A program made the position numbers and the translations under genes. Shown piece after piece: positions 1-64,000 of a stretch of 64,000 nt of DNA. The first letter of the stretch is position 1, and each line of letters begins with the position of its first letter. The stretch is taken from NCBI GenBank assembly GCA_964575845.1, contig CAZNSX010000004.1, positions 1-64,000 on the forward strand. The letters are read 5' to 3'. The notes under the pieces are model-generated. The model was not told the origin of the DNA. It made no database searches and was given only the letters and a program-made list of their open reading frames with translations. Source of the stretch: an uncultured bacterium (GTDB lineage Bacteria > UBA8248 > CAZNSX01).

Positions 1-76
1 AAACTCTCATTTTCCGTCTGATAGCCCCCAAGATGAGGAGATTCCGCGACCCGAGAAAGCCTATACCCTTGAGGAA

Positions 77-439
77 TTGGGAGATTTCTTACGGAGAGTC
101 CGGGAAAGAAGAAGGACTTCCCTGAATGAGGTTGCGAAGACGACCAAAGTGAGGTTGAGGTATCTCGAAGCACTCGAGCGAGGCAACCTTCGGCGGCTTC
201 CAGGATACCTCTATGGAAAGGGCTATCTCCAGTCTTATTTGTCGTTCCTCGATGAAAATCCCACCCCTTGGGCCAAACGCTACGAAGAACTGGTTGGGCT
301 GAAGGGAGGAGAGGAAGGGGATACGCGGCTGGGAGAAAGCCGAAAGCTCCTTTGGCGGTGCCCGTGGTTGGTCTTCTTGCTGCTTGGCCTCCTGGCGGTT
401 CTGGTACTGGTGGGCTGGCTGGCCAGGGATCTGATATAG
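77..439 (+). CDS. RodZ-like helix-turn-helix (HTH_25/XRE-type) membrane-anchored protein
   Basis: N-terminal 'LNEVAKTTKVRLRYLEALERG' HTH motif typical of RodZ/HTH_25, with a C-terminal hydrophobic TM segment (LVFLLLGLLAVLVLVGWL); the N-terminus may extend upstream of the window. Confidence 0.5.
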   Translation: MGDFLRRVRERRRTSLNEVAKTTKVRLRYLEALERGNLRRLPGYLYGKGYLQSYLSFLDENPTPWAKRYEELVGLKGGEEGDTRLGESRKLLWRCPWLVFLLLGLLAVLVLVGWLARDLI

Positions 440-919
440 GTGCTCGGGTTGAAGCTGAAAAATTGCGCCGCAGTGACGGCCCTGATTCTGGGCCTTCCAC
501 TCTTCCTCGCCTGGTTCGGGGGCATTGCTGCGGCTGGCGAGATTGTCCGGGTAAAGGTAAAGATGGCCAATGCTCGGACTGGCCCCGGAACCCGCTTCAC
601 GCGGGTTTGGGGGGCCCCCAAGAACTACCCATACCAGGTGATTAAGCGCCAGGGGCGCTGGCTGAAGGTACGCGATTTCTCTGGATATGAAGAGTGGGTC
701 TATGGCCCCTTGACCGATCGAAAGCCAGCCGTTGTGGTGAAAGTAAAACGAGCGAACATCCGGGGGGGGCCTGGGACGAATTACCCCAAACTATTTATGG
801 CTGATAGAGGAGTTGCCTTTCTCGTCTTAGGAAACAGAGGAAAATGGCTGGAGGTTCGCCACGCTGACGGAGATGAGGGATGGATACACAGAAATCTGGT
901 CTGGGGGAATCTCCACTAA
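440..919 (+). CDS. Secreted protein with two bacterial SH3 (SH3b/SH3_3) domains
   Basis: Signal/TM-like N-terminus, then two repeats of 'KVK.ANxRxGPGT.YP ... GRWLKV/GKWLEV ... GW', characteristic of SH3_3 domains. Confidence 0.6.
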   Translation: MLGLKLKNCAAVTALILGLPLFLAWFGGIAAAGEIVRVKVKMANARTGPGTRFTRVWGAPKNYPYQVIKRQGRWLKVRDFSGYEEWVYGPLTDRKPAVVVKVKRANIRGGPGTNYPKLFMADRGVAFLVLGNRGKWLEVRHADGDEGWIHRNLVWGNLH

Positions 920-1097
920 ACCGCGCAGCAGAGAAACCGCGAGGGAAGAGGGATTTTTCGGAATCGACCGCAATTGCTCCGGTTTCAGCGCTTCCTTTCC
1001 GCTGGCAGCGGCCCCAAGAAATGCCCCTCGCGTGAGTCCCGGCTGTACGGCAAGCTGGAGGACCCTCGTGTTTTTCCCAAACCGAGGAGGAAGAGCC

Positions 1098-1361
1098 ATG
1101 TTTACCCTGACCGAAGCTGCTGGAGCATTCCTGGCACAGAAGCTTGACCAGTCCGAAGCCCCTGAGGGTGTTGCCGCGCGAATCGTTATCGAGGGGTCCG
1201 GAAGGGTGCTGAAGTTTGACTACGTGCGTCCGGGCGATGCGACCTTCGCCCACGAGGGCCGCACCGTGCTGTTGCTCGACCAAAAGGCCTCGCAATCGCT
1301 CGCGGACAAAACGCTCGATGTCGAGGAAACTGAAGAGGGGCGGAAACTAAGGATGGCCTAA
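1098..1361 (+). CDS. Small hypothetical protein (HesB/IscA-like fold, no Cys)
   Basis: ATG at 1098 preceded by a GAGGAGGAAGAG RBS. The sequence (MFTLTEAAGAFLAQKL ... GSGRVLKFDY) resembles IscA/HesB N-termini but lacks the cluster-ligating cysteines. Confidence 0.35.
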   Translation: MFTLTEAAGAFLAQKLDQSEAPEGVAARIVIEGSGRVLKFDYVRPGDATFAHEGRTVLLLDQKASQSLADKTLDVEETEEGRKLRMA

Positions 1362-1487
1362 GCGGGCGCGTGTCGAGCGTCACGGGCCTGCAAGGGATTG
1401 GCGTGCAGCTCCGAGCCGATATGCGCTAGCGGTCCTTCGGAGCTGACCTTCACCGCGGTTTCCTGTTATCCCAGGGTGGGGATTAAG

Positions 1488-2030
1488 ATGGCTGCTATGC
1501 GCGAAGAATACCTGGGCGAAATGGCTCAGATAAATAGATGGAAGCGCGGGGCGGAACTCGGGCTCTCATCCGGGAGGACCTTTCTGCATCTTCTGAAGCA
1601 TGTTCCCAATCTGACCCTGATAGGCGTTGACCTCTGGGCAGCGCAGCCAGGCAATCCAGGGCCTGAGGATTATGTGGGGTGGCCCCATGAGGAGAACGAA
1701 AGCCGGGTGCGAGAGGGAGCGAAGGAATTCGGGGAGAGGGCCATCATCTATAAGATGCGGACGGACGATGCTGCCGCCCTCGTACCGGACGGCTCGCTCG
1801 ATTTCATCTTCATCGATGCGGACCATTCCGCCCAAGCCGTGCGTCGCGATATAAAGCTCTGGAGCCCGAAGGTGAGAAAAGGCGGGTGGATTTGCGGCCA
1901 TGACATAGATTGGTCTTCGGTCCATGAAGTAGTGGAAGAGCTCTTGCCCGGCTATATTATGGGGCCTGATAGCATGTGGGCGAGGGAGAAATCACAAACG
2001 GCGCCGAGGGCCCTATGGCGACATCGATGA
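1488..2030 (+). CDS. Class I SAM-dependent methyltransferase (CmcI/Methyltransf_24-like)
   Basis: Motifs 'LTLIGVDLW' and 'LDFIFIDADHS' are typical of CmcI/O-MT family-3 Rossmann methyltransferases. Internal ATG at 1488 follows an AGGTGGGGATTAAG RBS. Confidence 0.6.
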   Translation: MAAMREEYLGEMAQINRWKRGAELGLSSGRTFLHLLKHVPNLTLIGVDLWAAQPGNPGPEDYVGWPHEENESRVREGAKEFGERAIIYKMRTDDAAALVPDGSLDFIFIDADHSAQAVRRDIKLWSPKVRKGGWICGHDIDWSSVHEVVEELLPGYIMGPDSMWAREKSQTAPRALWRHR

Positions 2031-2129
2031 TGTTAATGATGAGGAGTCAGAGCACACCCACCGAGGGCACGAGCATACTCATCTGAAGCAGGGATATGTG
2101 AGAGTCTTAATCTTAAGGAGGTACCTAAG

Positions 2130-2480
2130 ATGGCAAGAGAATCGATAAAACCGTTTGTGTGGGGCGTGGTGGCTGGCGCAGTTGCGTTGCTTATTGTCAT
2201 TTTCGCGACGGGATGGGTAGTGACGAATCGCTCTGCCCAAGCTACAGCTGAGGAAATGGCTGAAACGGCCCTTGTAGAAAACCTGGCACCGATTTGCGTC
2301 GCACAGTTTCTGGAGGATCCAAACAGGGAAGAGCGATTCAAGGAGTTGAAAGAAAAAGGCTCCTGGCAGAGGGGCGATTTTGTGAAAGAAGCGGGTTGGG
2401 CGACAATGCCCCGCAGTAAATCGCCCGATCCTGAAGTTGCCGATGAATGTGCCAAACGGATTATCGAGCTCAAGCGGTAA
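2130..2480 (+). CDS. Hypothetical membrane-anchored protein
   Basis: Strong RBS (AAGGAGG) 6 nt upstream; single N-terminal TM helix (VWGVVAGAVALLIVIFATGWVV), then a charged soluble tail. Confidence 0.5.
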   Translation: MARESIKPFVWGVVAGAVALLIVIFATGWVVTNRSAQATAEEMAETALVENLAPICVAQFLEDPNREERFKELKEKGSWQRGDFVKEAGWATMPRSKSPDPEVADECAKRIIELKR

Positions 2481-2765
2481 GTACCCCTTGGCCTGCGTCC
2501 ATTAATTAGCGCTCGGTTTAAGGGAAATACAAGATCGTCAGGGGGTTCGTGTACTGAATCTCCAGGCTGAGAACCCGCGCAACCATCGAGGCAAGAGGCG
2601 GCGACCTGGCGAGATGGTCTCGGATGTAGCCGAAGGCCACGCGCGTCGGCTTACTCATTCATAGGGAAAAGAAAAATGCCCAGAGCCCTCAGCCTCTCTG
2701 CTCTCATTCTCCACACCCTCACGACTTATAATAGAGGGCCTGAAGTTCGCCGTTAAGAAGGAAAA

Positions 2766-3527
2766 TTGGATATGGTTGCAGCAATAACTATCATCGTTCT
2801 ACTTCTCATCTTTCTCGTGAGCGCCATTCGGATTCTCAGGGAATACGAACGCGGGGTCATCCTGCGCTTGGGACGTTTCCACAAAGTCAAGGGACCAGGG
2901 ATCATAATCGTGTGGCCCATCATTGATAAGATGTTCCGCACAAGCCTGAGGGTGGTCACCCATGATGTGCCCCCGCAGGACATCATCACCCGGGATAACG
3001 TGTCGGTAAAGGTGAACGCGGTGCTCTTCTACCGCGTTCTCGAACCCCAGGAGGCTGTGATCGAGGTGGAAAATTACAGGTTCGCAACATCGCAGCTCGC
3101 TCAAACCACCATGCGGAGTGTCCTGGGTCAGGCGGATCTGGATGAACTCCTCTCGGCGCGGGACAAGATAAATCAGCACCTGCAGGATCTTCTGGACAAG
3201 GCCACAGACCCCTGGGGCATTAAGGTTACCAATGTGGAGATAAAGCACGTGGATCTCCCGGATGAGATGAAGCGGGCCATGGCCAAGCAGGCCGAAGCCG
3301 AGAGGGAGCGCCGGGCAAAGGTGATCAGCGCGGAGGGAGAGTTCCAGGCGGCCACAAAGCTCTTCGATGCGGCCGATATCATGAGCAAGGAGCCAATCTC
3401 CGTGCAGCTCAGATTCCTCCAGACCCTGAGGGAGGTTTCCGCAGAGAATAATTCCACCACCATATTCCCCGTTCCCATAGACCTCTTCCGGCCCTTCATC
3501 AGCCTGATGGGAAGCTCAGGAAAATAG
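2766..3527 (+). CDS. SPFH/Band 7 (stomatin/prohibitin-like) family protein
   Basis: N-terminal TM segment, then a canonical SPFH core ('[14 protein letters not shown]', '[28 protein letters not shown]', '[20 protein letters not shown]', '[30 protein letters not shown]'). Confidence 0.9.
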
Positions 3528-3678
3528 CAAGCGCCCAGGGAAGCGGTCTTGGGAGGAATTGGCATGGAACTGATGATTTTGAAGTTGAAAACCCTTCAGT
3601 GGCCCGAGGAGCCCTACAAGGAATACCGCAGTAAGGATTGCACGAACGCATCCGTTAGGAACGGAGAAGGAGGAGCTT

Positions 3679-4104
3679 ATGAGTGCAACGAAAATGGGAG
3701 ACAAAGTGCGTGTCCACTACACGGGCCGGCTTGAGGACGGAGCCGTCTTTGACAGCTCGCAAGATCGAGCTCCCTTGGAGTTCACGGCAGGAGGCGGCGG
3801 GGTGATTCCTGGGCTGAGCCAGGCCGTCCTGGGCATGAACCCGGGCGAGTCGAAAACCGTCGAGGTGGCTGCCGAGGACGCCTTCGGGCCGCGCGAGCCT
3901 GCACTCGAACGTCGCGTTCCCCGCAGCATGCTACCCCAGGAGGTTCGGGTCGGCGAGCGGTTCTCCGCAATGATCGGAGACAGCGCCATCACGGTTCGCG
4001 TCACGAAGCTCGGCGAGGATTTCGCCGTCGTCGACGCCAATCACCCGTTGGCCGGGCGCACCATTATCTTCGACCTCGAACTGGTCTCTGTCGAGTCGCA
4101 GTAA
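3679..4104 (+). CDS. slyD: FKBP-type peptidyl-prolyl cis-trans isomerase (SlyD-like, short form)
   Basis: 'VRVHYTGRLEDGAVFDSS ... PLEFTAGGGGVIPGLSQAVLGMNPGESKTVEV' is the FKBP core with an IF-domain insert, as in SlyD. Confidence 0.8.
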   Translation: MSATKMGDKVRVHYTGRLEDGAVFDSSQDRAPLEFTAGGGGVIPGLSQAVLGMNPGESKTVEVAAEDAFGPREPALERRVPRSMLPQEVRVGERFSAMIGDSAITVRVTKLGEDFAVVDANHPLAGRTIIFDLELVSVESQ

Positions 4105-4266
4105 GGCTGACCGAGATGAGCCCCAGGATTCATACGGACAACCTCCCCCGGTCATGAAGCTCTGGAGATCTGAAACGATTGTTAGAGGACCGTGCGGAGG
4201 CGCGTCCTGGGTGTGGCGGCCACTGGTGAGGTAAATTAAGAATCTACGATTATGGTTCAGCCCTGC

Positions 4267-5583
4267 CTAGAGGATGTGTCTAAAATATCTGGATAAGAGG
4301 TCCGCCACTGACATGCCGCGAAAGAGCCACGGATTCAGTATGTCCTCACATACGTCCCACCAGAAGATGAAGAGCACTAACCCTGCTATCTGGGTTATTC
4401 CGTGGTTCACACGGAAAAGCCGCCAGTCCCAGCCCTGGGAGAGGGACTTCAGAGAGGAAGCGCTAATGTTCTTCGGAATCCAGGAGGGGACACGGCTGCA
4501 GTACTCCTCATGCTCTCGGGGATAAAGGAGCCTCAGGTGTCTCTCTTCTTTACGAACTCTTATACGAAAGACAACCCATGCCCCCCCCGCCAGGGCAACC
4601 GCGAGGGGAATATTGGAGAGGCCGAGCCCCACTCCCGCCGCCATGATGATATTACCGACATAAAGCGGGTGACGAATATAACCGTAAGGGCCGCTGGTTA
4701 CGAGCTCTTTCTTTTTCCTCAGATACCCCAACGACCAGCAACGTATCATCATGCCGACCATCAGCGCCCCGAGCCCCGGAAAAGAGAGGTCGCGGTTGAA
4801 GAGGGCAACACCGCTCAAGGTCAGTAGAAAAGCTCCTGCAACTCGCCACTTATTGTATGACCACAATGCCAGATCCCCTCCATATCCGAGAATCCCAGGA
4901 ATGTTGAAGTGCAAATTGAAATATTCGGCGAGCTCGGGCAGGCTCAGGAAAAGCACGATGCTGAGCCCGGTCCAGTACTCCTTCCGAAGGGCCCTCATCT
5001 CAAAAGAGCCCTCGGGCCGGCTCGAACGCCGCCCCCGGCGCGGCAGGAGCCGCGGGACCTCGGCCCTGTACCGATGGTACGCCTCTCCGAACGAGGCGCT
5101 GAGAAACCGCTCTTCAAGGAGGATGACATTCCAGTAAACAAACCCAAAATACACCACGACGCCCAAAAGTATCCAGGGAGATTTGAAGATCAGGCCCATC
5201 CCTAGGGCGATGAGGAAATTTCCGAGATAAATGGGGTTTCGCATGTAGCGGTAGGGGCCAGCCGTCACAAGCCGCTTGGCCTTGAGGCGCTTTGAGCGGG
5301 TGCTGCGGCCCGCATACCCGACGGCCAAGACGCGTATTCCTTCCCCCACTGCGCAAAGGGCGATTGCAGCATAGTCAAAGAGTTCGTCGACAAAGCCCCC
5401 CTCCGAAAACGGGCTGCCGGTGAGGAGAAGCACAACTACCGCAGCAGAGAAGAAAGGAACGGGGAGGTATCCCCGATGGCGGTAGATAAATTCCCTCATC
5501 CGCCAGACCCACGCATCACTCCCCACCTTTTCTGGAACTGTGAGAGAAGCATTGCAATCTTCGGTTTCAGAAAGGGAGCGCAT
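4267..5583 (-). CDS. Membrane protein with two tandem isoprenylcysteine carboxyl methyltransferase (ICMT/PEMT) domains
   Basis: Two repeats of the ICMT C-terminal signature ('GPYRYMRNPIYLGNFL ... EERFL ... FGEAYHRYRAEVPRLLP' and 'GPYGYIRHPLYVGNII ... EERHLRLLYPREHEEYCSRVP'), each preceded by multiple TM helices. Confidence 0.7.
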   Translation of the reverse strand: MRSLSETEDCNASLTVPEKVGSDAWVWRMREFIYRHRGYLPVPFFSAAVVVLLLTGSPFSEGGFVDELFDYAAIALCAVGEGIRVLAVGYAGRSTRSKRLKAKRLVTAGPYRYMRNPIYLGNFLIALGMGLIFKSPWILLGVVVYFGFVYWNVILLEERFLSASFGEAYHRYRAEVPRLLPRRGRRSSRPEGSFEMRALRKEYWTGLSIVLFLSLPELAEYFNLHFNIPGILGYGGDLALWSYNKWRVAGAFLLTLSGVALFNRDLSFPGLGALMVGMMIRCWSLGYLRKKKELVTSGPYGYIRHPLYVGNIIMAAGVGLGLSNIPLAVALAGGAWVVFRIRVRKEERHLRLLYPREHEEYCSRVPSWIPKNISASSLKSLSQGWDWRLFRVNHGITQIAGLVLFIFWWDVCEDILNPWLFRGMSVADLLSRYFRHIL

Positions 5584-5663
5584 GGGTCTCCCTCCCCATA
5601 CCTGATGCAGTCATAATTTGCCCCACGATCGGATTAAGATCATAACCTATAATCAACTTTTTC

Positions 5664-6971
5664 TCAACTATTTCCCGGACCTTCGGGTCTGAGGGCCTCC
5701 ATCTCACCCATGTAAGGCCTGAGTGCCTCGGGGATGAGGACGGAGCCGTCCGCCTGCTGGAACTGCTCAAGGAGGGCAACAACAGTCCTCCCCACCGCCA
5801 GCCCGGAGCCATTAAGGGTATGGACAAGCTCCGGCTTCGAGCCGGCCGCCCTCCTGAATCTTATCCTGGCCCGCCTCGCCTGAAAGTCCTCGAAGTTGCT
5901 GCAGGAGGAGATTTCCCGATAAGCCTCCTGAGAGGGAATCCAAACTTCCAGGTCATAGGTCTTGGCTGCGGCAAACCCGAGGTCCCCGGTGCAGAGAGAT
6001 ACCACTCTGTAGTGAAGCCCGAGGCGCCTTAAGACTTCCTCGGCATCCCGAGTGAGGGCCTCGAGCTCCTGGTAGCTCTCCTCAGGGGTTGTAAACTTCA
6101 CGAGTTCCACCTTGTCAAATTGATGCTGCCGGATGAGCCCCCTCACTTCCTTCCCGTAGGCTCCCGCCTCGCTCCTGAAGCAGGGCGTGTAGGCAACATA
6201 CTTTAGAGGGAGCTCCTCCCCCTTGAGGACCTCCTCCCGGTGGATATTGGTCACCGGGACCTCAGCCGTGGGGATGAGATAGTAGTTCCCCCCGTCAACG
6301 CTGAAGAGGTCTTCTTTGAATTTGGGGAGCTGACCCGTCGCCTCCATGCAGGGGGGGGTGACCATGAGGGGAGTCCACCATTCAAGGTACCCGTGCTCCC
6401 GGATATGGAGCTCAAGCATGAAGGTGATGAGGGCTCTCGCGAGAAGGGCCCCGGGGCCGCGGTAAAGGGCAAAGCGCGCGCCCGAGAGCTTGGCCGCCCG
6501 CTTAAGGTCCAAAATTCCCAGCCGCTCCCCGAGCTCATCATGAGCCTTGGGAGGGAAGGAAAACCGGGGCTTCTCCCCCCAGGTGCGGATGAGGGGATTA
6601 TCCTCAGGGCTTTTCCCGTCAGGGGTCGTCTCATGGGGAAAATTCGGAAGAAAGAGGAGCTCCTGCTCAAGTTCCCCCTCAAGTTTGCTCAACTGATTTT
6701 CCATCTCCTTGAGGCTCCCCGAGAGGGCCTGGCTTTCCTCTTTGAGGGCCTCAATCTCCACCCCCACCCCTCCCCCTCGCATCCGGGAGCCTATATCCTT
6801 AGAAAGAGTCTTTATCCTGTGACGGCTCTCTTCCACCCGCTGAAGGAGCGACCTCCGAACCGCATCATGATCAAGCACTCTTGCGAGGCCCGCCATATAC
6901 TCTCCACCCCTTCGGCTAAGGGCCCTTGAGATGCCCTCCGGGTCTTCCCTCAACCGTTTGAGGTCTATCAT
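5664..6971 (-). CDS. serS: Seryl-tRNA synthetase
   Basis: Full-length class II aaRS: N-terminal coiled coil ([12 protein letters not shown]...), then the catalytic core ('[25 protein letters not shown]', '[19 protein letters not shown]'). Start set at the internal ATG (MIDLKRL) with an upstream GGGGGGAAAGAG RBS. Confidence 0.9.
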
Positions 6972-7213
6972 CTCTTTCCCCCCAAGGCCTTGAAATGAAC
7001 CATTTGTTGATGATATGGCCAGAAAGTCCCTTTGTAAAGGCTCAAGAGCCCAGATCCCCCAAGCCGCGCCCCCAGAATATATCTTCAGCACTGGTGGCGC
7101 TGGCAACCCCTTTTTCTTGCAATTTCACTGATATCTGCTAGATTAAGATGGCTTTGGGGAGGCTCTAAGAAGCTGGCCCGAGAGCTTATGCGAGCCTTAT
7201 CTCACAAGGAGAA

Positions 7214-7648
7214 ATGCAAATGGCCGAGAGGGTCCGCTATGTTTGGCGAGGAGAAGAGGGCAGGGAAGAGCCCATTCCCATGCTCGAGCAAGTGAAACGC
7301 ATGGTGGTGATAGACGAGAAAACGGTGGGGGCCGGGGAGATAACCTTCCTGTGGACCCACTGGGGCCCCAAGACCTCATGGCACGCCAGGCACCGCCACC
7401 CCCATGCCGAGGAGGTCATCTACATGGTCTCAGGCCGCGCTGTGGGCGGGGTAAATGGTGAGGAGAGGACCTTTGAGCCCGGGGACATCATCTGGGTTCC
7501 CAAGGGAGAAGTTCACTGGGCCTATAACCCCTTTGATGAGCCAGCCGTGATACTGACTATTTATACAAAGGCCTCCCTAAAAGAGGTCGGGTACCAAGTG
7601 GTAGAGAAGAAGGCTCCGGAAGGCGCAAGGCAAGAAGGGGAAGCCTGA
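7214..7648 (+). CDS. Cupin domain protein
   Basis: 'HRHPHAEEVIYMVSGRA...GDIIWVPKGEVHWAYN' contains the two-His/Glu cupin motifs. Confidence 0.7.
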   Translation: MQMAERVRYVWRGEEGREEPIPMLEQVKRMVVIDEKTVGAGEITFLWTHWGPKTSWHARHRHPHAEEVIYMVSGRAVGGVNGEERTFEPGDIIWVPKGEVHWAYNPFDEPAVILTIYTKASLKEVGYQVVEKKAPEGARQEGEA

Positions 7649-8042
7649 GAGTCGGGCATTCGTTTTTGGCCGCACCCGTGATTTGTAACGGGGGTTTCGG
7701 GGAGCTTTAGCGGGCTCGCCCCCTGACCGATAAGGGCTATAGGAGAGACTTTGCCAGAATAGTTCCGGGAGGTCTCTTCATCATCCAGGGTGTTCCTCCT
7801 CCGTCGGTCTGCCTCGGGGGAATCCTCCGCCCCTCCCGAGGGGGATAGGCCGCGGCGGGGGGAAGTTCCGGGGCATTCGAGGGGTCCTCCTCTCGGATAA
7901 GCCTCGGAGGGAGGCCTCCCGGCTAGGGTTCAGGAAAGAGGGACTTCAGTTGGGCTCTACGAGCTACATCCAGGAGGTCTGCGCGAGCCGGAGATGAGAA
8001 GATAGGGAGAGGGAACGTTATCTCCTCCCCCGGGGGAACGGC

Positions 8043-9098
8043 GTGAATCCTTTCGGGTTTCTTGACGACGATTTCAACCAGCGGGAAGAGCTGGCTCACG
8101 CCGTGGGCTTCATCCGCTCTCTCGAGTGCCGCCTGATAACCAGGGACGCTTTCAGGCAGGCGACCTCTGAGAGGGAGGTCGGAAGGGCCTGGGAGGTCCT
8201 GAGAGAGGCCTCAGATGGCGCCTATGAGAACCCACCCGATAGAGGTCTCTCCCAAAAGGGCGTTGAGATGGCCGCCGCCCGTCGCCTGGGTCAAGCCATA
8301 AGAGATGTGGCATCGGTAACCCCTCACGAGGAGGTTGCCCTCTATTTTGCCGTGGGCTATGATTTCCAGAACCTGAAGGCTCTTTTGAGGAGAGAGCTTC
8401 TTGGAGAGACCCCGCCGCTTGAGCTCAGTCCGGCGGGATTTGTCGACCCTGAGAGTCTGGTTCTTGCGCTGGGGGGCGACTCCTCGGCTGGAGTGCCCCT
8501 CCTCTACCAGAGGGCCCTTTCAGAGGCCAGGTCCAGAGCCGTCTCCGAAGGCGGGCCCGCGCTCCTGGACCTTCTCCTGGACCGCCACATGTTCAGCTTC
8601 CTCTTTCAGGAGCTGAGAAAGGAGGGCGCTTTTCTCAAACGCCTTTTCAGCGCACGCGCCGACCTCACAAACCTCTCTGCTTTCATCCGGTTGCGGGCAC
8701 GGGGGGAAGGGGGTAGGCTCTCTTCGGAGGGGTTCTTCGTCGAAGCGGGCACTCTCAGCCGGGAGCGCCTCTCGGAGCTCTGGCTCAGCCCACCTGAGGC
8801 TCTGCAGGCTGCTTTCTCAGGCGGCATTTATCGGGAATTTGTGGAGGAAGCCTTGAGGGCCTTGAAGGAGGGGGAGGCCTACCCTCAAGGGTTTGGCCTT
8901 CTGGATAAGTCAAGGGACGACTACATCATGGCCATCGCCATGCCGGGGCGGTACGTGGCGTTCGGCCCAGAGCCGCTCGCCGCCTACCTCGTGGCCGTGG
9001 AAGCCGAAGTCACTAACGTGAGGCTCATCATGGCGGGAAAGAGCGCGGGGCTTCCTCCGGCAGAAATTACCCCCCTCCTCAGGGAGACTTATGTCTAA
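8043..9098 (+). CDS. atpC: A/V-type ATP synthase subunit C (V0 d / AC39 family)
   Basis: 351 aa alpha-helical protein with the A/V-ATPase C-subunit architecture. Its stop overlaps the subunit F start (9091), as in atpCFA operons. GTG start; the true start may lie upstream. Confidence 0.75.
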   Translation: MNPFGFLDDDFNQREELAHAVGFIRSLECRLITRDAFRQATSEREVGRAWEVLREASDGAYENPPDRGLSQKGVEMAAARRLGQAIRDVASVTPHEEVALYFAVGYDFQNLKALLRRELLGETPPLELSPAGFVDPESLVLALGGDSSAGVPLLYQRALSEARSRAVSEGGPALLDLLLDRHMFSFLFQELRKEGAFLKRLFSARADLTNLSAFIRLRARGEGGRLSSEGFFVEAGTLSRERLSELWLSPPEALQAAFSGGIYREFVEEALRALKEGEAYPQGFGLLDKSRDDYIMAIAMPGRYVAFGPEPLAAYLVAVEAEVTNVRLIMAGKSAGLPPAEITPLLRETYV

Positions 9099-9432
9099 GG
9101 TCGCCTTTATAGGAAGAAGGGACGCCGTCTTAGGATTTGCCCCTCTGGGCGTTGAAGTCTATATGGTCGAGGGGGTGGAAGAAGCCGGAGAGGCTCTTGA
9201 GCGAGCCATAAAAGCCGGGGCTTCCGCCATATTTCTCACTGAAGAGCTGGCCCCTGGCCTCAGCGAGAGGCTCGAAGCCCTGGGTCGTCTTCCCGTTCCA
9301 GCCCTCACGGTTCTGCCGGGACCTGGAGCGGTCGCGCGTTTGGGCAGAGAACGCCTGAGGCGCCATATGGAAAAGGCCCTCGGTACGGACGCCCTCTTCC
9401 AAGAGGGGATGGAAGGCGAGGCACAAGAGTGA
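9091..9432 (+). CDS. atpF: A/V-type ATP synthase subunit F
   Basis: ~110 aa protein ('KVAFIGRRDAVLGFAPLGVEVY...AIFLTEELA') matching V-ATPase F subunit size and motif. Translationally coupled to subunit C and directly upstream of subunit A. Confidence 0.75.
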   Translation: MSKVAFIGRRDAVLGFAPLGVEVYMVEGVEEAGEALERAIKAGASAIFLTEELAPGLSERLEALGRLPVPALTVLPGPGAVARLGRERLRRHMEKALGTDALFQEGMEGEAQE

Positions 9433-9496
9433 GGTGGCCCCTGAGGGGATTCATATCTGACGCATTCAGAAGGGACGTCCTTAGAGGAAGATTTCT

Positions 9497-11266
9497 ATGG
9501 AAGAAGGGGTGATCGTAAGGGTAACCGGTCCTGTGGTGATAGCCGAGGGCATGCCTGATGTCCGCATGTACGATGTTGTGCGCGTGGGCCGGGCGGGCCT
9601 GATAGGTGAGGTCATCGAGCTCCCCGGAGGGCGGGTGACAATTCAGGTCTATGAGGAAACAGGCGGCGTTGGCCCGGGAGAGCCTGTGGTGGGCACGGGC
9701 GCTCCTTTGAGCGTGGAGTTGGCCCCGGGTCTCGTCTCCTCCATCTATGACGGCATCCAGCGTCCCCTGGACATCATAAAGGATAAGGTCGGAGACTACA
9801 TCGTGAGGGGGGTGGAGGAGGACGGAATAAATAGGGACAAGAAGTGGGCCTTTGAGCCCAGAGCCAGAGAAGGAGATGAGGTCGAAGCGGGGGACATCCT
9901 CGGTGTGGTGCAGGAAACTCCCGTGGTGGAGCACCGGGTCCTCGTCCCGCCGGGCCTCAAGGGGAGGCTCACGGGGGTAAGCGCGGGTGAGTTTTCAGTT
10001 GAGGAAGTCATAGCTCGTCTAGAGGACTCTCAGGGGAAAGAGCACGAGCTCACCATGCTCCAGAGATGGCCCGTCAGGAGGGGAAGGCCCTTCTTGCGCA
10101 AGCTTCCCCTCAGGGAGCCCCTCTCCACCGGCCAGCGGGTCATCGATACCTTTTTCCCCATCGCCAAAGGGGGTGTGGCCTGCATTCCGGGCCCCTTCGG
10201 GAGTGGAAAGACGGTAGTGCAGCACCAGCTCTCAAAGTGGGCCGATGCGGAGATCATCGTTTTCATAGGCTGCGGGGAGCGGGGAAACGAGATGACCGAT
10301 GTGCTCATCGAATTCCCCCAGCTCACAGACCCTCGCACGGGAAAGCCCCTGATGCAGAGGACTGTCCTCATCGCCAACACCTCCAACATGCCCGTGGCCG
10401 CCCGGGAGGCCTCGGTATATACGGGGATAACCATCGCTGAGTACTTCAGGGATATGGGCTACAGTGTGGCCCTTATGGCTGACTCCACCTCCCGCTGGGC
10501 CGAAGCCATGCGGGAGATCTCAGGCCGCCTCGAGGAGATGCCGGGGGAGGAGGGCTACCCCGCCTATCTCGGAACCAGGATAGCCTCCTTTTATGAGCGC
10601 TCCGGCCGGGTCACCTGCCTGGGGAAGGAAGGCCGGGAGGGAAGCCTGAGCATAATAGGCGCGGTCTCACCGCCCGGGGGGGACCTCTCGGAGCCCGTGA
10701 CCCAGAATACCCTGCGCACGGTTCAGGTTTTCTGGGGCCTTGAGGATAGACTCGCCAATATGCGTCACTTCCCGGCAATAAACTGGCTTCTGAGCTACTC
10801 CCAGTATATTCCCCATATCACAGACTATCTCAGAGAGCGACTGGATGAGAATTTTCCCCTCTGGCGCACCCAGGCCATGGCGCTCCTCACCAAGGAGGCG
10901 GAGCTCGAGGAGATCGTCCGCCTTGTCGGCATAGATGCCCTCTCGCCCTCCGACCGTCTTGTGATGGAGACGGCCAAGTCTCTTCGCGAGGACTTCCTGC
11001 ACCAGAATGCCTTCCATGAGGAGGACACTTACACCTCCCTCCAGAAACAGGCCGGCATGCTCCAGCTCATCCTCAAGCTGCATGAGAGGGCGCAAGCCAT
11101 GCTGGACGAAGGGGCGTCCATAGATCAGGTGATTGACCTTCCCGTGAGAGCCCGAATCGCCCGAGCCAAGTATGTACCCGAGGAAGAGGCGGCCAAGGTC
11201 TTCACCGAGATAGCGCGGGAGATCGAGGAAGAGACGGTTCTTGCGGAGGTGAGAGAGGGCTCTTAG
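9497..11266 (+). CDS. atpA: A/V-type ATP synthase catalytic subunit A
   Basis: Walker A 'GPFGSGKTV', the '[11 protein letters not shown]' and '[18 protein letters not shown]' signatures, and the non-homologous insert region specific to A/V-type A subunits. Confidence 0.95.
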
Positions 11267-11364
11267 TCCGGTCCCTGGATTTCGGTTTATGTCGCTTCTC
11301 GGGGGGCTACCCTTGCCGGTCAGGCGGCCATATCACTTCCCATGCCTGACTACGTCCTGACTCT

Positions 11365-12264
11365 TCAGTGTTTCGTTCTGGCCTCAAAGCCCGCCATGCG
11401 TTCAATCACCTGGATGATGGAGGCATGGTCTTGCTCCCCCCCTCCGGCCACCCTCACGGCCTCGAAGAGCTCCCGGACGGCCGCAGTGATGGGAAGCGGC
11501 ACGCCAAGCTTCCGGGCTGCCGAGAGGGCATAATCGAAGTCCTTTATGTGGGTCTCCACCTTCCCTCCCGGGGCGAAGTCTCCCCGGATTATCTTGGGAG
11601 CTTTAATCTCGAGGCAGCCGCAACGGGCTAGCCCCGCGCCCATTGCCTCCACCAAGAGGGCCGGGTCCACGCCGGCCTTTGCACCGAACACGATAGCCTC
11701 CGCCATTCCCTCGAGGGTTATTCCAACCAGGATCTGGTTGGCCAGCTTGGTGTAGCCACCCGCTCCCACCTTGCCTCCGGCATGGACAACCTTGCGCCCC
11801 ATGCACTCGAGGATGGGAAGGCATCTCTCAAAGAGGCTCTTTTCACCGCCCACCATGATGGAAAGGGTCCCCCCTCTCGCCCCTTCGGGAGCTCCACTCA
11901 CAGGAGCATCCAGCATGCCCACCCCTTTCTTCAGGAGGACTTCCGCAGTGCGGGCTGACACCTCAGGATGGTTGGAGGTCATGTCAATGAGAACGTTCCC
12001 CTCGCTCACCCCCTGAGCCACGCCCCCCTCCCCCATGACGGCCCTCTCCACAGCCTGGGCGTCGGGAAGCATGGTGATTATGACCTCGCTCTTCTCCGCC
12101 ACTTCCCCGCAGGAGCGGCATGGGGTGGCTCCCAGACGGGAGAACTTTTCGACGGGCTCCCTGCGGATGTCATAGACCGAGAGACGATAGCCCACCTCTT
12201 TGAGGCGCAGGGCCATGGGTTCTCCCATAAGGCCCAATCCTATGAATCCTATGCGCTCTTCCAT
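11365..12264 (-). CDS. NAD(P)-dependent oxidoreductase, 3-hydroxyisobutyrate dehydrogenase/2-hydroxy-3-oxopropionate reductase family
   Basis: 'IGFIGLGLMGEPMALRL' Rossmann motif and the conserved 'DAPVSGAPEGARGGTLSIMVGG' catalytic region of the HIBADH/GarR family. Confidence 0.85.
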   Translation of the reverse strand: MEERIGFIGLGLMGEPMALRLKEVGYRLSVYDIRREPVEKFSRLGATPCRSCGEVAEKSEVIITMLPDAQAVERAVMGEGGVAQGVSEGNVLIDMTSNHPEVSARTAEVLLKKGVGMLDAPVSGAPEGARGGTLSIMVGGEKSLFERCLPILECMGRKVVHAGGKVGAGGYTKLANQILVGITLEGMAEAIVFGAKAGVDPALLVEAMGAGLARCGCLEIKAPKIIRGDFAPGGKVETHIKDFDYALSAARKLGVPLPITAAVRELFEAVRVAGGGEQDHASIIQVIERMAGFEARTKH

Positions 12265-12511
12265 GGCATTCTCCTCGACCCCTAAAGATGATAGAGTGAC
12301 CCCCTCCCGGCCCCTCCTAATTTAAGGAGGAGGGTTCCCGGGATCAAGGGCAAAGGGAGCACAGGGGGTGCATGCTATAATGCCTGAGGCTGGCGACAGT
12401 TAATCAAAAGGGAGCCAGGGGCTTTCTTGCGGTGAGTCGTCGGAGGGCGCATGCATGGATGCGCTTCTGCGGGCCCGGCTGTAACTTCCTCGAAAGCTAT
12501 GGAGAGCGAAG

Positions 12512-13054
12512 ATGGAGGCCCTTATCCGAGAGCTGCTCTTGAAAGTAGGCGAAGACCCCTCAAGACCCGGCCTCGAGAAGACGCCGGGGCGTACGGCCGA
12601 AGCCATAGAGTTCTTAACCAGCGGCTACAAGCAAGACCCCCGCCGGATTCTCACCGAGGGTATCTTCGAAGGGAGCCACGACCAGGTCGTGCTGGTGAAG
12701 AATATCGACCTCTTCAGCCTCTGCGAGCACCACCTCCTCCCTTTTTTCGGCAAGTGCCACGTCGGCTACATCCCGAATGGCAAGCTCGTGGGCCTCAGCA
12801 AAATAGTGAGAGTCGTGGAAGCCTATTCCCGCCGCCTCCAGGTGCAGGAGCGGCTCACCGACCAGATTGCCCGAACCCTTGAAGAGCTGCTTAAGCCCCA
12901 GGCCGTGGGCGTGCTCGTCCAGGCCCAGCACCTTTGCATGATGATGCGGGGCGTCGAGAAGGAGAATTCCCTGGCCGTAACGAGCTGCATGCTGGGGAAG
13001 TTCAGAGAGGCGCCCTCCGCCCGGGGGGAGTTCTTGAGCCTCATAAGAAGCTAG
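12512..13054 (+). CDS. folE: GTP cyclohydrolase I
   Basis: Canonical FolE motifs '[22 protein letters not shown]' and '[11 protein letters not shown]'. Confidence 0.9.
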
Positions 13055-13179
13055 CCGCTGAGCTCCTCCACACAACTGCCTCTGTTGTCCGAGTCCCCTT
13101 CCGCCACGGCGGATGCCGCCCTTGCCGCCCCACGGCGGTCCCCCGGAAGGGGTGGCGGAGGAAATCATTATCATGCGCT

Positions 13180-14106
13180 ATGGAAGCGAACTCCAAGGGC
13201 ATGTTTCTTGCAATTTTAGCTTCCAGCCTGTACCTGACATTTTTCCGTCAATTAATTGACTACGGCTTCCTTACAAGAGGAAACCTCATGACCACGCTCT
13301 TGGGCATCACAGCAGGAACCTTCCTCCTTTTCTACGCGATATTCACACAGGGAGGGATCGAGGTGTTCATCAGCGCCCCCGCCCTGATGATCACCTGCGG
13401 CGGGACCCTTGCCTCCACCTTCATCAGCTTCCCGCTTCCTCGTGTCTTCAGGGTGTTTACCATCCTGAAGAACATTTTCCGCAAAGAGCTGGGAGACCCT
13501 TCAGCCCAGATAGCCCTACTCGTACGCCTGGCCAGCAAGGCCCGAAAGGAATCCATCCTGAGTCTCCAGAGCGAGCTTCAACGTCTGGGTAACCGCTTCC
13601 TGCGGGTGGGAATCGAGCTCGTCGTGGATGGGCATCACCCGCAGATGGTGCGGGACGTGCTCGAAACTGAGCTCGATAGCCTCATCACGCGCCATGAGGA
13701 GGGAGCCTACATATTCCGGATCATGGCGCGCTTTGCCCCGGCTTTCGGCCTCATAGGCACCCTCATAGGACTCATCGCCATGCTCCGCGGCATCGGAGGC
13801 CTGGGCGGAGGCCTGCAGAGCCTGGGCCCGGCCATGGCCGTTGCCCTGGTGACCACCTTTTACGGCGCTCTCATGGCAAACCTACTTTTCCTTCCGATAG
13901 CCGAGAAGCTCACCTCTCGCTCCGAGACCGAAGTTCTTCAGATCCGCATCATCATCGAAGGGGTCCTCTTGATTCAGGAGGGGGTGAACCCCCTCATCCT
14001 CCAGCAAAAGCTGAACGCCTTCCTCTCGCCAGAGCTCCGCGCCCAGCACTATGAACGTCTCATCCGCTCCCAGAAGGTAGCCCCTTCTGGCACTCTGGCC
14101 ACCTAG
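13180..14106 (+). CDS. motA: Flagellar motor stator protein MotA (MotA/TolQ/ExbB proton channel family)
   Basis: Four TM helices with the conserved C-terminal 'FGLIGTLIGLIAMLRGIG ... ALVTTFYGALMANLLFLPIAEKL' channel region. Immediately followed by an OmpA-domain MotB. Confidence 0.85.
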   Translation: MEANSKGMFLAILASSLYLTFFRQLIDYGFLTRGNLMTTLLGITAGTFLLFYAIFTQGGIEVFISAPALMITCGGTLASTFISFPLPRVFRVFTILKNIFRKELGDPSAQIALLVRLASKARKESILSLQSELQRLGNRFLRVGIELVVDGHHPQMVRDVLETELDSLITRHEEGAYIFRIMARFAPAFGLIGTLIGLIAMLRGIGGLGGGLQSLGPAMAVALVTTFYGALMANLLFLPIAEKLTSRSETEVLQIRIIIEGVLLIQEGVNPLILQQKLNAFLSPELRAQHYERLIRSQKVAPSGTLAT

Positions 14107-14120
14107 AGCGAGAGCCTCTC

Positions 14121-14822
14121 ATGCACCAAATCAGGACCCGCTACCGAGGAAGGGATAAGCGCCTTTTCGGTGACAGCGAAGAGTGGCTGATTACTTACAG
14201 CGACCTCGTCACCCTCATCCTCGTCTTCTTCCTCCTTCTCATAGGCTTCTCCACCGTGGACTACAAACGATATTCCAAGGCAATGGAGAGCATAAAGAAG
14301 GCTCTGGGGGGGAAAATAGAACAAGAGATAATAGAAGGGCTTGAGAAGGCCGGCCCCGGGGAGGTGGAGCTCAAGAAGCTTCACCGGCAGGTGGAAGCCC
14401 TCATCAAATCAGAGGACCTCAGCGAGACAATGGCCGTGGAGTTGAACGAAAGGGGGCTTGCCATCACGTCCCAGGGAAGCCTCTTCTTCCGCTCCGCCTC
14501 AGCCGAGCTGCTTCCCGGCCCTCAGGCCTTTCTCGTGAGGGTCGCCGACCTCATCCGCAGCCTACCCTTCAGGGTGGAGGTCGAGGGCCATACCGACGAC
14601 GTCCCGATAAGAACGGAGCACTTTCCCTCGAACTGGGAGCTCTCGGCCTCACGGGCGGCGGCCGTAACCCGCTTCCTCATAACACAGGGAGGGGTCTCAG
14701 CGGAGCGCTTCTCCGCCGTGGGCTATGCCCAATACCGGCCCCGCTTCGAGCCAACGCCGGAAAACAGGCCCAAGAATCGCAGGGTGGAGATCCTCATAAC
14801 CCGCGAAGGGGCGAGATACTAG
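14121..14822 (+). CDS. motB: Flagellar motor protein MotB (OmpA-like peptidoglycan-binding)
   Basis: N-terminal 'WLITYSDLVTLILVFFLLL' TM/plug region and C-terminal OmpA-like domain ('VEGHTDDVPI...NWELSASRAAAVTRFL...AVGYAQYRP'). Confidence 0.85.
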   Translation: MHQIRTRYRGRDKRLFGDSEEWLITYSDLVTLILVFFLLLIGFSTVDYKRYSKAMESIKKALGGKIEQEIIEGLEKAGPGEVELKKLHRQVEALIKSEDLSETMAVELNERGLAITSQGSLFFRSASAELLPGPQAFLVRVADLIRSLPFRVEVEGHTDDVPIRTEHFPSNWELSASRAAAVTRFLITQGGVSAERFSAVGYAQYRPRFEPTPENRPKNRRVEILITREGARY

Positions 14823-14905
14823 GAGCATGGTTGGGGGCACGGGTTTTCCATGCCCTTTGGTGTAGGCCACTTTTTTGAACCTGGACATTTAGAAAGGGAA
14901 GAACC

Positions 14906-15529
14906 ATGTTCGAGGAACCAGAAGACGTAGGGAGCCTCGGAGAGAATAAGCGCGAGTACGCGAGAACGGAGGAAGAGTTCGCAATAGAATATACCCCCCT
15001 GAGTAAGGAGGAGTACGCGCGACTCTCCCCCGATTATGACCGCTGGAGGACATCCGAGCGGGGTGAAAGCCCGATGAATCCCGAGAGCTTCTTGGAGGCT
15101 CTTCGCGCCAAGGGCGGAGGGCCGCAAGAGCTGGAACTCTTAAGGCAGGTGGCGAGGATGTTCAGCCTCGTAGAGCGGAAGCTCGACCAGCTCCTCAGGC
15201 TCGTGGATAAGAGGACTTCCTCGGGGGAGATGGAAAGCGGCACCTGCCGGGATCTCAGCGGCTCGGGCATGCGCTTCTCATGCCAGTGGCCTCTCACCAA
15301 GGGATGGCTCCTCAGGGTGGTTGTCCCCCTCCCGCCCCTGCATCCAGTCACGGTCTCGGCTCTGGCCGAGGTCGTTGAGTCGAGGCCCTCCGCTGCGGCT
15401 TCAAGCACCGAGCCCTACGATGTCGCCGTCCGGTTCACTAACATTCACGAGCAGGACCGGGAGGAGATAATCGCCTACAACTTCAAGCGACAGCGGGAGC
15501 TGGCCCGCCAGAGGAGCGCTCCCGCCTAG
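14906..15529 (+). CDS. PilZ-like domain protein (candidate YcgR-type c-di-GMP effector next to motAB)
   Basis: Clear 'DLSGSGMRF' (DxSxxG) PilZ motif. The upstream RxxxR motif is degenerate ('RLVDKR'). Sits immediately downstream of motAB. Confidence 0.5.
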   Translation: MFEEPEDVGSLGENKREYARTEEEFAIEYTPLSKEEYARLSPDYDRWRTSERGESPMNPESFLEALRAKGGGPQELELLRQVARMFSLVERKLDQLLRLVDKRTSSGEMESGTCRDLSGSGMRFSCQWPLTKGWLLRVVVPLPPLHPVTVSALAEVVESRPSAAASSTEPYDVAVRFTNIHEQDREEIIAYNFKRQRELARQRSAPA

Positions 15530-16113
15530 AACTCCGTCACCTCTCCGCCGGCTATCCTGCGACGCTCCCTGGTGTTGATGTCCAGGGTGTAGCCGGGCTC
15601 TATCACCGCCTCCCTGGAATAGCCCCTATCCTCCCAGAAGCCCCCTTCCATGCGATGTGTGAAATTGACTTTCGCGAGCCCCTTGACGCTCTTGTAGCCC
15701 CAGAGGTGGGGGACGATGAGCCTCAAGGGCCCGCCGTACTCGGGCTCGAGGGGCTCCCCTCCCACACCCCAGCAAAGGAGCACCCGCGGGCTCTCAAGGT
15801 CCTTGAGGGAGATGGCGGTGGAGTAGCCGCCGAAGCTCGAGAAGGATGCGTGCGTGGCCCTCGGCAGAAGCTCCAGCTCCTTGAGAAAATCGCCGAAAAG
15901 AACCCCCTCCCACGCGGCCCTCACCGACCAGCCGCTCACAGAAGTCAGCCGGGCATCGACGGTGGAGTTGGGAAGGGCCTTGAGCTCCGCAAAGGTAAAG
16001 ACCCTCTTCTCCCTCACCAATCCCTCCACTCGGAGGGAGTAGCTCTCCACCGCCGGCGCGCCCTTGCCCTCCGCATAGAATATGGGGGCGCCCAACTCTT
16101 TTAAGATGCTCAT
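15526..16113 (-). CDS. Molybdopterin-binding oxidoreductase, sulfite oxidase/MsrP(YedY)-like catalytic domain
   Basis: 'RLTSVSGWSVRAAWEGVLFGDFL', 'GGPLRLIVPHLWGYKSVKGL' and 'GFWEDRGY' are conserved in the Oxidored_molyb domain of MsrP/YedY-type enzymes. Confidence 0.7.
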   Translation of the reverse strand: MSILKELGAPIFYAEGKGAPAVESYSLRVEGLVREKRVFTFAELKALPNSTVDARLTSVSGWSVRAAWEGVLFGDFLKELELLPRATHASFSSFGGYSTAISLKDLESPRVLLCWGVGGEPLEPEYGGPLRLIVPHLWGYKSVKGLAKVNFTHRMEGGFWEDRGYSREAVIEPGYTLDINTRERRRIAGGEVTEF

Positions 16114-16211
16114 AGCCTATCCCCCTCTTATTGAACCTTATTGAAGCAAGTCTTTGATGTTACTAACAGTTTTTACTGTAAATTATTGCCTCTGCTCCCC
16201 TGGTCTTGCAG

Positions 16212-16240
16212 AAAAATTAAGGGCCGGGGTTTCCCGGCCC
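16212..16240 (-). terminator. Rho-independent terminator downstream of tRNA-Ser(GCT)
   Basis: On the minus strand, an 8-bp GC stem (GGGCCGGG / CCCGGCCC, loop AAAC) followed by a UUAAUUUUU tract. Confidence 0.6.
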
Positions 16241-16250
16241 TTTGGGTTTC

Positions 16251-16343
16251 TGGCGGAGAGAGAGGGATTCGAACCCTCGAGGGCTGTCTCCAACCCCACA
16301 CGCTTAGCAGGCGTGCGCCTTAAGCCAGCTCGGCCATCTCTCC
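16251..16343 (-). tRNA. tRNA-Ser (anticodon GCU)
   Basis: Minus-strand 93-nt sequence GGAGAGATGGCCGAG...CGCCTGCTAAGCG...GGTTCGAATCCCTCTCTCTCCGCCA. It has a 7-bp acceptor stem, a long variable arm, a T-loop TTCGAAT and an encoded CCA; the anticodon loop CTGCTAA gives GCT. Confidence 0.85.
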
Positions 16344-16368
16344 GCCGGCTTCCGAAGAAATCTATCTC

Positions 16369-16454
16369 TGGCGGAGGGAGAGGGATTCGAACCCCCGGAA
16401 CTTTCGTTCAGCGGTTTTCAAGACCGCCGCCTTAAACCACTCGGCCATCCCTCC
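16369..16454 (-). tRNA. tRNA-Ser (anticodon UGA)
   Basis: Minus-strand GGAGGGATGGCCGAGTGG...GGTCTTGAAAACC...GGTTCGAATCCCTCTCCCTCCGCCA, with a long variable arm. The anticodon TGA reads UCA (Ser), so this is not tRNA-Sec. Confidence 0.85.
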
Positions 16455-16645
16455 TCGAAAATTCCATGAAAATTATAGCAGAATGATAAATGCGCCTCAA
16501 GCCCGCACGGGCGACGGGTGCAAGTCCGGGGAATCAGGCCGCCGAAATTCCCAACCGGCTTCCTCACGGGTTTGCTGTTGACAGGGGCGGGCATTTCTTC
16601 TAAGCTTAAGCCATCTCATTTCCCCCGCCCCAAGAGTCTTTCGCC

Positions 16646-17404
16646 GTGGCTGAAGAGGAACTCTTCCACAAAGAAACTCCCTACGAGGTCAAGCTTGAGG
16701 TCTTTGAAGGCCCTCTGGAGCTCTTGCTGCACCTCGTCAAAGAGAACGAGATAGATATATTCGATATCCCGATCGCGCAGATCACCGACCAGTACCTTCG
16801 CTACCTCGACCTCATGCGCTCCCTCAACATAGACGTGGCGGGGAGCTACCTCCTCATGGCGTCAACCCTGGTTTACCTCAAGAGCAGGTCTCTCCTTCCC
16901 CAGACCGAAGAGGAGGAGAAGGAGTTCGAGGAGGAGGTGAGGGAGAATCTGGTGGAGCCTCTGCTGGAGTACCGCCGGATGAAGGAGCTCTCCCTCAAGC
17001 TCAGGGAGGCTGAGGGGGAGAGGCTTCACATTTTCACGAGGGGCACCAACGGGGACGGCTTTCTCCCCGGAGACGTCGAGTTTCCCCTTGAGGTGAACCT
17101 ATTTGAGCTCATCCGGGCATTTGAGAAAGTCCTGAGGGAGAGGGGCTTTCCTGACCTCCACCAGGTGGAGGTGGATGAGCTTGAGGTAGCCGATAGGCAG
17201 GGCTTTATCCTCGAGCGCCTCGGTGAGCAGGATGGTCTCTCCCTTGAGGAGCTTTTCACAGAGGTCGTCCGGACCCTCGAGCTTGTGGTCACCTTCCTGG
17301 CGCTTCTTGAGCTAATAAAGAGGCGTCTTGTCCTTGTGCAGCAGCCAAACCCATTCGGATGCATTCGACTTTTCAGGGCGGAAAAGCATGGAACAAGAAG
17401 ATAG
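16646..17404 (+). CDS. scpA: Segregation and condensation protein A
   Basis: 'FEGPLELLLHLVKENEIDIFDIPIAQITDQYLRYL' is the conserved ScpA N-terminal motif. Followed by scpB. GTG start. Confidence 0.85.
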   Translation: MAEEELFHKETPYEVKLEVFEGPLELLLHLVKENEIDIFDIPIAQITDQYLRYLDLMRSLNIDVAGSYLLMASTLVYLKSRSLLPQTEEEEKEFEEEVRENLVEPLLEYRRMKELSLKLREAEGERLHIFTRGTNGDGFLPGDVEFPLEVNLFELIRAFEKVLRERGFPDLHQVEVDELEVADRQGFILERLGEQDGLSLEELFTEVVRTLELVVTFLALLELIKRRLVLVQQPNPFGCIRLFRAEKHGTRR

Positions 17405-18035
17405 GCACGAGGCCCTTGAGCTTCCCCCTCCCGGGGATAACGGGCGACCCGCCCCTTATCTTGACCGGGGGAGGGTCAAGGCGGTCATCGAGACTGTCCT
17501 CTTCCTGGCCCACGAACCCGTGACGGTGCGCGAGCTCTCGGCCGTGGTTTTTCGGGGAGAAAGCGGGGCCGGCGCCCCGCTCATCCGGGAACTCCTCTCG
17601 GAGCTCGTGGAAGAGTACCGGGGAAGGGCACTCCAGCTGGAGGAGGTGGCCGAAGGGTATCGGCTCTTTTCAAGGCCTGAGTATTCTTTCTGGGTGAGGC
17701 GCTATCTCAGGAGAGAGCGCAGGCCCCGCCTCTCTCAGGCGGCTCTCGAGACGCTCGCAATCATTGCCTATAAGCAACCGATAACGCGCCCCGAGATAGA
17801 GGCCCTGCGGGGTGTGGATGTCAGCGGGGTGCTCAAGACCCTCCTTGAGCGGGAGCTCATCCGGCCCATTGGGCGGCGCAACGTGGTGGGAAGGCCCCTG
17901 GTTTACGGAACCACGAGAGGCTTCCTGGAGCACTTCGGATTGAGGAGCCTCTCGGACCTCCCGAAGCCCGAGGAACTCTCACTTCAAAGTCCCGGGCCGG
18001 GGGCCCTTTCTCTTGAAGAGCTTAGCGGGCCTTGA
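17388..18035 (+). CDS. scpB: Segregation and condensation protein B
   Basis: Winged-helix ScpB motifs ('AVIETVLFLAHEPVTVRELSAV', 'LETLAIIAYKQPITRPEIEALRGVDVSGVLKTLLERELI'). Start placed at the internal ATG (MEQEDRHE) overlapping the scpA end. Confidence 0.85.
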   Translation: MEQEDRHEALELPPPGDNGRPAPYLDRGRVKAVIETVLFLAHEPVTVRELSAVVFRGESGAGAPLIRELLSELVEEYRGRALQLEEVAEGYRLFSRPEYSFWVRRYLRRERRPRLSQAALETLAIIAYKQPITRPEIEALRGVDVSGVLKTLLERELIRPIGRRNVVGRPLVYGTTRGFLEHFGLRSLSDLPKPEELSLQSPGPGALSLEELSGP

Positions 18036-18259
18036 AGGCCCACCCCTTTGAGCGAGCCCCATCAATAGCTTCCTCCTCGCCGCGAGAGTGTGGTAAAAAA
18101 TCCAATGCCCTTCCATTACAGGGTAAGAGCGCGGCGGGAAAGGGCGAGCACCGAAGTGCTACGAGAGAGGCGGGAGTCCCTTCCGGCGGGTCTCGTCTTT
18201 TGCCGACCGGCGGAAAATTTCTCTTTTTGAGGAGGCTTCCCCCCTGAGGAAGAGCCGAG

Positions 18260-18997
18260 ATGGAGCTTCGCCTCCAGAGCATCCTGGCCCAGGCGGGCAT
18301 AGCATCTCGCCGTAAGGCGGAGGAGCTCATCCGGGAGGGCAGGGTACAGGTCAACGGCAGCGTGGTCACCGCACTCGGCACCAAGGCCGACCCAGACCGC
18401 GACTTCATAAAGGTGGACGGGAAGTCGCTTCGGCGGCCTGGAGTCAAGGCCTACTTCCTCCTCCATAAGCCACCGGGCTATCTCTGCTCCCTCAAGGATG
18501 AGAAAGGGAAGAAGAGGCCCCTTGTGACGGGCCTCCTTCGCAAAGGAACCCTTCGGCTCTTTCCCGTGGGAAGGCTTGATTTTGATGCCGAGGGGGCCCT
18601 TCTCCTCACTAACGATGGAGAGCTGGCTCACCGCCTCACTCACCCCCGCTTCGGGGTCCCTAAGACTTACGAGGTTAAGGTGAGGGGGGTTCCCGGAGAG
18701 GAGGCCATAGAGCGCCTCAGGAGCGGGGCCTGGGCCAAGGGGAAGGAGAGGGGAGCACCCACACCCGCCAGGGCAAGGCTCCTCAAGGTCTCTAAGAAAA
18801 ACTCATGGCTTCTTATCACGCTCACAGAAGGAAAAACACACCAGGTGAAAAGGATGTGTGAGGCCATAGGCCACCCGGCTCTCAGGCTTAGGAGAACCCG
18901 CTTTGGCCACTTGGGCGTTAAGGGGCTCTCCCCGGGAACCTACCGCTCTCTTACCCCGGAGGAGGTCAGAAGAGTCAAGGCTCTTGTGGGCCTTTGA
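18260..18997 (+). CDS. rluB: Pseudouridine synthase (RluB/RsuA family) with N-terminal S4 domain
   Basis: S4 motif 'LQSILAQAGIASRRKAEELIREGRVQVNG' and the catalytic 'FPVGRLDFDAEGALLLTNDGELAHRLTHP' with the conserved Asp. Conserved scpA-scpB-rluB gene order. Confidence 0.85.
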   Translation: MELRLQSILAQAGIASRRKAEELIREGRVQVNGSVVTALGTKADPDRDFIKVDGKSLRRPGVKAYFLLHKPPGYLCSLKDEKGKKRPLVTGLLRKGTLRLFPVGRLDFDAEGALLLTNDGELAHRLTHPRFGVPKTYEVKVRGVPGEEAIERLRSGAWAKGKERGAPTPARARLLKVSKKNSWLLITLTEGKTHQVKRMCEAIGHPALRLRRTRFGHLGVKGLSPGTYRSLTPEEVRRVKALVGL

Positions 18998-19141
18998 GGC
19001 TGGAGCTTATTAGAGCTTTTCGGAAGTCTTACTTCGTGATAGTATTTTTATAGGAATTATCTTTTCTCTAAGATAGGGATTCCTTTTGGTTCCACCTTTA
19101 GCCCTTATTTTTCAATTTGTTTCCAGGTCGGGTTTTTCGGA

Positions 19142-20233
19142 ATGAAGAGAAAAGGCTTTTTCCTTCTGGCAGCCCTGATTCTCTTAGCTTCCGCCTGCGC
19201 CTCTAGGCCGCCGGTCCCTGGGAAAGCGGAAGAGGGGATACCCGGGCGACCAATTCCTGAGAGGCTCCCTCTCCCTCCCTCCCCAGAGATAGAGGAACGT
19301 GAGGCCCCGAAACCCGAAGCCCAAGTCCCGGGCAAAGAGGAGAAAGAGGGCCCTTCACCCACGGAAAGTCCTCGGAGGCTCTATGAAAGAGTTCTCTCCG
19401 CCATGCTCAAGGAAGGCCCCGGCAATGCCCTGAAGGCTCTGGAGGGGCTCCTCTCCTCCTATCCCGATGAAGGCCTCGGCTACCGGGCCAAAGCGGAAAT
19501 TACCCTCTATGAGGGCCAGTATGCGGAGGCTGAGGCCCTGTTTGCGAGAGCGGCCAGGCTTGAGCCTGAAAACTTTAGGTCCAGGCTCGGGCTCGCCAAG
19601 GCTAAATTTTTCCAGGGAAAGACGGAAGAAGCCGGAGAACTCCTAAAAGAGCTTTCCAAGGAGAGGCCTCAAGAAACTGAGGTCAGGCTCTATCTGGGCT
19701 TTATTGAAGGAAAGGGGGAGTTTGCCCCACCCTTCTATATGATTACCGAGAGCCCATTCATCTCACGGGGGCAGGCGGCGGCGCTGCTTGACATTTTCCT
19801 TCTGAGCCTCAGGAGTCCTGAGCCTGAGCCCTTTCCCGTGATCATGACCGACGTAAGGGAGCACTGGGCGCTTGCTCACATCCAGAGGGCTGTCCAGCAC
19901 CGTGTGCTGAGGGCCTTTCCAGACCATACATTTCGTCCCGATGCGCTCCTGGATAGGGCTACCATGGCCGGAGCCCTTGAGCGCTACTTCAGGCTCTTGG
20001 GAATGGAAGGCCAGCCCCCGCAAGATTTCCCTCCCCTTCCAGATATCGCCCCCCTGAATGTCCACTATCCTCCTGCAGTTTTTGTCCTCAGGCTCGGACT
20101 CATGGAGAGGCTCCCAGACGGCCATTTCGGCCTGGCGGGAGGTCTTTCGGGGAAAGAAGCCCTTCTTCTCATGGAAAGAGCCCGCTTTCTCGCAAAGCTT
20201 TTCGAGGAGGCCTCCGGCCGCCCCCTGGTCTAG
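19142..20233 (+). CDS. Lipoprotein with TPR-like repeats and C-terminal S-layer-homology (SLH)-like repeats
   Basis: Signal peptide with lipobox (LLASAC). The middle has TPR-like AEA...LGLAKAKFFQGKTEEA repeats. Two C-terminal SLH-like segments ('DVREHWALAHIQRAVQHRVLRAFPDHTFRPDALLDRATMAGAL', 'DGHFGLAGGLSGKEALLLMERA'). Confidence 0.55.
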   Translation: MKRKGFFLLAALILLASACASRPPVPGKAEEGIPGRPIPERLPLPPSPEIEEREAPKPEAQVPGKEEKEGPSPTESPRRLYERVLSAMLKEGPGNALKALEGLLSSYPDEGLGYRAKAEITLYEGQYAEAEALFARAARLEPENFRSRLGLAKAKFFQGKTEEAGELLKELSKERPQETEVRLYLGFIEGKGEFAPPFYMITESPFISRGQAAALLDIFLLSLRSPEPEPFPVIMTDVREHWALAHIQRAVQHRVLRAFPDHTFRPDALLDRATMAGALERYFRLLGMEGQPPQDFPPLPDIAPLNVHYPPAVFVLRLGLMERLPDGHFGLAGGLSGKEALLLMERARFLAKLFEEASGRPLV

Positions 20234-20241
20234 GAAGAATC

Positions 20242-21171
20242 ATGGCTCGAGCAAGTCTCCTACGGCCCGGAGTCGTCATTTCTCTTGCCTTCTTCTTCGT
20301 CGTGTGGCTTTTCCCTCAGGCCAGCGCCGAAACGGAAGAGGTTCTACTCAGGGCTGAGGGCAAAGGGGTCATCCTCAAGGAGGATAGGGCATCCGCCCGG
20401 GAGAGAGCCACAAGGGAAGCCCTACAGAAGGCCCTGGAAAGAGCATCCGAGTGGCTCTTGGGCGAGGAGGCCCTCCTTTCCCGGACCGAGGCTCTGGAGA
20501 CCGAAGTTCTCAGCAAGAGCGAAGCCTATATCCTGGGTTACCGAATAATAGAAGAGGGCCCGGTCCTCGGGGGCAGGATATGGGGTGTTGAGCTTGAGGC
20601 CAGGGTTGACCTCCGGGCTTTGAAAGAAGCGCTCTCTCGGATGGAAGCCCTTGAGACCCATCTTTCCGGGGCGCAGGTTCTGGTGCTGGTGGAGGAACAC
20701 CACCTGGGCCTCGGCCCGGTGGAGGGCTCCCGGGCAAAAGAGGGGGCGCGCAGGATGAGCGAAGGGGCCATCATCGGCAGGCTCTCTCAGGGGGGGATAT
20801 CTTGCATGGATTTCCTGAGCATGAGGGGGAAGGTCAGCGGTAAACTCGCCCGTGAGGCCCTGGGCGGAAGCAACGAGGCCGCTCTGGCTTTGGGAAAGAG
20901 TCTTGGGATCTCGCTCGCTCTCCTGGGAAGCGCAACAGCTCAGCAGGGTGAAGGAGCCGATGAATTCCAGGCCATAATCACGGCGCGCCTCCTCAGGGTG
21001 GCAACCGGAGAGGTGTTGGCTCTGCACACCTTGGGCGTAACAGTGACCCTCGGCGGCGCTGAGGGGGGACTCGCTCTTGCTCTCAAGGAGGCGGGAGCCG
21101 CCATGGCCGAAAAGATTAAATCGGAGGTGAAGGAGGCGTTGAGGCTTGAGAGGAGCGTGAAGAAGCCCTGA
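20242..21171 (+). CDS. Hypothetical secreted protein
   Basis: N-terminal signal peptide (VVISLAFFFVVWLFPQASA), Ala/Glu/Leu-rich. No recognisable family. Coding strand chosen over the long antisense ORF 20422..21357 because of the RBS, signal peptide and co-orientation with neighbours. Confidence 0.4.
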   Translation: MARASLLRPGVVISLAFFFVVWLFPQASAETEEVLLRAEGKGVILKEDRASARERATREALQKALERASEWLLGEEALLSRTEALETEVLSKSEAYILGYRIIEEGPVLGGRIWGVELEARVDLRALKEALSRMEALETHLSGAQVLVLVEEHHLGLGPVEGSRAKEGARRMSEGAIIGRLSQGGISCMDFLSMRGKVSGKLAREALGGSNEAALALGKSLGISLALLGSATAQQGEGADEFQAIITARLLRVATGEVLALHTLGVTVTLGGAEGGLALALKEAGAAMAEKIKSEVKEALRLERSVKKP

Positions 21172-21265
21172 GGGGGTTGCTTGGGGGGGCGAGGAACGTG
21201 ATATAATTGCGATTCTCAGCTTTCCCTTTAGAGGCCGTCCTCTTGAGGAAAGGGAAAATTTCTCT

Positions 21266-21850
21266 GTGGCCTTAACTACCATCCCCGAGCTCAATCTCGC
21301 CAACAAGATAACCATCCTTCGCATCCTGCTCGTGCCTGTCTTCGTGGCCTGTCTCATCTACGGCTGGACGCTCACAGCGATCCTCGTATTTGCAGCCTCA
21401 GGGGCCTCGGATTCCCTCGATGGCATCATCGCCCGCAGGCGAAAGGAGGGCACCCGTCTTGGAGCCATCATGGACCCTCTGGCCGACAAATTCCTGATAA
21501 CGGCCGCCTATGTGACTGTAACCCTCTTGGGGCTCTTGCCACCCTGGCTCACCATCATAGTGGTGAGCCGCGACCTTATCATAGTTTTGGGCTTTCTCGT
21601 GCTCTTCCTTCTCGTGTCCCGCCTTCCCCATACAGCTCCCACCCCTCTCGGCAAGCTGAGCACCATATTTCAGATTGCCACCATCCTCATCTCTCTGGTC
21701 TCTAGTTTTCTGGAGCTGGAGTTCGTCCCCCTGAGGCTTATCTGGTACGCCACGGCGACGGTGACCGCGGCCTCGGGGCTTCAATACATCTATCTCGGCT
21801 CCAGGCAACTGAGCAGCGCTGACGGAGAAGTCCGAGGAGAGGGCGGCTGA
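21266..21850 (+). CDS. pgsA: CDP-diacylglycerol--glycerol-3-phosphate 3-phosphatidyltransferase (CDP-alcohol phosphatidyltransferase)
   Basis: CDP-OH_P_transf signature 'DSLDGIIARRRKEGTRLGAIMDPLADK' (D-G-x2-A-R...G...D-x3-D) in a multi-TM protein of PgsA size. Confidence 0.8.
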   Translation: MALTTIPELNLANKITILRILLVPVFVACLIYGWTLTAILVFAASGASDSLDGIIARRRKEGTRLGAIMDPLADKFLITAAYVTVTLLGLLPPWLTIIVVSRDLIIVLGFLVLFLLVSRLPHTAPTPLGKLSTIFQIATILISLVSSFLELEFVPLRLIWYATATVTAASGLQYIYLGSRQLSSADGEVRGEGG

Positions 21851-22950
21851 TGGAGCGGCCCGAGGGCTTGGGTCCCCAGAACAGGAGGGTTTTCCCCTGG
21901 GGCAGCATCGGCCTCTGGGCAGGTCTGGCTCTGGGTCTCTATCTGCTTTACCTCCTGAGACCCATCCTGACTCCATTTCTCCTGGCTTTTATCTTAGCTT
22001 ACCTCCTGGACCCTGTGGTACGGGCGCTGGAGAGAGGGAGCATTCCTCGGGTGGGCGGCACCCTCATTGTGATGGGATGCCTCGGAGTGGTCGCTGTCCT
22101 GGCCTTTGCCTTCATAGGCCCTATTGTGAGGCAGCAGATAGAGACAGCCGTCCAGGAGCTCCCCGGCTACATCGATGCCTTCAAGGCGTGGATCGAGCCC
22201 CTCATGATGCGCCTGGGTTGGTCCCGCTCAGAGCCAGGGGGAGATGTCTTCGGACAGTTTCTTCTGCGCCTGGGGGACCTCCCCCTCCAGCTTCTGCAGT
22301 CAGCCTCGCCCATAATCCGCGCAACCACCTCGGGCCTCGCGAATCTGATCTTCCTCATCATTGAGATTGCGATAGTACCCGTGGCAACCTTCTTCCTGCT
22401 TCGGGACTTCACGCGAATGAAGGAGGCTATCCTGCACTGCTTCCCTCCCCGCCACCGCGGATGGGCAAGGACCCACTTCGGAAGGGTGGATGAGGTGCTG
22501 GGGAGCTTCATCAGGGGACAGCTATTGGTGGCTCTGACACTGGGGGTGCTTTACACAATAGGGCTCTTGCTGGTAGGGGCCCCCTTCGCCATTCTCATGG
22601 GCATAGTTGCCGGGGTGGCGAGCCTTGTGCCCTATCTGAGCCTCGTGATCGCCCTTGCCCCTTCCCTCTTCCTGAGTTTCCTTCAGCACCGCGACTTTCT
22701 TCACCCCCTGGGGGTGGGTCTTGTCTGGGCGGTGGTTCTGACCCTGGAAGGCTCCCTGATAATTCCCCTCGTCATGCGGAACAGGGTGGGGCTTCACCCC
22801 GTGATTGTCCTCATGGCCCTGCTTGTAGGAGGCTATCTCTACGGATTTTTCGGTCTTCTTCTCGGGGTGCCGGCTGCAGCGGTAATTCAGGTCTTTCTCA
22901 AGGCATGGATAGAAAGCTACCAGGAGACCGACTTTTATCGGAGGACTTGA
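21850..22950 (+). CDS. AI-2E family transporter (PerM/YhhT, UPF0118)
   Basis: Eight predicted TM helices with the AI-2E characteristic architecture and a large loop after TM2. Confidence 0.85.
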   Translation: MERPEGLGPQNRRVFPWGSIGLWAGLALGLYLLYLLRPILTPFLLAFILAYLLDPVVRALERGSIPRVGGTLIVMGCLGVVAVLAFAFIGPIVRQQIETAVQELPGYIDAFKAWIEPLMMRLGWSRSEPGGDVFGQFLLRLGDLPLQLLQSASPIIRATTSGLANLIFLIIEIAIVPVATFFLLRDFTRMKEAILHCFPPRHRGWARTHFGRVDEVLGSFIRGQLLVALTLGVLYTIGLLLVGAPFAILMGIVAGVASLVPYLSLVIALAPSLFLSFLQHRDFLHPLGVGLVWAVVLTLEGSLIIPLVMRNRVGLHPVIVLMALLVGGYLYGFFGLLLGVPAAAVIQVFLKAWIESYQETDFYRRT

Positions 22951-23105
22951 GAAGAGAAGATGCGAGGAATTAATGTGAAGGCCGGGTCACCTTTGCTTCT
23001 GTCCTGAAAAGCCCTCACTCTTTAATTCTTTTTATGCCTGCTTGAGACGAGAAACGCGGATCGGTCCCGGCGACCTTTAAATGCGGGTCGCCTGCGCTTC
23101 TTATC

Positions 23106-24293
23106 TTATTTGTAGAGCCAATTTCTCAGAACGATGGGAGTTATTATCGTGGTCAGAAGGCTCATCAAGACCAGGGTCACATAAATATCCTGCCCTATGA
23201 GGTTCCGGTTTAGGCCTATCAATGCAATGATCATGGCGACCTCGCCCCTTGGCGACATCCCGAAGCCTATGATCAGAGAATCTTTCAGCCCCATGCCTTG
23301 CAGCCTTGCGGGGATTCCGCAGCCGAGCACCTTTGTCACAACCGCGACACCGCTGAGCACGACCAAAAAGCCAATCACGCCGAGTGTTAAAGCCTGAAAA
23401 TCCGCCAAAATTCCCAAAGAAACAAAAAATATCGATGCGAAAATGATATGCAGGTATTCTGCACCCTCCTTGAAAGATTTGCTGTATTTTAATCCCACCC
23501 CTTCCAACGAGACGCCCGCGATAAAAGAGCCCACAATCCCCGACAATTCTATCGATTCCGCGGCCATGGCATATAAGAAAGCGACCATCATCGCAAATAT
23601 GAAGATGAACTCCGGGTACTTTTGGGCCAGTGTTGTCTTGTCTATCTTCGCTATAATCTTGCTGATAAAAACATAGCCCACAAAGGACCCGACGGCCAGG
23701 AATCCCGCAGCTTTCAGGATTATTATCAACGTCGAAAGATAGGAAAACTCTCCAGAGACAATCTGGCTCACCATTGACAATGCGATGAGGCTCAATACAT
23801 CATCAAAAACGGCGGCGCCGATGATAGCCTTTGCGGCGTCGGTCTGGAGCTTCCCCATCTCCCTCAGAACATTCGCTGTGATCGCTATGCTCGTCGCGGT
23901 TAAAGCGGTTGCAACAAAGAGCGCGCCACCGAAATCGTACCCGAAAAGCCTGGCTAAATAATAACCGGCGACCCAGGGGACAATCACCCCGGCTATCGCA
24001 ATTACCAGGTATTTAACATTGGTGATATCCCTAAACTTGAACTCCAGCCCGATTACGAAAAGCAGTATCACGGCACCCAGATGCGCGAGGCTCCTCACAA
24101 AATCGGTATAGGTTATGAGCCCGAGCAGGCTCGGCCCGATCAGAAGCCCTACCAGAATTTCCCCTATGACCGCAGACTGGTTTATCCTGGAGGCGAGCAG
24201 ATACCCCGCAAGTGCCACGAAAAGCAGAAGGCTCATCTGCAATTCTATTGAAAAGGCATGAGTTATCTCTGGCGCTTGCACTATTTCAGCCAT
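23106..24293 (-). CDS. Cation:proton antiporter (Na+/H+ exchanger family, CPA)
   Basis: Na_H_Exchanger fold: ~12 TM helices with 'GEILVGLLIGPSLLG' and 'ATSIAITANVL' motifs. Markedly lower GC than its neighbours. Confidence 0.85.
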   Translation of the reverse strand: MAEIVQAPEITHAFSIELQMSLLLFVALAGYLLASRINQSAVIGEILVGLLIGPSLLGLITYTDFVRSLAHLGAVILLFVIGLEFKFRDITNVKYLVIAIAGVIVPWVAGYYLARLFGYDFGGALFVATALTATSIAITANVLREMGKLQTDAAKAIIGAAVFDDVLSLIALSMVSQIVSGEFSYLSTLIIILKAAGFLAVGSFVGYVFISKIIAKIDKTTLAQKYPEFIFIFAMMVAFLYAMAAESIELSGIVGSFIAGVSLEGVGLKYSKSFKEGAEYLHIIFASIFFVSLGILADFQALTLGVIGFLVVLSGVAVVTKVLGCGIPARLQGMGLKDSLIIGFGMSPRGEVAMIIALIGLNRNLIGQDIYVTLVLMSLLTTIITPIVLRNWLYK

Positions 24294-24409
24294 GAGACCC
24301 TCCCCACCCGCTCATCATCTGTCTCGAATTCCGACACTTTCATTCACGGGAGGAGGCAACAAGTTTCTATCGCCCCTATTCCTGCCGGTTCCGTCCTGAG
24401 CAAGGGCGC

Positions 24410-25666
24410 TCAAACCGGCGGCCGCGGCCTTTCTTTCGCCGTTTCACTTTTCAAAAGCGCCTTCATCGAAACCGGCGTCATGAGCGTCGTGACTATGGCG
24501 ATGATGACAGCGGCGGAAAAAATATCTCTGACCACCGCAGGAACCGGCTGGGGAACCTCGAAGAGGCCCGCCTCGAGCGCGATGACGGCAACTATCAACT
24601 CAACGGCTCCTCGCCCGTTCATGGCAAAGCCCAGGGCCAGCGAATCGCGAGTCGAGAAGCCCGCGAGCAAGGAGGGAACCCCGGCCCCCAGGAGCTTTCC
24701 GGCTATGGCCACCCCCAGCAGCACAACCGTAAATAGAAGCGAAGAGGCGAGGGCGCTCAGGTCCACATGCATCCCTATCGAGGCGAAGAAGATGGGTGCG
24801 AGAAAGCCCACCGTGATGGCCGCGCAATTCGACTCGATGGCCTCAAAGGCCATCTTCCCGAACGTTTCGCGGTTGATCAGAAGTCCGGCAAAGAAAGCCC
24901 CGATGATTATGTGGATGCCCATGGCCTCGGAAATCAACGCCATGAAAATGGCGAATACCAGAGCGATGGTGAAATCTATCTCCGCCGAATTAGCCATCTC
25001 GCAGAGCTTCGAGAGGACGCGGAGCCCGAAGCGGTCGACGGCATATACCACACCCAGGAACAAAAAAACCTTCAGAGCCAGCATGCCGAAGGTGGCGAAG
25101 GTTGGAATGCGTGCCTGTTCGAGCAACCCCACGAGAATCGCCAGGAGCGCTATTCCGATGATGTCATCGATGAGCGCGGCCGCAACGAGCGTCCTGCCCA
25201 AGCGGGTCTTCAGGTACCCGATATCCATCAACACCTTCACGCTCACCGGGATGGCGGTTATTGAGAGCACCACGCCGAGGAAGAGGCTCTGCGCAAAGAG
25301 ATACTCTGAGGGCGGCAAGAAGGCGTATCCGACCCAGATTCCGCCCACGAGGGGCAGTGTCACACCGCCCAGTGCAACCGGCAGGCCCGCGCGCGCCGCC
25401 TCGCGCATCTCCTTAAGGCTGAATTCGAGACCGGCGTAGAACATCAAAAAGAATATCCCCAGATGAGTTATAACCTTAAACCCCGCGTCCTCGGCCAGGC
25501 CCTCGAATTGAGGCAAAAGGCCGGGCATAGAGTAGACGATGGCTCCGATGAGAAGGCCAGCGCACACCTCTCCCAGGAGCGCCGGCTGACCGATGCGCTC
25601 CGCCAACTCGCCGATGAATCGGCTGAGCGCAAGCAAGACAAGAAGCACAAGGAAAATCTCAGCCAT
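24410..25666 (-). CDS. Cation:proton antiporter (Na+/H+ exchanger family, CPA), paralog
   Basis: Same fold and motifs ('GEVCAGLLIGAIV', 'ITAIPVSVKVL') as the adjacent gene, but with high GC. Confidence 0.85.
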   Translation of the reverse strand: MAEIFLVLLVLLALSRFIGELAERIGQPALLGEVCAGLLIGAIVYSMPGLLPQFEGLAEDAGFKVITHLGIFFLMFYAGLEFSLKEMREAARAGLPVALGGVTLPLVGGIWVGYAFLPPSEYLFAQSLFLGVVLSITAIPVSVKVLMDIGYLKTRLGRTLVAAALIDDIIGIALLAILVGLLEQARIPTFATFGMLALKVFLFLGVVYAVDRFGLRVLSKLCEMANSAEIDFTIALVFAIFMALISEAMGIHIIIGAFFAGLLINRETFGKMAFEAIESNCAAITVGFLAPIFFASIGMHVDLSALASSLLFTVVLLGVAIAGKLLGAGVPSLLAGFSTRDSLALGFAMNGRGAVELIVAVIALEAGLFEVPQPVPAVVRDIFSAAVIIAIVTTLMTPVSMKALLKSETAKERPRPPV

Positions 25667-25893
25667 TGGGCTCTCCTACTACCCGTGCGATTTAACCCGA
25701 AGAGAGGACAGGATAAGGCCTCAGGATACCGGAAGAAAGTAATAATGACGCATTGCGGCCCCTTGCGCAAGCAGGTTTATTTTTCCGCCAGGGGTTTTTG
25801 GGGGCCGGCCTAAAGACGCAAAGATGGCTCAAGCGCGATAGGAGACGTTACCACTCAAGAGGTCACAGAAAGGAGGGGCTTCAAGGAAGGGTG

Positions 25894-26496
25894 CTAGCCC
25901 TGAGCAAAGAGCACGCGCACTACTTCAGGCTCAAGCTCCTCGCGAACCCTTCTTGCGAGGAGCTCAAGTGTGGCATTGACCTCATAGGCCTCCCCTTTGA
26001 GGATGCAGCCGCCCGCTATGGGACGTGGCTCGGGCGAGAGCGTCAGGGCCGCCCCCTTGCCCCTTCGCGCAAGCTCTCGATTTACCTCCTCAAGGAGGGA
26101 GCCGTCGATTCGGGAGAAGTCGTGCTCTGAGATGAAGACCACCTCATCGCCCGAGGCCACAGAGGCGAGCAACAACCCCTTGAAAAGCTCCCGGTAGCGC
26201 TCCAGGGGGAGCTCTGAGGCGGTCTTGAGGGCTCCTCTGAAGACAGCTTCCATGGCCTCCTGCTTCGCGGCCAGGAGTTTTTTCCTTTCCTCCAGACGTG
26301 CCCTTGTGACCACCTGTTCGCGCCGCACCCTGGCCTCGGCCTCGGCCTCCGCGCGGAGCTTAGCCGCCAGTCGCTCGGCCTCACTTTCGGCCGCCTCAAC
26401 TATGGCCCGCGCCTCCTCCTCTGCGCGCTTTTTCTTCTCTTCAGCCCTAGCCCCGGCGTCCGCGAGGATCTTATTCTTTATGTTGTCCAGCGACAT
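25894..26496 (-). CDS. atpE: A/V-type ATP synthase subunit E
   Basis: ~200 aa protein with an N-terminal Ala/Glu/Arg-rich coiled coil and a C-terminal globular domain. Immediately downstream of subunit K. Confidence 0.8.
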   Translation of the reverse strand: MSLDNIKNKILADAGARAEEKKKRAEEEARAIVEAAESEAERLAAKLRAEAEAEARVRREQVVTRARLEERKKLLAAKQEAMEAVFRGALKTASELPLERYRELFKGLLLASVASGDEVVFISEHDFSRIDGSLLEEVNRELARRGKGAALTLSPEPRPIAGGCILKGEAYEVNATLELLARRVREELEPEVVRVLFAQG

Positions 26497-26499
26497 GGT

Positions 26500-26976
26500 C
26501 TATCCCAGCTTGATTCCGTTGAGCATGAGCACGGTAGCAAGAAGGGCAAAGACGGCATAGGTTTCGACCATTGCGGGGAGCACTATGGCCTTTCCAGTTT
26601 CCTCAGGCCTGCGCGCGATGAGAAAGATCGAGCCCGCCGCCGCCTTCCCCTGCCCTATGGCCGAGAAGAACCCCACAATCCCCACGGGAATGCAGGCCCA
26701 GAAAATTTGAAGACCCTGAAGCTCCGTCACCTTGAGCGGAGCTCCTGCGAGGAACCCGATCTTTATCATAACAAGAAAGCCCACGAGTAGCCCATAAATG
26801 CCCTGGGTTCCGGGAAGGGCCTGAAAGAGGAGCACGAGGCCGAACTTGCCAGGGTCTTCCGTCATGATGCCGGCCCCAGCCGTACCCGCAGTCCCGAGCC
26901 CTATCCCCGAGCCCGAGCAAGAGGCGGCGATGGCTACGGCGGCTCCCAGAAGGGACCATGTAATCCCGTCGATCAT
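26500..26976 (-). CDS. atpK: A/V-type ATP synthase subunit K (proteolipid c-ring subunit, duplicated hairpin)
   Basis: Four TM helices made of two Gly/Ala-rich hairpins ('GLGTAGTAGAG', 'AIGQGKAAAGSI'), as in V-type c subunits. Confidence 0.85.
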   Translation of the reverse strand: MIDGITWSLLGAAVAIAASCSGSGIGLGTAGTAGAGIMTEDPGKFGLVLLFQALPGTQGIYGLLVGFLVMIKIGFLAGAPLKVTELQGLQIFWACIPVGIVGFFSAIGQGKAAAGSIFLIARRPEETGKAIVLPAMVETYAVFALLATVLMLNGIKLG

Positions 26977-27023
26977 AGCGTTTTATCTCCTCTCAAGAGC
27001 ATCGGGCCGGAAGTGCCCACCCC

Positions 27024-29021
27024 CTACTCCACAACCTCCACCCACTGGGTCTTCACCCTGAAGGGTGCGAAGGGAGAGCCGCCACCCACATAGAATTTCG
27101 TGAAAAACTCCACATACTGAAGGCGCGCTGAGTGGATGAAAGCACCCAGAGCGCCGATGAGCAGGTTAAACACATGACCGATCATAAAGATGGCAAAACC
27201 AAGGAGGACTCCTACGTAAGGGGTGCCGCCCACGAGCTGGACGAAGACATTGACGACAACCGCGATGACCCCCGTGGCCAGCCCCAAAGCAAAAAGCCGG
27301 GAGTATGAAAGAACATCCCCCAGGTAGCCCACGAGGCCATAGAGGCTCAAGAGGCCGCCTCCGACTTTCATGAAGGGGTTCCGGTAGTCCCGGCTCTTGG
27401 AGATTACGGTGAGGAGCGCCGAACCCCCCGCCAGATAAAGGGAGGCGGCACTCAGGCTTTCGGGCAGAACGCCGGTTTTCACCAGGAGGAGGAGCAGGAA
27501 AGATATGACCAAGAAGAGCTGAACCCCGGGGCCTAACAGAGCCTCAAGGCGCTCCCCATTCTTGTATAGAACCGCAAGCTTGAGCGCAAGGCCCAGAAGG
27601 AGCTGCACTACCCCCAGACCGAGAGCCAAGAGCAGAATCGGGACCGGATTCTCCACGGGATTCACGAGCAGCACGGAATCTTTAAGCGCCTTCAGGGGAC
27701 CGCCTCCCCAGGGTATGAGGTCCACGCCGTTTCCGAACCATGAGCCGAAAACAAGGCCGAAGCCCGCCGAAGATAGCCCCCCGAGAATGAGAAGCCTGAA
27801 AAACTGGCTGGCTCCCGGCCCAGGCCTCATGCGCCTCAGCATCCACAAACAAATAGCCGCCTGCGCCAGGCCGTAACCCACATCGCTCAGGCAGAACCCG
27901 AAGAAGAGGAAATAGAAGGGGGCGAGGAAAGGCGTGGGGTCGAGTTCCTCGGGACGGGGGAGCCCGTAGAGCTGAGTGATCGTGGCAAAGGGCCTGAGCT
28001 GGGGGGGGTTCACGATGGAGACCGGTACCTCCTCACCATCCACCGGCGTCTCCACGCACATCTCCAGTGTCTTGAACTTCCCGTTGAGGCGGCTCTCCAG
28101 ACGAGGCACATCCTGAGCCCTCATCCACCCTTCAAGGAGGAAGGCCTCGCGGCTCGCGGCCAGGTTCCTCCTGGCCTCCCGCCTCTCCCGCAAGATGTTG
28201 AGATAGTCGGAGGCCGCGGCCAGCTCTGCCTTTATTTCCTGAAAGGCCTTTGCCCTATCGAGCACACCCGTCCTTTCCTGCTCAAGCTCCTCCCGCCTCC
28301 TGGCTATAGCCTCGAGTGCCTGAGAGGGTGAAAGGGAGCCCCACTCAGGCCTCTCGGGAGGAGGCGGAAGAAGGTTCAGGCCCTTCACCTTAGCCAGCTC
28401 CTCTCTCAGGGCTTCTCCATCTTGATTGAGGAAGAGGAGAAGAGAGACCAGCTCGCCCCCCTCCTCGGAGGGGGAAAGCACCTCCAGGTGAAAGAGAAGC
28501 CCCCTTTCCTCCAGTGCCTGAGCCAGACTGGAGAAGGCCTCATCAACGCCCCGGCAAAGCTGTAACTCTATATATTTCAAAGACTTAAACTCATCCAACG
28601 AAGCGCTGAGCAGAGACCAGGGCTCAAGGCGCCCCATTGCTTCCCCGAGGCCTTCCTCTTCTTCGGTTATTCTCTGGAGCGCATCCGAGGTCTCCTTGAG
28701 TTCACTATAGATGGTATCGAGGGGGAGTTCTTCATAGGTCCTTTTGAGCTCCTCGCGCCTCAGCACTTTTTTCGGGTTAAGAAAGGCCGACAATCCCTTA
28801 TGCGCACGGTTCCCGTGGGATTCTATGAAATTAAGGCAGAAGCGAACCCGGGAGGCGTCTTCCTCGGCCCGCTCAAAGGAGGGCTCGTTTGAGCCCGGAG
28901 GGGCCGCCCCATCTGGCATGCGCTCCACCAAGCTGGCCATCTGCACCATGCCCGACCAATGGAGCTCCTCCAGGAGTTCCTCCTGGATGGAGCGGTGCCC
29001 CGCCAGAAGGAGCTTTTTCAT
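27024..29021 (-). CDS. atpI: A/V-type ATP synthase subunit I (a-subunit, 116 kDa family)
   Basis: N-terminal cytoplasmic coiled-coil domain (~330 aa) plus a C-terminal multi-TM domain with the conserved Arg-containing helix ('RLFALGLATGV'). Start placed at internal MKKLLLAG. Confidence 0.85.
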   Translation of the reverse strand: MKKLLLAGHRSIQEELLEELHWSGMVQMASLVERMPDGAAPPGSNEPSFERAEEDASRVRFCLNFIESHGNRAHKGLSAFLNPKKVLRREELKRTYEELPLDTIYSELKETSDALQRITEEEEGLGEAMGRLEPWSLLSASLDEFKSLKYIELQLCRGVDEAFSSLAQALEERGLLFHLEVLSPSEEGGELVSLLLFLNQDGEALREELAKVKGLNLLPPPPERPEWGSLSPSQALEAIARRREELEQERTGVLDRAKAFQEIKAELAAASDYLNILRERREARRNLAASREAFLLEGWMRAQDVPRLESRLNGKFKTLEMCVETPVDGEEVPVSIVNPPQLRPFATITQLYGLPRPEELDPTPFLAPFYFLFFGFCLSDVGYGLAQAAICLWMLRRMRPGPGASQFFRLLILGGLSSAGFGLVFGSWFGNGVDLIPWGGGPLKALKDSVLLVNPVENPVPILLLALGLGVVQLLLGLALKLAVLYKNGERLEALLGPGVQLFLVISFLLLLLVKTGVLPESLSAASLYLAGGSALLTVISKSRDYRNPFMKVGGGLLSLYGLVGYLGDVLSYSRLFALGLATGVIAVVVNVFVQLVGGTPYVGVLLGFAIFMIGHVFNLLIGALGAFIHSARLQYVEFFTKFYVGGGSPFAPFRVKTQWVEVVE

Positions 29022-29022
29022 C

Positions 29023-29349
29023 CTAGCTATCGCCACTGTAGCTCTCCATCCGCTCAAGCACCAGCCTGAGGGCGTTTTCCTTTCTCTCGGCCCAGCGCTC
29101 CTTTAGCCTCTCCCTCTCTTTTCTTCCCTCCTCCTCGATACCTCTTGCCTCAAGGTTCGCCTCTGCTTCCGCCTCCTCCAGAAGGCGCTCCCTCTGGGCT
29201 GAAGCTTCGGCTTTGACCTTCTGAAGGAGTTCTCTCGACCGAGCACGCGCGTCCCTGAGGGTCTGCTCAATTTCTTTTTGGGCTTCGGCCTCAAGGCCTT
29301 CTGCTTTGGTCTCCCAACCTTTGAGTTTTTTGAAAAGCTCTTCGGTCAT
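29023..29349 (-). CDS. A/V-type ATP synthase subunit G/H (peripheral stalk coiled-coil)
   Basis: 108 aa Glu/Ala/Arg-rich coiled-coil protein directly upstream of, and overlapping, subunit I, as in (G/H)-I-K-E operons. Confidence 0.6.
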   Translation of the reverse strand: MTEELFKKLKGWETKAEGLEAEAQKEIEQTLRDARARSRELLQKVKAEASAQRERLLEEAEAEANLEARGIEEEGRKERERLKERWAERKENALRLVLERMESYSGDS

Positions 29350-29501
29350 GGCGGTCTATAACCCTTTAGAAACAAAAGCATTATGTTAATAGGAAGCTTC
29401 CCCGCTTCCGAACCATCCCTGAACTATTGATGACCCCCCTCGAACCGGGTGTGATCACAAAGGCGTATCTACATATTTATCGTGTGAAAGAAGAAGAGAG
29501 T

Positions 29502-30416
29502 TTAGCCATAAGCCCCTCCCGGGTCTCCTTCGCTCGGGGAGACGGGCCTCTCGGAGAAGCCGCAGCCGAGAAGGGAAAGAACTCTTTCCAGCTCCTCGCG
29601 GGAATAATACTCGACCTCTATCTTCCCGCGGCTTTCCTTTCCCCTGATGCGCACCTTGGTCGCGAGGGCCTGCTTGAGCCTCTCCTCTATCTCGCTCAGA
29701 AAGGGATTCAGGCGACGAGCGCTCCCCCTCTTCGCCTCCCCCGCTTTCCCCGGCAGGGGCTCCCGCGCCAGGGCCTCGGTCTGCCTGACTGATAAACCCT
29801 TTTCTCTTATTGTTCGCCAGAGCGCGAGCTGCGCCGAAGCCGAAGGCAGGGATAGCAGCGCCCTGGCATGTCCCATGGTTATCTCCTCTTTCCGAATGCT
29901 CTCCTTTATGGCCTCCGGGAGTCTCAGGAGTCTCAGGACGTTGGCGACTGTGGAGCGGTCCTTCCCCACCCTCTCGCCCGCCTCCTCCTGCGTGAGGCCA
30001 AGTTCCTCCACCAGGTGGCGGAAGGCGGCAGCCTCCTCCATGGGGTTCAGGTCCGCGCGCTGGATGTTCTCCACGAGGGCAACCTCCACGAGCTCCCTCT
30101 CATCGGCTTCTATGATGAGCGCGGGCACTGTTTCGAGGCCTGCCTCTCGGGCGGCGCGCCAGCGTCGCTCTCCGGTGACGAGCCCATAACCCCCGGCAAC
30201 CTTCCTAACCACGATGGGCTGGAGAATGCCCTTCTCGCGGATGGACCGCGAGAGCTCCTCAAGCTTCTCCCGATTAAAGTCCTTCCTCGGTTGGTGGCTC
30301 CCCGGAGAAATCTCGCTGAGGGGAATTTCCCTCAGCCCGAGATCCTCCGGGACCCCGTGGGAAATCTCGGGAATAAGGGCATCCAGCCCCCGGCCCAGGA
30401 CTTTTCGCATCGCCAA
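29502..30416 (-). CDS. parB: Chromosome partitioning protein ParB (Spo0J)
   Basis: 'RKVLGRGLDALI' N-terminus, the ParB box 'GYGLVTGERRWRAAREAGLETVPALI', and an HTH 'LTQEEAGERVGKDRSTVANVLRLLRLP'. Confidence 0.9.
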   Translation of the reverse strand: MAMRKVLGRGLDALIPEISHGVPEDLGLREIPLSEISPGSHQPRKDFNREKLEELSRSIREKGILQPIVVRKVAGGYGLVTGERRWRAAREAGLETVPALIIEADERELVEVALVENIQRADLNPMEEAAAFRHLVEELGLTQEEAGERVGKDRSTVANVLRLLRLPEAIKESIRKEEITMGHARALLSLPSASAQLALWRTIREKGLSVRQTEALAREPLPGKAGEAKRGSARRLNPFLSEIEERLKQALATKVRIRGKESRGKIEVEYYSREELERVLSLLGCGFSERPVSPSEGDPGGAYG

Positions 30417-31185
30417 ACCCCTCTCTTTTACGTCTTCTTTCGATTAGTTCCCGCGCCAGAAGCAAGTAGGCTCTGGCTCCTGCGGAAGCTATATCGTAAA
30501 GGATTATGGGCTTTCCGTGACTCGGCGCTTCCGCCAGGCGAACATTTCGCGGGATAAACGTATTGAGAACCCCCTCGCCAAAGTGGCCCCGCACCTCTTC
30601 GGCCACCTGCTGGGAAAGGTTGGTCCTGCTGTCATACATCGTCAGAAGAATCCCCTCCAGCTCGAGCCCTGGATTATAAACTCTTCTCACGAGCTCGACC
30701 GTCCGCATCAGCTTTGAGAGCCCTTCCAGAGCATAGTACTCAGCTTGAAGGGGGATGAGGACGGCGTCGGCCGCCACCAGGACGTTGAGCGTGAGGAGTC
30801 CCAGCGAGGGAGGGCAATCGACTATTATGTAGTCATAGCCATCTTTTATCTTCAGAAGGAGGGGCCTCAGCCTCCCCTCCCTGTGGCGTGCCGACACAAG
30901 CTCAAGCTCCGCCCCGATTAGGTCTATATTGGAAGGAATGACGTCCAGGCGCTCGATGGAGGTCTTCCTCAGGGCCTCCTCAAGCCCCGCCTCACCCATG
31001 AGGGCTCTGTAGAGGGCATTCCCGGCTGAGTCAACCCCCGCTCCGCTTGCCGCATTGCCCTGAGGGTCCATATCCACAAGAAGCACTCTCTTCTCGGCGA
31101 CAGCCAGGGAAGCCGCGAGGTTAACCGCCGTTGTAGTCTTTCCCACCCCCCCTTTCTGGTTGGCTATGGCCAGAACCCTACACAT
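30274..31185 (-). CDS. parA: Chromosome partitioning ATPase ParA (Soj)
   Basis: Deviant Walker A 'IANQKGGVGKTTTAVNLA' and conserved 'DYIIVDCPPSLGLLTLNVLVAADAVLIPLQAEYYALEG'. The ORF carries a ~45-aa C-terminal tail overlapping the parB start. Confidence 0.9.
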   Translation of the reverse strand: MCRVLAIANQKGGVGKTTTAVNLAASLAVAEKRVLLVDMDPQGNAASGAGVDSAGNALYRALMGEAGLEEALRKTSIERLDVIPSNIDLIGAELELVSARHREGRLRPLLLKIKDGYDYIIVDCPPSLGLLTLNVLVAADAVLIPLQAEYYALEGLSKLMRTVELVRRVYNPGLELEGILLTMYDSRTNLSQQVAEEVRGHFGEGVLNTFIPRNVRLAEAPSHGKPIILYDIASAGARAYLLLARELIERRRKREGFGDAKSPGPGAGCPYSRDFPRGPGGSRAEGNSPQRDFSGEPPTEEGL

Positions 31186-31289
31186 TGACGCTTCATCAGG
31201 GCGGAGGACTATCTCTCCAGTCTAAGTCCCTCGAAAGACACTAAATTTTACCACGAAAAGGGAACGGGAAAAAGAGAATTCAAAAGTAA

Positions 31290-31305
31290 TGTTCCACGTG
31301 GAACA
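31290..31305. promoter_or_regulatory. parS centromere-like site
   Basis: Perfect palindrome TGTTCCACGTGGAACA matches 14/16 of the parS consensus TGTTNCACGTGAAACA. It lies in the AT-rich region just upstream of parA. Confidence 0.7.
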
Positions 31306-31604
31306 CATCGCTATAATTGATTGTTTTTAAATAAATACTTCATGCTTCCCAAGAGAATTCTCGAAGGAGCCCCCGGCTCCATCCCCTTTCTGTCTTCCCC
31401 GGTGCGTGGGATTTCGAAAAAAATTAATCGAGATTCAGGACATTATAGCAACTATTGCGGGAATAAGAGAAAAAAGGTTAAAGTTATAGGAAATACTTAA
31501 ACCCGCTGGTCTTTGCCTAAATGGGTTATATTATGCCCGCGCCGGCTCAGAGGGTTTCTGGGCGGGCTAACATAACGCCAGCAACCAAACTGAAGGAGGG
31601 AACC

Positions 31605-32072
31605 ATGAGAGAAACCATGCGCCTGAAGGTGGGGGACACCGCCCCCGACTTCACCCTCCCCGATACTGAGGGAAAGCCCGTCGGCCTCTCCCAGTTCAAG
31701 GGGAAGAACCTGGTCTTAGCTTTTGTGCCGGCGGCATTCACGCCCGTCTGAAGCGTCCAGCTGCCCGCGTACAACGCCGACCTAGAGAAGTTTGCGGGCT
31801 TCGACGCCACGGTCGTGGCCGTATCCACCGACAACACCCACAGCAACAAGGCATGGGTGGAGAGGATGCGGGGCTTGAACTACCCCGTGCTGAGCGATTT
31901 CTGGCCCCACGGAAATGTCGCCCTGAAGTATGGGGTGCTGAGGGAGGAAGGGATAACCGAAAGGGCCATCTTCCTCATCGATAAGGGGGGGAAGATCCGC
32001 TACATCGACATCCACCCCATAGGCGACCAGCCTGATAATGAGGAACTTTTCGAAGTACTGAGGAAGATGTGA
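31605..32072 (+). CDS. Peroxiredoxin (AhpC/TSA/Bcp-like) with in-frame UGA: predicted selenocysteine-containing peroxiredoxin
   Basis: ORFs 31521..31751 and 31815..32072 share a frame and are separated only by TGA at 31749-31751. Read through, it gives '[12 protein letters not shown]...[42 protein letters not shown]...'. The UGA sits exactly at the peroxidatic Cys of the FTPVC motif. RBS GAAGGAGGG precedes the ATG at 31605. A stem-loop (CGUC..GCCCGC..GCGGGC..GACG) starts ~4 nt after the UGA. Confidence 0.7.
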
Positions 32073-32136
32073 GAGGTTTGAAGTTTTGGGGGGGCGGCCT
32101 GAAAGGGCCGCCCCTTCCCTTAAGGGGGAAGAGATT

Positions 32137-32826
32137 ATGGTCAGCAAGATGAGCCGAAAGGCGGTGCCTTTCACCCCCTTTGAGAAGGAGCTGAAGGAGT
32201 GCTACCTGGGCCTTGTGACAAATGCCGGCGTTCACCTGAAGGACCAGGAGCCCTTCGACCCAGAGGGGGATGAGAGCCACCGCATAATCCCGGAGGACGC
32301 CCCATCAGACGCGCTCATGATAACCCACACCCATTATGACCATGCCGATGCAGATAGGGATATCAACTGCGTCTTCCCCATAGACAGGGTGAGGGAGCTC
32401 GCAGAGGAGGGCGTGATAAAGGGTCTGGGCAACCGCAATATCACGAAAGGGTTCAGTGAAAACCTGAAAGTCCTGTATGAGAAGAGCGCCCCCGAGGTGG
32501 CCGACCTCATCGAGAGGTCGAAGGCCGATATCGTCATACTCACGGGTGGCTGACCGCTCTGCCACCGCACGGTCGTTGCGACCCAGCGCGAGATAGAGAT
32601 GCGGGGTATCCCCACGGTTCTGATCACGGTCCTGCCCGATGACTCTAAGCCCATGCGGCCCCCGAGGGCCATTTACCCCAAGGGCTTCAAGCTCGGCCAC
32701 GGCCTGGGCGGCCCCGGCCAGAAGGAGCTCCAGAAGAAGGTGCTCCTCGCCGCCCTCTCGCAGTTCACCGAGCCTCCCGCGCCGGGGGAGATCAAGGAGA
32801 TGGAGTTTCCGGAGTACGGGGGGTGA
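32137..32826 (+). CDS. Glycine/betaine/sarcosine/D-proline reductase selenoprotein B (GrdB/PrdB) family protein with in-frame UGA (predicted Sec)
   Basis: ORFs 32086..32553 and 32599..32826 share a frame and are separated only by TGA at 32551-32553, with no other stop between. Read-through gives '...ADIVILTGG-U-PLCHRTVVATQREIEMRGIPTVLITV...'. The N-terminal region (VPFTPFEKELKECYLGLVTNAGVHL...ITHTHYDHADADRDIN) resembles the GrdB/PrdB family core. A hairpin (GGUCG UUG CGACC) follows the UGA. Confidence 0.6.
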
Positions 32827-32962
32827 GGGTTAATTTATAACATATTGCTTTTAAAGAACTTATACCGCCAATCGCTATTGCCTCATCCCTAGAGTTAGGC
32901 TTCTTCCCGGACATGTGGTAGAGTAACGACGCAGCCTTAACCATAAAAGAAGGGGCGAGGCG

Positions 32963-33199
32963 GTGGAAATAAAGGAATACAACTTCACCGTTTTGTTTGA
33001 GCCAGCTGAGGAGGGAGGCTATGTCGTTACCTGCCCCGCTCTGCCGGGACTTGTCACCGAAGGAGACACCCTCGAAGAAGCCCGCGAGATGGCCAAAGAC
33101 GCCATCCGGGCCTACCTGGAGAGCCTGCGAAAAGACGGCCTGCCGATCCCTGCCGTCCCTTCCCTTTCATCGCAAAGATTTGAAGCGCAAAACCCTTGA
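32963..33199 (+). CDS. hicB: HicB-family antitoxin (UPF0150), orphan copy
   Basis: 'YNFTVLFEPAEEGGYVVTCPALPGLVTEGDTLEEAREMAKDAIRAYLE' is the HicB N-terminal RNase-H-like partial fold. No HicA partner adjacent on this strand. Confidence 0.7.
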   Translation: MEIKEYNFTVLFEPAEEGGYVVTCPALPGLVTEGDTLEEAREMAKDAIRAYLESLRKDGLPIPAVPSLSSQRFEAQNP

Positions 33200-33316
33200 A
33201 TCCGTCATCAAGCCGGGAGGAGGCGAGCTCCTCCCCTACACGGAAACCGGGCCCGTAGGGGCGGACCTCGCGTCCGCCCGCCGGTCAGGAGGAGGCCAGC
33301 GGGCGTGGGTGAAGCC

Positions 33317-33337
33317 GGGGTAGGTCACGGCTGCGCC
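33317..33337 (+). repeat. 21-bp repeat GGGGTAGGTCACGGCTGCGCC (left copy; inverted partner at 37820-37840)
   Basis: Exact 21-mer whose reverse complement occurs at 37820..37840; related copies at 63460..63527. Confidence 0.7.
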
Positions 33338-33436
33338 TTACCCAGTCCGGCTGAGCAGGGGGCGGGAATCCCCTTAATTTATTGATTTTATAGGGCTTCT
33401 GGCCTCGGCCCGGCTTTCTGGGTTCGCAATCCGTCC

Positions 33437-33676
33437 TTATCTGAGCAAACCGAGGTGGCGGAGGTCCTCTTCGCTCCAGCGGGTTGCAGCGAGGATTTGG
33501 CGGAGGGTGCCGACCGGCAGGGTGTCGCGGCTATGGTGGTAGTGGAGCACGGCGCGTCGTCCGTCCGGGTGGCGGTATACGCGGTGGCTTCCCTTGGAGC
33601 GCTGGTAGATGAAACCATCGCGCTCAAGCGCACGGATGAGCTTCCGGACCGGCAGGTTCCGGAGCTCTTCGGTCAC
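33437..33676 (-). CDS. hicA: HicA-family toxin (mRNA interferase, YcfA-like)
   Basis: 'LIRALERDGFIYQRSKGSHRVYRHPDGRRAVLHYHHSRDTLPVGTLRQIL' matches the HicA dsRBD-like fold with the catalytic His. Overlaps upstream hicB by 4 nt. Confidence 0.75.
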   Translation of the reverse strand: MTEELRNLPVRKLIRALERDGFIYQRSKGSHRVYRHPDGRRAVLHYHHSRDTLPVGTLRQILAATRWSEEDLRHLGLLR

Positions 33677-33912
33677 AGTGTAATGGCCACAGCCGGTTTC
33701 TCTTTCACCTCCACCTGACCGGCTTCCACGGGCACCGGTTCCCCCGCCTCAAGCATGTCCTCGACATACGCTTCGGCGGCATCTTGGATGTTGCGCAAGG
33801 CCTCCTCTCTGGTATGCCCCCAGCTTGTGAGGCCCGGCAGCGCGGGAACCCACACACTCCAGCGGCCATCATCCTCCTGCTGGAGCTCAACGCTCAAGAC
33901 GTAAGTCTTCAC
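33673..33912 (-). CDS. hicB: HicB-family antitoxin
   Basis: 'MKTYVLSVELQQEDDGRWSVWVPALPGLTSWGHTREEALRNIQDAAEAYVE' HicB fold, translationally coupled to hicA. Confidence 0.75.
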   Translation of the reverse strand: MKTYVLSVELQQEDDGRWSVWVPALPGLTSWGHTREEALRNIQDAAEAYVEDMLEAGEPVPVEAGQVEVKEKPAVAITL

Positions 33913-34120
33913 GGCAACGCCTCCTCAGGTCGTTTTTCTTTTCCATCCCTCAAGCTTAGAGGAGAATCTTTCGGAGGTCAAGAATCATGGGAGCGAGGGA
34001 GGCGGGTAGGTTAGAGCTGCGCCCGTGACCGACTATGGCGAATTAAGATGATGCGGAGCCTCAGCTTACCCGGCTCTTGAATTTCGCTTTGCGGCTATGG
34101 GAGGGGAGAAGTAGATACGC

Positions 34121-34732
34121 TCAGGTGAAATGATCCGGCCATTGCTTTCTTAAAAGCCCGACTATCTCCTCTGGTGTAAATACCCAGATTCCAAATCGAT
34201 TTACAAGCTTCTCCCTTCTGCCATCTCTTATAAAATCTCTTGTATTAATGGTTACGAAACAGTCACTCCCAGTTCTGACCACCTGCTTAAGATGTCGAAT
34301 GTCCGCTTTCTGCTTTTCATTAAGGGTCTTGGCCGACGGAAACAGAACATCTTTTAAGGCAGCATCAGGAATTTCAGGCCCCGCCAAAACATCACCTCCG
34401 TCTAAGCATGAAACATCCAAGGTGAATAGGCCCGGATGGGGGGGCATAACTCTTGCCTTTTCAATTCGCTGTTCTCCCTTCAACTCAGCCAGCATCGCGT
34501 CAGCCCGCTCAATTTTTATTAGTCCTTTCTCGGCCCACCTTTCTAGAGTATTTAGAGATGGGTCTTTCTGCTTTTCGTTTATACAAGAGCTATCAATCGT
34601 TATACGATGAATACGACCCCTCCATTTAGCCCATCCGGTTTCCCGAAAGGGCCATGTACATTCATGGCAATTTTCTATTTCCATTGGGACTAGTTTTTCG
34701 CCGCACCTCGGACACTCAATCTTCATGCTCAT
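34121..34732 (-). CDS. Zinc-ribbon + PIN-like domain protein
   Basis: N-terminal CPRC...CHEC zinc ribbon. C-terminal 'DCFVTINTRDFIR' resembles the PIN-domain C-terminal motif (xxVTxNxxDFxR), with a PIN-like first strand 'IHRITIDSSCINE'. Low-GC gene; start at internal MSMKIE with a GGAG RBS. Confidence 0.45.
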   Translation of the reverse strand: MSMKIECPRCGEKLVPMEIENCHECTWPFRETGWAKWRGRIHRITIDSSCINEKQKDPSLNTLERWAEKGLIKIERADAMLAELKGEQRIEKARVMPPHPGLFTLDVSCLDGGDVLAGPEIPDAALKDVLFPSAKTLNEKQKADIRHLKQVVRTGSDCFVTINTRDFIRDGRREKLVNRFGIWVFTPEEIVGLLRKQWPDHFT

Positions 34733-34794
34733 ACGCTCCGAATATAAGCGAAGGGGAGATCTCAGCACGGACATGACCGGCACGGCCTATTTTC

Positions 34795-37746
34795 CTAAGC
34801 CGCCCTCAGAAGCTCTTCAACCAAACCGTCAATTTCTTGCGCGATTCCTTCTTCCCGTAGTGCATCGCGGATGAGGCGGCGGGCGCGGACGAAGTGCAAT
34901 CCTTCCCGAAGCTCGACGGCGGCCGCGAGCTTTTCGGCCTCTCGGGCTTTTTTTACTAATTCTTTGTGTAGAGGTTGTCTTTCGTCAAACCGAGGGATGG
35001 GCAGCTCGAACATAACCTTGTGGAAATCGCGCGCGCCCCACTGACCACGGCTTTGCAAATGCGCCACTTTCTTACGAGCGGTTTCGCTATTAAGAATCGC
35101 GATTAGATAACAAGCCTCATCTAATCGGCCTAATGCCGCCCAATACGATTTGGACTCTACAACTGCCGTTTCGTCTGTCAAGACTGCCGCCGCTGGAAAG
35201 GTTCCTGAGGTTGCATATAGAACACGAAAAGGAGCCTGTGGGAATTGACTTGTAAGTTCTTTGTGATAATCCCATCGCTCGATAAGCGTTATGTTGCTCC
35301 TTTTGTACTCATCCCACATCCGTTCTCCGTCACTCATCCAGCGCGCCAGGTGGGGATATCCTTCAGCCTGAGCCGCACGCGCATCGAGCAGCCGTCCTGA
35401 AGCCGTGTTCCAGGGGATTACAGATAGGGCGGGTTCCAGGAGGCGATATGGGGCAATTGATTCACCCAGATATAACGGGCGGAGGAACCGCTTCTCAATA
35501 GGGCCACGCAGTGGAGGTAAATCCTTCCAGGGAGGCTTGTCCAGATTGCTTATACGGCTTTGGACTAGAGGCGTCGCGGGGCTCGCTCCCAGACGGCCAG
35601 ATTCCGCCCGTTCTACGCGGCAGAAACGACGGGGCACCATCGTTGCACCCTGCCGAAACGCCTTCCTATAAGGGGACCCACCTACGAGCGCGGCTTCCGC
35701 CGGCCAGGGTTCCTTGCGCCATGAGAGAGCTTTGTCTGCTTCACCCAGAGTTGCATTGCGGCGCGGGAGCTGGCCTGTGCAGGCGTCAATGCGGCTCGGC
35801 AATGCTCCGGCTGTGACGCGCCGGGCAAAAAAGACAGAGGACGGCACCTCAAAAAGTGGCTGCACATCTTCGCCGAAGGCCCACGCGCCGGTGAACCGGA
35901 CCCGGACGAGGGCAAAATCGCCCTTACGGAAGCCCTTAAACTGCGCACGCGTCATCGCCGCATAAGGCATTACAAAAGCAATGACACCCTTATCCTTGAG
36001 GTAAAGCTCGGCCGCGCGGGCAAAGAAATACCCGGATAGGTCCTGATGTGTCGCCACCTTGCCTCCGGCCCATAGAAAACGATCCTGGCACTCCGCCCGG
36101 AACCGCTTCTGCATTTCATCCGACATATACCGGTAGGAGAGCCACGGCGGGTTCCCGACGACTACATCTGCCTGCTGCTCACGGGAAGAGAGCCAGAGGG
36201 GCCGAACAAGGTTGCGGGCGACATACCCCCAGATGTGGTTCTTTCCCTGCTTTCGAAGGTCGCGAATATGGCGATAGGTGTCTTTCAGGACCTCGGCGTC
36301 CGGCCCGGAAGCTATGCTCTGGCGGGAAAGCCAAGCAGCGAAGTCGGAGGCTTTCGCCTTTTGCTCGCTGAGGCTGAGCATCATCCCGATAACGGCATCA
36401 AGAGAAGACGGCTCTCGCGTAACCGCCGGGGGGAAGTGCAATATCGGCCCATCGGGAACATCGATGAGCACCTCTTTATCCGCCAAGAATTGGCGTGTGT
36501 TCCACTGGAGAGAATCGCCCAGATAGACAGGTATGCTTAAGCCCTCTGGCCGGGCCTTTAGCCTCTCCTCTCCCAGGGCAAGCAGATATGTCACCCGCGC
36601 GAAAAGCACCGCGATCGGGTGCAAGTCCACCCCGAGAACGCGTCTTGTGCATTCAGCCAGAGCATCGCGATTAGCCATGCCGGCGGCATCGGCGGCATTC
36701 AGAAAAAGCCGCACAGCATGAAAGAGAAACGTCCCCGAGCCGCAGGCCGGGTCGAGCACCCGCTCTTCGAGGGGGTTACGTATAGCATGTTCACAAATGC
36801 GCGCGGCAAGCCAGTCGGGCGTGTAGTATTCCCCGAGGTCGTGGCGCTGCTCCGGGTCGATGAGCGATTCGTAAAGGCTCTTTAGAACGTCCTGCTGGAT
36901 GTCCCTCAGGCGGAAGCGGGCGACCTGTCGTGCTATGCGGATAATCAGCTCTTCGCCGTCGGTCGCGCTCAGCACCCAATCGAAGAAATCAGACTCAATG
37001 GCACCGGATATCCCGGCCTCGTGAAAGGGGCGCCCCGACAAAAGGGCCCTTGGGTCGTCCGTGGCGATGTCCAGGACCCGCGCGGCCATTGTCTTCGCGA
37101 CGATGGTGAGATAAGTGTGCTGGATGAAGAGCCCCTCGGCCCCGATGCGTGTGCCGTAAACTTTCTGAATAAGGTCTTCCCAGAGCTGCCTCTTGACCCG
37201 AACTTCGGGGTTATCTTTAACCTCATCCCAGAGGGTCTCAAGACGCGCCCTTGCCCTTTGATATGCCAGGCTCTCCCGACCCAATTGCTTTTCGACCGTG
37301 AATGCGTCCGGTAGGAGGTCCTGTCTCGTGGAAGTCGCCGTATCCAGCCATACAATAAGTAAATGGGGATCATCTCTGGAGGGTTGAAAGGGCTTTAGCG
37401 GAGCGAGCCGTCCGGCCTGAAGCTCATAGGCAAGGAATGTCGCACCGTCTGTCGCAATACCGAGGAAGCGCTCGCCGGTCTCCCTTTCACGCTCTCCCAT
37501 GTAACGGGAAAGCTTTTGTTCGGCATCGCGCCTCTCCGCCCGAAGGTCCCGCTTGAACTCGAAAACCGTGCAGCCGAGAAGAGCGTCCAGGCGGCCACGC
37601 ACCTCAGGCAGCGCGCGCTCGAATTCAATCTCGGAACTCTGCACGCCGACTTCGGAAACGAGCAGCTCATGCACGAGCGTCCTGACCTTTTCGTGCCCCG
37701 GACGGGTGAGGAGCTCGCTAACGATTTCCTTCAGTCGGTCTGGCAT
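34795..37746 (-). CDS. MmeI-like Type IIG/IIL restriction-modification enzyme (fused PD-(D/E)xK nuclease, N6-adenine methyltransferase and TRD)
   Basis: 983-aa single polypeptide. N-terminal 'GRLDALLGCTVFEFKRD' D-X8-E-X-K nuclease motif, positioned as in MmeI. Helical linker; MTase motif I 'VLDPACGSGTFL' and motif IV 'VVGNPPW' (gamma-class N6-adenine MTase); ~350-aa C-terminal target-recognition region. Confidence 0.75.
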   Translation of the reverse strand: MPDRLKEIVSELLTRPGHEKVRTLVHELLVSEVGVQSSEIEFERALPEVRGRLDALLGCTVFEFKRDLRAERRDAEQKLSRYMGERERETGERFLGIATDGATFLAYELQAGRLAPLKPFQPSRDDPHLLIVWLDTATSTRQDLLPDAFTVEKQLGRESLAYQRARARLETLWDEVKDNPEVRVKRQLWEDLIQKVYGTRIGAEGLFIQHTYLTIVAKTMAARVLDIATDDPRALLSGRPFHEAGISGAIESDFFDWVLSATDGEELIIRIARQVARFRLRDIQQDVLKSLYESLIDPEQRHDLGEYYTPDWLAARICEHAIRNPLEERVLDPACGSGTFLFHAVRLFLNAADAAGMANRDALAECTRRVLGVDLHPIAVLFARVTYLLALGEERLKARPEGLSIPVYLGDSLQWNTRQFLADKEVLIDVPDGPILHFPPAVTREPSSLDAVIGMMLSLSEQKAKASDFAAWLSRQSIASGPDAEVLKDTYRHIRDLRKQGKNHIWGYVARNLVRPLWLSSREQQADVVVGNPPWLSYRYMSDEMQKRFRAECQDRFLWAGGKVATHQDLSGYFFARAAELYLKDKGVIAFVMPYAAMTRAQFKGFRKGDFALVRVRFTGAWAFGEDVQPLFEVPSSVFFARRVTAGALPSRIDACTGQLPRRNATLGEADKALSWRKEPWPAEAALVGGSPYRKAFRQGATMVPRRFCRVERAESGRLGASPATPLVQSRISNLDKPPWKDLPPLRGPIEKRFLRPLYLGESIAPYRLLEPALSVIPWNTASGRLLDARAAQAEGYPHLARWMSDGERMWDEYKRSNITLIERWDYHKELTSQFPQAPFRVLYATSGTFPAAAVLTDETAVVESKSYWAALGRLDEACYLIAILNSETARKKVAHLQSRGQWGARDFHKVMFELPIPRFDERQPLHKELVKKAREAEKLAAAVELREGLHFVRARRLIRDALREEGIAQEIDGLVEELLRAA

Positions 37747-37819
37747 GGGAGGTCTTTCGTCCAGGAGTTATCGTGGATTTTCTTCTTTCCCATACCTTTC
37801 TAACGGCCTAATAGGTCAC

Positions 37820-37840
37820 GGCGCAGCCGTGACCTACCCC
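37820..37840 (-). repeat. 21-bp repeat, inverted copy, embedded in the palindrome TAGGTCACGGC-GCA-GCCGTGACCTA
   Basis: GGCGCAGCCGTGACCTACCCC is the exact reverse complement of 33317..33337. The site is itself an 11-bp-arm palindrome between the RM gene start and the upstream membrane-protein gene. Confidence 0.7.
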
Positions 37841-37847
37841 GTGCACC

Positions 37848-38651
37848 TTACCAATCAGTCCCTTTGGCTTTCCATCTTACGACTATAATCTGAAGTGGCA
37901 ACAAAGTAGCCGCTAGCTGATAAGTTCCTTCGGAAAGTTTTATTAATTTTTCTGAATGTTCCCGATGACCGAAACTAGGTTCAACGTCAAGGTTCTCGCT
38001 TGGCTTCACTTTCACCGTCGGGTTGACGGTTGCATATAGCAAGTAAAGGAAATCTTCCCCTCTACTTGCTCTTATTGTTTGAGTTTTGAACCAAATTCGT
38101 AATTCCCCGCCTCTGGGAAGATTTACATCTCTCTCGAAACTTCTTTGTTCCAAATTTATTTGCCTTACTTCATTCTCATCGTCCACCTTATATCCGACCT
38201 CGAGTATTGGTCTTTCTAAAATTTCATCGCCTATACTCGCGCCAATTTTAATGCGTATTTTTTCCGCCTTTCTCCCTATGTTTCTTAAGCATCTATTGCC
38301 TTCCAGAGTGATGAGAATTTTTCCATCATTTCTCTCCGCAAATTCATAATCGAAGGTTGATGAAGTCGCCAAAATTTTTTGACCATATACCCATTCGAGT
38401 TCTGGTTTTAGCTCATCCGGAAGGAGGTAACCAATAGAAGCCCTAAATGCATCTTCAGCAAGTCTTTGGTTAAACGCCCATCCAATTAGCCCACTCGTTA
38501 CAACGGAGGCAATCAGCGCTGATCCAAAACCATATTGGAGTCCGTTTGGTAACCAATCAAAGGGATCCCATAGCACAAGTATTCCCAAAACGGACACCAC
38601 CGCACAAAGAAGCAACAAAAAAGCATTCTGCCAAAACCAACTGTCGCGCAT
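37848..38651 (-). CDS. Hypothetical membrane protein (2 N-terminal TM helices + ~200-aa soluble domain), low GC
   Basis: TM helices 'AFLLLLCAVVSVLGILVLW' and 'FGSALIASVVTSGLIGWAF'. No recognisable family. Same strand as, and immediately upstream of, the RM enzyme. Confidence 0.5.
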   Translation of the reverse strand: MRDSWFWQNAFLLLLCAVVSVLGILVLWDPFDWLPNGLQYGFGSALIASVVTSGLIGWAFNQRLAEDAFRASIGYLLPDELKPELEWVYGQKILATSSTFDYEFAERNDGKILITLEGNRCLRNIGRKAEKIRIKIGASIGDEILERPILEVGYKVDDENEVRQINLEQRSFERDVNLPRGGELRIWFKTQTIRASRGEDFLYLLYATVNPTVKVKPSENLDVEPSFGHREHSEKLIKLSEGTYQLAATLLPLQIIVVRWKAKGTDW

Positions 38652-38977
38652 AGCGTTGTTATATTCGGTTTAGCTGTCCAGTTAGACTTTTTCCCTCACG
38701 CCTTGACATGCTGCTCGACGGCTTGTGCTATAACTTCGTCCCGGAAGTAGCGGCTCAATTCCGCCGGGGTGCGCATATCCACCTTCCTGCCAATAAGTTC
38801 GGAAAGTTCCCGCTCAATCCCGGCGAAGAGGAATAAAACCCTGAGCGAAATAATACCGAAAGTGGGCTGTCAGGGCAAGGGCTTTCGCTAGTACCCCCCT
38901 TTATTATCGAACCCTTTGAAATAACAGGAATTAGCAAAAATATTGCTGGAAGTGTATATCCGCGGTTCTTTTACCCT

Positions 38978-39727
38978 TCATGGCTCGCTCTTCGCTACAA
39001 CCAGAAACCCCCCTGACGGAGGCGGGAGGGGTTTTAGGTCGGTGAGGGTGAGGCCTTCCTCTGAGAGGATGTCTTCCGCCCTTTCAATCTCATCCCTTGA
39101 GCGCCTTCCCTTGCGAAGGATGAGGTAGCCTGAAGGTTTGAGGAAGGGGCGGGAGAGGGAGGCCGCACGGGGGAGGGGGCCGAGGGCCCTTGCCGTGACG
39201 ATGGAGAAGGTTTCCCTGAGCTCTTCTTCTCCTGCGAGCTCCTCAGCCTTCCCGTGGAGGACCTCCGCTCCCTCTTTGAAAAGGAGCCTTGATATATGCC
39301 TTAGAAAATTTGCCTTCTTCTGGCTAGCCTCCAGGAAGAAAAGCTCTAGCTCGGGCCTCAATACTTTTATGAGGACGCCGGGGACGCCCGCGCCCGAGCC
39401 GAGGTCAAGAACCCGGAGCCCCCGGGCCTCTTCCCCGCTCTTGAGGCCCCAGGGAAGTCCCTCCAGCTCCGGCTCAAGAAAGGGAAGGGAGCCGAGGAGA
39501 AGCTCCCTCACCATGGCATCCCGTGTCTTGAAGCCCGTCAGGTTTATTGCCCGCCGCCACCGGGTGAGCTCCCTGAGGTAGAGGGAGAAGGCTTCTCGCT
39601 CAAGGCGGGAGAGCCTGAGGCCCTCCTGCGTGAAGGCCTCTTCCAGGAGCCGCTCCCCCGAATCTTTGCCGGAAGGCTCAGGGGCTTCTCGCCCTCTCAC
39701 GCCTCCTCCTCTCCAGATAAACTTCAA
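38978..39727 (-). CDS. rsmG: 16S rRNA (guanine527-N7)-methyltransferase RsmG (GidB)
   Basis: '[21 protein letters not shown]', SAM motif '[17 protein letters not shown]' and '[12 protein letters not shown]' are typical of RsmG. Start uncertain (possible GTG near 39700). Confidence 0.8.
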
Positions 39728-41567
39728 GGACGGCTATTGCGGATGGGGTGACGCCCGATATGCGGGAGGCCTGGCCCAGGGTCCTCGGCCTTATGCGCTC
39801 CAGCTTCTCCCCCACCTCTCTTGATAGGCCCTTTATCTCCTGAAAATTGAAATCCTCCGGGATGAGCCTGCCTTCAGCGGCCGCGAGGCGCCTCACCTGG
39901 GCCTCCTGCCTTCTTATGTAGCCCTGGTATTTGACCTGAACCTCGACCTCCTCCGCCTCCTCCCCGCTCAGGCCCCCCTCCCCCCCGCCGTCGAGCTCGA
40001 TTATGTCCCCATAGGAGAGCTCCGGCCTGCGCAGCAACTCGGCCAGGGTCGCGGGCATCCTCAAGGGGGAGCTCCCGCGGGCGAGAAGAAATTCGTCTAT
40101 GGCCGAGCCTGGGTTCACGCCCTCTCTCTCAAGGCGCGCGACCTCCTTCTCAACCATCTCGCGTTTTCGGCAAAAGGCGCTGTAGGCCTCATCCGGGAGA
40201 AGGCCCACCCTGTGGCCTAGCTCAGAGAGCCTCAGGTCTGCGTTATCGTGCCTCAAGAGAAGCCTGAACTCAGCCCTTGAGGTGAACATCCTGTAGGGCT
40301 CACCCGTCCCTTTGGTAACGAGGTCATCTATCAGGACCCCTATGTAGGCCCTGCTCCGCTCGAGCACGAGCCCCTCTTCCCCCCTGACACCAAGGGCGGC
40401 GTTTATCCCCGCCAGGAGGCCCTGGGCCGCGGCCTCCTCATAACCCGAGGTGCCGTTTATCTGCCCCGCATGGAAGAGGCCGGGGATGAGCTTTGTTTCG
40501 AGCGTGGGCTTCAGCTGGGTGGGGGGGACGAAGTCGTACTCCACGGCATAGCCCGGCCGCACAACCTCAACCCGCTCAAGCCCCCTTATCGTGCGCAGGA
40601 AGGCGAGCTGCACATCCTCCGGCAGGCTCGTTGAGACGCCGTTCGCGTAGATTTCGGTCGTGTCGAGACCCTCCGGCTCGAGGAAGACCTGATGGCGCTC
40701 CTTCTCCGGAAAGCGCATCACCTTATCCTCTATCGAGGGGCAGTAGCGGGGACCCACCCCCTTGATGACGCCGCCATAGAGGGGGGAGCGGTCGAGGTTC
40801 TCCCTGATTATCCTGTGGGTCTCGGGGTTCGTCCAGGTGAGGTGGCAGGGCACCTGCTGCTTAAGGATGGCCTTTGTAGAGTAGGAAAAGGGCCTCGGCG
40901 GGACGTCCCCCGGCTGGACCTCAAGGGAGCTGAAATCTATGGTTTTCCCCTCAAGCCGCGGGGGAGTTCCGGTCTTGAGGCGGCCCAGCTCGAAGCCGAG
41001 CTCCCGGAGGCCCGCTGTGAGGCCCACCGACGGCCTCTCCCCGACCCTCCCGCCGGGGAAGGACCTGAGCCCTATATGGAGAAGGCCGTTCGGGAAGGTG
41101 CCGGGGGATAGAATCACCGCCCTCGCCCTGAAGCTCTCCCCCCCCTTTGTCAAGACGCCCGCCGCGCGGCCCCCCTCGATGATAACCCTCTCGACCTCGG
41201 CCTCCCTTAAGCTCAGGCGGGCCTCCCGCTCAAGGACCCCCTTCATGTAGCGGGTGTAGAGGAGCCTATCGGCCTGGGCCCTGAGCGCCCTCACGGCGGG
41301 CCCCTTCCGCATGTTGAGCATCCTGAACTGGATGCCGCAGGCGTCCGCGGCCCTCGCCATCTCGCCCCCCAGGGCATCTATCTCCCTCACAAGATGCCCC
41401 TTGGCGAGGCCGCCGATGGCGGGGTTGCAGGACATGAGCGCGACCCTTCCGGGGTCCATCGTGAGAAGCAGGATCTCAAGGCCCATGCGGGAGGCGCTGA
41501 GCGCGGCCTCGCATCCCGCATGCCCAGCGCCAACTACTATAATGTCAAACAAAGTCGCCATAGCCAC
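39678..41567 (-). CDS. mnmG: tRNA uridine 5-carboxymethylaminomethyl modification enzyme MnmG (GidA)
   Basis: FAD motif '[16 protein letters not shown]', '[15 protein letters not shown]' and the full 629-aa MnmG architecture. Confidence 0.95.
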
Positions 41568-41747
41568 AAGAAACTCTCTCTTTCCGGTGAAACCCGCTGA
41601 TTTCTGAATTTTAGCACATAGCCCCCCGGCCTGGGGGGAGAAGCCCCGGGGGGCCGAGAGGGGCGCTCTCTATCGGGGAGGGAATAAATCCGGCGGAGAA
41701 GGATTTTCAACAAAAAGAGGAGGAGGTTCTATCCTCAATGAAGGGCA

Positions 41748-42356
41748 ATGGAACCTAAAGAATTTGAGATGAAAAGGAGCTGGCTTTATCTCATCCCCTT
41801 GGCGGCGGCCCTCGTGCTCACGGCGCTTGCTTTTGCCTCCGAGTTCCCAAAATATCACGAAGGAGCAGGCGTGGTCCAAGGGGTGGGGCCCAAGGGGGAG
41901 TTCATCATTCTGGACCACGATGAGATACCGGGCTTCATGAAGGCCATGCTCATGAGGCTCGAGGTGGAGCCCCCTTCCCCGGCACAAGGGCTCAAGCCAG
42001 GCGACAGGGTCAGGCTTCGCCTCAAGGAGACCGAGGAGCGGCTCACCGCGGTCGGCTTAGAAAGGGTCAAGAGCGAGGCTCCCCTGGCCTCTTACACGCT
42101 CGAAGGGGTGCTCATGGCCTTTCTTCCGGCCACAAAGGCCGTGATTATCCGTCATGAGGGGAAGAAGGATGCCCTGATGCCTGCTGTTGAGCGCTTTTTT
42201 GTTCAGGACTACGAGAAAATCGCCGGCCTCATCCTCGGCGACAGGGTTAAATTCAAGCTCTTCAGGACCAGCACCCGAACTTACGCGGGAGACCTCGAAA
42301 AGATAAAACTCCGGGAGGAGCCCCTCAGCGGTTACGGGCCGTCCTTCCGTTATTGA
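41748..42356 (+). CDS. Periplasmic copper-binding protein with two CusF-like domains
   Basis: Signal peptide, then two repeats resembling CusF ('HDEIPGFMKAMLMRLEV...GDRVRLRL' and 'HEGKKDALMPAVERFFV...GDRVKFKL'; cf. CusF H-x-x-I-P-x-M-x-AM-TM...GD-V-F). Confidence 0.55.
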   Translation: MEPKEFEMKRSWLYLIPLAAALVLTALAFASEFPKYHEGAGVVQGVGPKGEFIILDHDEIPGFMKAMLMRLEVEPPSPAQGLKPGDRVRLRLKETEERLTAVGLERVKSEAPLASYTLEGVLMAFLPATKAVIIRHEGKKDALMPAVERFFVQDYEKIAGLILGDRVKFKLFRTSTRTYAGDLEKIKLREEPLSGYGPSFRY

Positions 42357-42500
42357 GGCCTCTTTCCGGGAGAGGCCCTTTGGGGCCCTGGTCTTACGGC
42401 CAGGGCCTCTTTTTCTGATATTATAGCTATTCGAAGAGGTAAGAGCCTTTCGCCAGCGCCAAAGCCAAGAGGCCTGAGCAGTTAATCCAGAAAAGGAGAA

Positions 42501-42893
42501 ATGGCCATGAGTTATTACTTCAGCAAGACCGTGAAACTTTCCTTTGATGAAGCCATCTCAAGAGTTACCGAGGAACTGAAAAAGGAGGGCTTCGGTGTTC
42601 TCACAGAAATCGACGTCAGAAAAGCATTGAAGGAGAAGCTTGACGTAGATTTTCGGAACTACAGGATCCTCGGAGCATGCAACCCATCGTTCGCCTATCA
42701 GGCGCTTCAGGCGGAAGATAAGGTCGGCACCATGCTGCCCTGCAATGTCATTCTGCAGGAGAATAAAGAGGGCGAGGTGGAGGTGGCGGCGATCGACCCC
42801 CTCGCATCCATGCAAGCGATTGACAATCAAGCCCTTGAAGGGATAGCCGGGCAAGTGAGGACCAAACTTAAGGCTGTGGTTGAGCGTCTATGA
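42501..42893 (+). CDS. DUF302 domain protein
   Basis: Full DUF302 pattern 'SFDEAISRVTEELKKEGFGVLTEIDV...YRILGACNP...MLPCNVIL'. Confidence 0.75.
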   Translation: MAMSYYFSKTVKLSFDEAISRVTEELKKEGFGVLTEIDVRKALKEKLDVDFRNYRILGACNPSFAYQALQAEDKVGTMLPCNVILQENKEGEVEVAAIDPLASMQAIDNQALEGIAGQVRTKLKAVVERL

Positions 42894-42959
42894 TTTCAGG
42901 GATTACCTCCCCGCGGGCTTTCAGCCGGATTTGCACGCGCGGCCCTTTTTGAGGCCCGC

Positions 42960-44024
42960 ATGCAAGCGAGAGGTTTGCGAGATTTCGGGAGCGGACACAT
43001 GAGGAATCAAGTGGAAGCCGGGCGAAAAGGGATACTCCTGATACTAGCCTTCATTTCAATCTTCACCATCTCGACTGCGTTTTTCTCAACCCTCCACGTA
43101 ACCACCGCAGAAGGGGAGGGTGGAAGTGCTTATAGAATCTACGTCACCAACCGAAAATCGGATACGGTTTCGGTCATAGATGCGGAGAAGGGCGAGGTGG
43201 TCGCCAGGGTCCCCGTGGGCAAGACGCCAAGCTATGTGGCCCTGACTCCGGATGGGAGATACGCCCTTGCTGTGGCAACCGACGCGAGGAAGCTATATGT
43301 CATTGATACAAATACTCTTCAGGTAATTAAAGAGCTTCCGCTGGGCGATGTTCCCCTGGGTGTCGGTGTCGCGCCCGACGGCCGGTACGCATATGTGGCT
43401 AATGAAGGGCCGAAGTCAAACAACGTCTATGTCTTTGACCTCAAAGCCTGGGAGAGGGTCAAGGTAATACCCGTAGGAAAGCTCCCCCATAATGTGGCCT
43501 TCAACCCCTCGAATTCCTCTGCTTATGTCACCAACGGTGGGTCAAACAGCCTCAGCAAGATAAGCTTGGGGGAGCAAGCTGTAATCCGAGACATCGCTTT
43601 TCAGGGCCGGGGAGTCCCGCACAACCTTGCCGTAACACCGGACGGAAACTTTATCCTCGTGACCAACAAGATGACAGACGATGTGGCGGTAGTCCGGACG
43701 GGCGACGAAACGGTAATAAAGCGGATACCCGTCTCCAGGGGGCACCACGGAATAGACATAAGTCCCCGGGGAGGTTTTGCCTATGTCTCGGGCTTCGGGG
43801 CTGATGTGATTACAGTCATCGACCTCAAGAAATGGGAGCCGGTCAAGACCATAGAGGTGGGCGCCGGCCCTCACGGCGTGAGGTTCAGCCGCGATGGGGA
43901 AAGAGTCTATGTGGCTGTGGCCAAGGAGAACGAGGTGGCCGTGATAGATGCTGAACGCCACGAAGTGATGAAAAAGGTCTCGGCCCCGGAATTTCCCTTC
44001 TGGGTGGCGATTCAGGAGAAATAG
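42960..44024 (+). CDS. YVTN-family beta-propeller repeat protein
   Basis: Seven ~40-aa repeats of the 'YVTN / P.GVA..PDG...YV.N...' type (YVTNRKSDTVSVID, AYVANEGPKSNNVYVFD, AYVTNGGSNSLSKIS, ILVTNKMTDDVAVV). N-terminal signal/TM. Confidence 0.8.
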   Translation: MQARGLRDFGSGHMRNQVEAGRKGILLILAFISIFTISTAFFSTLHVTTAEGEGGSAYRIYVTNRKSDTVSVIDAEKGEVVARVPVGKTPSYVALTPDGRYALAVATDARKLYVIDTNTLQVIKELPLGDVPLGVGVAPDGRYAYVANEGPKSNNVYVFDLKAWERVKVIPVGKLPHNVAFNPSNSSAYVTNGGSNSLSKISLGEQAVIRDIAFQGRGVPHNLAVTPDGNFILVTNKMTDDVAVVRTGDETVIKRIPVSRGHHGIDISPRGGFAYVSGFGADVITVIDLKKWEPVKTIEVGAGPHGVRFSRDGERVYVAVAKENEVAVIDAERHEVMKKVSAPEFPFWVAIQEK

Positions 44025-44476
44025 CGAGAAGCTGCAAGCTGAGCTGATATGGTCCTTGGCGTTTTAACGAATGTTCCCCTCCTCTTTCAGGCCGGGCCCA
44101 TTGAGGGGTCTACCGAGGGCTCCCTGCTCATGAATTTTCCCCGGAAGACCTTCAAGGGCTCCCCCTGAGCCCCGCCGCCGCGCTAAACCAGGGATATCAA
44201 CGGATTCCTCGGTAGTGGGTCCTTCCCACATTTACCTCTTGCAGTCAAATACGCGCTCCCGGGCTCAGGGGCGTTTGCAGGGCGAGGAAGCCGGGCGAAA
44301 GCCAAGATGGGGCTAATTTTTCTCTTATCTGAAATTCTTAACTGAGGTCAAGGAAATCGGGTTTCCGGGGGGTTATATTCAACAAAAATAGTCGATTTTC
44401 TTTCCCAGGGGGATTCTAGAGAGAGCCGAGACTCGGCACACCGCTGAGCGGCTGCTGCAAATATGGGGAGGGCATT

Positions 44477-44926
44477 ATGGCAGACAAAAATCCGCTGGAC
44501 CTTTTGAGAGAAGAGCATGAGAAGGTTCTGAAAATACTGGATGCGATAGAGAAGAGTCTCGAGGGCAAAGACCTGAAGTCTTCGGAAGAAAATATCACTC
44601 TCCTGAAAAGCGAATTCGAAAAGCACTCCCTGAACAAGGAAGAAAAGGTGCTGTTTCCAGAGATCGAAAAATTTATCCCCAGAGAGGGCGGTCCGACCGG
44701 AATGATGGTCATAGAGCATGAGGATTTGGTCCAGTCAATAAAGGGTTTTATGGAAGCCCTCAAGTCAGGCGATTTTGACGGACTGAATCGCCTCGGGCAG
44801 CACATCATCTCCCTCCTCAGGGAGCATATAGACAAGGAGAACAACATCCTGTTCATGATGGCCGATATGCACCTTGATGAAGGGCAGAAAAAGGACATCC
44901 TGAAGAGATTCGACGAGATCGGATAG
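44477..44926 (+). CDS. Hemerythrin HHE cation-binding domain protein
   Basis: 'LLREEHEKVLKILDAIE' and 'MMVIEHEDL', 'LLREHIDKENNILFMMAD' are the paired H/E di-iron ligand motifs of hemerythrin-like proteins. Confidence 0.8.
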   Translation: MADKNPLDLLREEHEKVLKILDAIEKSLEGKDLKSSEENITLLKSEFEKHSLNKEEKVLFPEIEKFIPREGGPTGMMVIEHEDLVQSIKGFMEALKSGDFDGLNRLGQHIISLLREHIDKENNILFMMADMHLDEGQKKDILKRFDEIG

Positions 44927-44965
44927 CGCCCCGTATTAGCTCTCCAGAAGGGGAGCTCTGGGACC

Positions 44966-45313
44966 ATGATAAGGACGAAGAGGGTCTACGACAAGCGCGA
45001 GAAAGGCGACGGTTTCAGGATACTCGTGGACAGGCTCTGGCCGAGAGGATTATCCAAAGAGCAAGCGCGGGTCGACCTCTGGCTGCGGGAGATTGCTCCG
45101 AGCGAGGGCCTCAGAAAATGGTTTTCCCACGAGCCGAAAAAATGGGAAGAGTTCCGCCGGAGGTACAAGGGGGAGCTGAGGCATAAGCCGGACCTAATCC
45201 AGGAGGTCAGACAAAGGGAGAAGGATGAAGGGACCGTTACTCTTCTCTTTTCGACCAAGGATGAGCAGCATAACAACGCGATCGTGCTGAAAGACGCCCT
45301 GAAAGAAACGTGA
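44966..45313 (+). CDS. DUF488 (YeaO-like) family protein
   Basis: Near-collinear match to the E. coli YeaO pattern 'KRVYD..E..DG.R.LVDRLWPRG..K......W..EIAPS..LRK.F.H' and the C-terminal 'TLL.S.K...N.A.VL.D'. Confidence 0.8.
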   Translation: MIRTKRVYDKREKGDGFRILVDRLWPRGLSKEQARVDLWLREIAPSEGLRKWFSHEPKKWEEFRRRYKGELRHKPDLIQEVRQREKDEGTVTLLFSTKDEQHNNAIVLKDALKET

Positions 45314-45454
45314 GCGTGCCAGTGGGGCTCTTTCGGGTTTCAGTTCGCACGAAAGAACTCGGATATGGGGAGGAAGAAATAGCCGGACTGGATGTAATCA
45401 GCGAGTTCAGGGAAGACCGCATGAAAAAGGCGGCCTGATCGAAAGGGTGAACCT

Positions 45455-45841
45455 ATGGCGAAGGTCGAAGGAGTATGCAGGGAGGTTTTGGAAAAGACAG
45501 AGTGGGTCGCCATTGTCACCAGAGGCGATGACGGCCCCCACCTTGTGGCCACGTGGGGAGACTACGTGAGAACTCTCGGCATAAGGGATGGTGAAATACT
45601 CATCGCTCCCGCCGGGGAGTACCACAAGACGGAGGAGAACCTAAGAAACGATAGCCGCGTAGAGCTGCTGATGGCCTCAAAGCAAGTCCGGGGAGGCAAA
45701 AGCATCGGGCGGGGCTGTTGGTCCTCCGGCACGGCGGAGGTCCAGACATCAGGAGAATTCGTTGAGATGGCGAAGGCGAAATTCCCCTGGGCAAGAGGGG
45801 CATTGGTCATAAAGGTTGAAGAAACCAGGGTTCAGCTCTGA
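45455..45841 (+). CDS. Pyridoxamine 5'-phosphate oxidase-like FMN-binding split-barrel protein
   Basis: 'WVAIVTRGDDGPHLVATWGDYV ... ILIAPAGEYHKTEENLRNDSRVELLM' is typical of the PNPOx-like split-barrel family. Confidence 0.55.
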   Translation: MAKVEGVCREVLEKTEWVAIVTRGDDGPHLVATWGDYVRTLGIRDGEILIAPAGEYHKTEENLRNDSRVELLMASKQVRGGKSIGRGCWSSGTAEVQTSGEFVEMAKAKFPWARGALVIKVEETRVQL

Positions 45842-46170
45842 GGGGTTTTCTGAAAAAAATAGCCGGTATTGGGCTCTGGAGTACCTCGCTCGTTGCGTGA
45901 ACCAGATTCTTGGGGCCGGGGTCAGATTTAATCCGCAGGCTTCGCCACCCTTACTTCCCCATCAAAAAGCCCCCCTGGTTTTTGGACCCCCGAGGCCCTG
46001 CCGGAGGGCGGGGGTCCAAAAAATCTCTCTTTTTTGTGAAATCTTGACCTGGATCAGAGAATCCCTCCCTATGAGACCTTATATTAATTTTACCAGCGCA
46101 GAGAGGAAGAATTTGTCTTTCCGGTTAGGTGTCTGCCCATAGCCCCGAAAAAAACAGGAGGTGTTAGAAG

Positions 46171-46641
46171 ATGGAAGGATTCGGAGGTTGCCCAGGTTCA
46201 AGGATGCAGGTGATCGAAGAGACCGACGCCGAAGTCGTGGAAGAGGGTGCCAAAAGGCAATCGCACTTGAGGCAGTGGCCCATCCAGCTGCATCTGGTGT
46301 CCCCCCATGCCCCCTATTATGAGGGAGCGGATGTGATCCTTGCGGCGGATTGCGTGCCCTTTGCGCTTGCGGACTTTCACAAGGATTACCTGAAGGGGAA
46401 AAGCCTGGCCATCGCGTGCCCCAAGCTCGATGAAGGCCAGGACGTCTATGTGGAGAAAATCAAGTCCTTGTATGAGGACGCGAAGATAAACACCCTCACG
46501 GTGATGATCATGCAGGTTCCATGCTGCATGGGGCTTCTCGGTCTTGCCCAGCAGGCCGCAGCGCAATCCAAGAGAAAAGTGCCCATCAAGTCTCTTGTTG
46601 TGGGGATCAGGGGGGAGATCCTTTCAGAGGAGTGGGCATAA
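46171..46641 (+). CDS. Hypothetical Cys-containing protein (possible redox/metal-binding)
   Basis: Good RBS (AACAGGAGGTG). Cys residues in GGCPG, AADCVPF, IACPKL and VPCCMG contexts. No confident family assignment. Confidence 0.35.
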   Translation: MEGFGGCPGSRMQVIEETDAEVVEEGAKRQSHLRQWPIQLHLVSPHAPYYEGADVILAADCVPFALADFHKDYLKGKSLAIACPKLDEGQDVYVEKIKSLYEDAKINTLTVMIMQVPCCMGLLGLAQQAAAQSKRKVPIKSLVVGIRGEILSEEWA

Positions 46642-46658
46642 CATAACGGGGACGCGCC

Positions 46659-46892
46659 ATGTCTGATGAAGTGCACACCATGGACTTGAGGCCGATGCCG
46701 GTGTTCAAAAGGCACGACAAGATCTTTGAGGTATGGGAGAGCCTGAAATCCGGCCAGGTTCTGAGAATCATAAACGACCACGACCCTAAACCCCTGCACT
46801 ATCAGTATGAGGCGGAGCAGAAGGGAAAGTACGAATGGGAAAATGAGAAGAGCGGCCCGAGGGATTGGATAGTGAGGATCAAGAAACTTTGA
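46659..46892 (+). CDS. DUF2249 domain protein
   Basis: 'LDLRPMPVFKRHDKIFEVWESLKSGQVLRIINDHDPKPLHYQYEAEQKGKYEWENEKSGPRDWIVRIKK' matches the DUF2249 consensus (RHP.IF..FD.L.PGE.L.L.NDHDP.PL.YQ...E..G.F.WEY.E.GP..W.V.I.K). Confidence 0.75.
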   Translation: MSDEVHTMDLRPMPVFKRHDKIFEVWESLKSGQVLRIINDHDPKPLHYQYEAEQKGKYEWENEKSGPRDWIVRIKKL

Positions 46893-47100
46893 GGCAACCC
46901 TGCGGTGGTTCAACTCGGGTGCAGGGAGGGCGACTTCGAAGGACCCAGCATTAGCCTTTGAACCGGCGTCGTTGTCTCGGATGAAAGCTGAGGGGGGGTG
47001 AAACTGGGGCGCTCGGGAACACGGCCCAAACTCGGGCCGCGAGCCTCAAGAAACTTAAGTTCCGGGAGGTGTCAAGAGATTACTTCCCAACCCTCCCGTT

Positions 47101-47130
47101 GAGGCCTCTTCCCGGAGGAGGCCCTTTTGG
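47101..47130 (+). terminator. Rho-independent terminator candidate
   Basis: GGCCTC-TTCCCGGAG-GAGGCC stem-loop followed by CTTTTGG. Confidence 0.5.
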
Positions 47131-47195
47131 CGCCCAGAAGCCACGCGCGAGCCAGTCCCGGGAGAGGGTGCCCTCCCGGGGCGAGCTATAAAGAA

Positions 47196-47228
47196 GGTCC
47201 CGGCCGTAAAGGCCGAGGACCCTTTTTT
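47196..47228 (+). terminator. Rho-independent terminator
   Basis: Perfect 10-bp stem GGTCCCGGCC / GGCCGAGGACC around loop GTAAA, followed by CTTTTTT. Confidence 0.7.
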
Positions 47229-47320
47229 CATGCTCCCCAAAATCCCTACCAGTCGGCAAAACCTCCAGATGGACGGCTGAGGCTTCGAGCCGGAAAAAGC
47301 CGAGGAGGGGGTTTTTCCCC

Positions 47321-47348
47321 TTGACAAACCTGAATTCTATCTTAATTT
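47321..47348 (+). promoter_or_regulatory. Candidate sigma70-type promoter for the Gfo/Idh/MocA-tctCBA genes
   Basis: TTGACA (47321-47326), 16-nt spacer, TAATTT. Lies ~170 bp upstream of the ATG at 47514 and downstream of two terminators. Confidence 0.45.
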
Positions 47349-47513
47349 AATCGTATCCTACAGCACACAGCTCCCATCGAAGTCTATGAAAATGGCCCCC
47401 ACCCTTTGGCTGCAGGCCGAGGCTCTCGCGTGGGTCGAAAATGTTGACATCCGCCACTGATTCAGCAAATCGACATCCGTGCCAGCAGCAAGATAATTCA
47501 CGGGGAGAAACAC

Positions 47514-48632
47514 ATGAGTGCGCAGGAAGAAAAAGGTAAACCCATCGGCTTGGCAGTTGTGGGTTGCGGCACTATCGGGCGCATAAGGGCGGCGTTTGCC
47601 CGCGAGTACCCCGGTGTGCAGTGGCTCGGCCTGTGCGATATCAAAGAGAAGGTCGGCAAGAAGCTCGCCGGGGACGTGAATGCCGACTTCTTCACGACGG
47701 ACCACCGCGCACTGCTCAGGCGACCCGAGGTGAACGCCTCCATCATCGCCACCGATGAGAACGAGCACGTCGCACCGATTCTCGCTTCCGTAGAACATGG
47801 CCACAAGATGCTCATCGAAAAACCCCTCGCCACAGACCCCAAAGACTCAGCGAGAGTGCTCAAGGCCATCCGGGAGGCGGATATCGACGCTGTTGTGGGC
47901 TACACCAATCGCTTCCGCCGCCGCTTCCTGGTGGCCAAGGAGAAGATCCGCACCGGCCAGCTCGGTGAGGTCACCTCAGTGACGACGCGCGCCTTCATGA
48001 ACCGCCTCGTCCCTATCGCCACGGTGGAAAGGACCGAGAAACGCTCAATCCTCACCCCGATGGTCGTCTCCGGGACCCACAGCCTCGACATCAGTCTCTG
48101 GCTCATGGAGGGCAAGAAGCCGGCCGAGGTCTACGCCCGCTCGGTCGACAAGACCCTGGGCGCGTCTTATGGGACGAAAGACGCCACCTTCGGCGTCTTC
48201 ACCTTCGAGGACGGGACCATCTGGAGCATGTCGATAAGCTGGGCGCTGCCGGTCGTCTGGCCCGGCTCGGTCTACAGCCTGGAGATCGGCATCGTCGGCA
48301 CGGAGGGTGTGCTCACCATAGACGATACCCACCGCGACCTGGTGCTGGCGTCGGAGAAGCCCCAGCCTGCGGGCTACACCCCGGATGTGAAGCGAAACGT
48401 CGACTTCCTGACGAGTTACCCGCCGGGCGACATCGCGTTCGGCCAGCTCTGGGGGCCGATGCGCGAGGAGACAAACGCCTGGTTAGCACGCATCTACACG
48501 GGGCTCGAAACCCCGCACGCCACCGCGGAAGACGGACACCGGAACCTCCTTCTCACCATGGCGATGGACCTCTCAGCGAAGCGGGGCAAGGCGGTGCACC
48601 TTCCGATTGAGCCGGAGGAATTCGAAAAATAA
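47514..48632 (+). CDS. Gfo/Idh/MocA family NAD(P)-dependent oxidoreductase
   Basis: N-terminal Rossmann 'IGLAVVGCGTIGRIRA', the 'MLIEKPLA' motif, and the C-terminal alpha/beta domain typical of the family. Confidence 0.85.
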   Translation: MSAQEEKGKPIGLAVVGCGTIGRIRAAFAREYPGVQWLGLCDIKEKVGKKLAGDVNADFFTTDHRALLRRPEVNASIIATDENEHVAPILASVEHGHKMLIEKPLATDPKDSARVLKAIREADIDAVVGYTNRFRRRFLVAKEKIRTGQLGEVTSVTTRAFMNRLVPIATVERTEKRSILTPMVVSGTHSLDISLWLMEGKKPAEVYARSVDKTLGASYGTKDATFGVFTFEDGTIWSMSISWALPVVWPGSVYSLEIGIVGTEGVLTIDDTHRDLVLASEKPQPAGYTPDVKRNVDFLTSYPPGDIAFGQLWGPMREETNAWLARIYTGLETPHATAEDGHRNLLLTMAMDLSAKRGKAVHLPIEPEEFEK

Positions 48633-48819
48633 GAGCCCCGTAGCTATAGAGTGGTCTGAAGAAAGCTTGTGAAAGGGGGGGCGCAGCCGCTTCATATTCA
48701 CCCAAAGGAGAGCCTATCTTCATCCCAGGGAGGAAGCTGTGCCGCATTCCCGGCGATGAAGGAAAGATCTTCGAACCCGGCGACTTGTTCCACATTCAGT
48801 CCTTGGGGAGGGAGCTGCG

Positions 48820-49959
48820 ATGCGAAGCGATAGGAGAAAAGAAAGGTTCGATTCTCTGCTGGAAGGTTCTGGGATAACGCGCAGGCGTTTCATCCAGGGC
48901 CTGGGCGCCGCAGGGGCCGTGGCGATGAGCCCGCTCCTGTTGCCCCGTGATGCCGAGGCGGCCTGGCCCGACCGGCCCATTACGGCCGTCGTCATGTATG
49001 CCGCCGGAGGCGGCACCGACACCGTGATCCGCGCTATTACGGGTGCGATGGCCAAGGCGACGGGTTGGGATATCAACGCCATCAACAAGCCGGGCGCGGT
49101 GGGCGGCGTTGCGACGGGGTTCGTCCTCAAGAAGCCGGCCAACGGCTACTGGTGGCTCGGAGCGGCGAACTACAACAAGTTCGTCCGCGTGATGGGGCAT
49201 TCGGACTCTGTGGCCTGGCGCGACTGGCAGTATTTCCAGGCGGCGAACTCGCTCGCGAGCTGGTCGGTGAAGGCGGATTCGCCTTTCAAGTCGCTCCAAG
49301 ACGTCATCGCCGCCGCAAAGAAGAACCCGGGCAAGCTCACCATCTCCACCTCGGGGGTCGGCGGGCTGTGGCATGAGATCGCCGCAATCGTGGCCCACGC
49401 CGCCGGCATCGAGCTGAAATTCGTCCCCTACAAGGGCGGAAGACCCGCCACGCTTGCCGGCCTGCGGGGCGAGGTGGACATCGCGGGCGGCGGCGTCCAC
49501 GAGCATATCGACTTCATCCGCGCGGGCAAGCTGCGCAACCTCCTGGTGACCTCAAGGCAGGACCTCGATATCCCTGGATACGGGAAGCTGACCTCAGTCG
49601 GCAAGCTCATTCCTGGCATAAAGCCGATCCTCCCGGTGGGCGGGAACTACAACATCGCCCTGAGGCGCGAGGCCTCGCTGGATATCCTCAACGAGGTCAA
49701 GAAGGCTTTCATCGCGGCCGCCGAGTCGGAGTCATTCAAGGCCATCTGCGAGCGCAAGTTCTTCGAGGTCGATGTCCGTTGGGGCGAGGCGGCGGACCGC
49801 CGTGCCGCCCAGCTCGAGTCCCTCACCGCAGCGACCTTCGTGAGGGTGCAGAAGTACATCGGGAAGAAGGTGCTGGGCCCCAAGGAGCTCGGCCTTCCAG
49901 AGCCCGCGGAATTTGAGGCTTGGTGGCCACCCAAGGGCTATGAGCCGCGGATGACGTAG
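48820..49959 (+). CDS. tctC: Tripartite tricarboxylate transporter substrate-binding protein (TctC/Bug family), Tat signal
   Basis: Twin-arginine signal 'TRRRFIQGLGAAGAVA' and a Bug-family periplasmic binding fold ('PITAVVMYAAGGGTDTVIR', 'NKPGAVGGV'). Confidence 0.85.
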   Translation: MRSDRRKERFDSLLEGSGITRRRFIQGLGAAGAVAMSPLLLPRDAEAAWPDRPITAVVMYAAGGGTDTVIRAITGAMAKATGWDINAINKPGAVGGVATGFVLKKPANGYWWLGAANYNKFVRVMGHSDSVAWRDWQYFQAANSLASWSVKADSPFKSLQDVIAAAKKNPGKLTISTSGVGGLWHEIAAIVAHAAGIELKFVPYKGGRPATLAGLRGEVDIAGGGVHEHIDFIRAGKLRNLLVTSRQDLDIPGYGKLTSVGKLIPGIKPILPVGGNYNIALRREASLDILNEVKKAFIAAAESESFKAICERKFFEVDVRWGEAADRRAAQLESLTAATFVRVQKYIGKKVLGPKELGLPEPAEFEAWWPPKGYEPRMT

Positions 49960-50102
49960 GGACCGCATAACCGATCAATCGCCCGCCGGGCGGGGCCTCC
50001 TGGTTAGGGTGCTCCGTTCGGTGGGCCCGTCTGGGCGACCGATCGCAATCTTCACTTCCTCCGGGTGCGCCCGAGGGCCGCTCCTGGAGGGGCGGAAATC
50101 CC

Positions 50103-50726
50103 ATGACGACCGACCCCAGAGAACCGCCGCAGGGCTCCCCCCCGGAAGGCCATGCCGGTCTCTCCAGGGCCCCCTCCGAGGAGGAGACCGTTGCCAGGTC
50201 CACCCCCCGCAAGGACCTCATCTCCGCCATCGCCATCGCGGCGCTCTCCCTTTTCGTGATGGCCCTTTCGCTCAGGATGCCAAACCCCGGCAGCCTCCAC
50301 TCCGCCCCAGGGCTCCTGCCTTTCCTGACGGGGCTGAGTCTGCTCGCGATGGCCTTCGGCCTCGGCCTCCCGGCCGTGCGCAATAGGGGCGCTCGGGGCC
50401 TGGTGGGCGACTTCGGGAGCGGGTTTCGAGCCTTCTTTACGAACGAGGAGAACCTGCGGCTCTTCCTGCTTCTGGGGGTTATCTTCGCTTACGTGCTTCT
50501 TGTCGATATCGTGACCTTCGACCTCAGGATCCCACTCACCCTGGGGGGTTTGGAATACAGGTTCAGCAGCTTCGAGTTCATAACGATCCTCGTGCTCACT
50601 TTGATATTGCGCGTGTTCTGGCGGGCGCCCGTGCTGAGATGTCTTCTCGTCTCCCTGCCCACGACCATTTTTCTTGCGGCCATCTTCCGCTACGGCTTCA
50701 AGGTGCTCCTGCCCGGCTCCGGCTGA
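50103..50726 (+). CDS. tctB: Tripartite tricarboxylate transporter small membrane protein TctB-like
   Basis: Small 4-TM protein between tctC and tctA; assignment mainly from context and topology. Confidence 0.55.
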   Translation: MTTDPREPPQGSPPEGHAGLSRAPSEEETVARSTPRKDLISAIAIAALSLFVMALSLRMPNPGSLHSAPGLLPFLTGLSLLAMAFGLGLPAVRNRGARGLVGDFGSGFRAFFTNEENLRLFLLLGVIFAYVLLVDIVTFDLRIPLTLGGLEYRFSSFEFITILVLTLILRVFWRAPVLRCLLVSLPTTIFLAAIFRYGFKVLLPGSG

Positions 50727-50736
50727 AGGATAATCC

Positions 50737-52218
50737 GTGCTCTGGGACCAAATCCTCCTCGTTCTCACCCCCTACTTTCTCGTGGTCTGCCTCTCCGGGA
50801 CGACGCTCGGAATCCTCTGGGGAGCCATGCCGGGGCTTTCGACCACCATGGCCATGGTGCTCCTCATCGGCCTCTCCGCCGGCATGTCTCAGAATGTCGC
50901 CATAATGTTCATGCTCGGCGTTTACACGGGGAGTGTATTCGGCGGGGCGATCTCGGCCGTCCTCATCAACATCCCGGGCACGCCCGCCGCCGTGCCCACC
51001 ATGATCGAGGGCCACCCTCTTGCCCTGAAGGGTGAGGGCGGGCTCGCGCTCGGTACCGCCATTGTCGCTTCCTTCATGGGGAACTGGGTGGGCATCCTGC
51101 TGCTGGTCGCCTTCATTCCCGTCATTCTCTGGGTGGCGCTGCAGTTCTGGTCCTGGGAGATGTTCTTGCTTGCGCTCTGGGGAATCGCCATCTGCGGCAC
51201 GATGACCTCGGGAGAGTCGCCCGTCAAGGGGTGGATATCCGGCTGGCTCGGGCTGCTCATCTCCTTCATCGGCCTCGACAGCATACACGGGGTCCCGCGC
51301 TTCACCTTCGGCATCGAGCTCCTGGAGGACGGCGTGAGCTACATCCCGGTTCTCATCGGACTCTTCGGCCTGGCCGAGATCCTCAAGGTCCTCCCCCAGA
51401 AGAGCCCTTACGCGATACCGAGCGAGGTCGGCCGGGTGGTCCCGCCCTTCTCGATGCTCTGGAAGTATGCGCGCTCCTCCATCCGCTCCGGCCTGCTGGG
51501 CACTCTCATCGGCGCCATCCCCGGCGCCGGGGCGAACGTGGCCTCGTTTGTCGCCTGGGATGTGGGCAAGCGCCGCGCCTCCGCCGAGGAGCGAGCGAAG
51601 TGGGGAAAAGGAAGCTACGAGGGGATCGTTTGCGCCGAGGTGGCGAACAACGCCAATATCGGCGGCTCGCTCCTGCCGACGCTCACCCTCGGAATCCCCG
51701 GAAACGCGCCCGCCGCCGCCATCATGGCCGCGCTGGAGCTCAAGAATGTAGTGCTCGGCCCGATGATCCAGGTCGAGCACCCCGGCCTCATCTACTTCAT
51801 CTATGCAGGGCTGATCGTGGCCAACTTCCTCATGTACGGTATGGCCATCGCGCTGGTGAAACCTTCGCTCAAGCTCTTCAGCCTCCCTCGCGAGCTGCTC
51901 ATGCCGCTGATCATCCCGCTCTGTGTGCTGGGCTCCTTTGCCGTAAACCTGAACATCTTTGACGTCTATATTATGTTCGCCACCGGCATCGTGGGCTATC
52001 TGCTCTACCGCTTCGGCTTCCCGCTGGCGCCGATGGTGCTGGCGGTCATCCTGGGCCCCATGGCGGATGAGAACCTCCGCCGGGCGCTCATTACCTTCGA
52101 GGGCAAATCGCTCTGGTTCGTCCTTTCACGTCCCATCGGGACGCTCCTCATACTGGTCGTGTTATACACCTTCTACGACGGGATCTTCCGGAGGACCAGA
52201 GCGCAAAAGAAGAAATAA
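50737..52218 (+). CDS. tctA: Tripartite tricarboxylate transporter permease TctA
   Basis: ~490-aa polytopic protein with the duplicated TctA motifs ('GAMPGLSTTMAMVLL', 'GAIPGAGANVASFVAWD') . Confidence 0.9.
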   Translation: MLWDQILLVLTPYFLVVCLSGTTLGILWGAMPGLSTTMAMVLLIGLSAGMSQNVAIMFMLGVYTGSVFGGAISAVLINIPGTPAAVPTMIEGHPLALKGEGGLALGTAIVASFMGNWVGILLLVAFIPVILWVALQFWSWEMFLLALWGIAICGTMTSGESPVKGWISGWLGLLISFIGLDSIHGVPRFTFGIELLEDGVSYIPVLIGLFGLAEILKVLPQKSPYAIPSEVGRVVPPFSMLWKYARSSIRSGLLGTLIGAIPGAGANVASFVAWDVGKRRASAEERAKWGKGSYEGIVCAEVANNANIGGSLLPTLTLGIPGNAPAAAIMAALELKNVVLGPMIQVEHPGLIYFIYAGLIVANFLMYGMAIALVKPSLKLFSLPRELLMPLIIPLCVLGSFAVNLNIFDVYIMFATGIVGYLLYRFGFPLAPMVLAVILGPMADENLRRALITFEGKSLWFVLSRPIGTLLILVVLYTFYDGIFRRTRAQKKK

Positions 52219-52524
52219 ACCGCTGGCGTCGCCTGAGCTGCACGCGGCCTAAGTGCTCCGCCGATTTTCGGCCCGGCGGCCGGAGACGGAAAAGGGGAAA
52301 TGAAAGGGGTTGCAGAGACGGCTTTGAGCGCATATGATTTCAAATAACGCATTTCTGCTGATAGTAATAATAACCTTCTTATGTTAATAATGGTCGCTTC
52401 GGTGGGGTAGCATGTGGAACCGCCCGGTCGTCCGCCCGCGGATATTTCTCCGGGAGAAGGCGGCGGGGCGGCGCAAATGTTTGGCCTCCCAGAGAGTGGG
52501 GCCGTGACGAGAGGAGGAGCTCTT

Positions 52525-54060
52525 ATGCGCGCGCGAGTCTTGCTGGTCACAGTGGCCGTTTGGGTGGTCGTTGCCGCACTGGCGCTCTGGGGTCCCAGCC
52601 CGGCAGGGGCGGCACGGGACAGGATCATCGTGGCACAGGGCGGAGATGTCACGACCCTTGACCCGCACATGCACGCGGAAAACTACGCCTTCGTGATCCT
52701 CCAGCACATCTACGAAAAGCTCTTCACGCGTACCATCAAGGATGGGAAGCTCTTCCTTGAGCCGGTGCTCGCCGAATCCTACAAACTCCTTAATCCCACA
52801 ACCTGGGAGTTCAAGCTGCGGCGTGGCGTTACCTTCCATCACGGGGAGCCATTCACCGCGGCGGCGGTCAAGTACAGCATCGAGCGAATGCTGAACCCCG
52901 AGCAAAAGGCCCGCTATAGGGGTCTGGTGGTGGTGGTTGACCGTGTCGAGGTCGTGGATGACTATACGGTGCGGATCTACACAAAGGAGCCGTTCCCCAT
53001 ACTGCGGCTGAACCTGGCCTACGCCGTCTCCATCGTGCCGCCCAAGTACTTCCAGGAGAAGGGCGACAAGTACGTTGCCCAGCATCCCTCCGGCACAGGC
53101 CCCTATCGCTTCGTCCGCTGGGTGAAGGATGACGAGCTGGTGCTCAAGGCTTACCCCGGCTACTGGCGGCCCGGAATCCCGCGGGTCCCCAATCTCATCT
53201 TCAAGCCCATCCCGGAGGAGGCGAGCCGTGTGGCGACCCTGCTGGCTGGCGATGTGGACGTCATCCGGGATGTCTCGCCGACCTCGGTCCCCCGGCTGCG
53301 CGAGAGCGAGACGGTTGAGCCGCGCATCGTCCCGACCGGGATGGTGGTCCACTTCGCCTTAGACACCCTGAGCCCTGGGCCGCTCAAAGATGCCCGGGTG
53401 CGCCGGGCGCTCAACCTTGCGGTTAACAAGCAGCTGATCATTAAGCAGGTCCTGGGCGGCTTCGCGACCCAGGTGCCGGGGCCCATCACTCAGTTCCACT
53501 TCGGCTTCGACCCCTCGGTGCCGGCCTTTGACTACAATCCCGACGAAGCCCGGCGCCTGCTGGCGGAGGCCGGCTATCCTCAAGGCTTCAGCATGACAAT
53601 CAACGCGCCCACCGGCCGTTACCTGAATGACAAGGAAGTTGCCCAGGCTGTTGCTTATATGCTGGGCCAGGTCGGCGTCAAGGTCAACCTCGTGACCCAC
53701 GAGTGGGCGGGCTACATGGGCAAGATCTACCGCAAAGAGCTGGGCACCTATATGATGGGGTGGGGCGGCTCTCTCGACGCCGACGGCACGATGTACAATC
53801 TCCTCTACTCCACGCAGGTCTTCGCCCGGATCAAGAATGAGCGCCTCGACCAGTTGCTGATGCAGGGCAAGGCGGTGATGGACCCGAAGGAGCGGGAGAA
53901 GACCTATGCCGAGGCGCAGCGGATCGTGCACGAGCAGGCGCCTTGGATCTTCCTCTATGCCCAGAATGACATCTTTGCGGCCAAGCGCGACCTCGTCTGG
54001 CAGCCTCAGGGGGCGCACCCCACCCTCTCGCTGCGGTTCTGGGAGGCATACTGGAAGTAA
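52525..54060 (+). CDS. ABC transporter substrate-binding protein, family 5 (peptide/nickel, DppA/OppA-like)
   Basis: Signal peptide, then 'IIVAQGGDVTTLDPH' and the SBP_bac_5 architecture (~510 aa). Confidence 0.85.
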   Translation: MRARVLLVTVAVWVVVAALALWGPSPAGAARDRIIVAQGGDVTTLDPHMHAENYAFVILQHIYEKLFTRTIKDGKLFLEPVLAESYKLLNPTTWEFKLRRGVTFHHGEPFTAAAVKYSIERMLNPEQKARYRGLVVVVDRVEVVDDYTVRIYTKEPFPILRLNLAYAVSIVPPKYFQEKGDKYVAQHPSGTGPYRFVRWVKDDELVLKAYPGYWRPGIPRVPNLIFKPIPEEASRVATLLAGDVDVIRDVSPTSVPRLRESETVEPRIVPTGMVVHFALDTLSPGPLKDARVRRALNLAVNKQLIIKQVLGGFATQVPGPITQFHFGFDPSVPAFDYNPDEARRLLAEAGYPQGFSMTINAPTGRYLNDKEVAQAVAYMLGQVGVKVNLVTHEWAGYMGKIYRKELGTYMMGWGGSLDADGTMYNLLYSTQVFARIKNERLDQLLMQGKAVMDPKEREKTYAEAQRIVHEQAPWIFLYAQNDIFAAKRDLVWQPQGAHPTLSLRFWEAYWK

Positions 54061-54156
54061 GAAAACTAGAGCGGGTGAGTGGTCGATAATAATCGACGCC
54101 GAGGGAGAGAGGCGCGGGGCTGAGCTCGGCGCCTCTCTCCCCGCAAGGGAGGCTCG

Positions 54157-55611
54157 GTGATGGGTGAATACGACAAGATCTTCGCATACATGGACGAGCA
54201 CTTTGACGAGCGGCTGGAGAAGCTCCGGGCCTACCTGCGTGTCCCCGCCATCTCACCAAAAAATGAGGGGGTGCGTGAGAGTGCGGAGATGACTCTCGGC
54301 TACATCGAGGAGCTGGGCGCCGAGGATGCTCGCTTGGTCGAAACCGAGGGCAACCCGGTCGTCTTCGGCAAGCTCTACTCCAAAAACCCCAACGCCAAGA
54401 CCCTCATCTGCTACGGCATGTACGACGTGATGCCGGTCGACGAGCCTGGGTGGGCGGTCCCGCCCTTCGAGGGTGCCATCATCGAGCCTAAGCGCATCGG
54501 CGCTCCGACCCGGTTCGGCAAGCTGCTCGTGGCTCGCGGGGTGGCCAACCAAAAGGGCCAACTCATGGTGTTCCTCAACGCGGTGGAGACCCTGCAGAAG
54601 GTGACCGGAGACATTCCCGTCAACATCATTTTCGCTGTAGAGGGCGAAGAGGAGCTGGGCAGCCCGAGCTTCCCCGAGTTCTTCCAGAAGTGCTTCGATG
54701 ACCTGAAGACGGCCGATGCCGTGCACTGGCAGGGTTTTCGCACGGACGAGGTGGGCCGCCACATGATCCAGCGCGGCTACAAGGGTTGGGTGAACCTGGA
54801 GCTCAAGGTCACCGGTGGTGACTGGGGAGGACCGGCCGGCCGCTCGCTCTTCGCAGCGGACGCGGCCTGGGTGGACGCGCCCATACCACATCTGCTGGCG
54901 GCGGTGAATACCATCATAGACAAAGACGGCAATATCTTGGTTGAGGGCTTTTACGACGATGTGCGGCCCCTCACGCCGACCGAGCGGGAGGAGATAGGGG
55001 TCGTTGAGCAGACCTTCGATGAAGCCTCCACGATGCAGAACTGGCAGATCAAGAAGTTCAAGCAAGGCCGGCCCGGCCGCGAGCTGGTGGGCAAGTACAT
55101 CACAGGCCCCCTCATCAACATAGACGGCATGGTCGGGGGCTACACGGGCCCGAAGATCTGGACCAACCTCCCGCGCACGGGGCTCATCAAGATGGACGTG
55201 CGCCTGGTTCCCGACATGACGCCCGGGGTGATAATCGAGAAGATCAAGGCGCACCTCGTCAAGCAGGGCTTTCCGGAGGTGACGGTACGGGTGCTATCCT
55301 CCTACGACTGGTGCCGCACCCCGGCGGAGGCAGAGATCATCCAGGCCGCGGTGAAGGCGACCGAGCTCCTGGGTGCACCCTACATCATGTGGCCTACCTG
55401 GGTCGGGTGCTCGCCGCTCTACATCTTCAACAAGGCCCCCCTGCACCTGCCCTTCTCCATCACGGGCATGGGCCACCGCGGGCGCTCACATCAGGCCAAT
55501 GAGTACGTGGCCGTGGAGGGCCTTCGCGAGGGCGAGCGCTATGCCGCCGCGCTCATGTGTGAATTTGCCAAGATGGGGCGCTCGCGGAAGGTGACAGAGT
55601 TGGAGTTCTGA
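54157..55611 (+). CDS. M20 family metallopeptidase (dipeptidase-like)
   Basis: 'ICYGMYDVMPVD', 'AVEGEEELGSPSF' (catalytic Glu-Glu) and a C-terminal dimerisation-domain His motif 'MGHRGRSHQANEY', typical of M20 peptidases. Confidence 0.8.
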   Translation: MMGEYDKIFAYMDEHFDERLEKLRAYLRVPAISPKNEGVRESAEMTLGYIEELGAEDARLVETEGNPVVFGKLYSKNPNAKTLICYGMYDVMPVDEPGWAVPPFEGAIIEPKRIGAPTRFGKLLVARGVANQKGQLMVFLNAVETLQKVTGDIPVNIIFAVEGEEELGSPSFPEFFQKCFDDLKTADAVHWQGFRTDEVGRHMIQRGYKGWVNLELKVTGGDWGGPAGRSLFAADAAWVDAPIPHLLAAVNTIIDKDGNILVEGFYDDVRPLTPTEREEIGVVEQTFDEASTMQNWQIKKFKQGRPGRELVGKYITGPLINIDGMVGGYTGPKIWTNLPRTGLIKMDVRLVPDMTPGVIIEKIKAHLVKQGFPEVTVRVLSSYDWCRTPAEAEIIQAAVKATELLGAPYIMWPTWVGCSPLYIFNKAPLHLPFSITGMGHRGRSHQANEYVAVEGLREGERYAAALMCEFAKMGRSRKVTELEF

Positions 55612-55667
55612 GCGCGGCCCCCCATCCCTAAATCGGACCCCCGGCGCTGAGCAGGGGCAGGGCGGAT

Positions 55668-56585
55668 ATGCGCGCGTATCTCGTTAAGCGATGCCTCCAG
55701 GCCCTCCTGGTGTTCGTCGGCATCGGCCTTGTCGTCTTCCTCTTGCTCCATCTCACGGGCGACCCCACCCTGCTCCTCCTCCCCCCCGAGGCGAGCCCCG
55801 AGGACATCGAGCTCCTGCGCAAGCAGATGGGCTTCGATGACCCGCTCTACATTCAATATTGGCGGTTCTTCAAGGGGACGCTGCGCGGGGATTTCGGCGA
55901 CTCCTTCCGCCACAACCAGCCGGCCATCGACCTGGTAATAGAGCGGGTCCCGGCCACCGTGGAGCTGGCGACGGTCGCCATGATCATCGCTCTCGCCGTG
56001 GCCCTGCCGGTGGGCATTTTCTCCGCTGTGCGTCGTGACACGAGTGTGGACCACCTGGGAATGGCCTTCGCGCTGCTCGGACAGTCAATGCCCGTATTCT
56101 GGCTGGGCCTCATGCTGGTGCTGGTCTTCTCGGTGAATCTCCACTGGCTTCCGGCCACAGGCCGCGGGGACTGGTCGCAGATCGTGCTCCCCGCCATCAC
56201 GTTGGCGATGTTCTCCATGGGTCGCATCGCGCGGCTGGTGCGCTCCGGGATGCTGGAGACCCTCAACCAGGACTACATCCGGACCGCTGAATCCAAGGGC
56301 CTCGGGCGCCGGCGGATCATCTGCATCCATGCCCTGCGTAACACTTCTGTCCAGATTATCACTATTGTGGGCATGGAGGTGGGCACGCTCCTGGGCGGAG
56401 CGGTCATCACCGAGACCATCTTCGCCTGGCCCGGCGTCGGACGCCTGGCCATCCAGGCCATCTACAACCGCGACTACCCGGTGGTACAGGCCGACGTGTT
56501 CATGCTGGCCCTGATCTTCGTTGTCATCAACCTGGTGACCGACATCCTTTACAGCTACCTCGACCCAAGGGTGCGATTCGAATGA
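55668..56585 (+). CDS. ABC transporter permease (DppB/OppB-like)
   Basis: BPD_transp_1 fold with the EAA-like motif 'IRTAESKGLGRRRIICIHALRN' and an N-terminal OppB-type extension. Confidence 0.85.
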   Translation: MRAYLVKRCLQALLVFVGIGLVVFLLLHLTGDPTLLLLPPEASPEDIELLRKQMGFDDPLYIQYWRFFKGTLRGDFGDSFRHNQPAIDLVIERVPATVELATVAMIIALAVALPVGIFSAVRRDTSVDHLGMAFALLGQSMPVFWLGLMLVLVFSVNLHWLPATGRGDWSQIVLPAITLAMFSMGRIARLVRSGMLETLNQDYIRTAESKGLGRRRIICIHALRNTSVQIITIVGMEVGTLLGGAVITETIFAWPGVGRLAIQAIYNRDYPVVQADVFMLALIFVVINLVTDILYSYLDPRVRFE

Positions 56586-57508
56586 GCGAGGAAGCACTGC
56601 GCGCATCCGCGTCGGAGGTGCCCGGCGAGAGGGGCCGTCCCGCCGAATGGCGCCGGATGCTGAGGCGGATGGGCCGGGGTGTGCTGCGAAGTCGCGGCGG
56701 ATGCTTCGGGGTGATCATGGTGATGGCCATGGTGTTCGCCGCCGCCTTGGCCCCCCACCTGGCGCCCCACAGTCCACTGACCCAGAACCTCCTCGCGCGG
56801 ACCGCGCCCCCCGCCTGGATGGCGGGCGGCTCGATGCGATATCTTTTGGGTACTGACCAGCTGGGACGCGACATCGCGAGCCGCATCATCTACGGCGCTC
56901 GGGTGAGCCTGCTGGTGGGCGTGACAGCGGTGAGCATCTCCGCTGTACTGGGCGTCCTCATCGGCCTCGTTGCGGGTTACTACAAAGGCGGCATAGACAA
57001 CTTCTTCATGCGGATCGCCGACATCCAGCTCTCATTCCCGCTCATTCTTCTAGCCATCTCGATCATCGCAGTGCTGGGGCCAACCCTCCGTAACATAATC
57101 CTCTACATGGGCATCGCCGGCTGGGTGCTCTACGCGCGGATCGTGCGGGCAGAGGTGCTCTCGCTGCGCGAGCGGGAGTTCGTCCAGGCGGTCCGCGCCG
57201 CCGGAGGTAGCGACCTTCGGATTCTCTTCCGGCACATCCTGCCGAACCTGCTCACGCCATGCATCGTCATCTCGACCCTTCAGGTCGCCCGTGTAATCAT
57301 CATGGAGTCCTCGCTGACCTTCCTGGGCCTGGGGATCCCCCCGCCCACACCCACCTGGGGTGGCATGCTGAGCGATGGCCGCGGCTACCTCTACAGCGCC
57401 TGGTGGATAGCCACATTGCCCGGCCTGGCCATCCTGCTCACCGTGCTTGGGATCAACCTGCTCGGCGACCGCCTGCGGGATGTGCTGGATCCCCGCCTGG
57501 ATGTGTGA
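56582..57508 (+). CDS. ABC transporter permease (DppC/OppC-like)
   Basis: N-terminal OppC_N-like segment and an EAA-like motif 'VQAVRAAGGSDLRILFRHILPN'. Overlaps the upstream permease by 4 nt. Confidence 0.85.
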   Translation: MSEEALRASASEVPGERGRPAEWRRMLRRMGRGVLRSRGGCFGVIMVMAMVFAAALAPHLAPHSPLTQNLLARTAPPAWMAGGSMRYLLGTDQLGRDIASRIIYGARVSLLVGVTAVSISAVLGVLIGLVAGYYKGGIDNFFMRIADIQLSFPLILLAISIIAVLGPTLRNIILYMGIAGWVLYARIVRAEVLSLREREFVQAVRAAGGSDLRILFRHILPNLLTPCIVISTLQVARVIIMESSLTFLGLGIPPPTPTWGGMLSDGRGYLYSAWWIATLPGLAILLTVLGINLLGDRLRDVLDPRLDV

Positions 57509-57790
57509 GAGCGATGAGGAAGTGGAGGCCCTCTTGGCAGAATGTGCTCCAAGCGGACTCAGCTGCCGCCATGTCAATAATCTCTCGGCACTCAGGCCTT
57601 AGCCCCCTCCAGCAATTAGGGTATAATCCCGGTTTGCTTGGAGAATCCATCTCGCGCCATACGGAGGCCGGAGGCCGACCCGGGGGAACCAGGGGCGGAG
57701 GTGCCCCCTCTCGGTTCCAGATGGACTCTCCCGAGACCCGGCGCGGTCTACGGAAATACTCCCCCGTATAAGCGGGCGGAGGGATGCATC

Positions 57791-58318
57791 ATGGATAAAA
57801 GGAGAAGGAGCTCGTCCATGCTGGTTGCAACGATCATAATGGGAGTGCTTGCCGCTATTCTTCTTTTTGTGGGCTACTCCAAGGGACAGGGCCAACATAT
57901 AGCCGGCATGAGGTCCGCTCTGACGATATTGGCCCAAATCCTTCCCTTGCTGGTCCTAGCCTTCCTCGTGGCCGGCATGGTCCAGGTTCTTCTCCCTCAA
58001 GAAGTGATATCCAAATGGGTGGGCGTGGAATCCGGCATGCGCGGGATACTCATCGGCACAGTGGCCGGCGGTTTTACCCCCGGCGGCCCCTATGTCAGCT
58101 TGCCCCTCGTTGCCGGCTTCGTACGCTCGGGCGCCAGCGTGGGAACCCTGGTTGCTTTTCTGACAGCTTGGGGGTTGTGGGGAGTCAGCCGGTTGCCGAT
58201 GGAAGTGGGGATATTGGGCTGGAGATTGACGTTCATCCGCGTTGCGAGCACCTTCTTCTTCCCGCCCATTGCCGGACTGATAGCTCAGGCACTCTTCGGA
58301 GGTAGCAAGTTTACATAA
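57791..58318 (+). CDS. Small predicted permease/membrane protein
   Basis: Four to five TM helices. Alternative start at 57818 (MLVATII) has the better RBS (AAAAGGAGAAGGAG). Confidence 0.4.
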   Translation: MDKRRRSSSMLVATIIMGVLAAILLFVGYSKGQGQHIAGMRSALTILAQILPLLVLAFLVAGMVQVLLPQEVISKWVGVESGMRGILIGTVAGGFTPGGPYVSLPLVAGFVRSGASVGTLVAFLTAWGLWGVSRLPMEVGILGWRLTFIRVASTFFFPPIAGLIAQALFGGSKFT

Positions 58319-58447
58319 GAGCTCAATTCCCGGCGCCCGCAAACCCGCTAAAAAATCTTTTAGCGGGCGGCCCACAAGCGGGAGAGAGAGGTTCCCGCTT
58401 TCGGCATACGCCGATGAAAAGCCATATCACAAGGGAGGAAAGGAAGG

Positions 58448-58744
58448 ATGGGGAAGCCGTTTTTCGTCGATCTGATGGAGAAAAATGACCTGGAACTGTT
58501 GAAGAATATGAGCTCCCTCCGCGAGTTTGCGATGAAGGAGGGTGCCCTCCCGGCAAAGGTGAAGATTCTGATGTGCCTTCTGGCCGACGCGATACTCGGT
58601 CACCCCGAAGGCGTAAAGGCCCTTGCCGAGGAGGCCCGTACCCAGGGAGCCACCGAGGGGGAGATCGCTGAGACCGTGCGCATGGCCTTTTTCCTCGGCG
58701 GCCTGCCCGGCCTCGTCGTCGGAACCTTCGCCTTTCAGGGGTAG
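58448..58744 (+). CDS. Carboxymuconolactone decarboxylase (AhpD-like) family protein
   Basis: 'ALPAKVKILMCLLADAILGHPEGVKALAEEA...GATEGEIAETV' resembles the CMD/AhpD core helix pair with a conserved Cys..His. Confidence 0.7.
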   Translation: MGKPFFVDLMEKNDLELLKNMSSLREFAMKEGALPAKVKILMCLLADAILGHPEGVKALAEEARTQGATEGEIAETVRMAFFLGGLPGLVVGTFAFQG

Positions 58745-59065
58745 CCGGGGTGGGGTGAGGCTGAGTCTCACCCCTATCCACCAAGGATATTCACGCCACG
58801 GCCGCGACCCGCCCGAAGGCTAACTCTCATCTCTTTCCCGAGGGAGCCCACCCGCCGAGAATCCCACTTTTCAGGGCCATCATGCCCCTGAAAAAAATTT
58901 ATGAAATCGCCTTTTCCCCGGAATTTTGACCGCCCGCCAGTTGTTCATAAAGCCATAAGGAGACTCCCATGGGGAAGAGTGGCGATTCGAAGTAAGACCC
59001 TGCATTAGGGTCCTGGTAGTTAACACTTGGTCAATCGCTTTACCCTCAAAAAAAGGAGAAAAATA

Positions 59066-59326
59066 ATGAGAATGGCTCTGACCGTGTTGGCAATCACCTC
59101 ATTTGTTGTCCTGACCCTTGGCTCAAGCCTGGCTCTTGCCGGAGGGGCCTCCGCTTGTAAGACCGAGATCGAGCGAGCAGAGGCGAAGCTGGCCGAGGTG
59201 CAGGATAGAGAGATGCGCATGCAAGCTGAGGGATGGCTGCTGAAGGCCAAGGGCTCGCACAACCTCGCCAACTATTGGGATTGCGAGGAAGAGGCGGCAA
59301 AAGCCCTCAAGGTGATTGCAAAGTAA
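59066..59326 (+). CDS. Small secreted hypothetical protein
   Basis: Strong RBS (AAAAAGGAGAAAAATA), a signal peptide 'MRMALTVLAITSFVVLTLGSSLALAGG', and two Cys. Confidence 0.4.
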   Translation: MRMALTVLAITSFVVLTLGSSLALAGGASACKTEIERAEAKLAEVQDREMRMQAEGWLLKAKGSHNLANYWDCEEEAAKALKVIAK

Positions 59327-59465
59327 CGCCGCCCCTGAAACATTCAGGGAGCAAAGCCTCACGTTGATGTAACTATAGCCCTGCAACAAAGCCTGGCGAC
59401 GGGGATGTCGCCGGGCTTTTTCATTCATGTGCAGCTAGCTACACGACTAGCTCTGGGGGCCTCTT

Positions 59466-60830
59466 CTACTTCCCGAGGCAGAACTCGCTGAAAATCCTGT
59501 CCAGGACCTCTTCCCCGTGAGTTCTTCCGAGAAGGCCCCCCAGGGCCTCGAGGGCCTCGTTGAGATCGAGGGCCACGAGCTCGGGGGAGAGCCCCCGCCG
59601 AAGCCCCCGGCCTGCCGCCTCAAGGCGCTCCCTCGCGCAGGAGACGGCAAGACGGTGGCGCTCGCGGGTGAGAAGGGCCCCGGCCCGCTCATCTCCTTCT
59701 CCGAGAAGGACTCTTGCTATGGCCTCCTCCAGGCCATCGAGGCCCGTGCCCTCTTTGGCCGAAAGCAAGAGCGCGGGTTTTTCCGGAAGGAGCTCGGCAA
59801 GAGCCCCCTCTTCAAGCCGCCGCGGGAGGTCTATCTTGTTCACGGCGACCATGGCCCGTCTCCCTTCGAGGTCCCCTGCAATCTCCCTGTCAGTCTCTGT
59901 GAGGGGCTCCGAGCCGTCAAGCACAAGGAGAACGAGGTCTGCGGCCTCGATGGCCCGGCGGGTTCTCTCGATGCCCGCCCTCTCCACCTCCCCGCCTCCC
60001 CGCCTGAGGCCCGCCGTGTCTATGATGGTCAGCGGCAGGCCCCTTATCTCTGCATCCTCCTCGATGGTATCCCGCGTGGTCCCCGGCAGGGTGCTTATTA
60101 TGGCCCTCTCTTCCCTGAGGAGAGCGTTCAGGAGAGAGGATTTCCCCACATTGGGCCTCCCCACAATGGCGAGCCTCGCGCCCTCCCTGAAGAGCCTTCC
60201 CCGGCGGAAGCCCTGCTCCAGGGCGGCGAGCCTGTCGATGATGCCCTCGGCCTCACAAGCTATGGCCTCTGTCTCAAGCTCCTCCTCGATGTCCTCGGGG
60301 AAATCTATGGCCGCCTCAAGCCTTGAGGCAAGGGATATCATCCTCTCCCAGAGGGGCTCAAGCCTCTGCGAGAGGCCACCCTCAAGCTGACGCAGCGCAG
60401 CCCTGAGGCTCGCTTCTGTCTCCGCGCCTATCACATCGGCCACAGCCTCCGCCTGAAGGAGGTCGAGCCGGCCGTTGAGGAAGGCCCGCCGCGTGAACTC
60501 CCCGGGCTCGGCGAGCCTGGCTCCCCGGCCGAGGAGAAGGGAAAGCACCGCGCTCAGCGTTGCCCTCCCCCCGTGGCAGGAGAGTTCGACCACATCCTCT
60601 CCCGTATAGCTCCGGGGGGCTTTCATGTAAGTGATGAGGACCTCGTCCAGGGGCACCCCCCCCTCCCCCACGAGCTTCCCGAAGGAAACCCTCCTGGGCA
60701 CGAGGGGCTTCCTCCCCTGAAAGACCCCCTCCGCCAGCGCAAGAGCCCTGGGGCCGCTCATGCGCACTATCCCCAGGGCACCGCGGCCGGGAGGGGTTGC
60801 TACTGCGACTATGGTGTCGGCTTGCTTCAC
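59466..60830 (-). CDS. mnmE: tRNA modification GTPase MnmE (TrmE)
   Basis: G-domain motifs 'GRPNVGKSSLLNAL', 'DTAGLR', 'NKID', and the C-terminal 'CLGK' tetrapeptide characteristic of MnmE. Confidence 0.9.
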   Translation of the reverse strand: MKQADTIVAVATPPGRGALGIVRMSGPRALALAEGVFQGRKPLVPRRVSFGKLVGEGGVPLDEVLITYMKAPRSYTGEDVVELSCHGGRATLSAVLSLLLGRGARLAEPGEFTRRAFLNGRLDLLQAEAVADVIGAETEASLRAALRQLEGGLSQRLEPLWERMISLASRLEAAIDFPEDIEEELETEAIACEAEGIIDRLAALEQGFRRGRLFREGARLAIVGRPNVGKSSLLNALLREERAIISTLPGTTRDTIEEDAEIRGLPLTIIDTAGLRRGGGEVERAGIERTRRAIEAADLVLLVLDGSEPLTETDREIAGDLEGRRAMVAVNKIDLPRRLEEGALAELLPEKPALLLSAKEGTGLDGLEEAIARVLLGEGDERAGALLTRERHRLAVSCARERLEAAGRGLRRGLSPELVALDLNEALEALGGLLGRTHGEEVLDRIFSEFCLGK

Positions 60831-60985
60831 GAGTTCATGAGCCTCCCCGGTGACTCTTCTCTGGTTTTAATCTCCTCGATATTATGATTCAATTCATTTT
60901 CGCCGAAATGCTATATTCTTCGCAAGGCTCGCGCCTGAGGTCGCTGGCGCAACGGAAACCACAACCACCCCGGGAGAGATGAGCC

Positions 60986-62014
60986 GTGTCAGAGCTCCGC
61001 CATGACCCTATTCAGCGGCGCTGGGTGATAATCTCATCTGAGCGCAAGAAGAGGCCTTCCGATTTCAAGCCTGAGATGCACTCCCCGGCGGCGGGCGGCT
61101 CGTGCCCGTTTGACGAGGGAAACGAGGGCATGACCCCGCCCGAGGTATTCGCCCTGAGGGCCGAAGGCACCCGCCCGAACGGGCCGGGGTGGCTCGTGAG
61201 GGTGGTTCCAAACAGGTTCCCGGCGCTGGCCGCAGATGGGGACTTGGGGCGGAGGGAGGTCGGCCTCTACCACGTGATGGACGGCGTGGGCGCCCACGAG
61301 GTCATCATCGAGACGCCGGTCCATGGGGTGCACCTCGCCGATATGAGCGCTGAGCATCTGGCAGAGGTTCTCTCCGTCTACCAGGCACGCCTGGTCGAGC
61401 TCTTCAAAGACCGCCGCTTCCGCTACGCGCTCATCTTCAAGAACCACGGCCGGGTGGCGGGCGCCTCCCTCACACACTCACACACCCAGCTGATCGCCAC
61501 CCCCATAACTCCAAGGACGGTTGCCATGGAGCTGCTCTCAGCCCTCGAACACTACCGCGCCAAGGGCAGATGCCTCTTCTGCGACATCATGAGGGATGAG
61601 CTCGCGAGCGGCGAGAGGGTCGTGGCTGCGGATTCAGGCTATCTCGCCATCGCGCCCTTTGCCTCGCGCTTTCCCTTCGAGCTCTTCATCGCGCCCAGAG
61701 TCCACAGCCACAGCTTTGCAGCCCTGTCCCGGCCGGAGCTCACGGCCCTCGCCTCCTTCCTGAGGGATATCATAGGACGGGTGAGGAACGCCCTCGATGA
61801 CCCCCCTTATAACTTCGTCTTCCACATCGAGCCAAACGTGGGGGCGGAGCCCCACCGGCCCGGCTATTGGGAGACCCTGCGCTCTGACTTCCACTGGCAC
61901 ATCGAGATAATCCCGCGTCTCACCCGCATCGCGGGCTTTGAGTGGGGGACGGGCTTCTACATAAACCCCGTGCCTCCAGAGGAGGCGGCGAGGGTGTTGA
62001 GGGAGAGGGATTAG
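60986..62014 (+). CDS. galT: Galactose-1-phosphate uridylyltransferase (GalT, HIT superfamily)
   Basis: Zn-site 'CPFDEG', 'VRVVPNRFPA', and the active site 'HSHTQLIA' (His-x-His-x-Gln) of type 1 GalT. Confidence 0.85.
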   Translation: MSELRHDPIQRRWVIISSERKKRPSDFKPEMHSPAAGGSCPFDEGNEGMTPPEVFALRAEGTRPNGPGWLVRVVPNRFPALAADGDLGRREVGLYHVMDGVGAHEVIIETPVHGVHLADMSAEHLAEVLSVYQARLVELFKDRRFRYALIFKNHGRVAGASLTHSHTQLIATPITPRTVAMELLSALEHYRAKGRCLFCDIMRDELASGERVVAADSGYLAIAPFASRFPFELFIAPRVHSHSFAALSRPELTALASFLRDIIGRVRNALDDPPYNFVFHIEPNVGAEPHRPGYWETLRSDFHWHIEIIPRLTRIAGFEWGTGFYINPVPPEEAARVLRERD

Positions 62015-62175
62015 GCCGGGGCCCCGCAGCTTTTCCCTTTTTCCCTTAAAATCAGCCTGGACAGGAAGCGAGGCTGGCTGATATGATAACTATATGCTTT
62101 TTCAAGCTTTAATCCCCCCGCTTGCGCCCCTTGGGGGGAAGCGACCCCGGGGGAACTCCACCAGGGAAGAGGGAA

Positions 62176-63447
62176 ATGATAAGCATTTCGAGGCTTTACT
62201 GCGATGAGTTGACCGCGGCGGATGGCCTCCGCTACGGCCGCCGCGGCGATGAGAGCCCCCACTCGGCGCAGGCCCATGCGGTCGCTCGCTCGGCCGCCGA
62301 GAGGCGGCCCGTGACCGTCTGGAACTCGACCCGTACCTGCAACCTTCACTGCATCCACTGCTATACGGATTCCGAGTGCAGGGCATATCCCGATGAGCTC
62401 TCGACCGAGGAGGCCAAGGAAATGACCCGGGACCTCGCCTCCTTCGAGATACCGGCCCTTCTCTTCTCCGGGGGAGAGCCCCTCGCCCGGAAGGACCTCT
62501 TCGAGCTCATCAACTATGCGAGGGGCCTGGGCCTCAGGCCCGTTCTTTCCACTAACGGCACCCTGATAACGGGTGATGTGGCCCGCCGCCTCAAGGAGGC
62601 GGGTGTCATCTACGTGGGCATAAGCCTGGACGGCCTGGAAGGGGTGAACGACCACTTCAGGGGGGTCGAGGGGGCCTTCAGCCGGGCCATGGAGGGCTTC
62701 CGCGCGTGCCATTCCGAGGGCCAGAGGGTGGGCCTCAGGCTGACCCTCACCCGCCACAACTTCCGGGACCTCCACGGCATCTTCGACCTCATCGAGAGGG
62801 AGGGCATCCAGCGGGCCTGCTTCTACCATCTGGTCTATTCAGGAAGGGGGCACGGGATAGCCCGGGATGACCTGACCCACAGGGAGACCCGCGAGGCCAT
62901 CGACATCATCCTCGAGCGCACGGAGGACTTCCATAAGAGGGGCGTTAAGAAGGACATCCTCACGGTTGATAACCACGTGGACGGCATCTACCTCTACATG
63001 AGGCTCAACGAGAAGGAGCCAGAGCGGGCGGAGGAGGTTTTGAAGCTTCTCACCTGGAACGGGGGCGGCACCTACAGCTCCGGCGTCGGTATCGCCGACA
63101 TAGACTTCCGGGGGGACGTCCACCCCGACCAGTTCTGGATGCACCACAGCTTCGGGAACGTGAGGGAGCGGCCCTTCAGCCGGATCTGGACCGACACCTC
63201 TGACCCCCTCATGGCCGGGCTCAAAGACCGGAAGCCCCTTCTCAAGGGCAGATGCGGCGCCTGCCGATGGATAGATGCCTGCGGGGGCTCCATGAGGGTC
63301 AGGGCCGAGGCCGTGTTCCGCGACCCCTGGGCGCCCGAGCCCGCCTGCTACCTCACGGATGAGGAGATAGGGCTCGGGGAGGATAAGAAGGGGGTTCTCA
63401 AGGCCAAGGGTGAGGAGTTCGCCTTTCCTCAGGCGCTTTTGAAATGA
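62176..63447 (+). CDS. Radical SAM/SPASM domain protein (NirJ/AhbC/AhbD-like)
   Basis: 'CNLHCIHC' CxxxCxxC radical SAM motif, 'LLFSGGEPL', and a C-terminal Cys-rich SPASM region ('GRCGACRWIDACGG'). Resembles alternative heme biosynthesis (Ahb) and NirJ enzymes. Confidence 0.75.
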   Translation: MISISRLYCDELTAADGLRYGRRGDESPHSAQAHAVARSAAERRPVTVWNSTRTCNLHCIHCYTDSECRAYPDELSTEEAKEMTRDLASFEIPALLFSGGEPLARKDLFELINYARGLGLRPVLSTNGTLITGDVARRLKEAGVIYVGISLDGLEGVNDHFRGVEGAFSRAMEGFRACHSEGQRVGLRLTLTRHNFRDLHGIFDLIEREGIQRACFYHLVYSGRGHGIARDDLTHRETREAIDIILERTEDFHKRGVKKDILTVDNHVDGIYLYMRLNEKEPERAEEVLKLLTWNGGGTYSSGVGIADIDFRGDVHPDQFWMHHSFGNVRERPFSRIWTDTSDPLMAGLKDRKPLLKGRCGACRWIDACGGSMRVRAEAVFRDPWAPEPACYLTDEEIGLGEDKKGVLKAKGEEFAFPQALLK

Positions 63448-63459
63448 TGGGGACAAGTC

Positions 63460-63527
63460 GGGTAGGGCGAGGCTGCGCCTCGCTGTTATTTAACTTTGCC
63501 TGATCACGGCGCGACTGTGAGCTACCC
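63460..63527. repeat. Diverged inverted-repeat copy of the GGGTAG...GCGCC element (arms 63460-63479 and 63508-63527, 28-bp spacer)
   Basis: The left arm GGGTAGGGCGAGGCTGCGCC matches the 33317 repeat at 17/20. The right arm GGCGCGACTGTGAGCTACCC is its imperfect reverse complement. Confidence 0.55.
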
Positions 63528-63628
63528 GGCTGTCATGGAAAAATCCCTATGCAGACTTTCTTGGAGGGTATCAAACTGGCTAAGGATAAGAGGCTGGCGT
63601 AACCGTCAACGAGGGGGTACTTGTCAAC

Positions 63629-63976
63629 TCAAGTATCGGTCAGGACACTTTTTTGTTTCAGGGTTTTTGTGATTCCTTCTTTATGTTCTTTTAGGAATCT
63701 TCCGAAGGCGAATAATCCTTTGTCTATCGTTCTCAGGTCTAGTGACGTCTCATTTCTCAGCTTTGTGACGTAGGAAAAGTATTCCCGGTAGAGGTTTATG
63801 TCGTCTTTTGTGAAGGTTCTGTCGGTAATCTCCGCGCTTTTTAGAAAGAAATAAGCTCTGTAGACGTGCTGGTCGAAGATCGGGAACTCGTCCGGCCTTG
63901 CTAGGTGCATCAGAAATATCTTCCAAATCAGACCTGCCCTTACGATTTCTGAAACCAAAGAGTAAAGCTCATGCAC
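63629..63976 (-). CDS. Hypothetical protein, AT-rich gene at window edge
   Basis: Low-GC ORF with no recognisable family; the N-terminus may extend beyond the window. Confidence 0.3.
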   Translation of the reverse strand: MHELYSLVSEIVRAGLIWKIFLMHLARPDEFPIFDQHVYRAYFFLKSAEITDRTFTKDDINLYREYFSYVTKLRNETSLDLRTIDKGLFAFGRFLKEHKEGITKTLKQKSVLTDT

Positions 63977-64000
63977 ATGGTCAGCCTTAAACCTATTTAG

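Follow-up and report, generated by a model that had tools for sequence, protein, structure and literature searches.

A peroxiredoxin gene with a very probable selenocysteine codon at the peroxidatic position, next to a PrdB-like selenoprotein gene, in an uncultured bacterium

The in-frame TGA at 31749-31751 of the window (the whole 64-kb stretch of DNA that was analysed) is very probably a genuine selenocysteine (Sec) codon, and the gene that carries it would encode a peroxiredoxin (Prx) with Sec as its peroxidatic residue, as judged from sequence comparisons. The first-pass annotation of this DNA had already read the gene as a peroxiredoxin with Sec in place of Cys, and that reading was borne out: the UGA is kept in relatives, the gene is under purifying selection, the codon is followed by a hairpin specific to the Sec forms, and a second selenoprotein gene lies adjacent. 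The features of the Prx gene are as follows.

31593..31599, plus strand: Shine-Dalgarno-like AAGGAGG, 5 nt before the Prx start codon (read from the sequence).
31605..32072, plus strand: Prx gene of 155 codons, AhpE-like, without cysteine, with predicted Sec at codon 49 (translation, Pfam AhpC-TSA, PDB matches, dN/dS).
31749..31751, plus strand: in-frame TGA, very probably selenocysteine, the peroxidatic residue of PAAFTPV-U (translation, alignment with Mycobacterium tuberculosis AhpE, TGA in relatives).
31753..31807, plus strand: probable SECIS-type hairpin (fold, covariation in the family, contrast between Sec and Cys forms).

Translation of 31605-32074 on the plus strand gave a single frame of 155 codons from ATG 31605 to a stop at 32072, in which the TGA is the sole internal stop. 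Two plus-strand entries of the open reading frame track (31521..31751 and 31815..32072) had been described as one frame split by this TGA only, and this was confirmed: both entries are in the same frame, the 63 nt between them are open, and the second entry begins at the first GTG. The likely start of the gene, judged from the sequence, is ATG 31605 and not 31521, because AAGGAGG lies at 31593-31599 and the equivalent ATG is called as the gene start in relatives such as L001 (91% identical), where the counterpart of AAGGAGG before the start is AAAGGAGG.

For the profile searches, the stop codon was replaced by C. The product then matched all of Pfam AhpC-TSA (PF00578; positions 1-124 of 124, E 1.4e-37, 128.8 bits, cut-off 26), the match spanning the UGA, so that the read-through does give a full AhpC/TSA-type peroxiredoxin, as had been claimed. 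The Redoxin profile was also matched, and no NCBIfam equivalog cut-off was reached. Alignment of the read-through product to the Prx families showed conservation on both sides of the UGA, and the segment after the UGA is the C-terminal half of a peroxiredoxin, itself under purifying selection. The top PDB match was AhpE of M. tuberculosis (Rv2238c; 1xvw, 1xxu, 4x1u; E 1.1e-27, 100.4 bits), and the archaeal entry 2ywn, a peroxiredoxin of S. tokodaii, scored almost level with it (E 2.1e-27, 99.5 bits). The UGA was aligned exactly with the peroxidatic Cys of AhpE, where the first-pass annotation had put it, and the active-site Pro, Thr and Arg were aligned too: the motif reads P42-A-A-F-T46-P-V-U49, and the Arg of "TERA" falls on the catalytic Arg of AhpE.

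Since 2ywn scores equally well, the AhpE-like assignment leans on a motif as well as on the score. This motif, LSDFWPHG, is common to the window Prx and AhpE only. Among the homologues, DFWPHG is not universal. The 155-residue product has no Cys codon at all and hence no resolving cysteine, and by its sequence it appears to be a cysteine-free, AhpE-like 1-Sec peroxiredoxin. It resembles AhpE in its similar length, in being of the type without a resolving residue (1-Cys in AhpE), in LSDFWPHG and in the four aligned active-site residues; the difference is that AhpE uses Cys where the window Prx has Sec. PrxU of Eubacterium acidaminophilum (NF040737), which had been named as the known precedent, is likewise a bacterial peroxiredoxin with Sec as the peroxidatic residue, and in this respect the comparison stands. 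The window Prx is not of the PrxU type, however: with 155 residues and no cysteine, it scored 68.6 bits against a cut-off of 270 and matched only positions 32-173 of the 233-position model, which places it in a different subfamily.

The database protein nearest to the window Prx, P0001, is a C-terminal fragment of 105 residues. In both contigs from which it comes (L001 and L002), the same TGA divides the gene, and the neighbours (ParB, ParA, Prx and PrdB-like) are those of the window. The window and L001 share 83% nucleotide and 91% amino-acid identity, with a dS of about 1.15; dN/dS is 0.041 for the whole gene, 0.071 for the part before the TGA and 0.029 for the part after it.

The minimum-energy fold of the RNA after the codon has an outer stem (31753-31757 / 31803-31807) and, inside it, a family-conserved lower stem of 7 G+C base pairs, 31763-31769 (GCCCGCG) / 31793-31799 (UGCGGGC). 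A stem-loop close downstream of the UGA had been noted and is present, but not with a start at about 4 nt: counted from the UGA, the outer stem starts after 2 nt and the conserved stem after 12 nt. The window retains the complete lower stem in the family register, whereas its apical region (31770-31792) is poorly paired, and the window hairpin folded by itself was no better than shuffled sequence (z = -0.43). We therefore placed the weight on comparative evidence.

A total of 127 distinct Sec-form genes were aligned without gaps over the 66 nt that start with the TGA (alignment A1). In this alignment, the hairpin centred on column 33 was 73.6% paired compared with 65.0 ± 0.5% in shuffles (0 of 500 reached 73.6%), and sliding the 3' partner dropped the pairing to 28-44%. 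The covariation score was 0.270 compared with 0.153 in shuffles, with 181 doubly changed cells where 79.5 were expected, and the window's own bulge-free stem register was likewise supported by explicit pair counting. RNAalifold returned an empty consensus structure for all 127 Sec-form sequences, which we attribute to the presence of two lower-stem registers that differ between subgroups. Furthermore, the 48 nt after the codon had a mean minimum free energy of -18.0 kcal/mol (z = -2.97) in 154 Sec forms and of -10.2 kcal/mol (z = -0.41) in 20 Cys forms (Mann-Whitney p = 4.5e-11), at a similar G+C (0.54 vs 0.52). Many of the Cys forms encode nearly the same peptide yet lack the hairpin stability of the Sec forms. 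Consequently, it is the UGA with which the hairpin is linked, rather than the sequence of the protein. The core of the window's hairpin (-13.5) is among the weakest 10% of the Sec forms; with the outer stem included (-20.8), it is typical of the family, for which the median is -19.6. Of the four upper-stem pairs of the family, two are able to form in the window and fewer in L001. On these sequence comparisons, the SECIS of the Sec-Prx family is established, and the window's copy of it is probable.

Could the UGA still act mostly as a stop? Translation would then yield a 48-residue peptide, perhaps together with a C-terminal product from GTG 31815, and the full-length protein would be a minor read-through product. 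Termination is a known competitor of Sec insertion, which also depends on how much selenium is available, and the weak apical part of the window's hairpin points in the same direction. On the other hand, a Prx fold that is split at its active site cannot work as two pieces, both halves are under strong purifying selection in one frame, the lower SECIS stem is kept in the register of the family, and no ribosome-binding site is evident before GTG 31815. We consider predominant termination unlikely.

The chance is slimmer still that a Cys codon, TGC or TGT, was mutated or misread as TGA, so that the gene is dead or the stop is a sequencing or assembly error. One base change would suffice, and Cys occupies the peroxidatic position in 113 of the 120 best full-length protein homologues listed. 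However, the TGA at codon 49 is seen in independent assemblies, both of the same organism (L129) and of the 91%-identical relative (L001 and L002), and it is also found in L003-L007. The low dN/dS downstream of the stop was obtained with synonymous change saturated, and the strong in-frame purifying selection on this half excludes a pseudogene. The hairpin specific to the Sec forms also speaks against an error, as does the number of genomes that have TGA at the same codon. When a TGA-specific pattern (ACNNNNRTNTGA, 144 free bases, GAYTTYTGGCCNCAYGG) was scanned against one genome per species, at least 120 further species-representative genome loci were found, and each listed match reads through as a peroxiredoxin; the window's own species is absent from the 120 matches listed. 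These matches are mostly from Anaerolineae, and the others come from Sulfobacillus, Tumebacillus, Clostridium punense, Acidobacteriota, Eremiobacterota, Actinomycetota, Myxococcales, Syntrophales, Methylomirabilota and Zixibacteria.

That UGA is a sense codon for Trp or Gly (genetic code 4 or 25), an assumption of several annotation pipelines that led to W at the peroxidatic position in 6 of the 120 best protein matches, has practically no chance of being right: TGA ends mnmG, rsmG, serS and the V-ATPase F gene in the window, with MnmG aligning end to end with its homologues (100% of its length, up to the TGA stop); only two in-frame TGAs in 64 kb are flanked by coding-like sequence on both sides, both of them at redox-active Cys positions; the G+C of the window is 59%; and Trp or Gly as the peroxidatic residue would abolish catalysis, according to established Prx chemistry. 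With TGA serving as a normal stop and only these two exceptions, an alternative genetic code is excluded. Four of the six W-bearing matches were checked (five loci), and all have TGA in the DNA; these entries are code-4 mistranslations of TGA.

Sec at codon 49 thus remains the preferred reading, and the machinery for its insertion was looked for in the surroundings. No selA, selB, selD or tRNA-Sec was found within the 64-kb window (inspection of the open reading frames, Rfam, ARAGORN); the only tRNAs in the window are two tRNA-Ser, and there was no further Rfam match. Nor was a tRNA-Sec found in any of the 215 loci fetched. The presence of two selenoprotein genes side by side is itself indirect evidence of Sec decoding in the organism. 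The upstream flank holds parA/parB and V-ATPase genes, and the downstream flank holds two HicB-like genes, an Eco57I-type methylase, rsmG and mnmG. The best named relative of MnmG, at 90% identity, is labelled "Nitrospinota bacterium", and the next (62-65%) are from Tectimicrobiota and Nitrospinae.

The second selenoprotein gene begins 62 nt beyond the Prx gene. It and the intergenic region have the following features.

32090..32115, plus strand: hairpin of 11 G+C base pairs in the spacer that separates the two selenoprotein genes (fold -31.6 kcal/mol, z = -2.57).
32137..32826, plus strand: PrdB-like selenoprotein gene of 229 codons, GRDB family, with a GG-U-PLC-HR motif (translation, Pfam GRDB, TIGR04483).
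32551..32553, plus strand: in-frame TGA, taken as the selenocysteine codon of the UxxC motif in the PrdB-like protein (...VILTGG-U-PLCHRT...; the family's known Sec position).
32571..32583, plus strand: candidate apical hairpin of the PrdB-like SECIS, GGUCG-UUG-CGACC (fold).

The TGA of the PrdB-like gene is kept in L001 and L002. At this position of the UxxC motif, the codon is TGA in 50 distinct homologous sequences and TGC or TGT in 35. The Cys-form homologues (LTGG-C-PLC) are 55-61% identical over the full length, and the LTGG-U/C-PLC-HR block is invariant in 25 aligned homologues. The fold energies of the Sec and Cys forms did not differ significantly for this gene (-14.5 vs -14.2 kcal/mol, p = 0.26). 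In the AlphaFold model of a Cys homologue (pLDDT 93.7), the CxxC lies between a strand and the N-terminus of a helix; the fold is a generic Rossmann-like one and not a thioredoxin fold, and there is no close solved relative.

Does the PrdB-like gene belong with the peroxiredoxin, or does it lie there by chance? We collected 116 complete Sec-form Prx genes. In 75 of them, mostly from Anaerolineae, a glutaredoxin domain with a CPxC motif is fused to the C-terminus, and 41 stand alone. In 14 of these 41, as in the window, a PrdB-like gene lies directly downstream, always with TGA at UxxC; the paired loci are from Methylomirabilota, Bacilli, Myxococcales and other deltaproteobacteria, Acidobacteriota and Chloroflexota. 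The remaining 27 of the 41 loci have no PrdB-like gene nearby, and in the 20 of these that were inspected, the downstream genes were heterogeneous and suggested no alternative partner. An AhpC/TSA gene lies directly upstream in all three of the Cys-type PrdB-like homologues checked.

A metagenome scan with the PrdB-like alignment gave 80 loci, and a Prx gene adjoins the PrdB-like gene in 57 of them. The Prx gene is directly upstream on the same strand in 38 loci (with TGA at the peroxidatic position in 28), while in 19 a Cys-type Prx gene is convergent just downstream, at a gap of 49-150 nt in 13. There is no adjacent Prx gene in 23 loci, 13 of which have less than 900 nt of upstream sequence. 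With 57 of 80 loci, two gene orders and both Sec and Cys forms, the association of Prx and PrdB-like genes is strong.

The neighbour might instead be a true D-proline reductase subunit that has nothing to do with the peroxiredoxin, its adjacency being incidental. Its best NCBIfam match is indeed PrdB (TIGR04483), nearly over the whole length and with an E of 1e-52, and homologues are called "D-proline reductase PrdB" by their sources; the score, however, is 178.9 bits, below the equivalog cut-off of 300. Against a proline reductase also stands the absence of PrdA, PrdC and Grd genes among the ten neighbouring open reading frames scanned (27024-31185 and 32963-39727), which are V-ATPase subunit I, ParB, ParA, two HicB-like proteins, an Eco57I-type methylase, RsmG and three without a Pfam match. 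Inspection of the open reading frames elsewhere in the window, as distinct from a scan with a PrdA model, revealed no large unassigned PrdA-like frame. Incidental adjacency is, furthermore, difficult to reconcile with a Prx gene that recurs as the neighbour in several phyla and, in either of two gene orders, in 57 of the 80 unrelated metagenome loci. We regard the proline reductase reading as improbable. Compared with the clostridial PrdB (TIGR04483; GRDB, PF07355), the neighbour is a homologue of the same length with Sec at the same U-x-x-C position; it differs in falling below the equivalog cut-off, in having no PrdA nearby and in standing consistently beside a peroxiredoxin.

The hairpin between the two genes is kept in L001 and L002 with a different loop and is followed there by UUCUUUU. 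The terminator scan passed over the hairpin at 32090..32115, as no T-run follows it in the window. It might act as a partial terminator or else stabilise the mRNA, and co-transcription of the pair may consequently be partial.

How might the two proteins work together? By the standard bacterial mechanism, SelB carrying Sec-tRNA(Sec) would be recruited by the mRNA hairpin after the UGA (stem 31763-31769 / 31793-31799), and Sec would be inserted at the UGA in place of termination, in keeping with the conserved hairpin specific to the Sec forms. From general Prx chemistry, the selenolate in the PxxxTxxU...R active site would attack a hydroperoxide and be converted to a selenenic acid, and the oxidised Prx would be recycled by an outside reductant, which is needed because the protein has no resolving cysteine. 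For AhpE, the reductant is the mycoredoxin-1/mycothiol system. The gene neighbourhood suggests the PrdB-like U-x-x-C protein as the most likely reductant of the window Prx. It may form a Se-Se (or Se-S) link to the Prx that its own Cys would resolve, and a thioredoxin-type system may afterwards return it to the reduced state. The glutaredoxin domain fused to the Sec-Prx of Anaerolineae could be a parallel solution. In the Prx-glutaredoxin hybrids (e.g., PGdx of Haemophilus), too, the reductant is tethered to the peroxidase, as it is in the 75 fused homologues among the 116 Sec forms; the window Prx differs in not being fused. PGdx itself is a Cys enzyme from a different peroxiredoxin subfamily.

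Extending this idea to the family, we tentatively suggest, as a possibility that falls somewhat short of an even chance, that the "PrdB" selenoproteins outside the amino-acid-fermenting clostridia are dedicated recyclers of AhpE-like 1-Cys/1-Sec peroxiredoxins and not proline-reductase subunits. If so, the task of the U/CxxC in the PrdB-like protein would be to resolve the selenenic or sulfenic acid of the oxidised Prx, and the two proteins would often make up a two-selenoprotein module. This would explain the near-equal numbers of Prx and PrdB genes in aerobic ocean metagenomes, and also what reduces AhpE-type peroxiredoxins in organisms without mycothiol. Three observations count against a partnership: the 27 unpaired loci among the 41, the strength of the intergenic hairpin, and the lack of a thioredoxin fold in the model of the PrdB-like protein.

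Prx (PF00578, TxxU) is tabled as an established prokaryotic selenoprotein family, for which PrxU of E. acidaminophilum is cited (PMC13188914), and 12 members with five independent Cys-to-Sec events have been described for Sec-Prx (PMC1794560). The selenoprotein genes counted in the Sargasso Sea include 43 for Prx and 42 for PrdB (PMC1088965), and those counted in the GOS data include 253 and 235, respectively (PMC2398784). These numbers, together with the at least 120 loci found here, do not agree with the first-pass view of Sec-peroxiredoxins as known but rare. The surveys treat Prx and PrdB as separate families, and the neighbouring selenoprotein pairs that they report are others, not Prx/PrdB (PMC1088965, PMC2398784).

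The window Prx shares with the "Prx, PF00578, TxxU" family of Zhang and Gladyshev the AhpC/TSA type, the peroxidatic Sec in T-x-x-U, the SECIS directly downstream and the many Cys homologues. Nothing essential differs, and the AhpE-like subgroup is not set apart in the surveys. The window Prx is, therefore, a further member of an established and abundant Sec-Prx family, in another subfamily than PrxU. In a literature search outside which most subscription-journal papers lay, we found no paper in which an AhpE-type enzyme with Sec is described under that name, and none that links PrdB homologues to peroxiredoxins, an absence that does not prove novelty.

What does the gene pair mean for the organism and for the two families? 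Gene callers either break the Sec-Prx genes in two (48 + 105 or 85 residues) or render the UGA as Trp, and a common antioxidant selenoprotein is consequently missed or mislabelled in a systematic manner. In the present case, the lineage in which it escaped notice is a little-studied one near Nitrospinota and Tectimicrobiota. The Sec-Prx itself is of modest interest, and the conserved module of Prx and PrdB-like genes is the lead worth following. If the pairing is real, a large and abundant family of "proline reductase" selenoproteins would be re-assigned to peroxide defence, and the missing reductant of a 1-Cys Prx subfamily would be identified.

Directly 3′ of the peroxiredoxin gene lies a second selenoprotein gene, PrdB-like and of the GRDB family, with no PrdA gene near it. 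The pairing of peroxiredoxin and PrdB-like genes was seen across many phyla, and a peroxiredoxin gene stood beside the PrdB-like gene in 57 of the 80 PrdB-like metagenome loci. The features around the pair are as follows.

31289-31306, palindrome TGTTCCACGTGGAACA, within the 420-nt A+T-rich spacer from parA to the peroxiredoxin gene
32090-32115, perfect 11-bp G+C hairpin between the two selenoprotein genes (fold -31.6 kcal/mol, z = -2.57)
32116-32129, second small hairpin, next to the first
32137-32826, PrdB-like selenoprotein gene, in-frame TGA at 32551-32553 within a GG-U-PLC motif
32963-33199, HicB-like antitoxin gene
33673-33912, HicB-like antitoxin gene
within 34121-38651, minus strand, Eco57I/MmeI-type N6-methylase gene of 983 codons

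The 11-bp hairpin is kept, with a differing loop, in L001 and L002 (contigs of a close relative), where UUCUUUU comes after it; its role may be that of a partial terminator, or it may stabilise the mRNA. The palindrome likewise has a near-identical counterpart in L001, TGTTTCACGTGGAACA, and could be the operator site of a redox regulator, or else form a piece of an origin region beside parAB.

Between the selenoprotein pair and rsmG-mnmG, the methylase gene is flanked by two ORFs that gave no Pfam match and whose third-position G+C is low (0.44 and 0.37, versus about 0.7 elsewhere). Together with the HicB-like genes, the methylase and its flanking ORFs look like an acquired defence/toxin-antitoxin islet. 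Elsewhere in the window, V-type ATPase genes form two clusters about 15 kb apart (8043-11266 and 25894-29349), one with the C/d, F and A subunits and the other with I, K and an E-like subunit. A gene for seryl-tRNA synthetase and two for tRNA-Ser, with anticodons GCT and TGA, occupy 5664-7106 and 16251-16454, both on the minus strand; no tRNA-Sec gene was found within the 64 kb.

In Anaerolineae, the Sec-peroxiredoxin homologues (loci L005-L013 and about 70 more, such as L036 of Leptolinea sp. HRD-7 and L020 of Ornatilinea apprima) carry a fused C-terminal glutaredoxin domain (CPxC), which was present in 75 of the 116 complete Sec-form genes among the matches listed. Because UGA was translated under code 4, Trp stands at the Sec position in the deposited proteins P0002, P0008, P0009, P0013, P0031 and P0075, and also in P0214 and P0238, and other public entries of these selenoproteins are split into two fragments; both are systematic mis-annotations.

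Within the pair, the Sec and Cys states can differ. Loci L130 (ENA ERZ25039485 contig_409), L139-L145 and L195 hold pairs of mixed state, and both combinations were found, namely a Sec-peroxiredoxin with a Cys-type PrdB-like protein and a Cys-type peroxiredoxin with a Sec PrdB-like protein. Therefore, the Sec/Cys switches of the two genes are not strictly coupled.
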